In this document: in pieces, positions 1 to 40,620 of the stretch
Layout of the letters: each line of letters opens with the position of its first letter
How positions within the stretch are numbered: the stretch's first letter is position 1
Assembly (NCBI GenBank): GCA_034421255.1
Contig: DAOUKN010000210.1
Span: 1-40,620, forward strand
DNA from: Chloroflexota bacterium
GTDB taxonomy: Bacteria > Chloroflexota > UBA11872
Direction of reading: 5' to 3'
DNA: 40,620 bases
Translations under genes and position numbers: made by a program
The notes under the pieces: model-generated
Told to the model about the DNA's origin: nothing
What the model saw: the letters and a program-made list of their open reading frames with translations, nothing else
Databases searched by the model: none

Positions 1-1533
1 CCAGTCCGGCACGGCGCGGAATCGCGCCAGGAGCGGCGGGTAGGGCTCGAGGATCGCGAGGTGCCGCGCCAAGATGTCGGACCAAGCCAGCCCGCGGTCC
101 CCCAGCCATTCGCGGCTGAGCGGAATCTGCCGGTAGGCGTCGAGCCAACCGTCGAATCCGGCGGCGCTGAGCATGTCGAAGACGTTGGCCAGCCGCACCT
201 CGCCCGTCACCGGATGGCGCTGTAGGAGACCGGCCTGCGTGGCCTGATAGAGAAACCCGTTGAGCTCGAACCGGTGGGAGGCGGGGTGGCCCAGGGTGTC
301 GACGCCGCCGAAGTCCTGAAACGCGGTCCAGAACGCGGCGTCGGCGTCGTCGACGATGGCGAACCCGCCCCGCCCGCTGCCCGCCTGGGTGTAGAAGCGC
401 CCGCCGTCGACGGCAAAGTCGGCGGCGGCGACGACCCGGCTGATCGAACCGGCGTCGGTCACGTAGAGCGCGCCGTCGGGACCGGGCGCGACGTCGACCT
501 GACAGGGAACGCCGTCCAAGGTTTCGACCGCGGTCAGCTCGCGGTAGGTGGAGTCGGTGGCCTCGAAGCGCATGAGCTCGCCGGTGTTCCAGGCGCACAT
601 AAACAGGCTGCCGCGATGGAAGGCGATGCCCGTGGGCGCGATGGTGTCGCCGAAGCGCCACAGGGGGGCCGTGAACCCAACGTGGGGGTCGTCGCAGATG
701 AACTCGGGCCGCCAGCCGAGGTTGGCGCCGCGCGTTATGCGGTTGACCTCGTCGTCGCAGTGGGGACCGTTTTCGGTGGCGAACATCTCGCCCGTGTCCG
801 GATGGAAGGTGAAGTCGAAGCTGTTGCGCAGTCCCAGCGCCCAGATGCGGTCGTCATTGCCGGACGCCGGATCGCCGTCGTCGTGGAAGGGGTTGTCGGG
901 CGGTGCGCTCCCGTCCGCCTTGTCGATACGCAGGATCTTGCCGAGCGGCGTGTCGAGCCGCGGCGCCAGGCCCGAGTCGTGGTTCTCGCCGAGCGTGAGA
1001 TACAGGTAGCCGTCCGGGCCGAAGTGCAGGTTGCCGCCGTTGTGGAACGCGGCGCCGGTGGGGTTGGGCTCGTCCAGCAGGATGGTCGGTTCGACGCCGC
1101 GGCCGTCGACCTCGCGGAGCCGCACGACGCGATGCCCGGCGGTGTCGGCGCGCGTGTAATAGACGTAGACAAAGTCGTTGGCGGCGAAATCCGGGTCCAC
1201 GGCAACGCCGAGCAATCCGCGCTCGAAGAGGTCGTCGACATCGAACACGGCGAACAGCTCATCGCGCAGCTGCCCGTTCTCCACCACGCGCAGGGCCCCC
1301 GACTTCTCGGTGTAGAGCAGGCGCCCGTCGGGGGTCCAGGCCAGCGCGACGGGGAAGTTGGCCTCGGCCACTACGGGCTCGACGCGAAGGTGTGCGGGCA
1401 ACTCGGCCGCGTGCGCCGGCGGCGCGCCGACGAGCGCCGCCGCGGCAAGCAGCACGGCCCCGGCGAGCGTCTGGCCAGCGCGCTTGAGCCAGGCGCCCGG
1501 CATCGGCGGCGACTCGGTGGCGACCCGGGGCAT
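1..1533 (-). CDS. PQQ-dependent sugar dehydrogenase-like beta-propeller protein (soluble glucose/sorbosone dehydrogenase family), secreted; 3' end beyond window
   Basis: Absent from the ORF track because it has no stop inside the window. My minus-strand translation from ATG 1533 stays open to position 1 (511 codons, in frame). The N-terminus is signal-like (MPRVATESPPMPGAWLKRAGQTLAGAVLLAAAALVGAPPAHA). Family-typical motifs follow: FPVALAWTPDGRLLYTEKSGALRVV, GLLGVAVDPDF, HNGGNLHFGPDGYLYLTLGE, LGKILRI and ALGLRNSFDFTFHP. The listed + ORF 274..1548 is its antisense shadow. Confidence 0.7.
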   Translation of the reverse strand, partial: MPRVATESPPMPGAWLKRAGQTLAGAVLLAAAALVGAPPAHAAELPAHLRVEPVVAEANFPVALAWTPDGRLLYTEKSGALRVVENGQLRDELFAVFDVDDLFERGLLGVAVDPDFAANDFVYVYYTRADTAGHRVVRLREVDGRGVEPTILLDEPNPTGAAFHNGGNLHFGPDGYLYLTLGENHDSGLAPRLDTPLGKILRIDKADGSAPPDNPFHDDGDPASGNDDRIWALGLRNSFDFTFHPDTGEMFATENGPHCDDEVNRITRGANLGWRPEFICDDPHVGFTAPLWRFGDTIAPTGIAFHRGSLFMCAWNTGELMRFEATDSTYRELTAVETLDGVPCQVDVAPGPDGALYVTDAGSISRVVAAADFAVDGGRFYTQAGSGRGGFAIVDDADAAFWTAFQDFGGVDTLGHPASHRFELNGFLYQATQAGLLQRHPVTGEVRLANVFDMLSAAGFDGWLDAYRQIPLSREWLGDRGLAWSDILARHLAILEPYPPLLARFRAVPDW

Positions 1534-1613
1534 CGGGCCGGATGCTAGCACCGGCGGGCCGCGACGCGGGCGCCGGATTTGGCGGCTGATGCCCAAGCGG
1601 GCGACGTGACCCG

Positions 1614-3224
1614 GTGTGGCATTCTCCGAGCGCTTGCCCGCCGACGGGGGTGACGGTGTTCCCGCGTCTGCTGCGATCGCCGCTCACTGTCCCCGCAGCG
1701 CTCATCGGCGGCGTGCTGACAGCGTTTTACAGCCTAAGCGCCGCGACCCGGGTTGCCGGGGGCGACTGGGGTCAGTTTCAGACCTTTGGCTACCTCGGCG
1801 GAATTGCGCATCCGCCGGGCTATCCATTGCTGACCGGCAGCATTCACCTCGCGAACCACGTCGCCCTCCCGGTGAGACGCCTCGTCCACCGCATCACCGG
1901 CGCCGAGGATTTCGCCGATCCCGCCCACGTGGCCAATGTCGTCAATGCCGGCTACGCCGTCGCCGCGGGAGTGGCGCTGTTCGTGGTGGCGGCCGTTCTC
2001 GCTCGCTCGCGGCTGGCCGGTTTGCTGGCGACGGTTGTCTTCACCACCGGGTACAGCATTTGGGCGCATGCCGCGCAGGCGGGGGCAATGAGCCTGCAAA
2101 CGCTGATCGTGATCTTGCTGCTTGGCACGCTCGTCGCCTATGACGACCGGCCATCGGTCATGCGGCTGGCCGCGGTGGGGTTCGCGACTGGCCTCTCGCT
2201 GACAAACCATGGCGTCAGCCTCTTCATGCTCCCGGCCACGGCCGCCTTCATCGCGAGCCGGCGCTTTCCGGGAATTGCCCGCCCGCGGACGCTGGCGACT
2301 GTTGGCGGAGCCATTGGGATTGGGCTGCTGCCCTGGATATACGTGGTTCGGGGGCTATTCGTTCCCGTTGCCACCAGATATCCCGACAACGTCGCCCGGC
2401 TCAGCGTCGACGAGCTCGTGCACATGGTCGTCGGACGACCGTTCGAGCGTGTGAGCGACGTTCGCACGATCAATTCGCCAATTGACGACGGGGGATTCGC
2501 ATTTCTGAACCAGTGGACCGTGCTGTCCGACCACGTGCTGCGCGAGTTTGGCTGGGTTTGGCTGGGGCTGGCGGTGTTGGGGTGGGTGGTGCTGGCGCGA
2601 CAGCGGGCGCGACTGGCTGCCTGGGTTGCCTGGACCGGGCTGGCGACCATCTGGTTCGCCCTGGCCTCCATGCCGATGTTCGATGGGGTGCGGTACTTCG
2701 CGGTGATCTATGCGCTGCTGGCGGTCTGCGTGGGGGTGGCCGTCGGTTGGCTGCTGCGGCGGGTGGAGCCGGCCGCCAAGCGCTTCGCGCCGTCATTCGC
2801 GCGGTCTGCCGTGCTGGCCGCCGGCCTTCTGGCCCTGCTCGCCGCCGGCGCGCGGATCCAGCAGCAGTTCACCGGCGCGGCGCGCAGCCATATCGTGGAA
2901 GTGCGCGAAGATGCCGCCAAGCAGGCCGATATCGGCCTCGGCATCATGCGGCGGATGGCGCCCGGCAGCGTCTATATGACCGACTGGACGTCGTCCTGGT
3001 ATACGCGATACGCCGCCATTCGCGAGGACGACCGCGGCATTCGCATCCAATCGGCGGACTATTGGAGGATGGGATTCGACGAGGCGGCTGAGATTCTGGC
3101 GAGCGGGCGGCGCCTCTATCTGCAGCGCACCTCGCCGGAATACGAGGCCGCCTACACCGTGGAGCCGCGCTGGGGCGTGATCTACGAGGTGCTGCCGGCC
3201 GAGCCGTCCGAATCCGGGGGCTGA
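1614..3224 (+). CDS. DUF2723-family polytopic membrane protein (PMT/ArnT-like glycosyltransferase fold)
   Basis: 536-aa ORF with many hydrophobic spans. The N-terminal motif GDWGQFQTFGYLGGIAHPPGYPLLTG matches the DUF2723 signature (HPPGYPL). The C-terminal tail is soluble. The exact start (GTG 1614) is uncertain. Confidence 0.6.
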   Translation: MWHSPSACPPTGVTVFPRLLRSPLTVPAALIGGVLTAFYSLSAATRVAGGDWGQFQTFGYLGGIAHPPGYPLLTGSIHLANHVALPVRRLVHRITGAEDFADPAHVANVVNAGYAVAAGVALFVVAAVLARSRLAGLLATVVFTTGYSIWAHAAQAGAMSLQTLIVILLLGTLVAYDDRPSVMRLAAVGFATGLSLTNHGVSLFMLPATAAFIASRRFPGIARPRTLATVGGAIGIGLLPWIYVVRGLFVPVATRYPDNVARLSVDELVHMVVGRPFERVSDVRTINSPIDDGGFAFLNQWTVLSDHVLREFGWVWLGLAVLGWVVLARQRARLAAWVAWTGLATIWFALASMPMFDGVRYFAVIYALLAVCVGVAVGWLLRRVEPAAKRFAPSFARSAVLAAGLLALLAAGARIQQQFTGAARSHIVEVREDAAKQADIGLGIMRRMAPGSVYMTDWTSSWYTRYAAIREDDRGIRIQSADYWRMGFDEAAEILASGRRLYLQRTSPEYEAAYTVEPRWGVIYEVLPAEPSESGG

Positions 3225-3289
3225 CGCTCGACTTGCGGTTGCCGCCTGCGCATACTCGTTCGCGATAGCGTGGCGGGCGAGAGGTACCC

Positions 3290-5887
3290 ATGCATCCAGC
3301 GACGCCGCCGGATTTGCGCTCGGTGCGGCAGTGGACCGGGCGCTGGATCTGGGTCGAGGGCGAGCGCAAGCCGTTCCACTTCTTCCTCTATGCGCGGCGC
3401 TCGTTCGACCTCGCCGAGGCGCCCGAGACGGCGCGGCTGCGCATCACCGCCTCGGACCGCTACGCGCTTTGGGTCAACGGGAATTACATCGCTCGCGGAC
3501 CGGCGCGCAGCGACCCGCGGCGCAAGAGCTATGACATCCACGATGTCGCGGCGCACCTGCGGCCCGGCGCCAACACGATTGCCGTGCGGGCCTATCACTA
3601 CGCTACGCCTCGCCATGGCGACGGCTGGTCGAGTTGGAGCGGCAACGCCTACGGCGTCGGCGAGCGCGCGGGCTTGTGGGCGGAGCTCGAGACCGAGGAC
3701 GACGACGGCGCAACTTCGACCATAGGCACCGATTCCGCCTGGCGGGTGCGTCCGGCGAAGGCCTGGGACCGGACGATCAAGGTCATCCACTCGCTGGTGG
3801 GTCCACCGGAGGTCTTTGACGCCGCCGCCGACCCGCCGGACTGGATGCAGCCGGAATTCGACGACGGCGACTGGGACGCGGCCTGGGAAGTCCCGGCCCG
3901 CGACTACGACTGGGTGCTGCTGGAGGCTCGCGAAACGGCGCTGTTGGACGAGCGCGAGGTGTTTCCGGCGCGCGCGGCGGCCACGGGCGAGGTGATCGAG
4001 GAGAGCCGCGGGGCCGTCCGCGACCTGCCGGAGCGCCTGGTGCAGGAGGTGCACTTCCCGCTGGAGCACGCGGTGATCGAGAACGTCGACGCCCTGATGG
4101 GGCCGGACGGCGTGAGCGAGCTTCGCAGCACGTTTGCGCCCGGACACGGCATCCGGTCGCCGTTCATCGTGCTCGACTTCGGGCGGCAGCTCTTCGGGTT
4201 TCCGCGCGTTCGGCTGACGGCGCCGGCCGGAGCGATCGTCGACATGACCTACGGCCAGCAACTCATCGACGACCGCATCCCGCCGGGAGCACCCTACGGC
4301 GACCGCTACCTCGCCCGTGAGGGGGCGCAGGTGTGGGAGCCGGCGGAGTACAAGCAGTTCCGCTACCTGCACCTGTGCGTGCGCAACACCTATGCCCCGG
4401 TGCACATCGAGTCGGTCTCGGTGGACGAGTACGTATATCCGGCGGAGCGTCGCGGCGCGTTCCGGTGCGACGATCCGCTGCTCGGCGCGCTGTGGACCGC
4501 CTGCGCCGACACGGCCTACCTCAACTTCGAGGACACGCTGGTGCACGAGGGGTTCCGCGAGCGGGCGATCTTCAACACCGGCGACGGCAGCCACGTGATG
4601 CACATGTGCTTCGCGGCCTACGGCGATCTGACGCTCACCGATCGCTTCATGCGGCTGGTGCCGCTGAGCAATCGCGGCGACGGGATGCTGCAGATGGTCT
4701 ATCCGCCGGAGAACGCCCAGCGCTACGTGGTGGCCAATTTCCTGTTCCAGTGGAGCATGCGCGTGCGCGAGCACTACCTTCACACCGGGCGGCGGTGGGT
4801 GCTGGAGGAGCTGTACCGCAGCGTGCCGCCCCAGATCGACTGGTACGAGCCGCACCGCGACGCCGACGGGCTGCTGCGCAATCTGCCGCTGCAGAACACG
4901 CTGGATTGGACGGCGAACGACCTGCGCGGGGCCAGCTTCATCACCAACGCGCTCTACGTGGGCGGGCTGGAGGATGCGGCGTGGCTGGCTGATCGAGTGG
5001 GCGTGCCGCGCGACGCCGAACGCTGGCGGCGCATCGCCGCGGACGTGCGCGAGACGCTGCGACGCAACTTCTGGGACGAGGACCGCGGGCTGTTTTGGGA
5101 CAGCGACCGGGCCACGGGGCCGGACGGCGTCTACAGCGACATCTCCAATGCCTACGCCATCCTCTACGGCATCGCGCCGCCGGAGCGCGTGGAGGCGGTG
5201 GCGCGCGCGATCGTGGAGCAATACGACGACCTGGTGCAGGCCACGCCGCTGTTCTTCGGCTACGTGGCCGACGCGATCCTGGGCGCCGGGCTGGTCGACG
5301 AGGGGCTCGATCTGATCAAGCGGCGGTACCGGCCCATGCTGGAGTCCACCGACAACCCCATGATCTGGGAGCTGTGGGACCCGTTCACCGGCGGCCACCG
5401 CATAGTCGAGGACTCCGACTACGCCCAGCGCCACGACGAAAACTACGTGCGGCCGATGTCCACGCGGAGCCTGGCGCATACGGGCGGGATCCTGGTGGGC
5501 TACGTGCTCTCGACGCGGGTGCTGGGGGTGACGTCGACGGGGCCGGGATTCAACACTTGCCGCATCGCGCCGCGTCCCGGATCACTGCCGCGGGTGGACG
5601 GCGCGTTTCCGACGCCTCACGGCGACATCTGGGTTCGCTGGCGGCGCATGCCGGGCGCACAGGTGCTTGAGGCCAGGATTCCGCGCGGTGTAGAGGCTGA
5701 GATTGTGATTGAGCGCGCGGTCGACCGAGCCGAGACGCTTGTCTATCGTGGATCAAAGGTGCCGCTGGTCGACGCCGAGGCGGTGGCCGCGGCAGGCTTC
5801 GTGGTCACAGACGCCGAGGTGCGCACGACCGTCCGCGGCGGGCCGCACGAGTTTATGTTGCGAGCGGCGGGTAGCATGCCGCGATGA
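3290..5887 (+). CDS. GH78-like glycoside hydrolase (alpha-L-rhamnosidase family)
   Basis: 865-aa ORF with normal amino-acid composition. The N-terminal WIW...ARLRITASDRYALWVNGNYIARGP...YDIHDVAAHLRPGANTIAVRAYHY resembles the rhamnosidase N-domain. The central part has six-hairpin-like FRERAIFNTGDGSH. The C-terminal SLAHTGGILVGYVLSTRVLGV..GPGF..CRIAPRPGSL...FPTPHGDIWVRW resembles the GH78 C-terminal region. RBS GAGG lies 5 nt before the ATG. The minus ORF 3182..5479 is a shadow. Confidence 0.6.
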   Translation: MHPATPPDLRSVRQWTGRWIWVEGERKPFHFFLYARRSFDLAEAPETARLRITASDRYALWVNGNYIARGPARSDPRRKSYDIHDVAAHLRPGANTIAVRAYHYATPRHGDGWSSWSGNAYGVGERAGLWAELETEDDDGATSTIGTDSAWRVRPAKAWDRTIKVIHSLVGPPEVFDAAADPPDWMQPEFDDGDWDAAWEVPARDYDWVLLEARETALLDEREVFPARAAATGEVIEESRGAVRDLPERLVQEVHFPLEHAVIENVDALMGPDGVSELRSTFAPGHGIRSPFIVLDFGRQLFGFPRVRLTAPAGAIVDMTYGQQLIDDRIPPGAPYGDRYLAREGAQVWEPAEYKQFRYLHLCVRNTYAPVHIESVSVDEYVYPAERRGAFRCDDPLLGALWTACADTAYLNFEDTLVHEGFRERAIFNTGDGSHVMHMCFAAYGDLTLTDRFMRLVPLSNRGDGMLQMVYPPENAQRYVVANFLFQWSMRVREHYLHTGRRWVLEELYRSVPPQIDWYEPHRDADGLLRNLPLQNTLDWTANDLRGASFITNALYVGGLEDAAWLADRVGVPRDAERWRRIAADVRETLRRNFWDEDRGLFWDSDRATGPDGVYSDISNAYAILYGIAPPERVEAVARAIVEQYDDLVQATPLFFGYVADAILGAGLVDEGLDLIKRRYRPMLESTDNPMIWELWDPFTGGHRIVEDSDYAQRHDENYVRPMSTRSLAHTGGILVGYVLSTRVLGVTSTGPGFNTCRIAPRPGSLPRVDGAFPTPHGDIWVRWRRMPGAQVLEARIPRGVEAEIVIERAVDRAETLVYRGSKVPLVDAEAVAAAGFVVTDAEVRTTVRGGPHEFMLRAAGSMPR

Positions 5888-6627
5888 CTGCACGAAACTT
5901 TGGACGACGGCTCCCGGTCGCGCTGCTAACGGCGCTGTGCGCGTTTGTCCTCACGGGCTGCGTTCGCATCGAGATGACCTTCACCGTGGACGAGGACGGC
6001 TCGGGCACGGCCGCCGTGCTGATGGCGATCGATGAATCGCTGCTCGCGCTCTCCGGCGAATCCGCGGCCGACCTCTTTGGGGACATCGACGAAGAGATCG
6101 ATGACCGGCCGCCGGGCGCGGTCGTCGATGAGTACCGCGCGGAAGGATTCGTCGGGCAGCGCATGAGCGTGCCGGTTCCCGACATGACGGACAACCAACT
6201 GGTTGCGGGGTGGCTGGGCGGCGTGGACGAGAGGGCCGATGTCCTGGACGACGGGGTCGGGTTCGTGCGTGAGGGAGACGGCTGGCGGTTCACGATGGCT
6301 ATCCCGCCGCTGGGCCAGGAGCTGGCCGGCGAAAACGGCGACTTTACTGCCGGCCTAGCGGCCACGATGCTCGATAACGCCATCTTCCGGGTGCGCGTTT
6401 CGCTGCCCGGCGAGATTAGGGAGCACAACGCCGATCGGATCGAGAACGGTGTGCTGGTGTGGGATCTCGACTTGATGGGCGGCGAGCCGCGCCGGCTCAG
6501 CGCTCGCAGCGAGCTGGCGGGCGTGAGTCCGGCTATCGTCGCCGTCGCGATCGGGGCGGGGGTTGCCGTCGTGGTGCTGGCCGCGGCGGCAGCGCGCTCG
6601 GCCGTTCGCGCCCGTCGCAGGGCGTAG
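5884..6627 (+). CDS. LppM-like lipoprotein with C-terminal membrane anchor
   Basis: The ATG overlaps the upstream stop (ATGA at 5884-5887). There is a lipobox, LLTALCAFVLTGC, followed by VRIEMTFTVDEDGSGTA as in LppM/DUF3153-type proteins. The C-terminus has a hydrophobic helix, VSPAIVAVAIGAGVAVVVLAAAAA, plus a basic tail. Confidence 0.5.
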   Translation: MTARNFGRRLPVALLTALCAFVLTGCVRIEMTFTVDEDGSGTAAVLMAIDESLLALSGESAADLFGDIDEEIDDRPPGAVVDEYRAEGFVGQRMSVPVPDMTDNQLVAGWLGGVDERADVLDDGVGFVREGDGWRFTMAIPPLGQELAGENGDFTAGLAATMLDNAIFRVRVSLPGEIREHNADRIENGVLVWDLDLMGGEPRRLSARSELAGVSPAIVAVAIGAGVAVVVLAAAAARSAVRARRRA

Positions 6628-6674
6628 AACGCGCGACGGACCGAAGTCTTTCGAGTCGCCGCGGCGCCGGTCGG

Positions 6675-7781
6675 TTAGCTCCGGTACCCCGCCGTGTGGT
6701 GGCGGATGTCGTATCGGCCGGGGTAGCGCACGGGGAGGTCGCCTGACTCGATCATCTGGATGAGCGGCGAGGCCATGGTCTTGAGCGGCAGGCGCACGAG
6801 GCCGCGGATGCGGGTCGATTCGTAGATGGCCATCAGGGCTTCCTGCGTCTTGATGGCGAGGTGGGCGTCGCCGCGATGCTCGTCGACCTCGCCCGCGGCC
6901 CAGGCCGCCAGGGCATCGATCTCACGCAGGCGGGCGTCGTCGTAGTAGTCGCCGCAGGCGGGAATGTCGCGCGTGCGTCCGTCGCGGCCCACGATGCGGA
7001 CGGCGTAGTCGGCGCCGCGGCCGTCTTGGGAGACGATGACGAGGCCGTCGGTTCCCACGAGGAGGTGCGTGTGCGCCTCTAGGCCCGGCGCGTCGGGCGT
7101 CTCGCTCTCCAGACCCAGCCGCATGCCGCCGGCCAGTCCGACGACCGCGGCGGCCATCTCCTCGCTGGGCCAGCCGCGCTCCCAGCGGTCCGTCTCGCGC
7201 TGGACGTTGCCCAGCACCCAGTCCACGTCGGGTTCTCCCAGCATGAACAGCATGCGGTCGAGGGCGTGGGTGAGGTGGTTGGTGATGCCGCCGACGGTGC
7301 AGCCGACGCGGGCGAATACGGGCGTGCCGATGTCGCCCGCCGCCACGGCGTCCCGCGCCTGCTCGTAGGCCCGCAGCCAGCGGCCCTGGTGCCCGATGGC
7401 GAGCTTGACGCCCTGCCTGTCACAGGTCTCCAGCATGGCGCGCGCCTCGCCTAGATTGCCGGCCATGGCCTTCTCGCACAGGATGGCGGTGGGCTTGTAG
7501 CGGCTGGCGGCGAGGATCGTGAGCGGCGCGTGGCTGGCCTGCGGGGTGGCGATGCTGAGCACATCGGGCTGCTGCTCGCGCAGCATGGTCTCGAAGTCGG
7601 TGTAGCGGGCCTCCACGTCGTGCTCGTCGGCCAGCGCGTGGCAGCGCGACTCGATGGCGTCGCAGATCGCCACCAGCTCGGCGCGCTCACTGGCGGCATA
7701 GCCGGCGGCATGCCTGCTCCCGATGCGGGCGCCGACGACGGCGGCACGCAGCGGTCGGTGCTGGTCAGACGCGCCGGACAC
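6675..7781 (-). CDS. Gfo/Idh/MocA family NAD(P)-dependent oxidoreductase
   Basis: The N-terminal Rossmann motif is LRAAVVGARIGSRHAAGYA...ELVAICD. EKAMA and the typical dimerisation-domain layout are present. It is a paralogue of the next gene. Confidence 0.8.
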   Translation of the reverse strand: MSGASDQHRPLRAAVVGARIGSRHAAGYAASERAELVAICDAIESRCHALADEHDVEARYTDFETMLREQQPDVLSIATPQASHAPLTILAASRYKPTAILCEKAMAGNLGEARAMLETCDRQGVKLAIGHQGRWLRAYEQARDAVAAGDIGTPVFARVGCTVGGITNHLTHALDRMLFMLGEPDVDWVLGNVQRETDRWERGWPSEEMAAAVVGLAGGMRLGLESETPDAPGLEAHTHLLVGTDGLVIVSQDGRGADYAVRIVGRDGRTRDIPACGDYYDDARLREIDALAAWAAGEVDEHRGDAHLAIKTQEALMAIYESTRIRGLVRLPLKTMASPLIQMIESGDLPVRYPGRYDIRHHTAGYRS

Positions 7782-7784
7782 GGC

Positions 7785-8870
7785 TCAGACCTCCACCGGG
7801 GGATAGACCCCGGCATGGCGGATGTCGTAGGCGCCCGGGTAGCGCACCTGCAACTGGCCGTCCTCGATCATGGCCTCGAGCGGCGAACGGCGGGTCGCGA
7901 GCGGCAGCGTGACGCGTGAGCGCGTGCGCGCGGATTCGTAGATGGCCATGAGGGCCTCGTGCGACGGCTGGGTGCGCGCGATGGACTGCACGTGCTCCGG
8001 TCCGCCGTCAATCCAGGTGGCCAGCTTGTCGACCTGGGCGACCCAGGGATCGACCTCCGGGAACTCCGTCGAGGCGAGATCCATCTCGCCGTGGGCGGAC
8101 GACGTCAGATGCAGGTCGAAGGCCTCGCGGCCGTGCGCCGAGTGGGTGGAGATGCGGAGCACTCCTTCATCGCCCGCGAGCACGAAGCCCCAATTGCCGA
8201 TGGTGGGGTTGGCGCCGATGTCCACGTCGAGCACCAGGCGCGTGCCACCCTCGAAGGCGATGACGCCCCCGCAGAGGTCCTCGGCGGCCAGACCGCGTTC
8301 GTAGCGGTCGGTTTCGCGCTGCACCTGGCCCACGGCCCAGTCGACCGCCGGGTCGCCGAGCATGAAGCGAATGAGGTCGACGACGTGGGAGCCCTGGTTC
8401 AGCAAGCCGCCTTCCTGCACGCTCACGGTGCTGGCGAGAGGCCGCCCGATGGCGCCCTCGGCGATGAGCCGGCGCGCGTGGGCGAACTGGGGGATCTGCC
8501 GTCGCATGTGGCTGATGACGAGCTTGACGCCGTGCTCGTCGCAGGCCGCGGTCATGGCCTCGACGCTGCCCATGTCGGGCGCCATGGGCTTCTCGCAAAT
8601 GATGGCCTTGGGGCGGGCCTCGGCGGCGGCGATCACCATGGGCGCGTGGAATTGGCAGGGGGTGGCGACGCTGACGATGTCGAGCGTCTCGTGCTCCAGC
8701 ATGGCCTCGAGGCTGGTGTAGCGGTGGGGCACGTCGAAGGTGCGCCCAACTTCGTCCAGCAGCGCGGCGTCAAGGTCGGCGATGGCGACGAGGTCGGTCG
8801 TGTTGCTGCCGGTATAGGCGCCTGCGTGCCGGGTGCCGACGCCAAGCCCCACGATGCCGGCGCGATACAT
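7785..8870 (-). CDS. Gfo/Idh/MocA family NAD(P)-dependent oxidoreductase (tandem paralogue)
   Basis: MYRAGIVGLGVGTRHAGAYT...DLVAIADL, EKPMA. The C-terminal region is collinear with the downstream paralogue (EALMAIYES.R.R..V.LPL....SPL..MIE.G.L.VRYPG.YDIRH). There is a 3-nt gap to the next gene. Confidence 0.8.
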   Translation of the reverse strand: MYRAGIVGLGVGTRHAGAYTGSNTTDLVAIADLDAALLDEVGRTFDVPHRYTSLEAMLEHETLDIVSVATPCQFHAPMVIAAAEARPKAIICEKPMAPDMGSVEAMTAACDEHGVKLVISHMRRQIPQFAHARRLIAEGAIGRPLASTVSVQEGGLLNQGSHVVDLIRFMLGDPAVDWAVGQVQRETDRYERGLAAEDLCGGVIAFEGGTRLVLDVDIGANPTIGNWGFVLAGDEGVLRISTHSAHGREAFDLHLTSSAHGEMDLASTEFPEVDPWVAQVDKLATWIDGGPEHVQSIARTQPSHEALMAIYESARTRSRVTLPLATRRSPLEAMIEDGQLQVRYPGAYDIRHAGVYPPVEV

Positions 8871-9044
8871 CGTCGTTGCCTCAATTCAATCCGCCGAGAG
8901 GCGGTCATGGGCCTTGGGCGCAGGGTAGCGCAGTGGGCGCCGGTGACTACGGGCGGAGTAGCGTCCTACTTTGCGTTGCTGCTACGACTGTCTCTCCGAG
9001 CTTCGCGACACTGACGAGGGCAGAGTTCGCATCACGGCCCGGGC

Positions 9045-9306
9045 TCAGTCGCTAGCGCTACCGCTCATGGCGTCGAGGTGCTTGAAAATTCGATCACGCA
9101 GGCCTTCGTCACCGCGCCGGCGCCCAATAGCCACCAAGTCCTCACTGAGCAGGTCTCCCCGTATGAGGTAGTCGGAGTCCTCACGCTGAACAACGGCCAA
9201 ATGGGCAACATCCGTCAGCCCGCGGTTGGGTAGTCGTACCGAACAATGCCCACCCGTCCGCGCCGAATGCGGCAAGCACATTCCCCACGTCGATCTCTAC
9301 GTTCAT
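9045..9306 (-). pseudogene. Small ORF translationally coupled to the HicB-like gene, apparently frameshifted (possible decayed HicA-like toxin)
   Basis: ATG at 9306 overlaps the upstream TGA (TGATG). That frame reads MNVEIDVGNVLAAFGADGWALF... and stops at 9181. A second frame (ORF 9045..9281) continues ...LPNRGLTDVAHLAVVQREDSDYLIRGDLLSEDLVAIGRRRGDEGLRDRIFKHLDAMSGSASD. Joining them needs a 1-nt shift near 9235-9245. The family assignment is weak. Confidence 0.25.
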
Positions 9307-9650
9307 CAGGCGGCCATCGCCGCCAAGGGCTCCTTTTCCCCGGGTACCACTTGTGCCGCACCCACCCACGAGCGCGTCTCCAGATCGAAGTACGACTGAC
9401 CAGACTTCACGTAGTCGTGAGCGGCGTGCCAGGCGACACCAGCCCGGCCAAGTTGGACTTCAAGCTGGCCAAGCTCCCGCGTGTCCTCGATGAATTCCTG
9501 GAGGAGCGTAAAGAAGTTGCTGCGGGCGTCGTCACGCGACCATCCATACGCTGTGAGACCCAGTGGACGAAACCGTGCGGTGTGCAATCCGTCGGGGAAC
9601 GTCTCGTATTCAACGGTCGTCATCACCACCACTTTCGAGCTCCCAGTCAT
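9306..9650 (-). CDS. HicB-like (UPF0150 fold) putative antitoxin
   Basis: 114 aa. RBS GGAGAG lies 4 nt before ATG 9650. VEYETFPDGLHTARFRPLGLTAYGWSRDDARSNFFTLLQEFIED follows the HicB N-domain pattern (x-E-x-E-x-DG-x-A-x-P-LxG-x-x-G-x-T-x-x-EA-x-x-N). It lies in a lower-GC islet. Confidence 0.35.
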   Translation of the reverse strand: MTGSSKVVVMTTVEYETFPDGLHTARFRPLGLTAYGWSRDDARSNFFTLLQEFIEDTRELGQLEVQLGRAGVAWHAAHDYVKSGQSYFDLETRSWVGAAQVVPGEKEPLAAMAA

Positions 9651-10010
9651 CCGACTCTCCTCAGCACGACCCCGAGTACTGGGGACGCGTAGTCGTACAC
9701 ACAGACCCTAGTCGCAGACTTGCGTTTTTCCAACGGGCCGTCCCGCACACCAACCCCGATTTGTCACCTGAACGTAGGACACTAGGGCCATCGGGGACGC
9801 CTCAACGCTGCGTCACGCGCGGGGCCGGCGGTGCGCTGGGACTGCCGCAGGGCGTCTCGCGGCGTGAGGAAGCGCGTGTTTCGGAGGCTGAGCTGTCGGG
9901 GACCGCTGCTATCCTGCCTCGGGGCGCCAGATCCGGCCCACGTCGGGCCGTCCGGGCTACGGTGCGGGGGCTCGCCTTGGCTCGTCGGTCTGCCCCAAGG
10001 CTTCCAGCAC

Positions 10011-11576
10011 GTGGCGAACCCATCCCCATCGGCGGGCGCTCGACTCCCGCGCCCTGCCGCCGGACGCTATTCGCGGCGCGCCATCTTGCGCGCCCTGCCG
10101 CTTGCCGTGGCGGCCGGGGTCACGGGATGCGACCTGGGTCCGCCGGACTCTGATCTGCCGCCATTGACTCCGCTCCCGGTTGAAGTCGTCAACGTGCCGC
10201 GGTATACGCCAACGCCGAGCCCGACGCCTTCCGCGCCCACGACGCTCGCCGCGGCCGAGGCGACGCCGCTTCCGTCCGGCACGACAATCCGATTCGCGGG
10301 CTGGGGCGCTTCGACCGAGCAGGACGCGCTCCGCCAGGTGCTGGCGGCCTTCGAGCAGGCCCAGCCCGAGGTCGATCTCGACGTGCGGCTGGACAACGTC
10401 TGGGCGGGGGAGGGCATGCGCGCCGGGCTGGCTGACGGCATTGACGCGGACGTGGTGCGGGTGGCGGCGGACGACGTGTTCGACCTGACGGCCGGCGGCT
10501 ATCTGGCGCCACTGGACGAGTTCGTGGCGCGCGACGTCGGTCTGGACGACCTTGCGCCGGCGGCGATAGAGGCGCGGACTGGACCCGGCGGGGAGATTAC
10601 CGCTCTCAGCATTGGCGCGGCCTACCTCGGCGTGTTCTACAACGAGGCCCACCTGGAGCTGGCCGGTGTCGAGCCGCCATCGAGCTGGGAGGATTCCTGG
10701 TCGATCGCCGAGTTCGAGTTTGCCGCGCGACGCCTCACGGCGGCGGATGAAGACCGTGTGGATCGCTATGGGCTCGCCGCTGTGCCGTGGTTGACTCGGG
10801 CCGCGCTGGCCGACGCGGCAGGGCTGACCGGGTCGGACGCGTTCTTTGCTCCGGATCAGACCCGATCCACGATGCAGGCGGCCGTGCACGCGCGCACCCT
10901 GGGGCGCATGGCGGGCTGGCGGAGCCGGTCACAGATGGAGCTTGGCATCGAGGAGCGCTTTGGGACGCCGTTCAACGGCGGGCAGGTGGCGCTGTACGTC
11001 GACGCCAGCGACTTCGCGCCGCTGGTGCGGCCGACGGTCCCATGGGGCGTGGCGCCGCTGCCCGCGTGGACCGACGGATCCCCAGTGACGGAAGGCGTGG
11101 AGATTTGCATTGCCGTCAATGGGGCCACGGAAGACCCTGAGCCGGCCTGGCGGCTGGCCCAGTCATTTCTGGAGCCCGAGGCGCAGCGGGCGCTGGCGCG
11201 CAGCGACGCCGCGGTCCCATTTCGCCGCTCGGTGCTGCGCGAGCCGGCCTTTCGCGACCCGAATCGGCCGCCCGCCGACCGCACCGCCTGGAGCGGCGCC
11301 ATTGCGCACGACTTGCAGACGCCGTCGAATCCCGGATCAAAGGCCTGGCACGTGCTGACCGGAGCCCCCATTGAAGCCGTCCGGCGCGGTGAAACCGAGG
11401 CCGACGCGTTTCTCGAACAAGCCGACCAGCTCATCACGCGCAAACTGGAGGCGCACGAGTGGTCGGTGGCGAAGGATGTTCCGGGCTACCGGAGGCCGCC
11501 GTCGCTGGGCAACGTGATGCTGCGCGAGTCCGACGAACGGCGGGAGCAGGAGCGGCGCAGCCGCACGGCTCCCTAG
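10011..11576 (+). CDS. Extracellular solute-binding protein (ABC sugar-type, family 1), Tat/lipoprotein signal
   Basis: The longest ORF starts at GTG 9831, but its first 60 codons look non-coding. In-frame GTG 10011 gives ...GRYSRRAILRALPLAVAAGVTGC (twin-Arg plus lipobox), then a Pro/Thr linker and an SBP-like body (IRFAGWGASTEQDALRQVLAAFEQAQPEVDLDV...). The start is uncertain. No cognate permease genes are adjacent. Confidence 0.6.
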   Translation: MANPSPSAGARLPRPAAGRYSRRAILRALPLAVAAGVTGCDLGPPDSDLPPLTPLPVEVVNVPRYTPTPSPTPSAPTTLAAAEATPLPSGTTIRFAGWGASTEQDALRQVLAAFEQAQPEVDLDVRLDNVWAGEGMRAGLADGIDADVVRVAADDVFDLTAGGYLAPLDEFVARDVGLDDLAPAAIEARTGPGGEITALSIGAAYLGVFYNEAHLELAGVEPPSSWEDSWSIAEFEFAARRLTAADEDRVDRYGLAAVPWLTRAALADAAGLTGSDAFFAPDQTRSTMQAAVHARTLGRMAGWRSRSQMELGIEERFGTPFNGGQVALYVDASDFAPLVRPTVPWGVAPLPAWTDGSPVTEGVEICIAVNGATEDPEPAWRLAQSFLEPEAQRALARSDAAVPFRRSVLREPAFRDPNRPPADRTAWSGAIAHDLQTPSNPGSKAWHVLTGAPIEAVRRGETEADAFLEQADQLITRKLEAHEWSVAKDVPGYRRPPSLGNVMLRESDERREQERRSRTAP

Positions 11577-11588
11577 GTTTAGGCGAGG

Positions 11589-14500
11589 TCAGCCGGTCTC
11601 GCAGTAGGGCAGACCAAGCTCGACTAGATCACTGTCCGGCACCTCGCGCAACCCCGCGGGAACGCACCCGGTGAATTGGTTGCTTCCGCCGAGATAGAGC
11701 CCGCGCAGATTGGTCAAGTGGCTTAGTTCCGGCGGGATCTCGCCGTGCAGCAGGTTCCCGTCGAGATACAGCCCTTGCAGGTTGGTCAGGCGGCCCAGCT
11801 CGGCTGGGATCGTTCCACGCAGTTGGTTGTCCCAGAGGGATAGCTGCACGAGGTTGGCAAGGCGACCCAGCTCGGCGGGAATCGATCCACTCAGTTGGTT
11901 GCCGGCGAGCGAAAGGCCCCCCAGGTTCGTGAGGCTGCCGAGCTCAGCGGGGATCGGGCCGGTTAGCCGGTTTAGGTCGAGATACAACGCTTCCAAGTTG
12001 GCGAGACGACCCAATGCGGGTGGAATCTCCCCATGCAACTGGTTCCCGGTGAGAAAAAGCCCTCCCAGGTTCGCAAGGTTGCCCAACTCGGCGGGGATGC
12101 GCCCGCCCAACTGGTTGTCGTTGAGGCCCAGCACTTGCAGCCTGGCGAGACCGCCCAGCGTGGCTGGGATTGTCCCGCGCAGGTGGTTGGCACCGAGAAT
12201 CAACACGCGGAGGTTGGTGAGATTCGGGAGGTCGGGCAAGAGCTCCCCATGCAGTTGATCGCTCATGTGGCCCAGTTCCGGCGGGATCGCGCCTCGCAAC
12301 TGGTTGTCGCTGAGGTCCAAGACTTCGAGGTTGCCGAGGCGGCCGAGGTCGGGTGGGATGGTTCCGGTCAACCGGTTCCGGTTGAGTTCGAGCGCCTGCA
12401 GATTGGAGAGGAGGCCAAGCTCTGGTGGGATGTTCCCGACGAGACCGTTCTCCCGGAGCTGCAACCCCGTGACCCGACCGGCGTCGTTGGTGGTGACCCC
12501 GTGCCATTCGTCGAGGGGCGCCTCGCTGAGCCAGTTGGTGCTGTCGGTCCAACTTGAACCGTCGCTGGCGTCGTAGAGCGCGACGAGGGCGGCCCTGTCG
12601 GCGGCGATTGCGAACTCGGCGCAGAACAATAGGCCGGCGTCGCGGAGGTCGCTGTTTGGCAAGAGCCGTAGCTCGTCGGGGATACATCCGACGAAGCGGT
12701 TGCCTCCGCCGAGATTCAGTTCGTTCAAGTGGTCAAGCCGACCCAGCGCGGCCGGAATCTTTCCGCTCAAGAGGTTATGCCGGAGCGACAGGTAGGTCAG
12801 CTTGGCGAGGTTCCCCAACTGGATCGGGATCGCCCCTGTGAGCTGATTGTCCGCGAGCCACAGCACCTCCAGGTTGGCCAGGCGCCCCAACTCGTGCGGA
12901 ATCGGCCCCGTGAGCTGGTTGGATCCGAGCCGGAGATCTTGCAGATTGGCGAGGCGCCCCAGGTCGGGCGGAATAGTCCCGCGCAGTTGGTTCTTCGAGA
13001 GTTCCAGAACCGCCAGTTGCGCAAGGTCGCCCAACTCGGACGGGAGCTCGCCCGAGAGTTCATTGCTTTGGAGGCGCAGGGCGGTTACCTGGCCATCGGA
13101 GTTCGTGGTTACACCGTGCCATTCGCCGATGGGAGCCTCGCCGAGCCAGTGGCGGCTGTTGGTCCAACTCGGACCGTTGGTGGCGTGGTAGAACGCGATC
13201 AGCGCGGCACGATCCTCGGCGCTTTCGCTGAGCCCGCAGGGCCACAGATCGAGATCTTGAAAGTCGTTGGCTTCGATGGCACGCACCGCGGTGGGAATGC
13301 ACCCAGTGAATTGGTTGCCGCCGCTGAGCCGCACGAAGCTCAGGTTGGGGATGCGGCCCAACTCGGACGGGATAGGCCCATGCAGCTGGTTCCCGTCGAG
13401 ACGCAGCCATTCCAGCTTGGTGAGATTGCCCAGCTGGGGCGGGATAGTTCCCTGCAGCCGGTTGTTGCTGAGCTTCAAGGTCCTTAGCTGGGTGAGACCG
13501 CCCAGCTCGGATGGAATTGGACCCTGTAACTGGTTCTGATCCAGCGACAGCCATTCCAGCTTGGTGAGTCGACCCAATTGGCGCGGAATCTCTCCGGTGA
13601 GTTGGTTGTCGCGGAGCCCAAGACTCGTCAGGTTGGCAAGGTGCCCTAGCTCCGACGGAATCTGCCCCGTGAGTCGATTCACATCGATGAAGAGGAGACG
13701 CAATCGGGAGAGGTTTCCCAAATCGGGTGGAATCTCCCCAGACAACCGGTTGTTTGCGAGGTCCAGCAATTCAAGTCTGGAGAGATTTCCCAGTTCGGGC
13801 GGGATGCTCTCGGCAAGCTGGTTGGAACCGAGCCAGAGCAAGACTAGGTTGGCGAGACCTCCCAGGTGGGGTGGAATGGCTTCGCTCAGCTGGTTGCTAT
13901 GGAGGGCCAGCGTCACGAGACTAGTCAAACCGCCGAGTTCCAATGGGATCGCCCCACTCAGGCGGTTTTCTTCAAGCGACAAATCCGTCAGCTTGGTGAG
14001 CTGACCCAGCTCGGCGGGGATGACGCCACTGAGTTGGTTGCGACCGAGGGTGAGGTTTCGCAGCTCGGTGAGACTCCCCAACTCCGGTGGAATCGTGCCC
14101 AGCAACTGGTTGCTGAAGAGATCCAACTCTCGCAGGTCGACCAGGCGGCCAAGCTCAGCCGGAATGCGGCCATGCAGACTGTTGAGGGAGAGACTCAGCA
14201 CCCTCAGGTTGGAGAGATCGCCGAGCTCCGGCGGCATCTGGCCGCGCAACCCGTTGTCGGAGAGGTCTAACACGGTGACTCGGCCAGCGCCGTCGGTGGT
14301 GACGCCGTGCCACTCGCCGACGGGCGCGTCGCTGAGCCAGTTGGTGTTGGTGGTCCAGGTCGGCCCGTCGGTGGCGTGGAAGAGCGCGACGAGGGCAGTT
14401 TTTTCAGCATGGGCCGTCGCGTCCGCGCAGAACGGCACGTCGAGCTCGGTGAGGTCGATGTATGCGACAGCCTGCAGCCGGTCGGGAATGCAGCCCGCGA

Positions 14501-17057
14501 TCTGATTCTCTCCGAGACGAAGCGACTCCAGGTTGCGGAGGCTGCCGAGTTCGGGTGGGATTTCTCCTCTGAGCTGGTTGGCGTCAAGGTGCAAGGCCTT
14601 CAGATTGGTGAGCTGCGACAACTCGACCGGGATACTCCCCAGCAGCGCGTTCTGGCTCAGACGCAGGGATTCCAGAATGTCCAAGTGGCCCAACGCGGGC
14701 GGAATGGTCCCGCTCAGCCGGTTGGCGCCGAGGTGCAAGACCCGCAGATTCGTGAGGCTTGCCAACTCGACCGGGATGTTCCCTCGCAGCGCGTTGTGAC
14801 TCAGATTCAGGGTTTCCAAGGCAGCGAGGTTCTCCAACGCGGATGGGATCGGCCCGCCCAGCTCGTTGCCGCTGAGGTCCAGCACTTCCAGGCTGGTGAG
14901 ATGGCCCAGCGTGGTTGGAATGGTCCCGCGCAACTGGTTGCCACCGAGATTCAACACCTGGAGCTTGGCAAGACTGGGCAGGCCGGGTGCAACCTCTCCA
15001 CTCGGCTGGTCGCCCGCGAGCGCCGGCCGGTCCGAGATGAGGAGCCGGCCCAGTTCCGGCGGGATCGCCCCTCGCAACTGATTGGCGCTGAGGTCCAGGA
15101 CCTCCAGATTGCCCAGTCGGCCGAGGGCGGGCGGGATGATTCCGGCGAGACCGTTCTCCCGGAGCTGCAGCCCCGTGACCCGGCCGGTGGAGTCGAGGGT
15201 GACGCCGTGCCATGCGCCGAGGTGAGCATCGCTCATCCAGTTCGTGCTGTTTTTCCAGTTCGCCCCATTGGTCGCGTGGTAGAGGGCGACCAGCGCGGTG
15301 CGATCGACGGCGGCGGTTTCGGGGCAAAACGGCAGCTCAAGCCAGGCGAGGTCGCTCTGCGGCACGTTTTCCAACGGCGCGGGGATGCACCCGGTGAGCT
15401 GGTTGCTCCCGGCAAGCCACAGCGCCTGCAGATTGGAGAGATTGGCCAGCTCGGGCGGTATGGGCCCTTGCAGCTGGTTGCCGGAGAGGATCAGCTGTTC
15501 CAGGTTGGCGAGCCCGGCCAGCTCAGGCGGTATGGCGCCCTGCAGTTGATTGTCGTTGAGATAGAGCGATTGCAGATTGAACAGGCGGCCGAGCTCGGGC
15601 GGGATCTCCCCCTGCAACTGGTTTCCGGAGATCCAGAGCGACTCGAGGTGGCTGAGGCGGCCCAACTCGGGCGGGAGCTGCCCGCTCAACTGGTTGTTGC
15701 TGAGTTCCAGCCATACCAGATTGGGAAGGCTTCCCAATTCAGGCGGTATGGGTCCGCTGAGCTGGTTTCCGCCCAGTCCCAGCGACGTCAGGTTGACGAG
15801 GCGGCCCAGCTCGGGCGGGATCTGCCCGTGGAGGTGATTCTCGCCGAGGATCAAGCGATCGAGGTTTGTGAGGCGACTCAACCTGGGCGGGATCTCTCCA
15901 GTCAGCCCGTTTTCCCCGAGCCACAAGGCCGTGACGCGTCCACTCTCGTCGGTGTTGACCCCATACCACTTGTCAAGGGACGCCTCGCTGAGCCATCCAC
16001 TGCTATTGATCCAGTTCGGTCCGTCGGTGGTGCGGTAGAGCGCGACCAGCGCGGCCCTGTCCGTGGCGGCTGAGGGCGTCACAGCCGCGTCGGGATCGGC
16101 GGCGCAGAGAGCCAGCCCGAGCTCGTCGAGATCATTGATCGCGACGTCCCACAACTCAGCCGGGATGCATCCGGTGAATTGGTCGTTGCCGCCGAGCTGC
16201 AGCACCTCCAGGTTGGCGAGGCGGACCAACTCGGCGGGGATCGTTCCGGTGAGCAGGTTTTGGTGCAGCTGGAGCTCGCTCAGGTGCTCCAGGCGTCCCA
16301 ATTCAGCGGGGATCGCGCCGGTCAACTGGTTGTGGTCGAGGAGGAGCCGGCGCAGGTTGGCAAGACGACCCAACTCGGGCGGGATCGCGCCGCTCAGCTG
16401 ATTCCCCGAAAGCGCGAGCGTTTCCAGCTCGGAGAGGTCGCCCAGCTCGGACGGTAATGCGCCGGTCAACTGGTTGGCATCGAGTTGGAGCGCGCGCAGG
16501 TTGGCGAGACGGCCCAGCTCCGGCGGGATCACCCCGCGCAATCGGTTCGCGGAGAGGTTTAGCCCTCGGAGGTTCGCCAGGCGCCCGAGATCGGCCGGGA
16601 GTTCACCAACCAATTGGTTTGCCCGGAGCGACAGTTGGCTCAGACTGGTGAGACTGCCCAGTTCGGCGGGGATGGTCCCACTCAGCTGGTTATCGCCGAG
16701 CCCCAAGACGGTCAGGTTGGCCAGCCGGCCCAGCTCGGGCGGCAGCTCCCCGCTGAGCCGGTTGCTGTTGAGCCAGAGCTGTTGCAGGCCGGCCAGACGC
16801 CCGAGCTCGGATGGCAGCGCTCCGCCCAATTGGTTTCCGCTAAGGTCGGCCACGCGCAGGTTGGCCAAACTGCCGAGCGCGGGCGGGAGTTCGCCAACCA
16901 ATCCGTTTTCGGCGAGGCGGAGCTCCGTGACTTGCCCCTGGACGTCCGTGGTGACGCCGTGCCACTCGCCGAGCGGCGCCTCGCTGAGCCAGTTGGTATT
17001 GGCGGTCCAGTTCGCGCCGTCAGTCGCCTGGTAGAGCGCGACCAGCGCATCCCGATC
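11589..17057 (-). repeat. Coding tandem repeats: 72-nt LRR units organised in six supermodules
   Basis: Module starts, counted by hand from the protein, are aa 34, 366, 618, 918, 1315 and 1520. These correspond to nt 17057, 16061, 15305, 14405, 13214 and 12599. Repeat counts per module are 11, 8, 10, 14, 6 and 11, plus one truncated unit. Confidence 0.85.
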
Positions 17058-17156
17058 AGTCGAGGGCGTTTGCGCTGAAGCCGTCGTCGGCGCTCGGCCC
17101 GTCGCGGCGAACGCGGCAACGAGCATAAGCGTCAAGGCGACGGCGCGAACGGTCAC
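11589..17156 (-). CDS. Giant secreted leucine-rich-repeat protein: six concatenated plant-type LRR modules (about 60 LRRs)
   Basis: 1855-aa ORF. GTG start with AGGAGG 8 nt upstream and a signal-like N-terminus, MTVRAVALTLMLVAAFAATG. There are six modules. Each has an N-cap DRAALVALYxATxGxxW..NWLSxAPLxEWHGVTT....GRVTxLxL. Each then has 6-14 repeats of the 24-aa unit LxxLxxLxLxxNxLxGxIPxELGx. Each ends in a C-cap GGNQFTGCIP-x-C. Confidence 0.9.
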   Translation of the reverse strand: MTVRAVALTLMLVAAFAATGRAPTTASAQTPSTDRDALVALYQATDGANWTANTNWLSEAPLGEWHGVTTDVQGQVTELRLAENGLVGELPPALGSLANLRVADLSGNQLGGALPSELGRLAGLQQLWLNSNRLSGELPPELGRLANLTVLGLGDNQLSGTIPAELGSLTSLSQLSLRANQLVGELPADLGRLANLRGLNLSANRLRGVIPPELGRLANLRALQLDANQLTGALPSELGDLSELETLALSGNQLSGAIPPELGRLANLRRLLLDHNQLTGAIPAELGRLEHLSELQLHQNLLTGTIPAELVRLANLEVLQLGGNDQFTGCIPAELWDVAINDLDELGLALCAADPDAAVTPSAATDRAALVALYRTTDGPNWINSSGWLSEASLDKWYGVNTDESGRVTALWLGENGLTGEIPPRLSRLTNLDRLILGENHLHGQIPPELGRLVNLTSLGLGGNQLSGPIPPELGSLPNLVWLELSNNQLSGQLPPELGRLSHLESLWISGNQLQGEIPPELGRLFNLQSLYLNDNQLQGAIPPELAGLANLEQLILSGNQLQGPIPPELANLSNLQALWLAGSNQLTGCIPAPLENVPQSDLAWLELPFCPETAAVDRTALVALYHATNGANWKNSTNWMSDAHLGAWHGVTLDSTGRVTGLQLRENGLAGIIPPALGRLGNLEVLDLSANQLRGAIPPELGRLLISDRPALAGDQPSGEVAPGLPSLAKLQVLNLGGNQLRGTIPTTLGHLTSLEVLDLSGNELGGPIPSALENLAALETLNLSHNALRGNIPVELASLTNLRVLHLGANRLSGTIPPALGHLDILESLRLSQNALLGSIPVELSQLTNLKALHLDANQLRGEIPPELGSLRNLESLRLGENQIAGCIPDRLQAVAYIDLTELDVPFCADATAHAEKTALVALFHATDGPTWTTNTNWLSDAPVGEWHGVTTDGAGRVTVLDLSDNGLRGQMPPELGDLSNLRVLSLSLNSLHGRIPAELGRLVDLRELDLFSNQLLGTIPPELGSLTELRNLTLGRNQLSGVIPAELGQLTKLTDLSLEENRLSGAIPLELGGLTSLVTLALHSNQLSEAIPPHLGGLANLVLLWLGSNQLAESIPPELGNLSRLELLDLANNRLSGEIPPDLGNLSRLRLLFIDVNRLTGQIPSELGHLANLTSLGLRDNQLTGEIPRQLGRLTKLEWLSLDQNQLQGPIPSELGGLTQLRTLKLSNNRLQGTIPPQLGNLTKLEWLRLDGNQLHGPIPSELGRIPNLSFVRLSGGNQFTGCIPTAVRAIEANDFQDLDLWPCGLSESAEDRAALIAFYHATNGPSWTNSRHWLGEAPIGEWHGVTTNSDGQVTALRLQSNELSGELPSELGDLAQLAVLELSKNQLRGTIPPDLGRLANLQDLRLGSNQLTGPIPHELGRLANLEVLWLADNQLTGAIPIQLGNLAKLTYLSLRHNLLSGKIPAALGRLDHLNELNLGGGNRFVGCIPDELRLLPNSDLRDAGLLFCAEFAIAADRAALVALYDASDGSSWTDSTNWLSEAPLDEWHGVTTNDAGRVTGLQLRENGLVGNIPPELGLLSNLQALELNRNRLTGTIPPDLGRLGNLEVLDLSDNQLRGAIPPELGHMSDQLHGELLPDLPNLTNLRVLILGANHLRGTIPATLGGLARLQVLGLNDNQLGGRIPAELGNLANLGGLFLTGNQLHGEIPPALGRLANLEALYLDLNRLTGPIPAELGSLTNLGGLSLAGNQLSGSIPAELGRLANLVQLSLWDNQLRGTIPAELGRLTNLQGLYLDGNLLHGEIPPELSHLTNLRGLYLGGSNQFTGCVPAGLREVPDSDLVELGLPYCETG

Positions 17157-17163
17157 TGGCGCT

Positions 17164-17178
17164 GCCTCCTAAGGAGGC
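17164..17178 (-). promoter_or_regulatory. Inverted repeat covering the Shine-Dalgarno of the giant LRR gene
   Basis: The + strand reads gcctcct-a-aggaggc, i.e. 7-nt arms. On the mRNA this is GCCUCCUUAGGAGGC followed by agcgcca-GUG. The 5' arm is an anti-SD mimic that could pair with the SD, e.g. a 5-bp stem GCCUC/GAGGC with loop CUUAG. Confidence 0.35.
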
Positions 17179-17196
17179 GGTGTCCTGGAGCTTTAC

Positions 17197-17222
17197 CCAT
17201 GCTTGAGCCGCGGCAAGCATGG
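17197..17222 (-). terminator. Hairpin between the DUF4352 ORF and the giant LRR gene
   Basis: ccatgcttg-agccgcgg-caagcatgg: a 9-bp perfect stem with an 8-nt loop. No U-tract follows on the minus strand, so terminator function is uncertain. Confidence 0.3.
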
Positions 17223-17312
17223 CCGAAGCCCTGGCGCGGGGCAACCGTGGACGGGGTGGCTCTGGATTGGCCCCGGAGGCAGCCCGCGACCTGGGATTGA
17301 GTCAGAGCGTGC

Positions 17313-17762
17313 TTAGGGGTTGGGTACCTCGAAGCGGAAGCCCTCGATGTCGATTTCGAGGTCAACCAAACCCGGGTCGATGTCAAACACCACGGCCACC
17401 GTGGCTGTCTCTCCGCCTGGCACGGCCTCGACCAGGAACAGCGGCCGACCCTCCGCTTCCTGCGAGGCCATGCCGAGAAGCCCATTGACGCCGGGCGAGT
17501 CCACGGCAATTTCGTTGCCACCCGGCTCGATGAGCACGATGTTGGCCTTGGAAACGACGATGTTGCCGCTGTCGTTGGTGTTGGTGAACGCGATGGTCAC
17601 GACCAGGTACAAGCCATTCTTGGGCCGGTACGGTGAGCCGCGAACCTGCGCCAGCTGCTCGAACCGCTGCACCGAAACCAGCGTCAAGTTGAACCCACGT
17701 GATGTGAATAGGGTGTCGCCTACCGTGGGAAGGAAGGTGCGCCATTCGGCGCGTTCCGCCAC
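17313..17762 (-). CDS. DUF4352-like beta-sandwich domain protein, no signal peptide (possibly a detached domain)
   Basis: 149 aa. NLTLVSVQRFEQL....GLYLVVTIAFTNTNDSGNIVVSKANIVLIEPGGNEIAV.....VPGGETATVAVVFDIDPG fits the DUF4352 pattern. The GTG start has no obvious SD. It is in the same frame as the upstream LRR ORF (see findings). Confidence 0.5.
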   Translation of the reverse strand: MAERAEWRTFLPTVGDTLFTSRGFNLTLVSVQRFEQLAQVRGSPYRPKNGLYLVVTIAFTNTNDSGNIVVSKANIVLIEPGGNEIAVDSPGVNGLLGMASQEAEGRPLFLVEAVPGGETATVAVVFDIDPGLVDLEIDIEGFRFEVPNP

Positions 17763-17828
17763 GGCTTCAGCCGTGGCCTCAGCCGAAGCCTCGGCCTAGG
17801 TCTCGGCCTCCGCCTCCTCCTCGCTGGT

Positions 17829-19181
17829 CTAGCAGATTGGCAGGCCGAGAGCCTGGGCGTCGTGTGGCAGAAGGTCCTCCCAGTTTGCGGGAATGCACCC
17901 CGTGAATTGATTGCCCCCGCTGAGCGACAGCCATCTCAGATCGGCAAGGCCGCCAAGCTCGGAAGGGATTTCTCCGCTCAGCCGGTTGTTACTGAGCGTG
18001 AGTGACTGCAATTTGGAGAGGCGGCCCAACTCGGGTGGGATCGCCCCTTCCAGCAGGTTCTTCTGCAGGTGCAACACCTGCAGATCGGCGAGGCTGCCGA
18101 GCTCGGCAGGGATGGCGCCGCTCAGTTGATTCTCGAAGAGAGCCAGCGCCAGCAAGTTGGAGAGGTTGCCCAGTTCGGGTGGGATCGCGCCGGTGAGCTG
18201 ATTCGCAAAGAGCCACAGAGTCCGCAGATTGCCGAGGTCTCCAAGCTCCGGGGGTATCTGGCCGCTCAACTGATTGTCGCTGAGCACCAGCGATGCCAGT
18301 TTGGAAAGGTGGCCGAGCTCCGACGGTATCGTCCCGGCGAGCTGGTTCTTGTTGAGCAGGAGCTCATCCAAGCTGGAAAGGCTGCCCAACTCCGGAGGAA
18401 TCCCCCCATCGAGCGCATTCCGGGCCAGCCACAGCTTCTTCAGGCTGGAGAGGTTGCTCAACTCCGACGGGATGTCCCCGCTGAGCTGGTTCGCGTGCAA
18501 GTGCAACACTTCCAGGTTTGAGAGACGTCCAAGCTCGGCGGGTATCGGTCCGCTGAGTTCGTTGCCATTGAGCAGCAGCTCGACAAGATTGGCGAGGCGG
18601 CCCAGTTCGGCTGGGATCGTGCCGCTGAGTTGATTGTCCTTGAGCCGCAGTTGTTCAAGCTCGACCAAGCTGCCGAGCTCGGGTGGCAATACGCCGCGCA
18701 ACTGGTTGTTACTGAGCCACAGCGCCGTGACCCGGCCGGCCGCGTTCGTCCTGACGCCCAACCATTTCGCGATCGGCTCCTGACTGAGCCAGTCGCGGTT
18801 GTTCTTCCAGTTGGCGCCGTCGGTGGCCTGGTAGAGGGCGACCAGCGCGGCCCTGTCATTGGCATCGACCGGCGACGGCGTCTGGGCCGGCGTCGGCAGC
18901 GTGGTTGCGACGGGCGTCGGCGTCGCCGTCGGAACTTCGGTCGGCGTCGGCGTATGAGTAGGCGCAGGAGTCTGGGTCGGCGCGGCTGAAGCGGTCGGCG
19001 TTGCGGCCTTGTCAGGCGGTGGGGTTGGCGTGGGCGTGTGGTCTGCCGGCCCGGGCGGCTCGACCGTGGCAGTCGCCGGTGCCGGCTCCGCCGTGGCAGG
19101 CGGTTTGGCAGGTTCGTCGCACCTGGCCGCCATGAGCGCAATTGTGACCACGACTACAAGCGCGGCGGCCCGGATGGTCAC
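17829..19181 (-). CDS. Secreted single-module plant-type LRR protein with Pro/Thr-rich linker
   Basis: The ORF track starts it at 19271. In-frame GTG 19181 (GGAG 7 nt upstream) gives MTIRAAALVVVVTIALMAA. This parallels the giant paralogue's N-terminus, and both share the ccaGTGACC start context. Then come a PT-rich linker, the N-cap NDRAALVALYQATDGANWKNNRDWLSQEPIAKWLGVRT..GRVTALWL, 12 LRRs and the C-cap GGNQFTGCIP...LPIC. Confidence 0.85.
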   Translation of the reverse strand: MTIRAAALVVVVTIALMAARCDEPAKPPATAEPAPATATVEPPGPADHTPTPTPPPDKAATPTASAAPTQTPAPTHTPTPTEVPTATPTPVATTLPTPAQTPSPVDANDRAALVALYQATDGANWKNNRDWLSQEPIAKWLGVRTNAAGRVTALWLSNNQLRGVLPPELGSLVELEQLRLKDNQLSGTIPAELGRLANLVELLLNGNELSGPIPAELGRLSNLEVLHLHANQLSGDIPSELSNLSSLKKLWLARNALDGGIPPELGSLSSLDELLLNKNQLAGTIPSELGHLSKLASLVLSDNQLSGQIPPELGDLGNLRTLWLFANQLTGAIPPELGNLSNLLALALFENQLSGAIPAELGSLADLQVLHLQKNLLEGAIPPELGRLSKLQSLTLSNNRLSGEIPSELGGLADLRWLSLSGGNQFTGCIPANWEDLLPHDAQALGLPIC

Positions 19182-19308
19182 TGGCCGGCTCCGCCGCGCA
19201 GGCCGTCGTGCGTCGAGCTGCGCGGACCCCGGGGCCTCAACGGTGCGCGACCGATGGCAGGTATGGCGCAAGCTCTCGCGGAGGAAAACAGTCGAAGGGC
19301 AACGCGGT

Positions 19309-19680
19309 TCACTCCCGCCTTCGGTCGATGGTGACGGCGGCTTCGGCGAGGATGGAGCCGGCGATGGCGACGCTGGGCTTGGCGATGCGCACGCGCACGC
19401 GGGTCACGCGGGGGAACTCGGCCAGCACGCGGGCGGCGATGGTTTCGCCAAGCGATTCGAGCAGATTGCGGGGCGGTCCGAGCATCACGTCCTGGGCGAC
19501 GGCGTAGAGCTCGCTGTAGTTCACGGTGTCGCTCACGCCGTCGGATTGCCCGGCGGCGCGCAGGTCGGCGTGCACGTCCACATCGACGACAAACCGCTGG
19601 CCGAGGGTGCGCTCCTCGGCGCGGGCGCCGTGGTAGGCGAAGAAGATCATGCCCTTGAGGCTGATGACGTCGCTGCTCAA
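19309..19680 (-). CDS. folB: Dihydroneopterin aldolase
   Basis: LSSDVISLKGMIFFAYHGARAEERTLGQRFVVDVDVHADL...DTVNYSELY matches the FolB N-terminus. The proposed TTG start at 19680 overlaps the rlmB stop (TTGA). The alternative start is ATG 19650. The upstream part of listed ORF 19309..19851 overlaps rlmB and is Arg-rich filler. Confidence 0.8.
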   Translation of the reverse strand: MSSDVISLKGMIFFAYHGARAEERTLGQRFVVDVDVHADLRAAGQSDGVSDTVNYSELYAVAQDVMLGPPRNLLESLGETIAARVLAEFPRVTRVRVRIAKPSVAIAGSILAEAAVTIDRRRE

Positions 19681-20522
19681 GACTCTCCGCCTGTTCGCTG
19701 GCGCGCGATGTGGTGCAGGACGATGGCGCCGGCGGCGGCCACGTTGAGCGAGCCGATGCCGCTGCGCAGCGGCACGCTGACGATCGCGTCGCACGCTTCC
19801 CGCACGCCTGGTCGCATTCCGCGCGCCTCGTTGCCCACGACGATGCAGCATGGCGCGTCGTGGGGCATGGCGTCGAACGATGTCTCCGCGGCGGCGTCGA
19901 GCCCGATGACTCGGACGCCGTCGGAGCGGAGGGACTTGAGCGCCCGCGCGAGGTTGGTCACGTTGACCACGGTGGAGCGCAGGCTCGCTCCGGCGGAGGC
20001 GCGGGCCAGCCCGCCGGTCAGCGCCGCACTGCGACGCTGCGGCACGATGACGCCGGCGCCGCCACAGGCCTCCAGGGTGCGGATAAGCGAGCCCAGATTG
20101 CCCACGTCCTCGACCTGGTCGGCGGCCAGGATGAGCGGCGGTTGGGCGCGTCCGGGCTGGGGTTGCAGCAGGTCGCGCAGCCCGGCGCCCGCGGATGGGG
20201 CCAGCGTGGCGACGACGCCCTGGTGGTTGCCGCCGAATGACAGGGCGTCCAGATCGGCGGTGTCTACGAAGGCCACCGGCACGCCGGCATCGCCCGCCAG
20301 CTCACGCAGGGGGGCCGTGGACTCAGCGGCGCCGCGGGCGACGAGCAGCCGGGTCAGCCCATAGCCGGCGGTGAGCGCTTCGCGGACGGGGTGGCGGCCC
20401 CAGATGGCTCCGGCTAGAGGTCGGTCGGCGTCGTGTGACGCCAGACCGTGCCGTCGGGGGTGTCTTCCAGGACGATGTCGAGATCCGCGAGACGATCCCG
20501 GACGCGATCGGCGAGCTCCCAT
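19677..20522 (-). CDS. rlmB: TrmH/SpoU-family 23S rRNA 2'-O-ribose methyltransferase (RlmB-like)
   Basis: The substrate-binding domain has GRHPVREALTAG. SpoU motifs are present: DQVEDVGNLGSLIRTLEACGGAGVIVP, IVVGNEARGMRPGV and VSVPLRSGIGSLNVAAAGAIVLH. The start is uncertain: the only canonical start upstream of the conserved N-motif is ATG 20522, which overlaps cysS by 109 nt. Confidence 0.75.
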   Translation of the reverse strand: MGARRSRPGSSRGSRHRPGRHPRRHGLASHDADRPLAGAIWGRHPVREALTAGYGLTRLLVARGAAESTAPLRELAGDAGVPVAFVDTADLDALSFGGNHQGVVATLAPSAGAGLRDLLQPQPGRAQPPLILAADQVEDVGNLGSLIRTLEACGGAGVIVPQRRSAALTGGLARASAGASLRSTVVNVTNLARALKSLRSDGVRVIGLDAAAETSFDAMPHDAPCCIVVGNEARGMRPGVREACDAIVSVPLRSGIGSLNVAAAGAIVLHHIARQRTGGES

Positions 20523-21817
20523 TGCCGCGCCTCCCGCGCCATGCCGCGAATCTCGACCAGCAACTCAATGTACGGCGCGGCGTCCGCGGCGTCGGCCGGA
20601 CCTTCGGTCACCTCCACGCCAAGCACGCCGAGCAACTGCCTCAGGCGGTCCTGCGCCTCGGCCACCGCGCCCGGCGTCGCGTTCGGCGCGGCGCGGTTGA
20701 TTGATCGGCCAAGCTCGAACAGCGCGCCGATGGCGCGCGGGGCGTTGAAGTCGTCATCCATGGCCGCTTCGAACTCGCGCTGCGCGTCGGCGCTTGCAGC
20801 GGCCAGCGTCTCCGCGTCGCCGGACGTATCTCCGCCGCGCGCGCGCAGGATGCCGCGCAGCCGCTCGTAGGCGGCCGCGGACGGTTGCAGGGCCTCCATC
20901 GAGAATCCCATCGCCGTGCGGTAGTGCACCGAGAGGAAGAACAGCCGCAGCACGTCCGGCTCCACGACCTCCAGCACGTCGGCCAGGGTGGTGTAGTTGC
21001 CGGCGGAGTGGGCCATCTTTTCGCCGTCGGTCTGCAGCAACCCCGCGTGCATCCAGTGCTGCACGAAGGGCGATTCCCCGCTTGCGGCTTCGGACTGCGC
21101 GATCTCGTTTTCGTGATGCGGAAAGATCAGGTCGGCGCCACCGCCGTGGATGTCGATCTGGTTGCCAAAGGCGGTGTGGATCATGGTGGAGCACTCGATG
21201 TGCCAGCCGGGGCGACCGCGACCCCAGGGACTGTCCCAGCCGATCTCGTCGTCCGGGGCGAGCTTCCAAAGGGCGAAGTCTCGCGGGTCTCGCTTCTCGG
21301 GATCCACCTCGACGCGCGCGCCGGCCTCGACGCCCAGCTCCTCCGTGCGTCCGGACAGGCAGCCATAGGACGGAAAGTCCGGCACGGAGAAATAGACGCC
21401 TTGCGAGGTGGCATAGGCCGCGCCGCGGTCGATGAGGTGTTGCACCGCCGCCACAATCTCCGCCATCGAGCCGGTGACGGTGGGGTACTCGTGGGCATGG
21501 CGCACGCGCAGGCGGTCGAGCACTTCGAAGTAGGCCCGCGTCTGCTCCTCGGCGTAGTCGAGCGGGTCCTGCCCGATGGCCCGCGCGCGGTCGATGATCT
21601 TGTCGTCGATGTCGGTAAAGTTCTGGAGGTGTCGCACCTTGTAGCCGCGGTACTCCAGGTAGCGGCGGACGACGTCCATGTGGACGAACATGAAGCCGTG
21701 GCCCACGTGGGGCGGGGCCTTGGGCGTCATGCCGCAGACGTAGATGCGCACCGTCTCGTCGAGCGGCGTGAAGGGGCGCTTTTCTCCCGTGCGCGTGTCG
21801 GAGATGTGAAGCGTCAC
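20414..21817 (-). CDS. cysS: Cysteine--tRNA ligase
   Basis: The HIGH-type motif is PHVGHGFMFV. The KMSKS-type motif is KMAHSAGN. GWHIEC is present, and the C-terminal IVLEDTPDGTVWRH is typical of CysS. Confidence 0.95.
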   Translation of the reverse strand: MTLHISDTRTGEKRPFTPLDETVRIYVCGMTPKAPPHVGHGFMFVHMDVVRRYLEYRGYKVRHLQNFTDIDDKIIDRARAIGQDPLDYAEEQTRAYFEVLDRLRVRHAHEYPTVTGSMAEIVAAVQHLIDRGAAYATSQGVYFSVPDFPSYGCLSGRTEELGVEAGARVEVDPEKRDPRDFALWKLAPDDEIGWDSPWGRGRPGWHIECSTMIHTAFGNQIDIHGGGADLIFPHHENEIAQSEAASGESPFVQHWMHAGLLQTDGEKMAHSAGNYTTLADVLEVVEPDVLRLFFLSVHYRTAMGFSMEALQPSAAAYERLRGILRARGGDTSGDAETLAAASADAQREFEAAMDDDFNAPRAIGALFELGRSINRAAPNATPGAVAEAQDRLRQLLGVLGVEVTEGPADAADAAPYIELLVEIRGMAREARQWELADRVRDRLADLDIVLEDTPDGTVWRHTTPTDL

Positions 21818-21850
21818 CGTGGCTGACCGTGGGAGATGCGGCGGCGAATT

Positions 21851-22324
21851 CTACCGATGACGCCGCGCCAGCAGGACCACGGCGTGGCAGGCGATGGCCC
21901 GACCCTCGCCCACGGCGTCCAGCCCCTCGTTGGTCGCGGCCTTGACGTTGACTCGATCAGCGTCGACGTCGAGGCACTCCGCCACCGATCGCTCGATGGC
22001 GGGCACGTGCCCGGCGAGCTTGGGGCGCTCCAGCAGCACCGTGGCGTCAAGGTTGACGAGTTCCCAGCCGGCGTCGCGGGCGCGGGCCGCCGTCTCTTGC
22101 GCGAAGCGGGTGCTGTCGGCACCGCGCCAGGCGGGGTCGCTGTCGGGATAGTGGCGGCCGATGTCGCCCGCCCTGAGCGCTCCCAGGATCGCGTCCACGA
22201 TGGCGTGTAGCAGCACGTCGGCGTCGGAGTGACCCACGGCCCCTTTCTCCGACGGCACCCGCACGCCGCCGATCATCAGTGGGCGGCCGCCGGCGAGCCG
22301 ATGGATGTCGTAGCCGTGGCCCAC
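21851..22324 (-). CDS. ispF: 2-C-methyl-D-erythritol 2,4-cyclodiphosphate synthase
   Basis: VGHGYDIHRL...GHSDADVLLHAI.DAILGA...GDIG..YP are IspF motifs. GTG 22324 gives 157 aa, the typical length. The longer listed ORF (to 22468) would overlap the upstream FNR gene. Confidence 0.9.
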   Translation of the reverse strand: MGHGYDIHRLAGGRPLMIGGVRVPSEKGAVGHSDADVLLHAIVDAILGALRAGDIGRHYPDSDPAWRGADSTRFAQETAARARDAGWELVNLDATVLLERPKLAGHVPAIERSVAECLDVDADRVNVKAATNEGLDAVGEGRAIACHAVVLLARRHR

Positions 22325-22362
22325 GCGCAGCTCGGGCAGGGGCTCAGACGCCTCCGCGCTGG

Positions 22363-23268
22363 CTACCAGTAGTCCTCCGTGATCACCTGCGACTCGCGGC
22401 CCGTGGTGAGAAAGCCCTTGCCGGCGAGAATCTCCTTCACGTCGCTGATCATGCCCGGATTGCCGCACAGGTAGGCCGCGCTGCCGGCGACCGAGAGCCG
22501 CTCGCGCACCGCGGCGTGGACCTCGGCGGGCAGATAGGGCGGCACGCGCCCGATCTGGGGTTCGCCGCAGACCATCCGCAAGACGTCATTGAGCCGGCCG
22601 CGTCCCATGTGCTCCTCGTATCCGGGGTCTTGCTCGGGACGGCTGACGACGGGCACGTAGATCAGCTCGAATCCGGCGTCGTCGGCCAGCGCCTCCAACT
22701 CGGCGCGGTAGCCCAGTTGGCTGGCGTAGGACACGCCGTGCAGCACCGTGAGACGCCGCGGCACATCGCCGTCCTGCTGGTATTCGTGCCAGAAGTCGCG
22801 GGCCATCGAGACGAACGGGGCGAGCCCGGTTCCGGTGGCGGCGCACACGAGATCGCGCTGCGTGGTCCGCGAGGGCACGAAGCGCCCGGCCGGGCGCGGC
22901 ATATAGAGCACCTCGTCGCCCGGTGCGTGACGCCAGAGCGCGCCGGTGAACACGCCCTGGCGATTGCTGCCGTCCTCGTCTGCGTCCCGGACCAGGATGA
23001 CGTAGAACTCGAGCGACGTGCGCTCGCGCGACGCCGAGGCGATGGAGAACTGTCGCGGGCGCGGGTCGTCCGCGGGCTGGTCCCAAAAGGCCAGTTGGAC
23101 GTACTGGCCGGCCTCGAACTCGGCGAACGGCTCGCCGTCGGGGCGCTCGATCGTGAAGATCGCAATGTCGGGGTCATCCAGCAGCTCCCAAGTCGCCAAC
23201 CGCGCGCTTTCCATGCGCTCTCGAATGTCGCGGCGTCGGCGGCGCGGAGTGGGCGGAGCGTCGGTCAC
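22363..23268 (-). CDS. Ferredoxin/flavodoxin--NADP(+) reductase family flavoprotein (FNR-like)
   Basis: The FAD-binding R-x-F-S motif is RQFSIAS. The NAD(P)-binding motif is ATGTGLAPFVSM. LCGNPGMI is present and the C-terminus ends in aromatic residues (EDYW). Confidence 0.75.
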   Translation of the reverse strand: MTDAPPTPRRRRRDIRERMESARLATWELLDDPDIAIFTIERPDGEPFAEFEAGQYVQLAFWDQPADDPRPRQFSIASASRERTSLEFYVILVRDADEDGSNRQGVFTGALWRHAPGDEVLYMPRPAGRFVPSRTTQRDLVCAATGTGLAPFVSMARDFWHEYQQDGDVPRRLTVLHGVSYASQLGYRAELEALADDAGFELIYVPVVSRPEQDPGYEEHMGRGRLNDVLRMVCGEPQIGRVPPYLPAEVHAAVRERLSVAGSAAYLCGNPGMISDVKEILAGKGFLTTGRESQVITEDYW

Positions 23269-23304
23269 TGCTGGTCACCGGGTCTGGTCATGGCGTCAGG
23301 ATAG
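23258..23304. repeat. Direct repeat, left copy (decayed ispD 3' end plus genuine FNR start)
   Basis: gcgtcggtcactgctggtcaccgggtctggtcatggcgtcaggatag. It matches 24818-24864 at 37/47 positions without gaps. The terminal 13 nt, ggcgtcaggatag, are identical. Confidence 0.75.
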
Positions 23305-23441
23305 CCTGCTCCATACTCAATACGGAGATGCGGGTCCCCGCCGCCGCTCCCGCGCCACCACGCTCTCCCTCGTCTCCCCACCACCATTCCAGTGAACGAG
23401 GAATCCACCGTCCCGACGGCAACGCGGCTCACTAGCCTGTA

Positions 23442-23471
23442 TTGACAGCGGCATGCGCACGCAAATATAAT
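23442..23471 (+). promoter_or_regulatory. Consensus sigma70-type promoter: TTGACA - 18 nt - TATAAT
   Basis: ttgaca gcggcatgcgcacgcaaa tataat. Both hexamers are perfect. It lies about 70 nt upstream of the orphan gene's RBS (GGGAGG) and ATG 23545. Confidence 0.5.
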
Positions 23472-23544
23472 TACAACTTATGTTTAGTGTAGACTAACGC
23501 CTAGGGCGCAATCAGCGGGTAAGTTGGCGACTCGGGAGGCAACG

Positions 23545-24612
23545 ATGAGCACCGGCGATAAGTCAACCTCGTTCTTCAAGCTGCTTGCTCGCAGCATACC
23601 GACCGAAGAATATCTTCAACTCGTGGTCACGCTCGCCTTGGAACATCAACGGCAATCGAAATCAAAACATCCTTCGCTGAAACGCCTGAGGACAGCGATC
23701 AACAACAGCGGGCTGGAGATTGAGGGTTGGCGCAGCAAGGCTGCGGCCAGCGCGCCAACACCGCGCCTTGTCACCCCCGTATCGGAACTTATGCCGCATT
23801 CCAACGACCTTGCCGAAGCCGTGTTCAGCGTTTGGGCCGACTCTCACGAAGTCTTGCGCCTGGTTGCCTCCAAGCACCTCGATCAGCTTGACCCGGAGAT
23901 TTGCCGTTACGCGGATGACGACGGCCAAATCTCGGACAGTTGGGATCCGGTGATATTGGATATCGAGATCGGAGATATCATTAATTTCCTCTATAAAGAT
24001 GATATCTATCTCATGCTGTGCTATCTGTCGGGATTACTACCGCCTACAGGCGATGAATATCCCGAGTACGACGAGCATGCGCAGGCTGACGATGTCACGT
24101 CCCTTGGAGGCACGGTGTTCGGGGAGTGGATCGAGCATTTGCAGTCGCTTCCCCAAGACGCGCCGGAATGGGATCACGTCAAAGCGTTCGAGCGGTCACT
24201 CTCGAACGTGATTCAAACGAATGAAAACGAACGATTGCGAGTCGCCATGCTCGACATCGACATCGACGAAATTAGGACGAAGTTTGCCGAGGAACTACAC
24301 TATTTGAAACGGAATATTGATGCCTGGTCGATGCCTCGACTTCCGCATTCGCAGGTCGACCCGGTGGTGGACCTCGTCGGTCGCTTGCTGGAGTCGTTGG
24401 AGGAATATCGACCACTCTGCCAACTGGCGGCCAGCCGAAGCGAGGAGGAGGCGCGACGGGCGCAACGGGACGAGTTGGAGCCGCGATTGCGGCGACTGAT
24501 TGACGACATCGAGGCGCGCATGTGCGGCGGTGAGGCGCCGCATTTAGCTGACGGATCGGACGACGGGTCCTCGGCGGCGGCGGGCGCGGTGCCCGAGGCG
24601 CCGTCCACATAG
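23545..24612 (+). CDS. Hypothetical protein (orphan, acidic, no recognisable domain)
   Basis: The ORF track starts it at TTG 23524. ATG 23545 is preceded by GGGAGG at 5-nt spacing, giving 355 aa. The coding-like composition differs from neighbouring genes (rich in D, E, I, L, K, N), and G+C is lower. I recognise no motif. Confidence 0.6.
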   Translation: MSTGDKSTSFFKLLARSIPTEEYLQLVVTLALEHQRQSKSKHPSLKRLRTAINNSGLEIEGWRSKAAASAPTPRLVTPVSELMPHSNDLAEAVFSVWADSHEVLRLVASKHLDQLDPEICRYADDDGQISDSWDPVILDIEIGDIINFLYKDDIYLMLCYLSGLLPPTGDEYPEYDEHAQADDVTSLGGTVFGEWIEHLQSLPQDAPEWDHVKAFERSLSNVIQTNENERLRVAMLDIDIDEIRTKFAEELHYLKRNIDAWSMPRLPHSQVDPVVDLVGRLLESLEEYRPLCQLAASRSEEEARRAQRDELEPRLRRLIDDIEARMCGGEAPHLADGSDDGSSAAAGAVPEAPST

Positions 24613-24817
24613 GCCGCCCGATACCACGCCGTAGCGCAAGCAGCCCTCCAAGTCGAGGCCAAAACGCGCCAAGGTGTGGGCGTCCTCCGCGCCAAAGGCT
24701 GAGACCAGCAGCAAATCAAATGTGTCCCTTCACCGCAAGGCAATTGAAATGAGCGCGAGCGGTCGTCGTGAGCCGCGTTCCGCCGCTCAGCACGCCGCCA
24801 AAGACGCCCAAGCCCCG

Positions 24818-24864
24818 GCGTCAGTCACTGTTGTTCCTCGTGTGCGGGCACGGCGTCAGGATAG
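24818..24864. repeat. Direct repeat, right copy (genuine ispD 3' end plus decayed FNR-start-like GTGACTGACGCC)
   Basis: gcgtcagtcactgttgttcctcgtgtgcgggcacggcgtcaggatag. It contains the ispD stop (tca at 24825-24827) and its last 13 codons. Confidence 0.75.
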
Positions 24865-25559
24865 TCGGGCGTGGCCGCGACGCGGGCCCGTGCGGCGCCC
24901 AGGTCCGCCGGGCGCGTGATCTTGACGTTGCCCGCGTCGGACTCGAAGACGTGCACGGGCAGGCCCTCGTGCTCCAGCACCGCCACGTCGTCGGTGAAGT
25001 CGGCCAGGCGATCTCGATTGCGACGGTGGGCCTGGAGCAGGGCGTCCAGCGGACCGATCTGGGGCGTCTGGGCCAGCCACACCTGGTCGCGCGGCAGCGT
25101 GCGGTCGACCCGGCCCTCGGGCGTGACGAGCTTGACGGTGTCGACGGACGGCACGGCGGCCACCGCCGCGCCGTGCGCGCGCGCCGCCCGGACGCCGCGC
25201 GCGATGATGTCCGGGGTCACGAAGGGACGCGCGCCGTCGTGGATGGCCACAAGCGCCGCGCCGCCGTCGGCGAGCGCTTCGAGTCCGCACAGCACCGACC
25301 CGGCGCGGGACGCGCCGCCCAGCACCACACGCGTCACCTTGGTGAGCCGTGCCGCGCGAACGACGTCGGCGAGCTGGTCGCGGTTGGCCGGGCTGGTGGT
25401 CACGACGACATGGCGGATTTCTGGTGCTTGCTCGAAGGCGCGCAGGCTCCAGACGATCAACGGCGCGTCGCCGAGGAGCGCCAGCAGCTTGTCCTCGCCG
25501 CCCATGCGGGTTGCGCCGCCCGCGGCCAGCACCACGGCGTCCACTGGACCCGTGGTCAT
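24825..25559 (-). CDS. ispD: 2-C-methyl-D-erythritol 4-phosphate cytidylyltransferase
   Basis: VDAVVLAAGGATRMGGEDKLL, VAIHDGARPFV and VDTVK are IspD motifs. The ATG overlaps the radA stop (ATGA). Confidence 0.9.
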   Translation of the reverse strand: MTTGPVDAVVLAAGGATRMGGEDKLLALLGDAPLIVWSLRAFEQAPEIRHVVVTTSPANRDQLADVVRAARLTKVTRVVLGGASRAGSVLCGLEALADGGAALVAIHDGARPFVTPDIIARGVRAARAHGAAVAAVPSVDTVKLVTPEGRVDRTLPRDQVWLAQTPQIGPLDALLQAHRRNRDRLADFTDDVAVLEHEGLPVHVFESDAGNVKITRPADLGAARARVAATPDYPDAVPAHEEQQ

Positions 25560-26890
25560 GGCAGCGCGAGGGTCAGGGCCTCCGCCAGATTCGCGGCTCC
25601 GAGGCCCTCGGTTGCGCCGTTGCGGGCGCTGGCGGCCGGCACCAGGCAGCGAGTGAAGCCCAGGCGCTCGGCCTCGCGCACGCGCACCGCGGCCGAGGGC
25701 ACCGAGCGCAGCTCGCCGGAGAGCCCCAGCTCCCCGATCGCCGCGACCTGGAGTCCGGGCGCCTGGTCGCGGGCGCTGGACGCGACGGCCACCGCCACCG
25801 CGAGGTCGACCGCGGGCTCGCGCAGCCGCAGGCCGCCGACCACATTGACGTAGACGTCGTGCTGGCCCAGCTGGACCCCGGCGCGGCGGCCCAGTACGGC
25901 CAGCAACATGTGCAACCGGTTGAGGTCGAATCCCGTGGCGAGGCGTTTGGGCAGGGCGTAGGCGGTTGGCGCCGTCAGCGCCTGAATCTCGACGACCAGC
26001 GGTCGGGTGCCCTCCAGCGGCACGGCAACCGCCGATCCCGGCGCGCGGGCGTCCCGCTCGGCCAGGAAGAGCGCGGAGGGATTGGGCACCTCGTGCAGGC
26101 CGTCGCCGCGCATCTCGAAGACCGCCACCTCGAAGGTGGGTCCAAAGCGATTCTTCACCGATCGCAGCAGCCGCTGGGCGTGGAAGTCGTCGCCTTCGAG
26201 GTAGAGCACCGTGTCCACGATGTGCTCGAGGGTGCGCGGCCCGGCCACGGTGCCTTCCTTGGTGACGTGTCCCACCAGCATCACGGGCGTTTGGGACATC
26301 TTGGCGAACTGCATGATCTGCACCGTGGCCTCGCGCACCTGGCTGACGCTGCCGGGGGCCGCGGCCAGGCCCTCGACGCGCACGGTCTGAATGGAGTCGA
26401 CCACGACAAGGCCGGTGCGCAGCCGCTCGGCCTCGGCCAGCGCGCCGCCGACCTCGGTGTCGGGATAGACGTGGATGGCGCTGGACTCGAGACCCATGCG
26501 CCGCGCGCGCATGCGGACCTGTTGGGGCGATTCCTCCGCCGCGACGTAGAGCACGGGACGCCGGTCGGTCCCCAACGCGGCGGCGGCGCGCAGCACGAGG
26601 GTGGACTTGCCGATGCCGGGGTCGCCGCCGATAAGAATCAGCGCGCCGTCAACCAGACCGCCGCCCAGCACGCGGTCGAACTCGCTCATGCCGGTCGAGC
26701 GCCGCGCGGCGGCATCGTCCTCGACCGCGCCGAGCGGCACGGCGGCCACGGCCGCGGAAGTCGACGCCGCGCGGGTGGGGCGGTGCTCGATGATGCTGTT
26801 CCACGCGCCGCAGGCCCCGCACTGGCCGCTCCACTGCTGGTGGCGCGCGCCGCAGTCCTCGCAGGTGAAGCTGGCGCGTGGCTTAGCCAT
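25556..26890 (-). CDS. radA: DNA repair protein RadA/Sms
   Basis: The zinc finger is CEDCGARHQQWSGQCGACGAWNS. Walker A is GGDPGIGKSTL. The KNRFG motif and a Lon-like C-terminal domain are present. Confidence 0.95.
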   Translation of the reverse strand: MAKPRASFTCEDCGARHQQWSGQCGACGAWNSIIEHRPTRAASTSAAVAAVPLGAVEDDAAARRSTGMSEFDRVLGGGLVDGALILIGGDPGIGKSTLVLRAAAALGTDRRPVLYVAAEESPQQVRMRARRMGLESSAIHVYPDTEVGGALAEAERLRTGLVVVDSIQTVRVEGLAAAPGSVSQVREATVQIMQFAKMSQTPVMLVGHVTKEGTVAGPRTLEHIVDTVLYLEGDDFHAQRLLRSVKNRFGPTFEVAVFEMRGDGLHEVPNPSALFLAERDARAPGSAVAVPLEGTRPLVVEIQALTAPTAYALPKRLATGFDLNRLHMLLAVLGRRAGVQLGQHDVYVNVVGGLRLREPAVDLAVAVAVASSARDQAPGLQVAAIGELGLSGELRSVPSAAVRVREAERLGFTRCLVPAASARNGATEGLGAANLAEALTLALP

Positions 26891-26949
26891 CGGACTAACG
26901 CCGGCCGGGCTGGGAAGCCTTGGCGCGCCGGCGCGGCACGGGGACGCGA

Positions 26950-29409
<2,460 letters not shown>

Positions 29410-29454
29410 CTGACATCCCCTGCAGCGGCCCCGGTGTGGTCCGTGGGCGGTGGC

Positions 29455-30627
29455 CTACGCCTCCATTGTCGCACTATCGGCGACCTCGGTGGGTAAGGGT
29501 GACAACCGGATTCGCCGCCGGCCGGCGTCGATGCTCAAGATCTGGAACTTGCCGAAGTCGCCCTCGCGCATGGAATCCAGCGCCGCGTCGCCGAGATCGG
29601 AGGCGTGGGCCAGCCCTTCGATGCCGTCGGTCAGCCGTACAAAGGCCCCAAACGGCGCCAGCTTGGTCACCTCGCCTTCGACGATCTCATTCACGCCGTA
29701 CTTGGACTCCAGCGACTGCCACGGGTCCTTGGTCGCGCGGCGCAGGCTGAGGGCGATCTTCTTGTCCTCGCGGTCGAGGGACAGCACGTAGACCTCGATC
29801 TCCTGGCCCGGCTTGAGGATCTCCTCGGGGCTTTCCACCCGGCTCCACGAGAGCTCGGAGATGTGGGCCAGGCCGTCCGCGCCGCCCAGGTCCACGAAGG
29901 CGCCGAAGCTGCAAATGTTGCTGACGGTGCCCGTGCGCACCTGCCCGACCTGCAACTCGTCCAGCAGCACCTCGCGGCGGCGCGAGCGGACCTCGCGCTC
30001 GGCGACGCGCTCGGAGAGGATCAGGCGATTGCGGCGACGGTCAAGCTCGATGATCTTGACGTTGATCTTGCGGCCGACCAATTCCGCGAGCCGCGCGGCC
30101 AGCTCGTCTTCGGTCTCGTCGCTGGCGCCGCGCCGCAGGCTGGTGAGCTGCGAGAGCGGCACGAAACCGCGCGGCCCCACGTCCACCAGCACGCCGCCCT
30201 TGTTGTATTCGAGGATCGTGGCGTCGATGATCGTGCCGTTCTCGAACAGCTCCTCGGTGGCGCGCCAGACCTTCTCCTGCTCGGCACGGCGGAAGGAGAG
30301 CATGGCGCGGCCATCACCCTCCGGCTGCACCACGTAAACGAGCACCGTTTCGCCAAGCTGATAGGTCGGGCGGGGCTCCTCGAGCCGGGTGTCCCACTGC
30401 TCGCGCTCGGGCACGAAGCCCTCGGCCTTGAGGCCAATGTCCACCAGAATCTCGTCCGGCTCGATGCCGACGACGATGCCCTCGAGGACATCGCCCCGGC
30501 CAATGCTCGGCAGCTGTGCGCTTGCCTCTTCCAGCAGGGCTTCCATGGACTCCAGCGCCGGCATGTCGTCCGGCGGCATGGGCTCCGCGACGGCGCCGGC
30601 GGCCGGCGCGTCGTCGGTTGTGGTCAA
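29455..30627 (-). CDS. rpsA: 30S ribosomal protein S1 (four S1 domains)
   Basis: There are four S1 OB-fold units (GDVLEGIVVGI.., GTIIDATILEYNKGGVLVDV, GQVRTGTVSNICSFGAFVDLGG.DGLAHISEL, EIVEGEVTKLAPFGAFVRL..GIEGLAHASDL). The proposed TTG start is at 30627; ATG alternatives lie about 50-70 nt downstream. The N-terminal 166 aa of listed ORF 29455..31125 overlap the SDR gene and are spurious. Confidence 0.8.
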   Translation of the reverse strand: MTTTDDAPAAGAVAEPMPPDDMPALESMEALLEEASAQLPSIGRGDVLEGIVVGIEPDEILVDIGLKAEGFVPEREQWDTRLEEPRPTYQLGETVLVYVVQPEGDGRAMLSFRRAEQEKVWRATEELFENGTIIDATILEYNKGGVLVDVGPRGFVPLSQLTSLRRGASDETEDELAARLAELVGRKINVKIIELDRRRNRLILSERVAEREVRSRRREVLLDELQVGQVRTGTVSNICSFGAFVDLGGADGLAHISELSWSRVESPEEILKPGQEIEVYVLSLDREDKKIALSLRRATKDPWQSLESKYGVNEIVEGEVTKLAPFGAFVRLTDGIEGLAHASDLGDAALDSMREGDFGKFQILSIDAGRRRIRLSPLPTEVADSATMEA

Positions 30628-30676
30628 GCGCGCACCCCTATTACTTCGGTATCGAAGAAAAGTCGTCTGGGACCCG

Positions 30677-30686
30677 AGTATAGCAA
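30677..30686 (-). promoter_or_regulatory. Candidate extended -10 element (TGcTATACT) in the rpsA leader region
   Basis: The minus strand reads gtTGcTATACTcggg about 50 nt upstream of the rpsA start. A small hairpin, cttcg-atac-cgaag, sits just before the RBS region. This is the lowest-GC part of the 205-nt intergenic region. Confidence 0.3.
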
Positions 30687-30832
30687 CGGGACCTTCTGTT
30701 TCCCGCCAGTCTTTCGGTGAGTTTGACGCCGTGCCGAGCACCGCGAGGTGGTGGTCAGACGGCGCAGCGCGGGTCGCGGCACTGCGCGGGGGAGCGACAT
30801 CGCAGCCAGATCCGACCAGCGCCGCAGCCCGC

Positions 30833-31600
30833 TCAGGGCATTTGGAAGCCGCCGTCGTAGCTGATGTTCTGCCCGGTGATGAAGGCGGCTTCCTCCGACA
30901 GCAAGAACGCGGCAATGGTGGCCACGTCCTCCGGCACTTCCGCGCGGCCCAGCGGGACCATCTTGAGCATCTCGGCGAATATGGAGCCCCGTTCCCGTCC
31001 CTGGCGCTCGGCGCGCTCGCGGTCGATCTTTTCCCACATGTCGGTATCCACGAGTCCGGGGCTGATGGCGTTGACGCGCACCTGGTGATCGCTGAGCTCC
31101 AGGGCGAAATTTCGCGTGAGCCCATGCAGCGCGGTCTTGCTGGTGCTGTAAGGCCCCAGCCAGAGCGATGGGCGGCGGGACGATGCCGACGACAGGATGA
31201 CGATGCTTCCCTTTCCGCGCGGCGCCATCACGCGACCGGCGGCCTGGCAGAAGTAGAACGCGCCGTCCAGGTTGACCGCCATCACCCGCCGCCACTCTTC
31301 CGGCGGGACTTCGAGCAGCGGCCGAATTGTGATGATGCCGGCGTTTGCGACCGCGCCTGTCAGCCCGCCGAGATCGGCGTCGACCTCGTTGACCCAGGCC
31401 GACACGGCGTCGGGGTCGGTGACGTCCAAAGCGTCGCCGCGCGCGCGCACGCCGGTCTGCTCGATCTCGGCCGCCACTTCGGCGGCGCTGTCGCCGTTGA
31501 TATCGGACACCGCGACGGCCCAGCCGTCCCGGGCCATGCGCAACGCGATCGCTCGACCGATGCCGCGGCCGGCGCCGGTGATGGCCAGTGCCCCCGCCAT
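30833..31600 (-). CDS. SDR-family short-chain dehydrogenase/reductase
   Basis: ATG 31600 is preceded by GGGGGA at 5-nt spacing. Motifs are ITGAGRGIGRAIA (TGxxxGxG), NAG and YSTSK (YxxxK). Confidence 0.8.
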   Translation of the reverse strand: MAGALAITGAGRGIGRAIALRMARDGWAVAVSDINGDSAAEVAAEIEQTGVRARGDALDVTDPDAVSAWVNEVDADLGGLTGAVANAGIITIRPLLEVPPEEWRRVMAVNLDGAFYFCQAAGRVMAPRGKGSIVILSSASSRRPSLWLGPYSTSKTALHGLTRNFALELSDHQVRVNAISPGLVDTDMWEKIDRERAERQGRERGSIFAEMLKMVPLGRAEVPEDVATIAAFLLSEEAAFITGQNISYDGGFQMP

Positions 31601-31629
31601 TTGTTCCCCCTGCCTGCAGTCCTCGGCCT

Positions 31630-31654
31630 CAGGCCCGAAGCTGTTCGGGGCCTG
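31630..31654 (-). promoter_or_regulatory. GC-rich hairpin in the DUF309-SDR intergenic region
   Basis: caggcccgaa-gctg-ttcggggcctg: a 10-bp stem with one bulged G and a 4-nt loop. It lies 30 nt upstream of the SDR ATG and 102 nt downstream of the DUF309 stop. There is no U-tract. Confidence 0.3.
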
Positions 31655-31755
31655 CAACCTCTACGGAATCTCGGCCCACCGCCGTCAGGACGCCATCGTA
31701 CGCGCCGTCGTGGATTGGCGCGGTTTGGAGGGCGGATCGGCGCGGCGGGCGGACC

Positions 31756-32172
31756 CTATGCCGGCCCGGCTTCCACGAAGACCACTTGCGGGAGCCAACG
31801 CTCGTTGAACTCGTCCAACCGCTCAGGTCCCAGATCTTCAAGCGCCGCCAGCGCCCGCGCCGCGTCGCTCCGCAGCGCGGTCACGTCGACTCCCAGGCAC
31901 ACCGGCTCGAAGGGCTCGAGGCGCGCCAGCCCGTAGCGCAGCAGGTTGCAGGCGCCGCGATGGTTCCCGCGCGAGAGGTGATAGCAGCCGACGCCGACCT
32001 GCAAGATGCCGCGAAAAAGATCGCGCACGGGTCCGGCTTCGGCGCGCCAGGCGTCTTCGAGCACCTCGTGCTGGGCGTAGAAGGCGCGCTGATTGAACAG
32101 CGCCGCTCCGCGACGCAGGGCCTCGTCCGGCGGACCGTCGCATCCTCCGATCTCGGACGTGCCGTCGCACAC
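31756..32172 (-). CDS. DUF309 domain-containing protein
   Basis: LFNQRAFYAQHEVLEDAWR......RDLFRGILQVGVGCYHLSRGNHRGACNLL matches the DUF309 helical signature. Confidence 0.6.
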   Translation of the reverse strand: MCDGTSEIGGCDGPPDEALRRGAALFNQRAFYAQHEVLEDAWRAEAGPVRDLFRGILQVGVGCYHLSRGNHRGACNLLRYGLARLEPFEPVCLGVDVTALRSDAARALAALEDLGPERLDEFNERWLPQVVFVEAGPA

Positions 32173-32316
32173 GCCGCTCCCCCCTTTGCGTCGCGCCGCC
32201 GCGGACCAGGCCGCGCGCCCATCGAGCGATCGCTCGCCGGCGTCGGCGCCGCTCCAGAATAGCCAGGCGGCGCATCGGCCCAGGCAGTTCGGGCCGGGCT
32301 ATACTTCGGTAAAGCT

Positions 32317-32404
32317 GGAGGGGTGTCCGAGTGGCTTAAGGAGGTGGTCTTGAAAACCACTAGGCGGCTTGCCCGTCTCGTGGGTTCGAATCCCACCCCC
32401 TCCG
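32317..32404 (+). tRNA. tRNA-Ser (anticodon UGA)
   Basis: I folded it by hand. The acceptor is GGAGGGG/CCCCTCC. The anticodon stem-loop is GTGGT-CTTGAAA-ACCAC. It has a long variable arm, T-arm GTGGG-TTCGAAT-CCCAC and discriminator G. CCA is not encoded. TATACT lies 11 nt upstream. Confidence 0.9.
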
Positions 32405-32435
32405 CCCGACGCCCGATCCGGCCGTGACCGAACTT

Positions 32436-32528
32436 GGAGGAGTCGCATAGTTGGTCTAGTGCGGCCGCCTGCTAAGCGGTTACCGGGGGTGCTCCCCTCG
32501 GTCGTGGGTTCGAATCCCACCTCCTCCG
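32436..32528 (+). tRNA. tRNA-Ser (anticodon GCU)
   Basis: The acceptor is GGAGGAG/CTCCTCC. The anticodon stem-loop is GCCGC-CTGCTAA-GCGGT. It has a long variable arm, CCGGGGG-TGCT-CCCCTCGG, T-arm GTGGG-TTCGAAT-CCCAC and discriminator G. Confidence 0.9.
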
Positions 32529-32747
32529 CCGGCGGCATCGCCGCGTCCTAGCGCGGGACCTCGCCGCGCGGCGGCGCCCTGAGTCCACCGACGCCCCTCT
32601 GATCTTCAGCCGGCAGCCGGTGATCTGCGCGCCGTGGCAACGGCAGTCGATCCGGCCCGCGGCTTGGACGGCATCACATACCCCCGCGTACCTGCCCCGC
32701 CTGCGATACTCTGCATACGTGTATTCACAATATTCAGGGAGTAGCTG

Positions 32748-32975
32748 TTGGCCACGTCGATCCGCCTGTCGCCTGAAACCGAGGAGCGGCTGCGATTCCT
32801 CGCCGCCCAAACCGGGCGCTCGAAGGCCTTCTACCTGCGCGAGCTCATCGAGAACGGCATCGACGACCTCGAGGACTACTACCTGGCCGCCGACGTGCTC
32901 GAGCGCGTGCGCAAGGGGCGGGAACGCCTGCATCCGGCCGCCGACGTGAAGGCCGATCTTGCCCTGGACGGTTGA
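32748..32975 (+). CDS. Ribbon-helix-helix antitoxin (RelB/ParD-like)
   Basis: 75 aa. The N-terminal RHH pattern is TSIRLSPETEERLRFLAAQTGRSKAFYLRELIENGIDDLED. It overlaps the downstream toxin gene by 17 nt. RBS GGAG precedes the TTG start. Confidence 0.75.
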   Translation: MATSIRLSPETEERLRFLAAQTGRSKAFYLRELIENGIDDLEDYYLAADVLERVRKGRERLHPAADVKADLALDG

Positions 32976-33225
32976 GTACACCGACTCGGCGCTCAGACAA
33001 CTCCGCAAGCTCGACCGGCGCATGGCGCGGCGTGTCGTGGAGTACATGGACGAGGTGGTCGCGGTCCTCGACGATCCGCGGAGGCGCGGCAAGGCCCTGA
33101 CCGGACCCATGGGCGGCCTGTGGCGCTATCGGATCGGCGGGTGCCGCGTGGTCTGCGACGTTCAAGATCAGGTGCTGCGAGTTCTCGTGTTGCGGGTGGC
33201 TGGACGGGACCAGGTCTATCGGTGA
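32959..33225 (+). CDS. RelE/ParE-family type II toxin
   Basis: 88 aa. WTVEYTDSALRQLRKLDRRMARRVVEYMDEV...LTGPMGGLWRYRIGGCRVVCDVQDQVLRVLVLRVAGRDQVY is the classic RelE/StbE layout. Confidence 0.8.
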   Translation: MPWTVEYTDSALRQLRKLDRRMARRVVEYMDEVVAVLDDPRRRGKALTGPMGGLWRYRIGGCRVVCDVQDQVLRVLVLRVAGRDQVYR

Positions 33226-33328
33226 TCTGCCGCATCCCAACGGGTGAACGTCTCAGCCATCGGTCACTTTCACTGCTGCGCCAGACGTTTGGCAGGCGAG
33301 TGTCAGGCCGTGGACAGTCAACCTGTCG

Positions 33329-33622
33329 TCACCGCGCCGGTGCCAGGATAGGTTCCACGCGGATATCATCCGACCGCTTCAGCGCTTGCGCCATGTCGTA
33401 GGCGGCTTGCAGTTGATACCAGGTGGCAGCGCCGCCTCCGAATGCCTTGTCGAGGCGGATGGCCATCTCGGGTGAGATTCCGGAACGACCATTCACGACA
33501 TCCGACAACTGCTTGCGGCTGACGCCCAGCCGCCTGGCCGCCTCCGTGACGCTGAGGTCGAGCGGCTCGAGGCAGTCGAACCGCACCGATAGCCCCGGAT
33601 GCGACGGGTTTTTCATCGGCAT
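33329..33622 (-). CDS. higA: HigA-family HTH (XRE) antitoxin
   Basis: [73 protein letters not shown] matches the HigA/VapI signature (HPG...L....GvsR...S.vvnG...Is.emA.RL...FG....W..LQ..YD). Confidence 0.8.
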
Positions 33623-33656
33623 GTGTCGGTCTCGCTGTGGGCCGGGCGATTGGCCG

Positions 33657-34013
33657 CTAGACCATCAGCCCTTCGACGGGCACCAGCCGCTTGGCCACCG
33701 GGTCGACGCCCATGAACACTCCCTCGAGCGCCAGCGCGCCAAGCAGGGGAAGGGTTCCCTCTTCATTGAACAGCATGAGGGTGACGACCTCACGCCCCTC
33801 GATCCGCACCCATGTCTGGCCAACGTCCATGCGCCGGACCTCGCCCTGCCCGAACTGAAAGCTCTGACTGGTCAACGGCTCCACGCCCAACTCACGCAGC
33901 ACCGACGCGGGAACCGAGGTTATCGAGGCGCCCGTGTCTACCAGCGCGTCAAGCGTCGTCCAACGCTCGCGTTCCTGGTCGCCGATGCCGATCGGGATGC
34001 TGAAGGTTCCCAT
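33657..34013 (-). CDS. Retropepsin-like (clan AA) aspartic protease, single-domain
   Basis: 118 aa. The catalytic motif is [13 protein letters not shown] (D-T-G-A). The later GALALEG plus the overall size fit bacterial/archaeal retropepsin-like proteins. Confidence 0.7.
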
Positions 34014-34078
34014 GTGTCGATGGTGTCAGACGGTGCACGGGCCGGCAACCCCGCGACGCCGGAGCAACCGATTAGGCG

Positions 34079-35098
34079 CTACGCCTTGTAGCAAGCCGCC
34101 AGTTGGCCTGCGCCCTTGTCTTCGAGCGGCGGGTGGTCGTTGTCGCGGCAGTGGTCGTCGGCGATGGGGCAGCGGTCGTAGAAGCGGCAGCGGGGCGGGG
34201 GGTCGACCGGCGTGGAGACGCCGCCGGCGATTCGGACCGGGGCGCGGGTGACGGTGGGGTCGGGAATGGGCACGGCGGACAGCAGCGCCTGGGTATAGGG
34301 GTGCTGGGGGTTTTGGAGCACGGCCTCGGTCTCACCCATTTCCACGATCTTGCCGAGGTACATGACCGCGATGCGGGAGCACATGTAGCGGGCGACGGCC
34401 AGGTCGTGGGTGATGTAGAGATAGCTGATGCCCAGTCGGTCGGCCAGGCCCTGCATGAGTTGCATCACGCCGGTTCGAATCGAGACATCGAGCATCGACG
34501 TGGGTTCGTCGGCGACGACGAAGATTGGCTCGATAACCAACGCCCGGGCAATGGCCGCGCGCTGCCGCTGGCCGCCGGACAGCTCGTGGGGATAGCGGAA
34601 CAGGTAGGCCGCGGGCGGCGTGAGCCCGACCAGCTCCAGCATGCGGGAGACGCGTTCCATGCACTCGTGCGGCCCGCACGCGTTCTGGACTTTCAGCGGC
34701 TCGGCGACGGTGTCGAAGATCGTGCGGCGCGGGTTTAGCGACTCGTAGGGGTCCTGAAAGATCATCTGGGCCCGGCGTCGAAAGGCCTTGAGGTCCGCCC
34801 CGGCCAGGTGGGTGATATCGGTTGGCGCTCCCGAGCCGTCGTCGAAGAGCACCCGTCCGTCGCTTGGCTCGGCCAGACGCACCAAGAGGCGTCCCGTGGT
34901 CGTCTTGCCGCAGCCCGACTCGCCGACGAGGCCGAAGCTTTCGCCACGCGCCAGTTCGAACGAAACGTCGTCCACGGCGTGGACGAAGCTGTGGCTTCGG
35001 TCGAACAGGCCGGTGGAGACCGGAAATCGCTTCTGAAGGCCCTCGATCTTGACCAGGGGGCTGGTCCCGACCGATGCGGGGGGTGCGGCGGTGGCCAT
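34079..35098 (-). CDS. Oligopeptide/dipeptide ABC transporter ATP-binding protein (OppF/DppF-like)
   Basis: ATG 35098 overlaps the upstream stop (ATGA). Walker A is GESGCGKTT. The signature motif is LSGGQRQR. Walker B is [12 protein letters not shown]. The C-terminal Cys-rich oligopeptide_C extension ([10 protein letters not shown]) is present. The longer listed ORF (to 35221) is rejected. Confidence 0.9.
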
Positions 35099-36123
35099 CA
35101 AACCGCCTTGCCGTCCAGGGGATGCCAGCAGGCGGCCCAGTGGGCGCCGGAACGCACCGTGGGCGGCTCTTCGGAGCGGCAGACGTCGGTGGCGTAGGGA
35201 CAGCGCGGGTGAAAGCGACAACCGGGCGGCGGCGTGAGCAAGTTGGGAGGCTCGCCGGGCAGCATCCCCAGCTTGTGCTTGGGTCCGGTGACGCTGGGAA
35301 AGGCCGACATCAGCGTTTGCGTGTAGGGATGGATGGGGTGGTGGAAGACGTCAACCGTCTCGCCCCACTCCACGATCCGGCCGGCATACATCACGCCCAC
35401 GACCTGGCTGACCTCGGCGATGACGGCCATGTCGTGCGAGATATAGATCAGGCTCATGTTGAGAGCCTCTTGGACCCTCCGCAGCTCCTTGAGAATGCGG
35501 TCCTGCACGATGACGTCCAGCGCCGTGGTCGGCTCGTCCGCGATAAGCAGATCGGGCTCGCAGGCCAGGGCCATGGCGATGCCGGCGCGTTGCTTCATGC
35601 CGCCGCTGTACTCGTGCGGATAGCGCGGAATGAAGCTGGGATCGAGACTCACGAGGTCGAAGAGCTCCCGCACGCGCTCCATGGAGATTTCAGGAGTTGA
35701 TCGGATGTGCGCGTCGAGGGCTTCGATGATCTGATCGCCGACGCGGTAGACGGGATTGAGGGCGTTCATGGCCGCCTGGAACACCATGGCGATGTGGTTC
35801 CAGCGGTGCGCCCGCATCTCGTCGTCGGAGAGCGGGGCGAGGTCGACGCCGTTGAGCAGGATCTTGCCACTGATGAGGCGGGCGTTCTCGGGCAACAGCT
35901 TGAGCAGGGCCATGGCGATGGAGGATTTGCCGCAGCCGGACTCGCCGACCAGCCCGACCGATTCCCCGCGCTGGACCGAAAAGGAGATCCCATCGACGGC
36001 GCGCACGTCGCCGGCGCGCGTCGCGTAGTACATGGCGAGGTCCTCGACCGCTAGGACCGGGTCGGATGTGGCGACGCTCGTCGTCGGCTCGACGGCCGAC
36101 GGTTGGGGGTTGGCGTCCATCAT
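35098..36123 (-). CDS. Oligopeptide/dipeptide ABC transporter ATP-binding protein (OppD/DppD-like)
   Basis: [29 protein letters not shown] and the C-terminal [15 protein letters not shown]. Confidence 0.9.
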
Positions 36124-36129
36124 CGTTCG

Positions 36130-37344
36130 CTATCTGACCTGCACCGGATGAGGCACCGGCTGATTGAAGAGGTAGCCCTTCTCGTTGAAGGGAATCTCAT
36201 CGGGCTGCGTGTTCCCCGCCGCGTCGGTGGCGCGGGTCATGACGGTGTGTTCGCCCGGGCGCGCATCCCACTCGAAGTCGAAGCGCGCCCATGAGTACTG
36301 CACCTGCCCCTCGCGCACGGTGGCTTCATGCCATGTGGCGCCGGAGTCCAGGCTCCATTCGACGCGTCGAATCGGACCATCGGGCGAGTGGGCGTAGCCG
36401 TGGATCTGGTGCGTCCCGGCGTTCAGGGGAGCCGGCCAGGGAAGAGCCAATGCGCTCTTGATGACCTGGGTCGTGGCGACCTTGCCCAGGGCCTGGCCTT
36501 CCGGCGCATAGTCGTCGCCGATGAGGACGTAAGACGTGGTGTTATTGCGCGTCCAGAGACGTTCCTTCGAGACGACGATGCGGCCGAGCCACTTGACGTT
36601 GCTGCTGCCGACCCAGCCGGGCACCAGCGCACGCAGGGGATAGCCGTGGTCGCGCGGCAGATCCTCGCCGTTGAGCCCATAGGCCAGCAGCGTGTCCGGG
36701 TGCAGCGCCTTGGCCACGGGAAGGACGCGGCGAAAGCCCTGCTCCGGCGATTCGGTATCAAGCCCGACCAGCAACACGCTGACGGCGTCATCGGTGATTC
36801 CAGCCTCGGTGAGCACGTCGCGCAGGGGGACGCCCGCCCATTCGCCGTTGCTCACGCCTCCGGTCTTCCACTGGGTGCCGGTGGCCTGCCGTCCCTGCAC
36901 CAGGCCAAACATGGCGCGGTGATTGCCGGCGCATTCCAGGTAGCAGATGAGACTTTGGCTGGGCAGAGCGCGGATGTCGTCGTAGGTAAACGTCCGGCGG
37001 TTGGTAATCGCGTCGCCTTCGATCGAGAGCCGCCAGCTATCCACGTCCACGTCGAGGCTGACCGAGTTGTTGCGCACGAAGAAGAAGCGCTTTGGCGTGA
37101 TCAGCCCATCCATGTTCTCCAGGCGGGCTTCCAGGCTCTTGCCGTCGTTGTGGGCAATGAATGGCGCGGTGTCCTTGAACCACGCGTGGGCCGGTTGCGT
37201 CGCCGCCTCATCCGTGATTGGCTCGGCGGCCGGCGTGGCCTCCGGATTGCCCGAATCGCCACACGCCGCCAGCACCGCCGCCGCGCCGCCGGCCGATAGC
37301 GCCTGGAGGAAGCGTCGCCGGTTGATGCTTGCGAGGCCGCTCAT
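36130..37344 (-). CDS. Sulfite-oxidase-family molybdopterin oxidoreductase, Tat-exported lipoprotein
   Basis: ATG 37344 overlaps the permease stop (ATGA). The twin-Arg signal plus lipobox is SINRRRFLQALSAGGAAAVLAAC. FFVRNN is present. The Mo-ligand Cys is in YLECAGNHR. HGYPLRALVPGWVGSSNVKWL is present, and the C-terminal Mo-co dimerisation domain has IHGYAHS..GPIRRVEWSLDSGATWHEA. The N-terminal 329 aa of listed ORF 36130..38331 are a spurious extension over the permease gene. Confidence 0.85.
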   Translation of the reverse strand: MSGLASINRRRFLQALSAGGAAAVLAACGDSGNPEATPAAEPITDEAATQPAHAWFKDTAPFIAHNDGKSLEARLENMDGLITPKRFFFVRNNSVSLDVDVDSWRLSIEGDAITNRRTFTYDDIRALPSQSLICYLECAGNHRAMFGLVQGRQATGTQWKTGGVSNGEWAGVPLRDVLTEAGITDDAVSVLLVGLDTESPEQGFRRVLPVAKALHPDTLLAYGLNGEDLPRDHGYPLRALVPGWVGSSNVKWLGRIVVSKERLWTRNNTTSYVLIGDDYAPEGQALGKVATTQVIKSALALPWPAPLNAGTHQIHGYAHSPDGPIRRVEWSLDSGATWHEATVREGQVQYSWARFDFEWDARPGEHTVMTRATDAAGNTQPDEIPFNEKGYLFNQPVPHPVQVR

Positions 37345-38291
37345 AGCCGTCGCAGCCGCGGGTTGACGACTTCGTCCAGCGAGCGGCCGAGGAGGTAGAA
37401 CGACGAGCACAGCAGGGTGATGGAAAGGCTGGCCGGGAATATGAGCCACCAGTATTCGGTGACTTGCAACAGGTATCCGGCGGACTCGGTGGTGTGGATC
37501 ATCAGGCCCCAGCTCATGCGCACGTCCAGCAGCCCCAGGAAGCTCAGCACGGCTTCCGAGAAGATGGCGCTGGTGACGGTGAACATCATGTAAAGGAATG
37601 AGAGCGGCAGCAGGTTGGGGACGACGTGGACGAGCAGGATGTGCAGCGTGCCGCCGCCCGCGGCTCTCGCGGCGTCGATGTAAGGCTTGACGACGACCGA
37701 CAGCGCTTGCGATTTCAACACGACGCCCGTGCCGCCGAATCCCGAGAGCAGGCCGATGAGCACGGCCAATTCCAAGTGCCCGACCTCGAAGAGGGCGCTC
37801 AACACGATGAGGATGCTGATCGCCGGCATCATGATCATGATGTCGGCCAGCCGCATCAGCAGCGTGTCCACCCAGCCGCCGTAGTAGGCGGCGATCGCGC
37901 CCACCATCGTGCCGATGCAGACGGTCATGAGCGCCGCGAGCAATCCAAGCAGGAACTCGGACCGGGTGCTGAACATGAGCTGGCTGAGGACGTCCCGGCC
38001 CAGCGGGTCGGTGCCGAGCGGATGGCTCAGGCTTGGCGGCGCGGGCTGGACGGGCTCGTCGAAGGCGTAGCCCACGATCGGGTCGTAGGTGCGCTCGTCC
38101 CAGATCGTGTGCATCAGGATCGGATGCGCCGCGGCCAACAACAGGTAGAAGAGAATGATGGCCAGGCCCAGGACGCCGATGCGCGTGCCGAGAAACAGCG
38201 ACCAGTTCTGCTTGAGGCTGCGGCCCGCCAGCGCCAGGCGCATGTGCCACAGCGCCAGCGTGGAGGCAACGCGCTCGACGTCGAACCTCAT
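37341..38291 (-). CDS. ABC transporter permease (OppC/DppC-like)
   Basis: 316 aa, polytopic. The N-terminal oligopeptide-permease region has PLGTDPLGRDVLSQL. It overlaps its neighbours by ATGA at both ends. Confidence 0.9.
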   Translation of the reverse strand: MRFDVERVASTLALWHMRLALAGRSLKQNWSLFLGTRIGVLGLAIILFYLLLAAAHPILMHTIWDERTYDPIVGYAFDEPVQPAPPSLSHPLGTDPLGRDVLSQLMFSTRSEFLLGLLAALMTVCIGTMVGAIAAYYGGWVDTLLMRLADIMIMMPAISILIVLSALFEVGHLELAVLIGLLSGFGGTGVVLKSQALSVVVKPYIDAARAAGGGTLHILLVHVVPNLLPLSFLYMMFTVTSAIFSEAVLSFLGLLDVRMSWGLMIHTTESAGYLLQVTEYWWLIFPASLSITLLCSSFYLLGRSLDEVVNPRLRRL

Positions 38292-39439
38292 CGGTAGCGA
38301 ACTCGCGGATCGAGGTAGGCGTAAAGCACATCGGCCGCCAGGTGCGCCACGAGGACGAAGACGCCCACGAAGACGAAGGCGCCCACCGCCAGCGGCAGGT
38401 CTTCGCTGACCGTCGCCGACACGAGCGTTTGGCCCATTCCGGGCCAGGAGAAGATGGACTCGATGATGACCCCGCCGTCGATGGCGAAGGCCAGGCTGAA
38501 GACGAAGCTGGTCACCACCGGCAGCAGGGCGTTGCGGGCAACGTGCTTGTCACGCACGACCTTTTCGGGCAGCCCCTTGGCCCGGGCCACCATCACGTGG
38601 TCCTCGCGAATGACCTCCAGCATGCTGTTGCGGGTGAGCAGCATGGTTCCGGCAAAGCTGATCAGCGTGAGCGTGGCGATGGGCAGGATCATGTGTCTGA
38701 CGAGGTCGAAGGCCAGGTACCCGACGCCGGACGCCAACCACACGCCCATGATCGCCGCGGCTGCCGCGGTGACAGTCCCCGCCTGAATGAGCGGCGCCTT
38801 GGCAAGGCGCTTCCGGCTGGTCGCCAGGACGACGGCGAACACGACCACCGTCAGGATGGCGGCGGTCGCCAGCATGAGGTTGAAGATCGTGTTCGAGTCG
38901 GTCGGCGCGTCGCGCCACACCACGGGGTCCAGGAACTTGGCGATCGGCAGCCAACCGGCCTTGAAGGCGAACAGCCAGATCATCATGAGGCCGAACCACG
39001 GGGTGAACACCGTATAGAGCGAGACGCCGCCGATGGTCGAGGTGTATTCGACCCAGCCGCCGCGGCGCCAGGCGATGATTTTGCCGAGCGCAAACCCGAG
39101 ATAGAACGAAATCACGGTTGCCGTCGCGAACAGCACCAGCGTGCGCGGCAGGCGTTCCAGGATCACGTCGCCGACCGTCCTTGGATAGAGGCTGAAGGAG
39201 ACGCCGAAGTTTCCGGTGACCGTGTTCTTGAGGTGGACCAGGTATTGCTTCCACAGCGGCTCGTTGACGCCAAAGAGCTCCTGGAGATTCGCGCGGGTCT
39301 CCGGCGGGAGACTGGGGTCCATCGAGTAGAGGCGGGTGATGTCGCCGGGCTGCGCGCTCACGAGAAAGAAAACGATCGTGAGAAACACGAAGAGCGTGAA
39401 CAGGATTTGGACGGTGCGACGCAGGAGGTAGGCGGCCAT
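38288..39439 (-). CDS. ABC transporter permease (OppB/DppB-like)
   Basis: MAAYLLRRTVQILFTLFVFLTIVFFL is a typical OppB N-terminus. The EAA-type loop is VIREDHVMVARAKGLPEKVV. At 383 aa it is longer than usual. Confidence 0.9.
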   Translation of the reverse strand: MAAYLLRRTVQILFTLFVFLTIVFFLVSAQPGDITRLYSMDPSLPPETRANLQELFGVNEPLWKQYLVHLKNTVTGNFGVSFSLYPRTVGDVILERLPRTLVLFATATVISFYLGFALGKIIAWRRGGWVEYTSTIGGVSLYTVFTPWFGLMMIWLFAFKAGWLPIAKFLDPVVWRDAPTDSNTIFNLMLATAAILTVVVFAVVLATSRKRLAKAPLIQAGTVTAAAAAIMGVWLASGVGYLAFDLVRHMILPIATLTLISFAGTMLLTRNSMLEVIREDHVMVARAKGLPEKVVRDKHVARNALLPVVTSFVFSLAFAIDGGVIIESIFSWPGMGQTLVSATVSEDLPLAVGAFVFVGVFVLVAHLAADVLYAYLDPRVRYR

Positions 39440-39519
39440 TCAAGCTACCCGCGCCATCCCACATCGCTCCCCGCTGTGCCGGGGCGCCTACAGCTCCGCC
39501 CTGGCCGCACGGCCAAACG

Positions 39520-40620
39520 CTACTTGATCAGCACCACGTGTTGCAGCCCCTGCTGCTGCGCCATGCCGCCAAGCACCGAGGTGTAGGGATATTCGACCCG
39601 CGAGGGTCGGAACACATCGATCTTGGGCGTGGTGAACAGCGTCACATAGGGCAGGTCTTCGGCGAGCAGCTCCTGCATCTGGTAGACCAATTCACGCGCG
39701 CCCTCGATGGTGGTCTCGGACAGCAGGGCGAATGCGAGGGCGTCGAACTCCGGGTTGGCGTAGCCGCCCCAGTTGTAGCCGCCCTCCTCGTTCTCTGGCG
39801 CGTGGCGGCTGTGAAAGATGTTCTCCAGGTAGTTCGGGAACACGCTGAACCCCCAGCCCAGGATCCACATGTCGAGGTCCTCGGCCACCGTCTCGCTGAA
39901 GAGTCGATCCACCAGGACGTTGAATCCGACCAGCTGCGCCCGCACCGGAACGCCCAGGTCGTTGAGCCAGCGCTCGATCCAGATGGCGAAGGTGGACCGC
40001 AGGGGGTCATAGCCGGCGCTCGGCGCGATGAGCTCGAGCTGCGGGATCTCCGATCCGTCGGGCATGCGCAGGCCCCGGCCGGGTGAGGACACGAAGTCGC
40101 CATCCTCGCTGACCTCGGGCTCCTGCTCATAGGTGAACCCGGCGCCCTTCAGCAGCTCGACCGCCTGGGCGATCCGCTCGCCCAGGCTCAGCCCCCGGCC
40201 GATCTTGGCCGCCGAATCGTTGTGCCAGAAGGCGTTGCCCTCGGGAACCATGGCGTACATGGGAATTGCGGCGTCCTGCAGGATCGACTGCGTCACGAAT
40301 TCCTTGTCGATCATGGTCGCCACGGCCTGCCGGAACTCCCGGAAGCTCATGGGGCCCTTGCGGGTGTTGAATCCCAGGTAGAAGGTGCCGTTGTCGAGAT
40401 TGGTCACGACCTCGAGGTCCGGCGCTTGGCGGACGCGGTCGAGGAAGCCCTTCTCCAGCCCTAACGGGTTGAACAGAAAGTCGATATCGCCGGTGGTCAG
40501 GGCGAGAATCGCCGAGTCCTGGTTGCCGTAGATGCTGAAGATCTCCGTCTCGAAATGCGGGCCGACCTCGAGCTCCAGCACCGTGTCGCCGGTGGCTTCG
40601 CCGTAGACGATCTCGGTGTA
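39520..40620 (-). CDS. ABC transporter substrate-binding protein, family 5 (OppA/DppA-like); 5' end beyond window
   Basis: The listed ORF starts at an internal Met (40581). The same frame stays open to 40620 (367 codons). It has SBP_bac_5-like content (FLFNPLGLEKGF, GFNTRKGPM, GW..FPNYL). Confidence 0.85.
   Translation of the reverse strand, partial: YTEIVYGEATGDTVLELEVGPHFETEIFSIYGNQDSAILALTTGDIDFLFNPLGLEKGFLDRVRQAPDLEVVTNLDNGTFYLGFNTRKGPMSFREFRQAVATMIDKEFVTQSILQDAAIPMYAMVPEGNAFWHNDSAAKIGRGLSLGERIAQAVELLKGAGFTYEQEPEVSEDGDFVSSPGRGLRMPDGSEIPQLELIAPSAGYDPLRSTFAIWIERWLNDLGVPVRAQLVGFNVLVDRLFSETVAEDLDMWILGWGFSVFPNYLENIFHSRHAPENEEGGYNWGGYANPEFDALAFALLSETTIEGARELVYQMQELLAEDLPYVTLFTTPKIDVFRPSRVEYPYTSVLGGMAQQQGLQHVVLIK

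What the first reader, a model, noticed from the sequence alone, without database searches (positions are those of the whole stretch)
11589..17156. 1855-aa secreted protein assembled from six complete, capped plant-type LRR ectodomain modules
Hand residue counting gives a signal-like N-terminus followed by six modules. They span aa 34-365, 366-617, 618-917, 918-1314, 1315-1519 and 1520-1855.

Each module repeats the same three-part architecture:
- An N-cap: DRAALVALYxATxGxxW-x5-NWLSxAPLxEWHGVTT-x4-GRVTxLxL.
- 6-14 strict 24-residue units LxxLxxLxLxxNxLxGxIPxELGx. Counts are 11, 8, 10, 14, 6 and 11, about 60 in total.
- A C-cap GGNQFTGCIP with an invariant Cys-x20-Cys pair: C330/C351, C590/C611, C889/C910, C1286/C1307, C1491/C1512 and C1831/C1852.

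The 24-residue unit with GxIP, and the cap layout, are those of the plant-specific LRR class (the LRRNT_2-type cap of plant receptor kinases). They are not the short Yop/internalin-type bacterial LRRs.

A single-module paralogue (17829-19181) lies just upstream and shares the same start context, ccaGTGACC / MT[VI]RA.

Six full capped ectodomains strung in one polypeptide is an unusual architecture. By inference it could be a multivalent eukaryote-like adhesin or decoy of a host-associated bacterium.
Basis: partly seen in the sequence, partly recalled or inferred. Interest (0 to 1): 0.7.

Follow-up and report, generated by a model that had tools for sequence, protein, structure and literature searches.

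The report
Secreted six-module bacterial LRR protein
A Chloroflexota bacterium whose close relatives occur in a marine sponge encodes a secreted protein made of six separately capped, plant-receptor-like leucine-rich-repeat modules, but thousands of similar multi-module proteins exist in bacteria, so it is an ordinary member of a large, little-studied family.

Summary
ORF 11589-17156(-) encodes 1855 aa: a Sec-type signal peptide, then six modules. Each module has a Cys-free N-cap, 6-14 units of a 24-residue plant-specific-type LRR, and a C-cap with a Cys-x20-Cys pair. The protein has exactly 12 Cys, all at the stated positions.

Sequence and predicted fold match plant receptor-kinase ectodomains best (PEPR1, FLS2, SERK/BIR). 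The caps are not plant caps. Pfam LRRNT_2 is not matched. The N-cap profile hits only Bacteroides 4ECN/4ECO and, weakly, Pfam LRR_10. The C-cap tail matches nothing known.

The architecture is not unusual. An N-cap profile finds 20,024 protein clusters, 1,334 of them at E<=1e-30. The best 150 carry 3-20 N-caps, and 62 of them carry six or more.

The contig comes from a Chloroflexota MAG. A relative with 91% identical CysS comes from the sponge Petrosia ficiformis. In five close relatives the same folB-SBP slot holds different LRR gene sets, with whole-module indels. Orthologues with the same termini have 3 and about 5 modules. One relative has no multi-module gene there.

Most likely this is a secreted multivalent binding protein of the "eukaryotic-like protein" repertoire. 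Its ligand is unknown. It is a new member of a known kind.

The parts
11589..17156 (-). Gene for the 1855-aa secreted six-module LRR protein (stop codon included)
   Evidence: ORF list and translation. Pfam matches only LRR families.
17165..17170 (-). Shine-Dalgarno sequence AGGAGG, 8 nt upstream of the GTG start
   Evidence: Sequence read. Orthologues in L001, L080 and L083 start at the equivalent M/V-T-[VL]-R-A.
17073..17156 (-). Predicted Sec signal peptide, aa 1-28, with cleavage after A-S-A
   Evidence: Hydrophobicity profile and AxA motif. Conserved in orthologues. Inferred only; no SignalP run was possible.
16062..17057 (-). Module 1 (aa 34-365): N-cap, 11 LRRs, C-cap C330/C351
   Evidence: Orthologous at 81-88% identity in L001 and L083.
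15306..16061 (-). Module 2 (aa 366-617): N-cap, 8 LRRs, C-cap C590/C611
14406..15305 (-). Module 3 (aa 618-917): N-cap, 10 LRRs including one degenerate unit (aa 705-728), C-cap C889/C910. The 300-residue stretch aa 612-911, one whole module in length, is absent from the L001 orthologue
   Evidence: Clean 300-aa indel.
13215..14405 (-). Module 4 (aa 918-1314): N-cap, 14 LRRs, C-cap C1286/C1307
12600..13214 (-). Module 5 (aa 1315-1519): N-cap, 6 LRRs, C-cap C1491/C1512; similar in size to a SERK or BIR ectodomain
   Evidence: AF2 pLDDT 95.4, pTM 0.91. Foldseek target-normalised TM-score (TMt) 0.76-0.84 to SERK, BIR and BAK1 ectodomains.
11592..12599 (-). Module 6 (aa 1520-1855): N-cap, 11 LRRs plus a 15-residue partial unit (aa 1631-1645, predicted disordered), C-cap C1831/C1852. 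The protein ends 3 residues after the last Cys
   Evidence: The C-terminal 175 aa are 85% identical to the L080 orthologue.
17829..19181 (-). Single-module paralogue (450 aa): signal-like N-terminus, Pro/Thr-rich linker, one capped module of 12 LRRs
17313..17762 (-). DUF4352-like domain, in frame with the paralogue but cut off from it by two TAG stops (17829-17831 and 17796-17798). It is the intact C-terminal domain of the 662-aa and 653-aa proteins of relatives

Best explanation
The gene encodes a Sec-exported protein with no recognisable anchor. It consists of six independently folded LRR solenoids joined by short linkers.

Each solenoid has three parts:
- A Cys-free helical N-cap of a bacterial type.
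- 6-14 plant-specific-class LRRs.
- A terminal LRR whose GxIP glycine-flanking position is Cys. This Cys is probably disulfide-bonded to a second Cys 20 residues later, closing the hydrophobic core.

The protein probably works as a multivalent extracellular binding protein. The concave beta-sheets of the modules would bind protein or peptide ligands.

The organism is a Chloroflexota lineage with a close relative from a marine sponge. The protein therefore most likely belongs to the 'eukaryotic-like protein' repertoire that sponge symbionts are proposed to use to adhere to, or interfere with recognition by, host cells. Binding to other cells or to particles is also possible.

The locus evolves by gain and loss of whole modules at the conserved cap boundaries. 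Close relatives therefore carry different module sets.

Shown: the anatomy, the LRR class, the fold prediction, the size of the family, the taxon and the locus variability. Inferred: secretion, the disulfide, ligand binding and the host-related role.
For: Anatomy and register.

Export and domain content:
- SD sequence and signal-like N-terminus.
- No other Pfam domain and no C-terminal anchor; the protein ends at ...PYCETG.

LRR class and fold:
- The best PDB sequence hits are plant LRR-RK ectodomains.
- AF2 of module 5 gives pLDDT 95.4, with two strands per repeat.
- The 50 best Foldseek hits are all plant LRR ectodomain proteins.
- The tandem model of modules 5+6 has high pLDDT (91.9) but lower pTM (0.69). 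This fits two well-defined modules whose mutual orientation is uncertain.

Cysteines: all 12 Cys of the protein sit at the two C-cap positions. The same pattern recurs across homologues.

Family context: homologues fuse the same modules to proteases, Big_2, FN3, cadherin, PPC and T9SS sorting domains, that is, extracellular contexts.

Taxon: the CysS, ClpC and RadA clusters are named Chloroflexota. The best 80 genome loci are almost all Chloroflexota MAGs. Cluster member LXNJ01 is from the Petrosia ficiformis metagenome.

Literature: LRR proteins are listed among sponge-symbiont ELPs, including in Caldilineae and SAR202 Chloroflexi (PMC6306507; PMC3909097).

Locus variability.

Rate of change: dN is 0.11, against 0.006-0.048 for ClpC, RadA and CysS.
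Against: - No ligand, expression data or localisation data exist.
- No signal-peptide predictor was run.
- The disulfide could not be measured, because model coordinates are not exposed.
- The window's own sample of origin is unknown. Host association rests on one relative from one sponge metagenome.
- The family is very large (20,024 clusters) and includes proteins annotated from Imperialibacter sp., a genus I believe to be free-living. The modules are therefore not specific to symbionts.
- dN/dS at concave-face variable positions (0.39) is barely above that at convex variable positions (0.31), and both are below 1. One orthologue pair gives no sign of diversifying selection on the presumed binding face.
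Confidence: 0.6

Rival explanations
1. General extracellular binding or adhesion protein unrelated to any host. The modules would capture particles, polymers or other microbes for a free-living or biofilm lifestyle. The sponge link would be incidental.
For: - The family is huge and spans several phyla.
- Homologues carry peptidase (PF13582, PF13583, PF13688, PF00082, PF00089), PPC and T9SS sorting domains.
- One multi-module homologue is annotated from Imperialibacter sp..
- The neighbouring genes are sugar-related: a solute-binding protein, GFO/IDH/MocA oxidoreductases and a rhamnosidase.
Against: - The closest genome hits are concentrated in Chloroflexota MAGs.
- One close relative is from a sponge metagenome.
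- The gene is convergent with the sugar-uptake genes rather than co-oriented with them.
Confidence: 0.25
2. A recently transferred plant or algal receptor ectodomain: the modules would be eukaryotic genes captured by the bacterium.
For: - The best sequence and fold matches are plant LRR-RK ectodomains, at 30-41% identity to SERK and BAK1.
- GC content of the gene (0.625-0.66) is a few points below its flanks (about 0.69).
- HGT of PS-LRRs between plants and bacteria has been proposed (Miyashita et al. 2013, Nat Sci 5:580). Its existence is confirmed through citations. I recall its content from memory.
Against: - The N-cap lacks the plant Cys pair and does not match LRRNT_2. It matches bacterial LRR_10 and 4ECN/4ECO instead.
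- The C-cap is not of plant type.
- The family is large and diversified in bacteria.
- The modules of this one protein are already 38-50% diverged from each other.
- The GC dip is small, and the Leu/Asn-rich composition could explain it.
Confidence: 0.05
3. Assembly artefact: the six-module count results from mis-joining or expansion of repeats in a short-read metagenome assembly.
For: - The window is a 40.6-kb metagenomic contig.
- Module 3 is not found in any of the relatives examined.
- The exact protein is not on record in the protein collection, although other proteins of the same contig are.
Against: - Modules share at most about 25-nt exact words and 50-62% protein identity.
- The reading frame is intact through all junctions.
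- Modules 1-2 and 4-5 are colinear with orthologues in independent assemblies.
- Whole-module indels are seen in several independent assemblies, including a 3.19-Mb contig.
Confidence: 0.05
4. Type III-secreted effector of the Xanthomonas XopAC, XopAE or XopL kind, or an internalin-type invasin.
For: NCBIfam gives sub-threshold hits: XopAC 409 bits (cut-off 450), XopAE 400.5 (600), XopL 202 (500), InlA 211 (1600).
Against: - All scores are below the curated cut-offs and come from summing 7-12 LRR stretches.
- There is no Fic, XL-box, inter-repeat Ig-like, LPXTG or GW domain.
- The Sec-type signal peptide does not fit type III secretion.
- Chloroflexota are not known to have type III secretion systems (my own knowledge).
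Confidence: 0.02

Closest known systems
Plant LRR receptor-kinase and co-receptor ectodomains (PEPR1, FLS2, MIK2, SERK1/2, BAK1, BIR2/3) and PGIP
   Same: - 24-residue plant-specific LRR unit with GxIP and LG.
- Two strands per repeat in the model.
- Extracellular location.
- A helical N-cap ending in W-x-G-V followed by the first LRR.
- Module 5 is about the size of a SERK or BIR ectodomain: TMt 0.76-0.84 and 30-41% identity.
   Different: - No transmembrane segment or kinase.
- The N-cap has no Cys pair and fails Pfam LRRNT_2.
- The C-cap is Cys-x20-Cys with the first Cys inside the last GxIP, not the plant LCGxPLxxC type.
- Six ectodomain-like units sit in one chain.
Bacteroides LRR proteins 4ECN and 4ECO, and Pfam LRR_10 (PF18805)
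   Same: They are the only solved structures hit by the N-cap profile. The motif AL-x-A(L/I)(Y/W)-x-A-x-G-x-NW ... NW ... W ... GV ... GRVT-x-L-x-L is shared.
   Different: - The matches are weak: E 0.005 and 0.19, and 13-20 bits against a cut-off of 30.
- The Bacteroides caps carry insertions.
- I did not compare their LRR class or C-termini.
Multi-module capped LRR proteins of uncultured bacteria (for example P0001 with 20 N-caps, P0002 with 16, P0004 with 10, P0023 with 7)
   Same: The same N-cap, the same PS-type units and the same GNxFxGCxP...C C-cap, repeated in tandem in one chain at 38-45% identity over 91-99% of the query.
   Different: - Many are longer.
- Many carry extra domains (proteases, Big_2, FN3, PPC, T9SS signals).
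- Some use a second C-cap type, GTGLCAP...C.
Eukaryotic-like proteins (ELPs) of sponge symbionts
   Same: A secreted repeat protein of a eukaryote-typical class in a lineage found in a sponge. LRR genes are reported in sponge Caldilineae and SAR202 Chloroflexi and in Poribacteria (PMC6306507, PMC3909097).
   Different: - Those two papers treat LRR genes by presence or Pfam count. The passages I read do not describe the capped-module architecture.
- As cited in those papers, experimental support (modulation of amoebal phagocytosis) exists for ankyrin proteins, not for this LRR type.
Xanthomonas XopAC, XopAE and XopL, and Leptospira LIC LRR proteins
   Same: Bacterial proteins with eukaryote-like LRRs that give sub-threshold profile hits.
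   Different: They are below the curated cut-offs, they use other secretion routes and effector domains, and they lack the capped tandem modules.

Membership tests
Plant-specific (PS) LRR class | 24-residue unit with consensus LxxLxxLxLxxNxLxGxIPxxLGx | tested here: met
   54 units: L1 48/54, L4 47, L7 52, L9 52, N12 53, L14 53, G16 52, I18 45, P19 53, L22 54, G23 45.
Plant-specific (PS) LRR class | Closest sequences and folds are plant extracellular LRR domains; an extra strand on the convex side of each repeat | tested here: met
   PDB phmmer: the top 40 are all plant ectodomains. AF2 DSSP shows two strands per repeat. The Foldseek top 50 are all plant. The structure is a prediction, not an experiment.
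Plant-specific (PS) LRR class | Restricted to plant extracellular proteins (the original 1998 definition, as quoted in PMC2244805) | tested here: not met
   The source is a Chloroflexota MAG. The restriction was already challenged by Miyashita et al. 2013 (citation seen).
Pfam LRRNT_2 (PF08263), the plant LRR N-terminal cap | Profile match at or above the gathering score | tested here: not met
   No hit for the whole protein at E<=0.01. No hit for the seven isolated N-caps at E<=10.
Pfam LRRNT_2 (PF08263), the plant LRR N-terminal cap | Conserved Cys pair in C-x-W-x-G-V-x-C | tested here: not met
   No Cys occurs in any N-cap; all 12 Cys are in C-caps. Some homologues (P0005, P0100) do have the Cys pair and a precomputed PF08263 hit.
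Pfam LRRNT_2 (PF08263), the plant LRR N-terminal cap | Layout: amphipathic helix, loop, W-x-G-V strand leading into the first LRR | tested here: met
   Helix at residues 2-11 and strands at 35-37 and 43-47 in the model. WYGVNTD aligns with WFGITCD of PEPR1.
Pfam LRR_10 (PF18805), the 4ECN/4ECO-type bacterial cap | Profile match at or above the gathering score (30 bits) | tested here: inconclusive
   It is the best Pfam match for six of the seven N-caps and the only one for those six (module 1's cap scores a spurious Adhesin_Dr hit slightly higher). Scores are 12.6-19.8 bits, and several cover profile positions 10-67 of 67. The N-cap profile hits only 4ECN (E 0.005) and 4ECO (E 0.19) in the PDB.
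Plant LRR-RK C-terminal cap | Closely spaced Cys pair after the last LRR (LCGxPLxxC type; my own knowledge) | tested here: not met
   The spacing is Cys-x20-Cys, with the first Cys inside GCIP. The C-cap profile matches PDB chains almost entirely through its LRR part (best stretches end at profile positions 21-28 for nearly all chains, 35-36 for the ERL chains); no Pfam cap family is hit.
XopAC, XopAE and XopL type III effectors (NCBIfam) | Score at or above the curated cut-off | tested here: not met
   409 against 450, 400.5 against 600, and 201.9 against 500. No effector domain.
Class 1 internalins (NCBIfam InlA, InlH) | Score at or above the curated cut-off; 22-residue LRRs with an Ig-like inter-repeat region and a wall anchor | tested here: not met
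   211 against 1600 and 162 against 1050. The units are 24 residues. No other domains are present.
Sponge-symbiont eukaryotic-like proteins (an operational class) | Eukaryote-typical repeat domain in a secreted or surface protein | tested here: met
Sponge-symbiont eukaryotic-like proteins (an operational class) | Encoded by a sponge symbiont | tested here: inconclusive
   The window's sample is unknown. A relative with 91.4% identical CysS is from the Petrosia ficiformis metagenome, LXNJ01.
Sponge-symbiont eukaryotic-like proteins (an operational class) | Enriched in symbionts relative to free-living relatives; affects host phagocytosis or adhesion | not testable with these tools

The most novel reading that the evidence does not exclude
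The folB-SBP slot may be a strain-variable cassette locus. Whole capped LRR modules would be inserted, deleted and exchanged at their conserved cap boundaries. Each strain of this sponge-associated Chloroflexota lineage would then have its own combination of receptor-like binding modules. This would be a bacterial, germline counterpart of combinatorial LRR receptor diversification (plant RLPs, lamprey VLRs), used to match variable host or microbial ligands. A linked possibility is that the Cys-free bacterial capped module, rather than a plant gene, is the older form of the PS-LRR ectodomain.
Probability: 0.12. Interest if true: 0.7.

Novelty: new member of a known kind. Interest (0 to 1): 0.3.

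Why it matters
Plant-type LRR modules in bacteria and LRR 'eukaryotic-like proteins' in sponge symbionts are both on record, so the gene itself changes little.

Three points are of modest use:
1. The unit of this large family is a self-contained capped module: a bacterial Cys-free N-cap, PS-type LRRs and a Cys-x20-Cys C-cap. Pfam does not model it. There is no C-cap family, and the N-cap is only weakly covered by LRR_10. Annotation therefore reduces these proteins to anonymous LRR counts.
2. The family is very large: 20,024 clusters at 50% identity.
3. In one lineage the locus differs between close relatives by whole modules. This makes it a tractable case for asking whether symbiont LRR repertoires track hosts.

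A defined module also gives experimenters a natural construct, for example the 205-residue module 5, for binding studies.

Tried and rejected
- Exact look-up of the 1855-aa protein, and a contig look-up of the window's own CysS, found nothing. The source sample of the window could not be identified.
- Cluster look-up of ten NCBI-sourced giant homologues returned no names. Their organisms and habitats stay unknown.
- Paper searches for MAG and assembly accessions (OY, OZ, OX, JAPPNP, JAJECS, DAOUHO, GCA_965243625) found nothing. Only LXNJ00000000 could be tied to a habitat.
- Aligning 120 giant homologues failed on size. The 75-sequence alignment was not usable in Python. I counted caps with regular expressions on the stored sequences instead.
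- Diversifying selection on the concave face: dN/dS is 0.39 (concave x positions), 0.31 (convex x positions) and 0.10 (scaffold) for one orthologue pair. This gives no evidence of positive selection.
- XopAC, XopAE, XopL, LIC11051 and internalin assignments were rejected because they fall below the curated cut-offs.
- The 122-aa ORF 17153-17521 has no Pfam hit and lies in a different frame from the real remnant domain. I treat it as spurious.
- The Miyashita et al. 2013 paper on PS-LRRs in bacteria is not in the library. Only its citation could be confirmed.

Full report
OBSERVATION

The minus-strand ORF 11589-17156 encodes 1855 aa from a GTG start. An AGGAGG Shine-Dalgarno sequence lies 8 nt upstream of that start. 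Residues 1-28 (MTVRAVALTLMLVAAFAATGRAPTTASA) have a basic n-region, a hydrophobic core and an A-S-A motif before Q29. This is a Sec-type signal by inspection; no predictor was available.

N-caps begin at aa 34, 366, 618, 918, 1315 and 1520.

Cutting each module in a 24-residue register gives 54 full units plus six cap-embedded final units. That is 11, 8, 10, 14, 6 and 11 per module. The consensus is L(A/T)NLxxLxLxxNQLxGxIPPELG(R), with near-invariant scaffold positions.

There are two blemishes. Module 3 has a degenerate unit (aa 705-728). Module 6 has a 15-residue partial unit (aa 1631-1645), which is predicted to be disordered.

The single-module paralogue at 17829-19181 and the shared gccaGTGACC start context are also real.

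IS IT AN ASSEMBLY ARTEFACT?

Probably not. The modules are 50-62% identical in protein and share exact DNA words of no more than about 25 nt.

Independent assemblies of close relatives support the arrangement:
- L001 is colinear over aa 1-611 and 912-1480 at 81% identity.
- L083 is colinear over aa 32-611 at 88% identity.
- L080 matches the last 175 aa at 85% identity.

Module 3 is the one part seen only in the window.

WHAT CLASS OF LRR?

Pfam sees only LRR families. NCBIfam gives only sub-threshold hits to XopAC, XopAE, XopL, LIC11051 and internalins.

A phmmer search of the PDB with module 2 returns plant LRR receptor-kinase or receptor-like-protein ectodomains for the best 40 hits. PEPR1 scores 7.8e-148, followed by GSO1, MIK2, RGI, FLS2, HAESA, ERL, TDR and BRI1. 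The first bacterial protein, Leptospira LIC11098, scores 2e-56.

AlphaFold2 on module 5, using the seven window modules as the alignment, gives pLDDT 95.4 and pTM 0.91, with two strands per repeat. Foldseek against the PDB returns only plant LRR ectodomain proteins in the top 50. The small SERK, BAK1 and BIR ectodomains are covered almost end to end: target-normalised TM-score (TMt) 0.76-0.84 and 30-41% identity.

THE CAPS ARE NOT THE PLANT CAPS

LRRNT_2 is not matched by the whole protein or by the isolated N-caps, even at E<=10. Six of the seven caps are matched only by LRR_10 (PF18805), at 12.6-19.8 bits against a cut-off of 30.

A profile of the seven N-caps hits only two PDB entries, the Bacteroides LRR proteins 4ECN (E 0.005) and 4ECO (E 0.19).

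The layout (helix, loop, W-x-G-V strand) resembles LRRNT_2, and WYGVNTD aligns on WFGITCD of PEPR1. But the plant Cys pair is absent. Some distant homologues (P0005, P0100) do carry it, together with a precomputed PF08263 hit. The two cap types may therefore be linked through intermediates.

The C-cap is the last LRR with a one-residue insertion and Cys in place of the x of GxIP. It is followed by about 20 residues (xxLxxVxxxDLxxLGLPxC). Its profile matches PDB chains almost entirely through the LRR part, and it matches no Pfam cap family. The Cys-x20-Cys disulfide is an inference from invariance and extracellular location.

HOW UNUSUAL IS THE ARCHITECTURE?

It is not unusual.
- The full-length search saturated at 7,989 of 8,000 scored candidates with E<=1e-10. 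Many of these are 2,000-3,200 aa long.
- Inspection shows the same capped modules in tandem. P0001 has 20 N-caps, P0002 has 16, P0004 has 10 and P0023 has 7.
- Of the top 120 hits, 100 have two or more N-caps and 57 have six or more.
- An N-cap profile scored against 1.84 billion cluster representatives finds 20,024 proteins at E<=1e-3, 8,580 at E<=1e-10 and 1,334 at E<=1e-30.
- The best 150 of those carry 3-20 N-caps, and 62 carry six or more.

In a sample not biased by size the picture is more modest. Among 77 genome loci chosen for similarity to a single module, the counts are 38 genes with one module, 15 with two, 14 with three, 6 with four, 1 with five and none with six or more. In the remaining 3 the N-cap pattern found nothing. 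Six modules is thus in the upper tail for Chloroflexota genes, but it is far from unique.

A second C-cap type (GTGLCAP...C) is as common in the family as the type seen here.

SOURCE AND CONTEXT

The window is a whole 40,620-bp contig. Its CysS, ClpC, RadA and rhamnosidase belong to 90% clusters that NCBI names Chloroflexi or Chloroflexota bacterium.

The neighbourhood is chromosomal housekeeping: S1, clpC, radA, ispD, ispF, cysS, spoU and folB. The two LRR genes follow. Beyond them lie a convergent solute-binding-protein gene, two GFO/IDH/MocA oxidoreductases, LppM and a rhamnosidase.

The scan of one genome per species found at least 567 confirmed loci. Its best 80 are almost all Dehalococcoidia, Caldilineaceae or unclassified Chloroflexota MAGs, plus one Gemmatimonadota MAG.

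One member of the CysS cluster (91.4% identical) lies on LXNJ01. This is the Petrosia ficiformis sponge metagenome of Horn et al. 2016.

LRR genes are reported among the 'eukaryotic-like proteins' of sponge-associated Caldilineae and SAR202 Chloroflexi and of Poribacteria. Those two papers treat LRR genes by presence or Pfam count, not by architecture (PMC6306507; PMC3909097).

THE LOCUS IS HYPERVARIABLE

The slot lies between folB and the solute-binding-protein (SBP) gene. In five relatives with 91-96% identical CysS it holds different gene sets:

| Source | Genes in the slot |
|---|---|
| Window | 450 aa (one module) + 1855 aa (six modules) |
| L001 | 662 aa + 791 aa (each an N-terminal roughly 270-aa domain plus one module) + a 1564-aa orthologue with about five modules |
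| L083 | 440 aa + 937 aa + a 1705-aa orthologue |
| L080 (P. ficiformis) | a single 909-aa orthologue with three modules |
| L079 (3.19-Mb contig) | 653 aa + 572 aa; no multi-module gene |
| L082 | 815 aa only |

Details of the orthologues:
- The L001 orthologue lacks exactly 300 residues (aa 612-911), one whole module in length.
- The five-module count for L001 is an estimate. Only 1180 of its 1564 aa were read; the rest is inferred from length.
- The L083 orthologue has an extra module between the signal peptide and module 1, and different distal modules.
- The L080 orthologue keeps the same MTVRA start and ...CETG end as the window protein.

The indels are whole modules with breakpoints at the caps. 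This fits recombination between the conserved cap sequences.

The LRR gene changes faster than its neighbours. Against L001, dN is 0.11 with dN/dS 0.20-0.27. For ClpC, RadA and CysS, dN is 0.006-0.048 with dN/dS 0.03-0.16. Concave-face variable positions (0.39) are not clearly different from convex ones (0.31). Positive selection on the binding face is therefore not shown.

MECHANISM

Shown: the gene structure, the caps, the LRR class, a confident fold prediction, the absence of any other domain or anchor, the size of the family, the taxon and the module-level variability.

Inferred:
- Sec export.
- One disulfide per C-cap.
- Independent folding of each module. The tandem model of modules 5+6 has pLDDT 91.9 but pTM only 0.69, and a continuous helix joins the C-cap tail to the next N-cap.
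- Ligand binding on the concave sheets.

My best reading is a released, multivalent binding protein belonging to the eukaryotic-like repertoire of a sponge-associated Chloroflexota lineage. The main rival is a generic extracellular binding or adhesion role with no host connection.

Recent transfer from plants, an assembly artefact and membership of the type III effector or internalin families are each unlikely, for the reasons given under the rivals.

VERDICT

The description is accurate, and the repeat class is correctly identified. The claim of plant-type caps is only half right.

This is a new member of a known kind, with modest interest. The points worth keeping are the uncurated cap-defined module and the strain-level module turnover at this locus.

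Noticed in passing
window 17313-17831 (-): The single-module paralogue ends at a TAG (17829-17831). A second in-frame TAG follows 11 codons later (17796-17798). After that comes an intact 149-aa DUF4352-like ORF in the same frame (PF11611, 20.4 bits, below threshold). In relatives (L001 662 aa, L079 653 aa) the LRR module, an acidic linker and this domain form one protein. The window copy therefore looks nonsense-split or is a young pseudogene. Both interrupting stops are amber.
   Followed up: partly
L001 12897-21404; L079 12919-16920; L080 12669-15398; L082 12878-15325; L083 12927-21404: The slot between folB and the solute-binding-protein gene holds a different set of LRR genes in each of five close relatives (CysS 91-96% identical). 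The differences are whole-module insertions and deletions in the orthologue of the 1855-aa gene.
   Followed up: yes
window 14973-15044 and 12222-12266 (-): Module 3 has one degenerate LRR (LLISDRPALAGDQPSGEVAPGLPS). Module 6 has a 15-residue partial unit (MSDQLHGELLPDLPN) at the equivalent place, after the second or third LRR. In the tandem model the module 6 segment has pLDDT below 50. These are small loop-outs that recall plant 'island' regions.
   Followed up: partly
L001 12897-13700 and 15227-16030; L082 12878-; L083 14403-: Several LRR proteins of relatives start with a conserved Cys-containing domain of about 270 aa (…CEGIALDDGCLFTITGGDT…NYYNTLDVLANRYPD…). It has no Pfam match and is absent from the window's two LRR genes.
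   Followed up: no
P0008, P0009, P0012, P0043 and others: Many family members close their modules with a different C-cap, …GTGLCAP(x about 25-30)C, instead of GNxFxGCxP(x20)C. Some proteins mix both types.
   Followed up: partly
window 12001-18000: GC content of the LRR gene (0.625-0.66) is 3-6 points below that of the flanking housekeeping genes (about 0.69-0.70). I did not resolve whether this reflects the Leu/Asn-rich composition or a foreign origin.
   Followed up: no
window 11589-17156: The exact 1855-aa sequence is not in the 15-billion-protein collection, although CysS, ClpC, RadA and the rhamnosidase of the same 40,620-bp contig are. The depositor's annotation may use another start or may treat the gene differently.
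   Followed up: partly
L080 19677-21374; L082 19597-21294; compare window 6628-6674: Two relatives carry a GmrSD-type (PF03235/PF07510) restriction gene between the second GFO/IDH/MocA gene and LppM. The window has only 47 bp there.
   Followed up: no

Follow-up and report, generated by a model that had tools for sequence, protein, structure and literature searches.

A probable ancestral insertion of a HEC-07-like defence gene with duplication of the ispD/FNR junction in uncultured Chloroflexota

Introduction

Since 2000, genome comparisons have shown that restriction-modification genes can enter genomes by insertion with long target duplication, the mechanism of which is unexplained (Nobusato et al., 2000, as summarised in Furuta, Abe and Kobayashi, 2010, NAR 38:2428, PMC2853133). 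Furuta et al. identify such events by a target duplication longer than 30 bp, an insert shorter than 20 kb without mobility genes, the presence of both R and M homologues, and a repeat that is single at the empty site of a relative and double around the insert; published duplications measure 46–47 bp in H. influenzae and T. thermophilus (PMC2853133). The same paper refers (its ref. 83) to IS1630, an IS30-family element of Mycoplasma fermentans with unusually long and variable target duplications, which are described there as much shorter than its own long target duplications (PMC2853133). Among defence genes, HEC-07 is an anti-phage system made up of one protein, which has a RelE-family RNase domain at its C-terminus and AdoMetDC-like and thioredoxin-like domains in its N-terminal part (Payne et al., 2024, bioRxiv 10.1101/2024.01.29.577857; PADLOC-DB v2).

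Here we analyse a 40,620-nucleotide stretch of DNA (the window) from a Chloroflexota bacterium (GenBank assembly GCA_034421255.1, contig DAOUKN010000210.1), in which two copies of the junction between ispD and an FNR-like oxidoreductase gene bracket a foreign segment. Judged from its sequence, the locus is in form an insertion with long target duplication. As in the published cases, the repeat is found once at empty loci (four here) and twice at occupied ones (nine here), it exceeds 30 bp (47 nt in the window, 77–83 nt in the relatives L026, L003 and L028), the 1513-nt insert has one open reading frame (ORF) and no mobility genes, its G+C is off that of the genome, its cargo is of a defence class, and the mechanism is unexplained. 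The locus differs from those cases in that its cargo is a single truncated HEC-07-like gene rather than a set of R and M homologues, its host belongs to an uncultured Chloroflexota lineage, and its target is exactly an overlapping stop/start junction, each copy of which rescues one gene. The event is also old: erosion has set in, the repeats have evolved in concert, and a second cargo is known from the same frame.

Other mobile elements are less close. The locus shares with IS1630 a target duplication well beyond the usual 2–14 bp, but IS1630 encodes a transposase and ends in inverted repeats, neither of which bounds the insert here; the lack of a transposase domain and of end inverted repeats, together with a 47–83-nt duplication, likewise sets it apart from DDE transposons and insertion sequences in general. 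CIMEs are integrase-less derivatives of islands with attL and attR sites at the 3' end of a conserved gene. With islands and CIMEs, as generally known, the locus has in common that the repeats regenerate the 3' end of the target, that variable cargo occupies a fixed slot, and that empty and occupied alleles both exist. Unlike them, it shows no recombinase in nine inserts or in ten tested ORFs of the window, and its target is a junction of protein genes and not a tRNA gene.

Results

The FNR-proximal junction copy (F copy, 23258..23304) and the ispD-proximal junction copy (P copy, 24818..24864) stand in direct orientation and are identical at 37 of 47 positions without gaps, including all of their last 13 nt (GGCGTCAGGATAG). 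The P copy contains the final 13 codons and stop of ispD (24825-24864), followed on the minus strand by a relic of the FNR start, GTGACTGACGC. The F copy consists of a relic of the ispD tail and the genuine FNR start, and the relic is now an 8-codon mini-ORF on the minus strand (MTRPGDQQ-TGA, 23265..23291) whose TGA overlaps the FNR GTG. Both neighbouring genes lie on the minus strand: ispD (24825..25559; PF01128, 1.9e-47) is the gene upstream of the slot, and the FNR-like oxidoreductase gene (22363..23268; PF00175 NAD_binding_1) is the first one downstream. The original prediction, made from this sequence alone, had described the repeat pair in these terms; its coordinates, orientation, 37/47 match and identical 13-nt end were reproduced exactly, and its assignment of the real ispD end to one copy and the real FNR start to the other was confirmed from the gene ends. 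An 8-codon ORF ending in QQ-TGA, free of indels, is found in all nine F copies examined.

The similarity of the two copies also withstood the shuffle test that had been proposed for it. In 30 dinucleotide-preserving shuffles of the window, with an LRR repeat gene excluded, the best 47-nt direct match at 100–5000 nt spacing was 31–34/47, and 37 was reached in none. Just two further loci of the real window attain 37/47, the tandem GFO_IDH_MocA genes and the ClpC N-terminal repeat, in both cases because of paralogy. With an nhmmer profile of the junction, two copies were recovered from each occupied locus and one from each empty locus, and the rest of the window contained no further copy.

Alignment with relatives, which the original prediction had put forward as a check, uncovered four empty loci in related Chloroflexota MAGs (L004, L005, L008 and L009). 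In these the stop of ispD overlaps the start of FNR (as GTGA or TGATG) and there is a single junction copy, as it should be if the two genes were ancestrally contiguous and coupled by overlap. The junction is double at nine occupied loci (the window, L001, L002, L003, L006, L007, L026, L028 and L034), which come from independent assemblies, one of them a complete long chromosome (OZ244789, L007). The slot thus presents a series of states: four empty, three with a full-length cassette, one with a split cassette, four with a truncated cassette and one with a replaced cargo. Rather than being private to this genome, the cassette insertion is common to at least eight related MAGs or contigs. All genomes compared are MAGs or sequences from uncultured lineages, and our conclusions are drawn by comparison among them.

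Every close homologue of the cassette gene with examined context occupies the ispD/FNR slot, and an FNR-based metagenome scan returned three loci, one of which duplicates the L003 type. The cassette had no match among phage sequences, and plasmid matches were weak and to the C-terminal domain only. In a distant clade, a 32%-identical homologue sits directly upstream of FNR, where another gene parts ispD from FNR; junction repeats were looked for in this clade and none were found. A relative with the gene and an undoubled junction had been named as contrary evidence, and this clade comes near to such a case without being one, given its extra gene between ispD and FNR. No flanking repeats were found at two distant homologues outside the slot (L030 and L033).

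The inserted segment, an eroded defence cassette (23305..24817, plus strand, 1513 nt), has a GC of 0.587 as against 0.69–0.70 in the flanks, with a lowest 200-nt window of 0.485. It is therefore lower in G+C, as claimed, although more mildly so than the earlier hand counts of 37% and 55% had indicated. Its only ORF (355 aa, 23545..24612, plus strand) follows a Shine-Dalgarno sequence, GGGAGG, at 23534-23539. This ORF had been called an orphan gene, and searches with it against Pfam, PHROGs and PADLOC gave no matches. It is instead the N-terminal helical module of a HEC-07-like protein of ~590 aa, full-length orthologues of which (581–604 aa) occupy the same slot, and it escapes the PADLOC models because the RelE-like domain has been deleted.

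The C-termini of the orthologues (~115–230 residues) match the PADLOC HEC-07 HMMs with E-values of 1e-16 to 1e-23 (2.6e-16 for P0002, 8e-23 for the L013 form and 6.9e-23 for P0144), the match being limited to profile positions ~320–553. His582, near the C-terminus (IGYIGQHQRT), is invariant in alignment A1. The AF2 model shows an alpha/beta C-domain (pLDDT 80–94) and an all-helical N-domain. A Foldseek search of the PDB returned many RelE, HigB, YoeB and HP0892 chains, every one at E>0.7. For the N-domain there was no Pfam match and no PDB structural match; Pfam searches with the full-length forms gave coiled-coil noise only, and a profile search of PDB sequences gave coiled coils only. The protein encoded by the cassette has three parts: an N-domain that is helical and novel, a linker that is disordered, and a C-domain that is RelE-like. 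Based on the PADLOC HMM, on which the RelE fold rests, we assign the C-domain as a predicted RelE-like RNase domain of the HEC-07 anti-phage family.

The full-length orthologues in the slot resemble described HEC-07 proteins in their C-terminal HMM matches and in keeping the C-terminal His. One distant homologue, P0023, is found inside an Hma system (helicase/DUF1156/DUF499), whereas the slot copies lie between ispD and FNR. The N-terminal two thirds of the slot orthologues are unrelated to those of HEC-07, being all-helical without AdoMetDC-like or thioredoxin-like domains, and the copy in the window has no RelE-like domain at all. The N-domain has dN/dS values of 0.17–0.59, with 0.21 between the window and L002, both truncated; the N-domain ORF of the window is intact and apparently still under constraint.

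The remains of the missing part can be followed in a decay zone (24610..24817, plus strand), which comprises a premature TAG (24610-24612), a 2-bp deletion, an out-of-frame linker relic (…APKAETSSKSNVSLHRKAIEMSASGRRE…) and, at its end, a deletion of ~640 bp. All four are visible in the alignment of the window with L026, and the same deletion junction is present in L002. The clade has seen at least three independent losses of the RelE-like domain. The junction repeat measures 83, 81 and 77 nt in L026, L003 and L028, which keep the C-domain and have a common repeat endpoint, and it is shorter in every locus in which the C-domain is deleted. We conclude from these alignments that the original duplication was probably ~83 nt long, rather than the 47 nt first taken as the repeat, and that the inner edge of the P copy (24817/24818) is best read as a secondary deletion scar; ~36 nt at the inner end of this copy went with the ~640-bp deletion.

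Upstream of the ORF, the promoter-like TTGACA-18-TATAAT reported by the original prediction is present at 23442..23471 on the plus strand with a score of 12/12, and it is kept in all cassette-bearing relatives. A weaker promoter-like site on the minus strand, TCTACA-18-TATATT (23464..23493, 9/12), has its -10 in common with the first and may be a divergent promoter towards FNR. No terminator-like site was found at the locus, and the minus-strand site could feed FNR; the statement of the original prediction that the insertion severs the FNR operon from ispD is not borne out by these sites. A small hairpin, CTCCATA-CTCAA-TACGGAG (23309..23327), adjoins the F copy and is conserved in relatives, but we rejected it as a structured element, as it is too weak and has one compensatory change in six sequences. 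Five loci have, at the F-copy boundary, a REP-like element of ~62 nt with GGCT on either side. Rfam and tRNA scans returned nothing at the site, and the only tRNAs of the window are two tRNA-Ser at 32.3–32.5 kb. The insert has no terminal inverted repeats at its ends. Domain searches agree with the earlier statement that it holds no integrase or transposase (its one ORF matches nothing in Pfam, PHROGs or PADLOC), and they revealed no recombinase in the nine occupied inserts or in the ten large ORFs tested of the 40-kb window.

The sister genome L001 has a different cargo, consisting of a pentapeptide-repeat gene and, on the ispD side, a decayed IS1595-methyltransferase transposon. Where this cargo meets the F copy, its boundary lies no more than 2 nt from that of the cassette (G/GCTATCC versus C/CGGCTATCC), and its P-side boundary is a deletion scar that runs into the IS. 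The degenerate IS1595 is a secondary passenger with its own 8-bp type of target site duplication. Its Pfam match is below threshold, and it was accepted after intact transposons with the same methyltransferase had been found. That methyltransferase (N6_N4_Mtase, with a weak Mrr_cat fusion) is a passenger of the IS and is absent from the other occupied loci. A repeat search hinted at a third, older junction copy in L001, for which the nhmmer junction profile gave no support.

The tree of the 5' half of the cassette gene broadly tracks that of the flanks, but the tree of the 3' half conflicts with it. In the flank tree, genomes with and without an insert are intermixed, and a history of three or more losses is about as parsimonious as one of three to four gains; a single ancient insertion followed by precise losses is therefore something that we infer. 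The repeat copies have a mean identity of 40/47 within a genome and 37.2/47 between genomes, and in L007 both copies have the allele of its empty sister L009. They cluster by genome and not by position, which requires either gene conversion or repeated re-integration. A tract of the window (23583..24170, plus strand) is ~99.5% identical to L026, with neighbouring sequence at 80–90%, and would reflect either recent recombination between lineages or a strain-mixing effect of assembly. Comparison of the window with L001 and L026 showed no striking recombination tracts in the flanks outside the junction bins. Overall, the insertion is old and mostly vertical, and it is mosaic through recombination.

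Discussion

We propose that the repeats are what erosion has left of a junction duplication of ~83 nt, which arose when a single-gene cassette of ~2.2 kb was inserted in an ancestor of the clade, and that the cassette has since been inherited mainly vertically and has decayed; we consider this the likely history of the locus. The cassette, with its own promoter, opposite strand and lower G+C, would have entered the junction and duplicated ~83 nt of it. In this way ispD would keep its full 3' end in one copy, and FNR its translation-initiation region, along with the 8-codon relic ORF, in the other; both genes are intact because the junction was duplicated. The duplication step itself may have been a single-crossover integration of circular DNA with a junction copy, or the fill-in of a long staggered break. 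Thereafter the cassette would have passed mainly from parent to offspring with some inter-lineage recombination, while the repeat copies were presumably partly homogenised within genomes. In the empty lineages, recombination between the repeats would have excised the cassette and restored the contiguous junction. In the window, the toxin-like domain would have been lost, together with ~36 nt from the inner end of the P copy, through the TAG, the 2-bp frameshift and the ~640-bp deletion. One observation runs counter to a single random event, namely the unrelated cargo of L001 at the same boundary, which a site-specific process would explain more readily.

In an alternative, the cassette is still mobile, with att-like repeats and no integrase of its own (CIME-like, IMEX-like or integron-like); a recombinase from elsewhere in the genome would recombine a ~45–83-nt junction copy on a circular form of the cassette with the junction in the chromosome, so that defence cassettes swap at one nucleotide. 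Such mobility would account for the meeting of two unrelated cargos with the F copy within 2 nt of one boundary, for the interleaving of empty and occupied genomes, for repeat copies that are more alike within a genome than by position across genomes, and for the common repeat endpoint of L026, L003 and L028. Integrative islands usually target the 3' end of a conserved gene, and the target here is such an end. However, none of the nine occupied inserts or the tested large ORFs of the 40-kb window has a recombinase, the close homologues with examined context are all in the ispD/FNR slot, and the distant homologues elsewhere are without flanking repeats. The 5'-half tree of the cassette gene follows the host tree, and decay in place, with a deletion common to the window and L002, speaks against frequent turnover. 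The one alternative cargo known has a P-side boundary that is a deletion into an IS. On balance we regard continuing mobility as unlikely, if worth keeping in mind. A stronger form, in which the ispD/FNR junction is a dedicated slot where unrelated defence genes are swapped via a 45–83-nt junction copy per cassette, by a recombinase in trans or by host recombination, strikes us as rather improbable. Were it true, the slot would represent an integron-like exchange of immune genes without a recombinase of their own, with the junction serving both as att site and as protector of the two essential genes of the isoprenoid operon.

The duplication could also have preceded the cargo. A tandem duplication by slippage would then have made a neutral spacer into which foreign DNA later landed by illegitimate recombination, tolerated only because the duplication spares both genes. 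A pre-existing frame of this kind would explain why different cargos share the same copy start, and the F-copy boundary did take further small insertions (the ~62-nt REP-like element at five loci), just as an IS1595 transposon landed in the slot of L001. Yet this origin requires two rare events instead of one, and the cargo-free tandem junction that it predicts, with two adjacent copies, is seen in none of the 13 close-clade loci; we hold it to be very improbable. That the resemblance of the copies is due to chance or metagenome assembly, with a low-GC gene merely resident, is a negligible prospect that the comparative data refute: by our own estimate a 13-nt exact match alone is expected at this composition, and all genomes are MAGs, but no shuffle (0/30) gave 37/47, and the double junction recurs in nine independent assemblies, including the complete OZ244789 (L007), with single-copy sites in four genomes.

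An ancestral insertion with duplication of the junction, which we favour, would add a new phylum and a defence cargo other than restriction-modification to the known cases of long target duplication. The slot states form a natural series, in which the repeat can be seen at its full ancestral length of ~83 nt as well as eroded. They also provide an example of a foreign gene wedged into the overlapping stop and start of essential genes with neither harmed. Moreover, the series traces how a toxin-type immune gene has decayed: the RelE-like effector has been lost at least three times while the N-terminal module has stayed open and constrained. This module defines a sizeable uncharacterised domain family.

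Duplication of the ispD–FNR junction

The original prediction described 47-nt direct repeats at 23258-23304 and 24818-24864 of the window, and both lie exactly there, with an ungapped identity of 37/47 and identical terminal 13 nt. When the window was shuffled 30 times with dinucleotides preserved and the repetitive leucine-rich-repeat gene left out, the best 47-nt direct match (spacing 100-5000 nt) was 31-34, and 37 was not attained. Elsewhere in the real sequence, 37/47 matches occur at only two places, both paralogous coding repeats; the only one outside repeat genes (6803, spacing 1116) is explained by tandem GFO_IDH_MocA oxidoreductase paralogues (6675-7781 and 7785-8870, minus strand). 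Dense 72/144-nt periodic DNA repeats in the window are due to two leucine-rich-repeat genes (11589-17156 and 17829-19271, both minus; 1855 and 480 aa; PF00560/PF13855, E down to 1e-151). Eukaryote-like repeat proteins of this kind are typical of sponge symbionts.

The right copy holds the final 13 codons of ispD (24825-25559, minus, PF01128) together with its stop, then GTGACTGACGC. The left copy carries the GTG start of an FNR-like oxidoreductase gene (22363-23268, minus, PF00175; FNR below), preceded, as had been read, by ATG-ACC-AGA-CCC-GGT-GAC-CAG-CAG-TGA, whose TGA overlaps the GTG.

With the FNR protein as query and one genome per species, 25 loci were found, all in Chloroflexota MAGs: nine in a close clade (FNR 84-97% identical) and sixteen in a distant clade (~69%). 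In four close relatives (L004, L005, L008, L009) FNR directly follows ispD with overlapping stop and start (CAGTGATGG or CAGCAGTGAC), and the motif GGCTATCCTGACGCC is single. It occurs twice in the window and in L001, L002, L003, L006 and L007, once at the ispD end and once just 5' of FNR, with 1.3-3.5 kb between. Two further loci with two junction copies each, L026 and L028, and a partial one, L029, came from look-ups of full-length homologues; L034 came from a scan of metagenomes. A junction profile finds exactly two copies per occupied locus, one per empty locus and none elsewhere. Ancestral contiguity of ispD and FNR and duplication of their junction are therefore established, and the core of the original prediction, an insertion into this contiguous junction that is now duplicated, was right.

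In the distant clade (L010-L025), ispD and FNR are separated by a conserved 332-aa gene, which follows ispD and has no Pfam match. FNR is preceded by an upstream region of its own, and the junction is not duplicated. The zone just upstream of FNR is variable there, holding a HEC-07-like gene (635-707 aa, 32% identical, same orientation), a SAM-methyltransferase gene (233-239 aa) or nothing. Both clades are thus variable in the stretch upstream of FNR. Nearby, L013, L015 and L017 carry one or two genes for Uma2-family endonucleases, and L019 encodes two TPR proteins.

Identity and decay of the inserted gene

The 1513 nt between the window copies have a GC content of 0.587 vs 0.69-0.70 in the flanks, and the predicted TTGACA-18-TATAAT site (23442-23471) scores 12/12. 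The insert carries one plus-strand ORF (23545-24612, 355 aa), which has no match in Pfam, PHROG or PADLOC. It had been taken for an orphan gene; this reading fails, as the ORF has 10 close homologues (70-88% identity) and is truncated relative to four of them (581-604 aa). These long homologues occupy the same slot and strand; in them the 355-aa part is followed by a low-complexity linker and then by a C-terminal domain of ~150 aa ending IGYIGQHQRT. The PADLOC models for HEC-07 recognise the C-terminal part (2.6e-16 for the homologue P0002; 8e-23 for a 693-aa distant-clade form). Payne et al. (bioRxiv 10.1101/2024.01.29.577857) describe HEC-07 as a single-protein defence candidate that reduced plaquing, with a C-terminal domain that is similar to HP0892, a toxin of the RelE family, and has a conserved histidine. 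A distant homologue, P0023, is encoded between an SNF2-type helicase gene and DUF1156 and DUF499 genes, a neighbourhood that constitutes an Hma system, the very setting used to define HEC-07.

In an AF2 model of P0002 (pLDDT 72.6), the N-domain (10-326) is all-helical and the C-domain alpha/beta, both modelled with confidence; the linker between them (330-440) is disordered. Among the Foldseek matches listed are many RelE, HigB, YoeB and HP0892 chains, none of them significant, so the RelE-like fold assignment rests on the HMM. A 300-aa hypothetical protein of Acidovorax temperans plasmid pEP1 (8437-9339) is ~30% identical to the RelE-like domain at its C-terminus; its gene adjoins a HipA toxin-antitoxin pair and a phospholipase-D-like gene.

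Searching 1.84 billion representatives with a profile built from the truncated forms recovered 294 clusters at 50% identity, mostly of ~600 aa with the HEC-07 C-terminus. The helical domain, for which there is no Pfam model, is also N-terminal in ~2000-aa AAA/STAND-type ATPase proteins (e.g. P0220, P0231, P0233), in proteins with cadherin-like domains (P0227, P0253, P0204) and in one protein with an HTH (P0226). From these varied architectures, we conclude that it is a modular, uncharacterised domain family.

Alignment with L026, where the frame stays open, reveals how the window copy decayed. A TAG at 24610-24612 is followed by a 2-bp deletion just 3' of it, and an out-of-frame linker relic runs to 24817, past which ~640 nt of L026 are missing, a loss that took the entire RelE-like domain with its 3' region as well as the inner part of the repeat on the ispD side. 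This deletion junction is identical in L002. The C-domain is also missing from L006 and L007, each at other junctions than in the window; in L003 it is detached, forming a 147-aa ORF of its own, and in L026, L028 and L029 it is intact. At least three independent losses of the toxin-like domain have therefore occurred, with the N-domain ORF open in all loci. Pairwise dN/dS of the N-domain is 0.17-0.59 (0.21 for the window vs L002, which have the truncation in common).

Small elements around the insert

A promoter-like TCTACA-18-TATATT lies at 23464-23493 (minus) of the window, its -10 being the reverse complement of the cassette's TATAAT region; this putative bidirectional promoter may now drive FNR-ispF-cysS. 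Adjoining the FNR-side copy is a small conserved hairpin (window 23309-23327 and homologous positions in relatives), CCCCGTA-TCGAG-TACGGGG in relatives and CTCCATA…TACGGAG in the window, with one compensatory pair only. A REP-like hairpin element of ~62 nt (…CCCTTTCCCTCAGGGGGAAAGGG…GGGAATGACGGATGGGGGCGGGCT), inserted at GGCT exactly on the repeat boundary, stands directly 5' of the FNR-side copy in L002, L003, L007, L028 and L029; the window, L026 and L006 lack it. L028 (reverse orientation) has a 25-28-nt sequence four times (6050-6080, 3911-3936, 1405-1429, 1241-1268), spanning radA, the cassette region and the region upstream of FNR.

Evolution of the repeats and the cassette

Local alignment of the two copies, locus by locus, gave 74/83 matching nt in L026, 66/81 in L003, 60/77 in L028, 61/67 in L006, 49/~52 in L007, 44/45 in L001, 37/47 in the window and 31/42 in L002. 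The predicted repeat length of 47 nt must thus be revised, since relatives keeping the C-domain have 77-83 nt. Because these three loci have the longest repeats and a common end point at about FNR codon 15, the original duplication measured ~83 nt, reaching from 13 codons ahead of the ispD stop to ~15 codons inside FNR, and erosion has produced the shorter repeats. The 8-codon ORF ending QQ-TGA on the FNR start persists without indels in 9/9 FNR-side copies, and this relic may have a role in FNR translation.

Repeat similarity averages 40/47 within a genome vs 37.2/47 for positional counterparts between genomes, and the allele of L009, the empty sister of L007, is found in both L007 copies. 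Such a pattern requires gene conversion or re-integration.

The tree built from the FNR-cysS flank intermingles occupied with empty genomes, a pattern that fits three losses about as well as three to four gains. The 5' half of the cassette gene yields a tree resembling the host tree; the 3' half joins L026 with L007. A 590-nt tract (window 23583-24170) is ~99.5% identical to L026, the rest of the gene 80-90%, and reflects either recent inter-lineage recombination or strain mixing during assembly. The cassette has therefore been mostly vertically inherited, with recombination between lineages, subject to the caveat of such strain mixing. We propose that one ancient insertion of the cassette would be combined with its precise loss via the repeats in some lineages and with gene conversion between repeat copies.

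A second cargo and the mechanism of insertion

L001, the closest relative of the window (flanks 96% identical), holds 3.4 kb of unrelated DNA bracketed by 45-nt repeats (44/45). Its first part is a degenerate, 5'-truncated IS1595-family transposon (2520-~4770) with an intact N6_N4 methyltransferase passenger, and its second a unique gene for a pentapeptide-repeat protein. Intact IS1595-family transposons with the same methyltransferase are found in L038 (3941-6844) and L039 (3947-6902), with 25-nt inverted repeats (GGGGATTATATACAAAGGTCACATT) and 8-bp target-site duplications (TACTTAGT and TCTGTTGA). The methyltransferase (~550 aa) has relatives in the thousands, and in L001 and some relatives it includes a weak match to an Mrr-like nuclease domain (Mrr_cat).

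The ispD-side edge of the L001 cargo is a deletion into the transposase gene. Its FNR-side edge lies within 2 nt of that seen with the HEC-07-like cassette, and this coincidence is the main argument that the slot could be a site-specific or pre-formed frame for different cargos. Because two unrelated cargos have nearly the same edge here, rival explanations stay alive. Candidate routes are a single crossover that integrates a circle bearing a copy of the junction, filling in of a long staggered break, and a tandem junction duplication that came first.

Furuta, Abe and Kobayashi defined 'insertion with long target duplication' by a repeat of >30 bp that aligns to just one copy in a relative's genome and by an insert that is small and lacks mobility genes; they described 46-47-bp cases and suggested double-strand breakage, without a mechanism (PMC2853133). 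The window locus is like this class in its repeat, empty site, insert size and lack of mobility genes, but unlike it in that the required R and M genes are not present. The data show that the junction is duplicated and that an empty site exists, what the cargo is and how it has decayed, and that the slot is shared. The locus is a new, well-documented case of a known class whose mechanism is unexplained, and its cargo is a decayed HEC-07-like defence gene.
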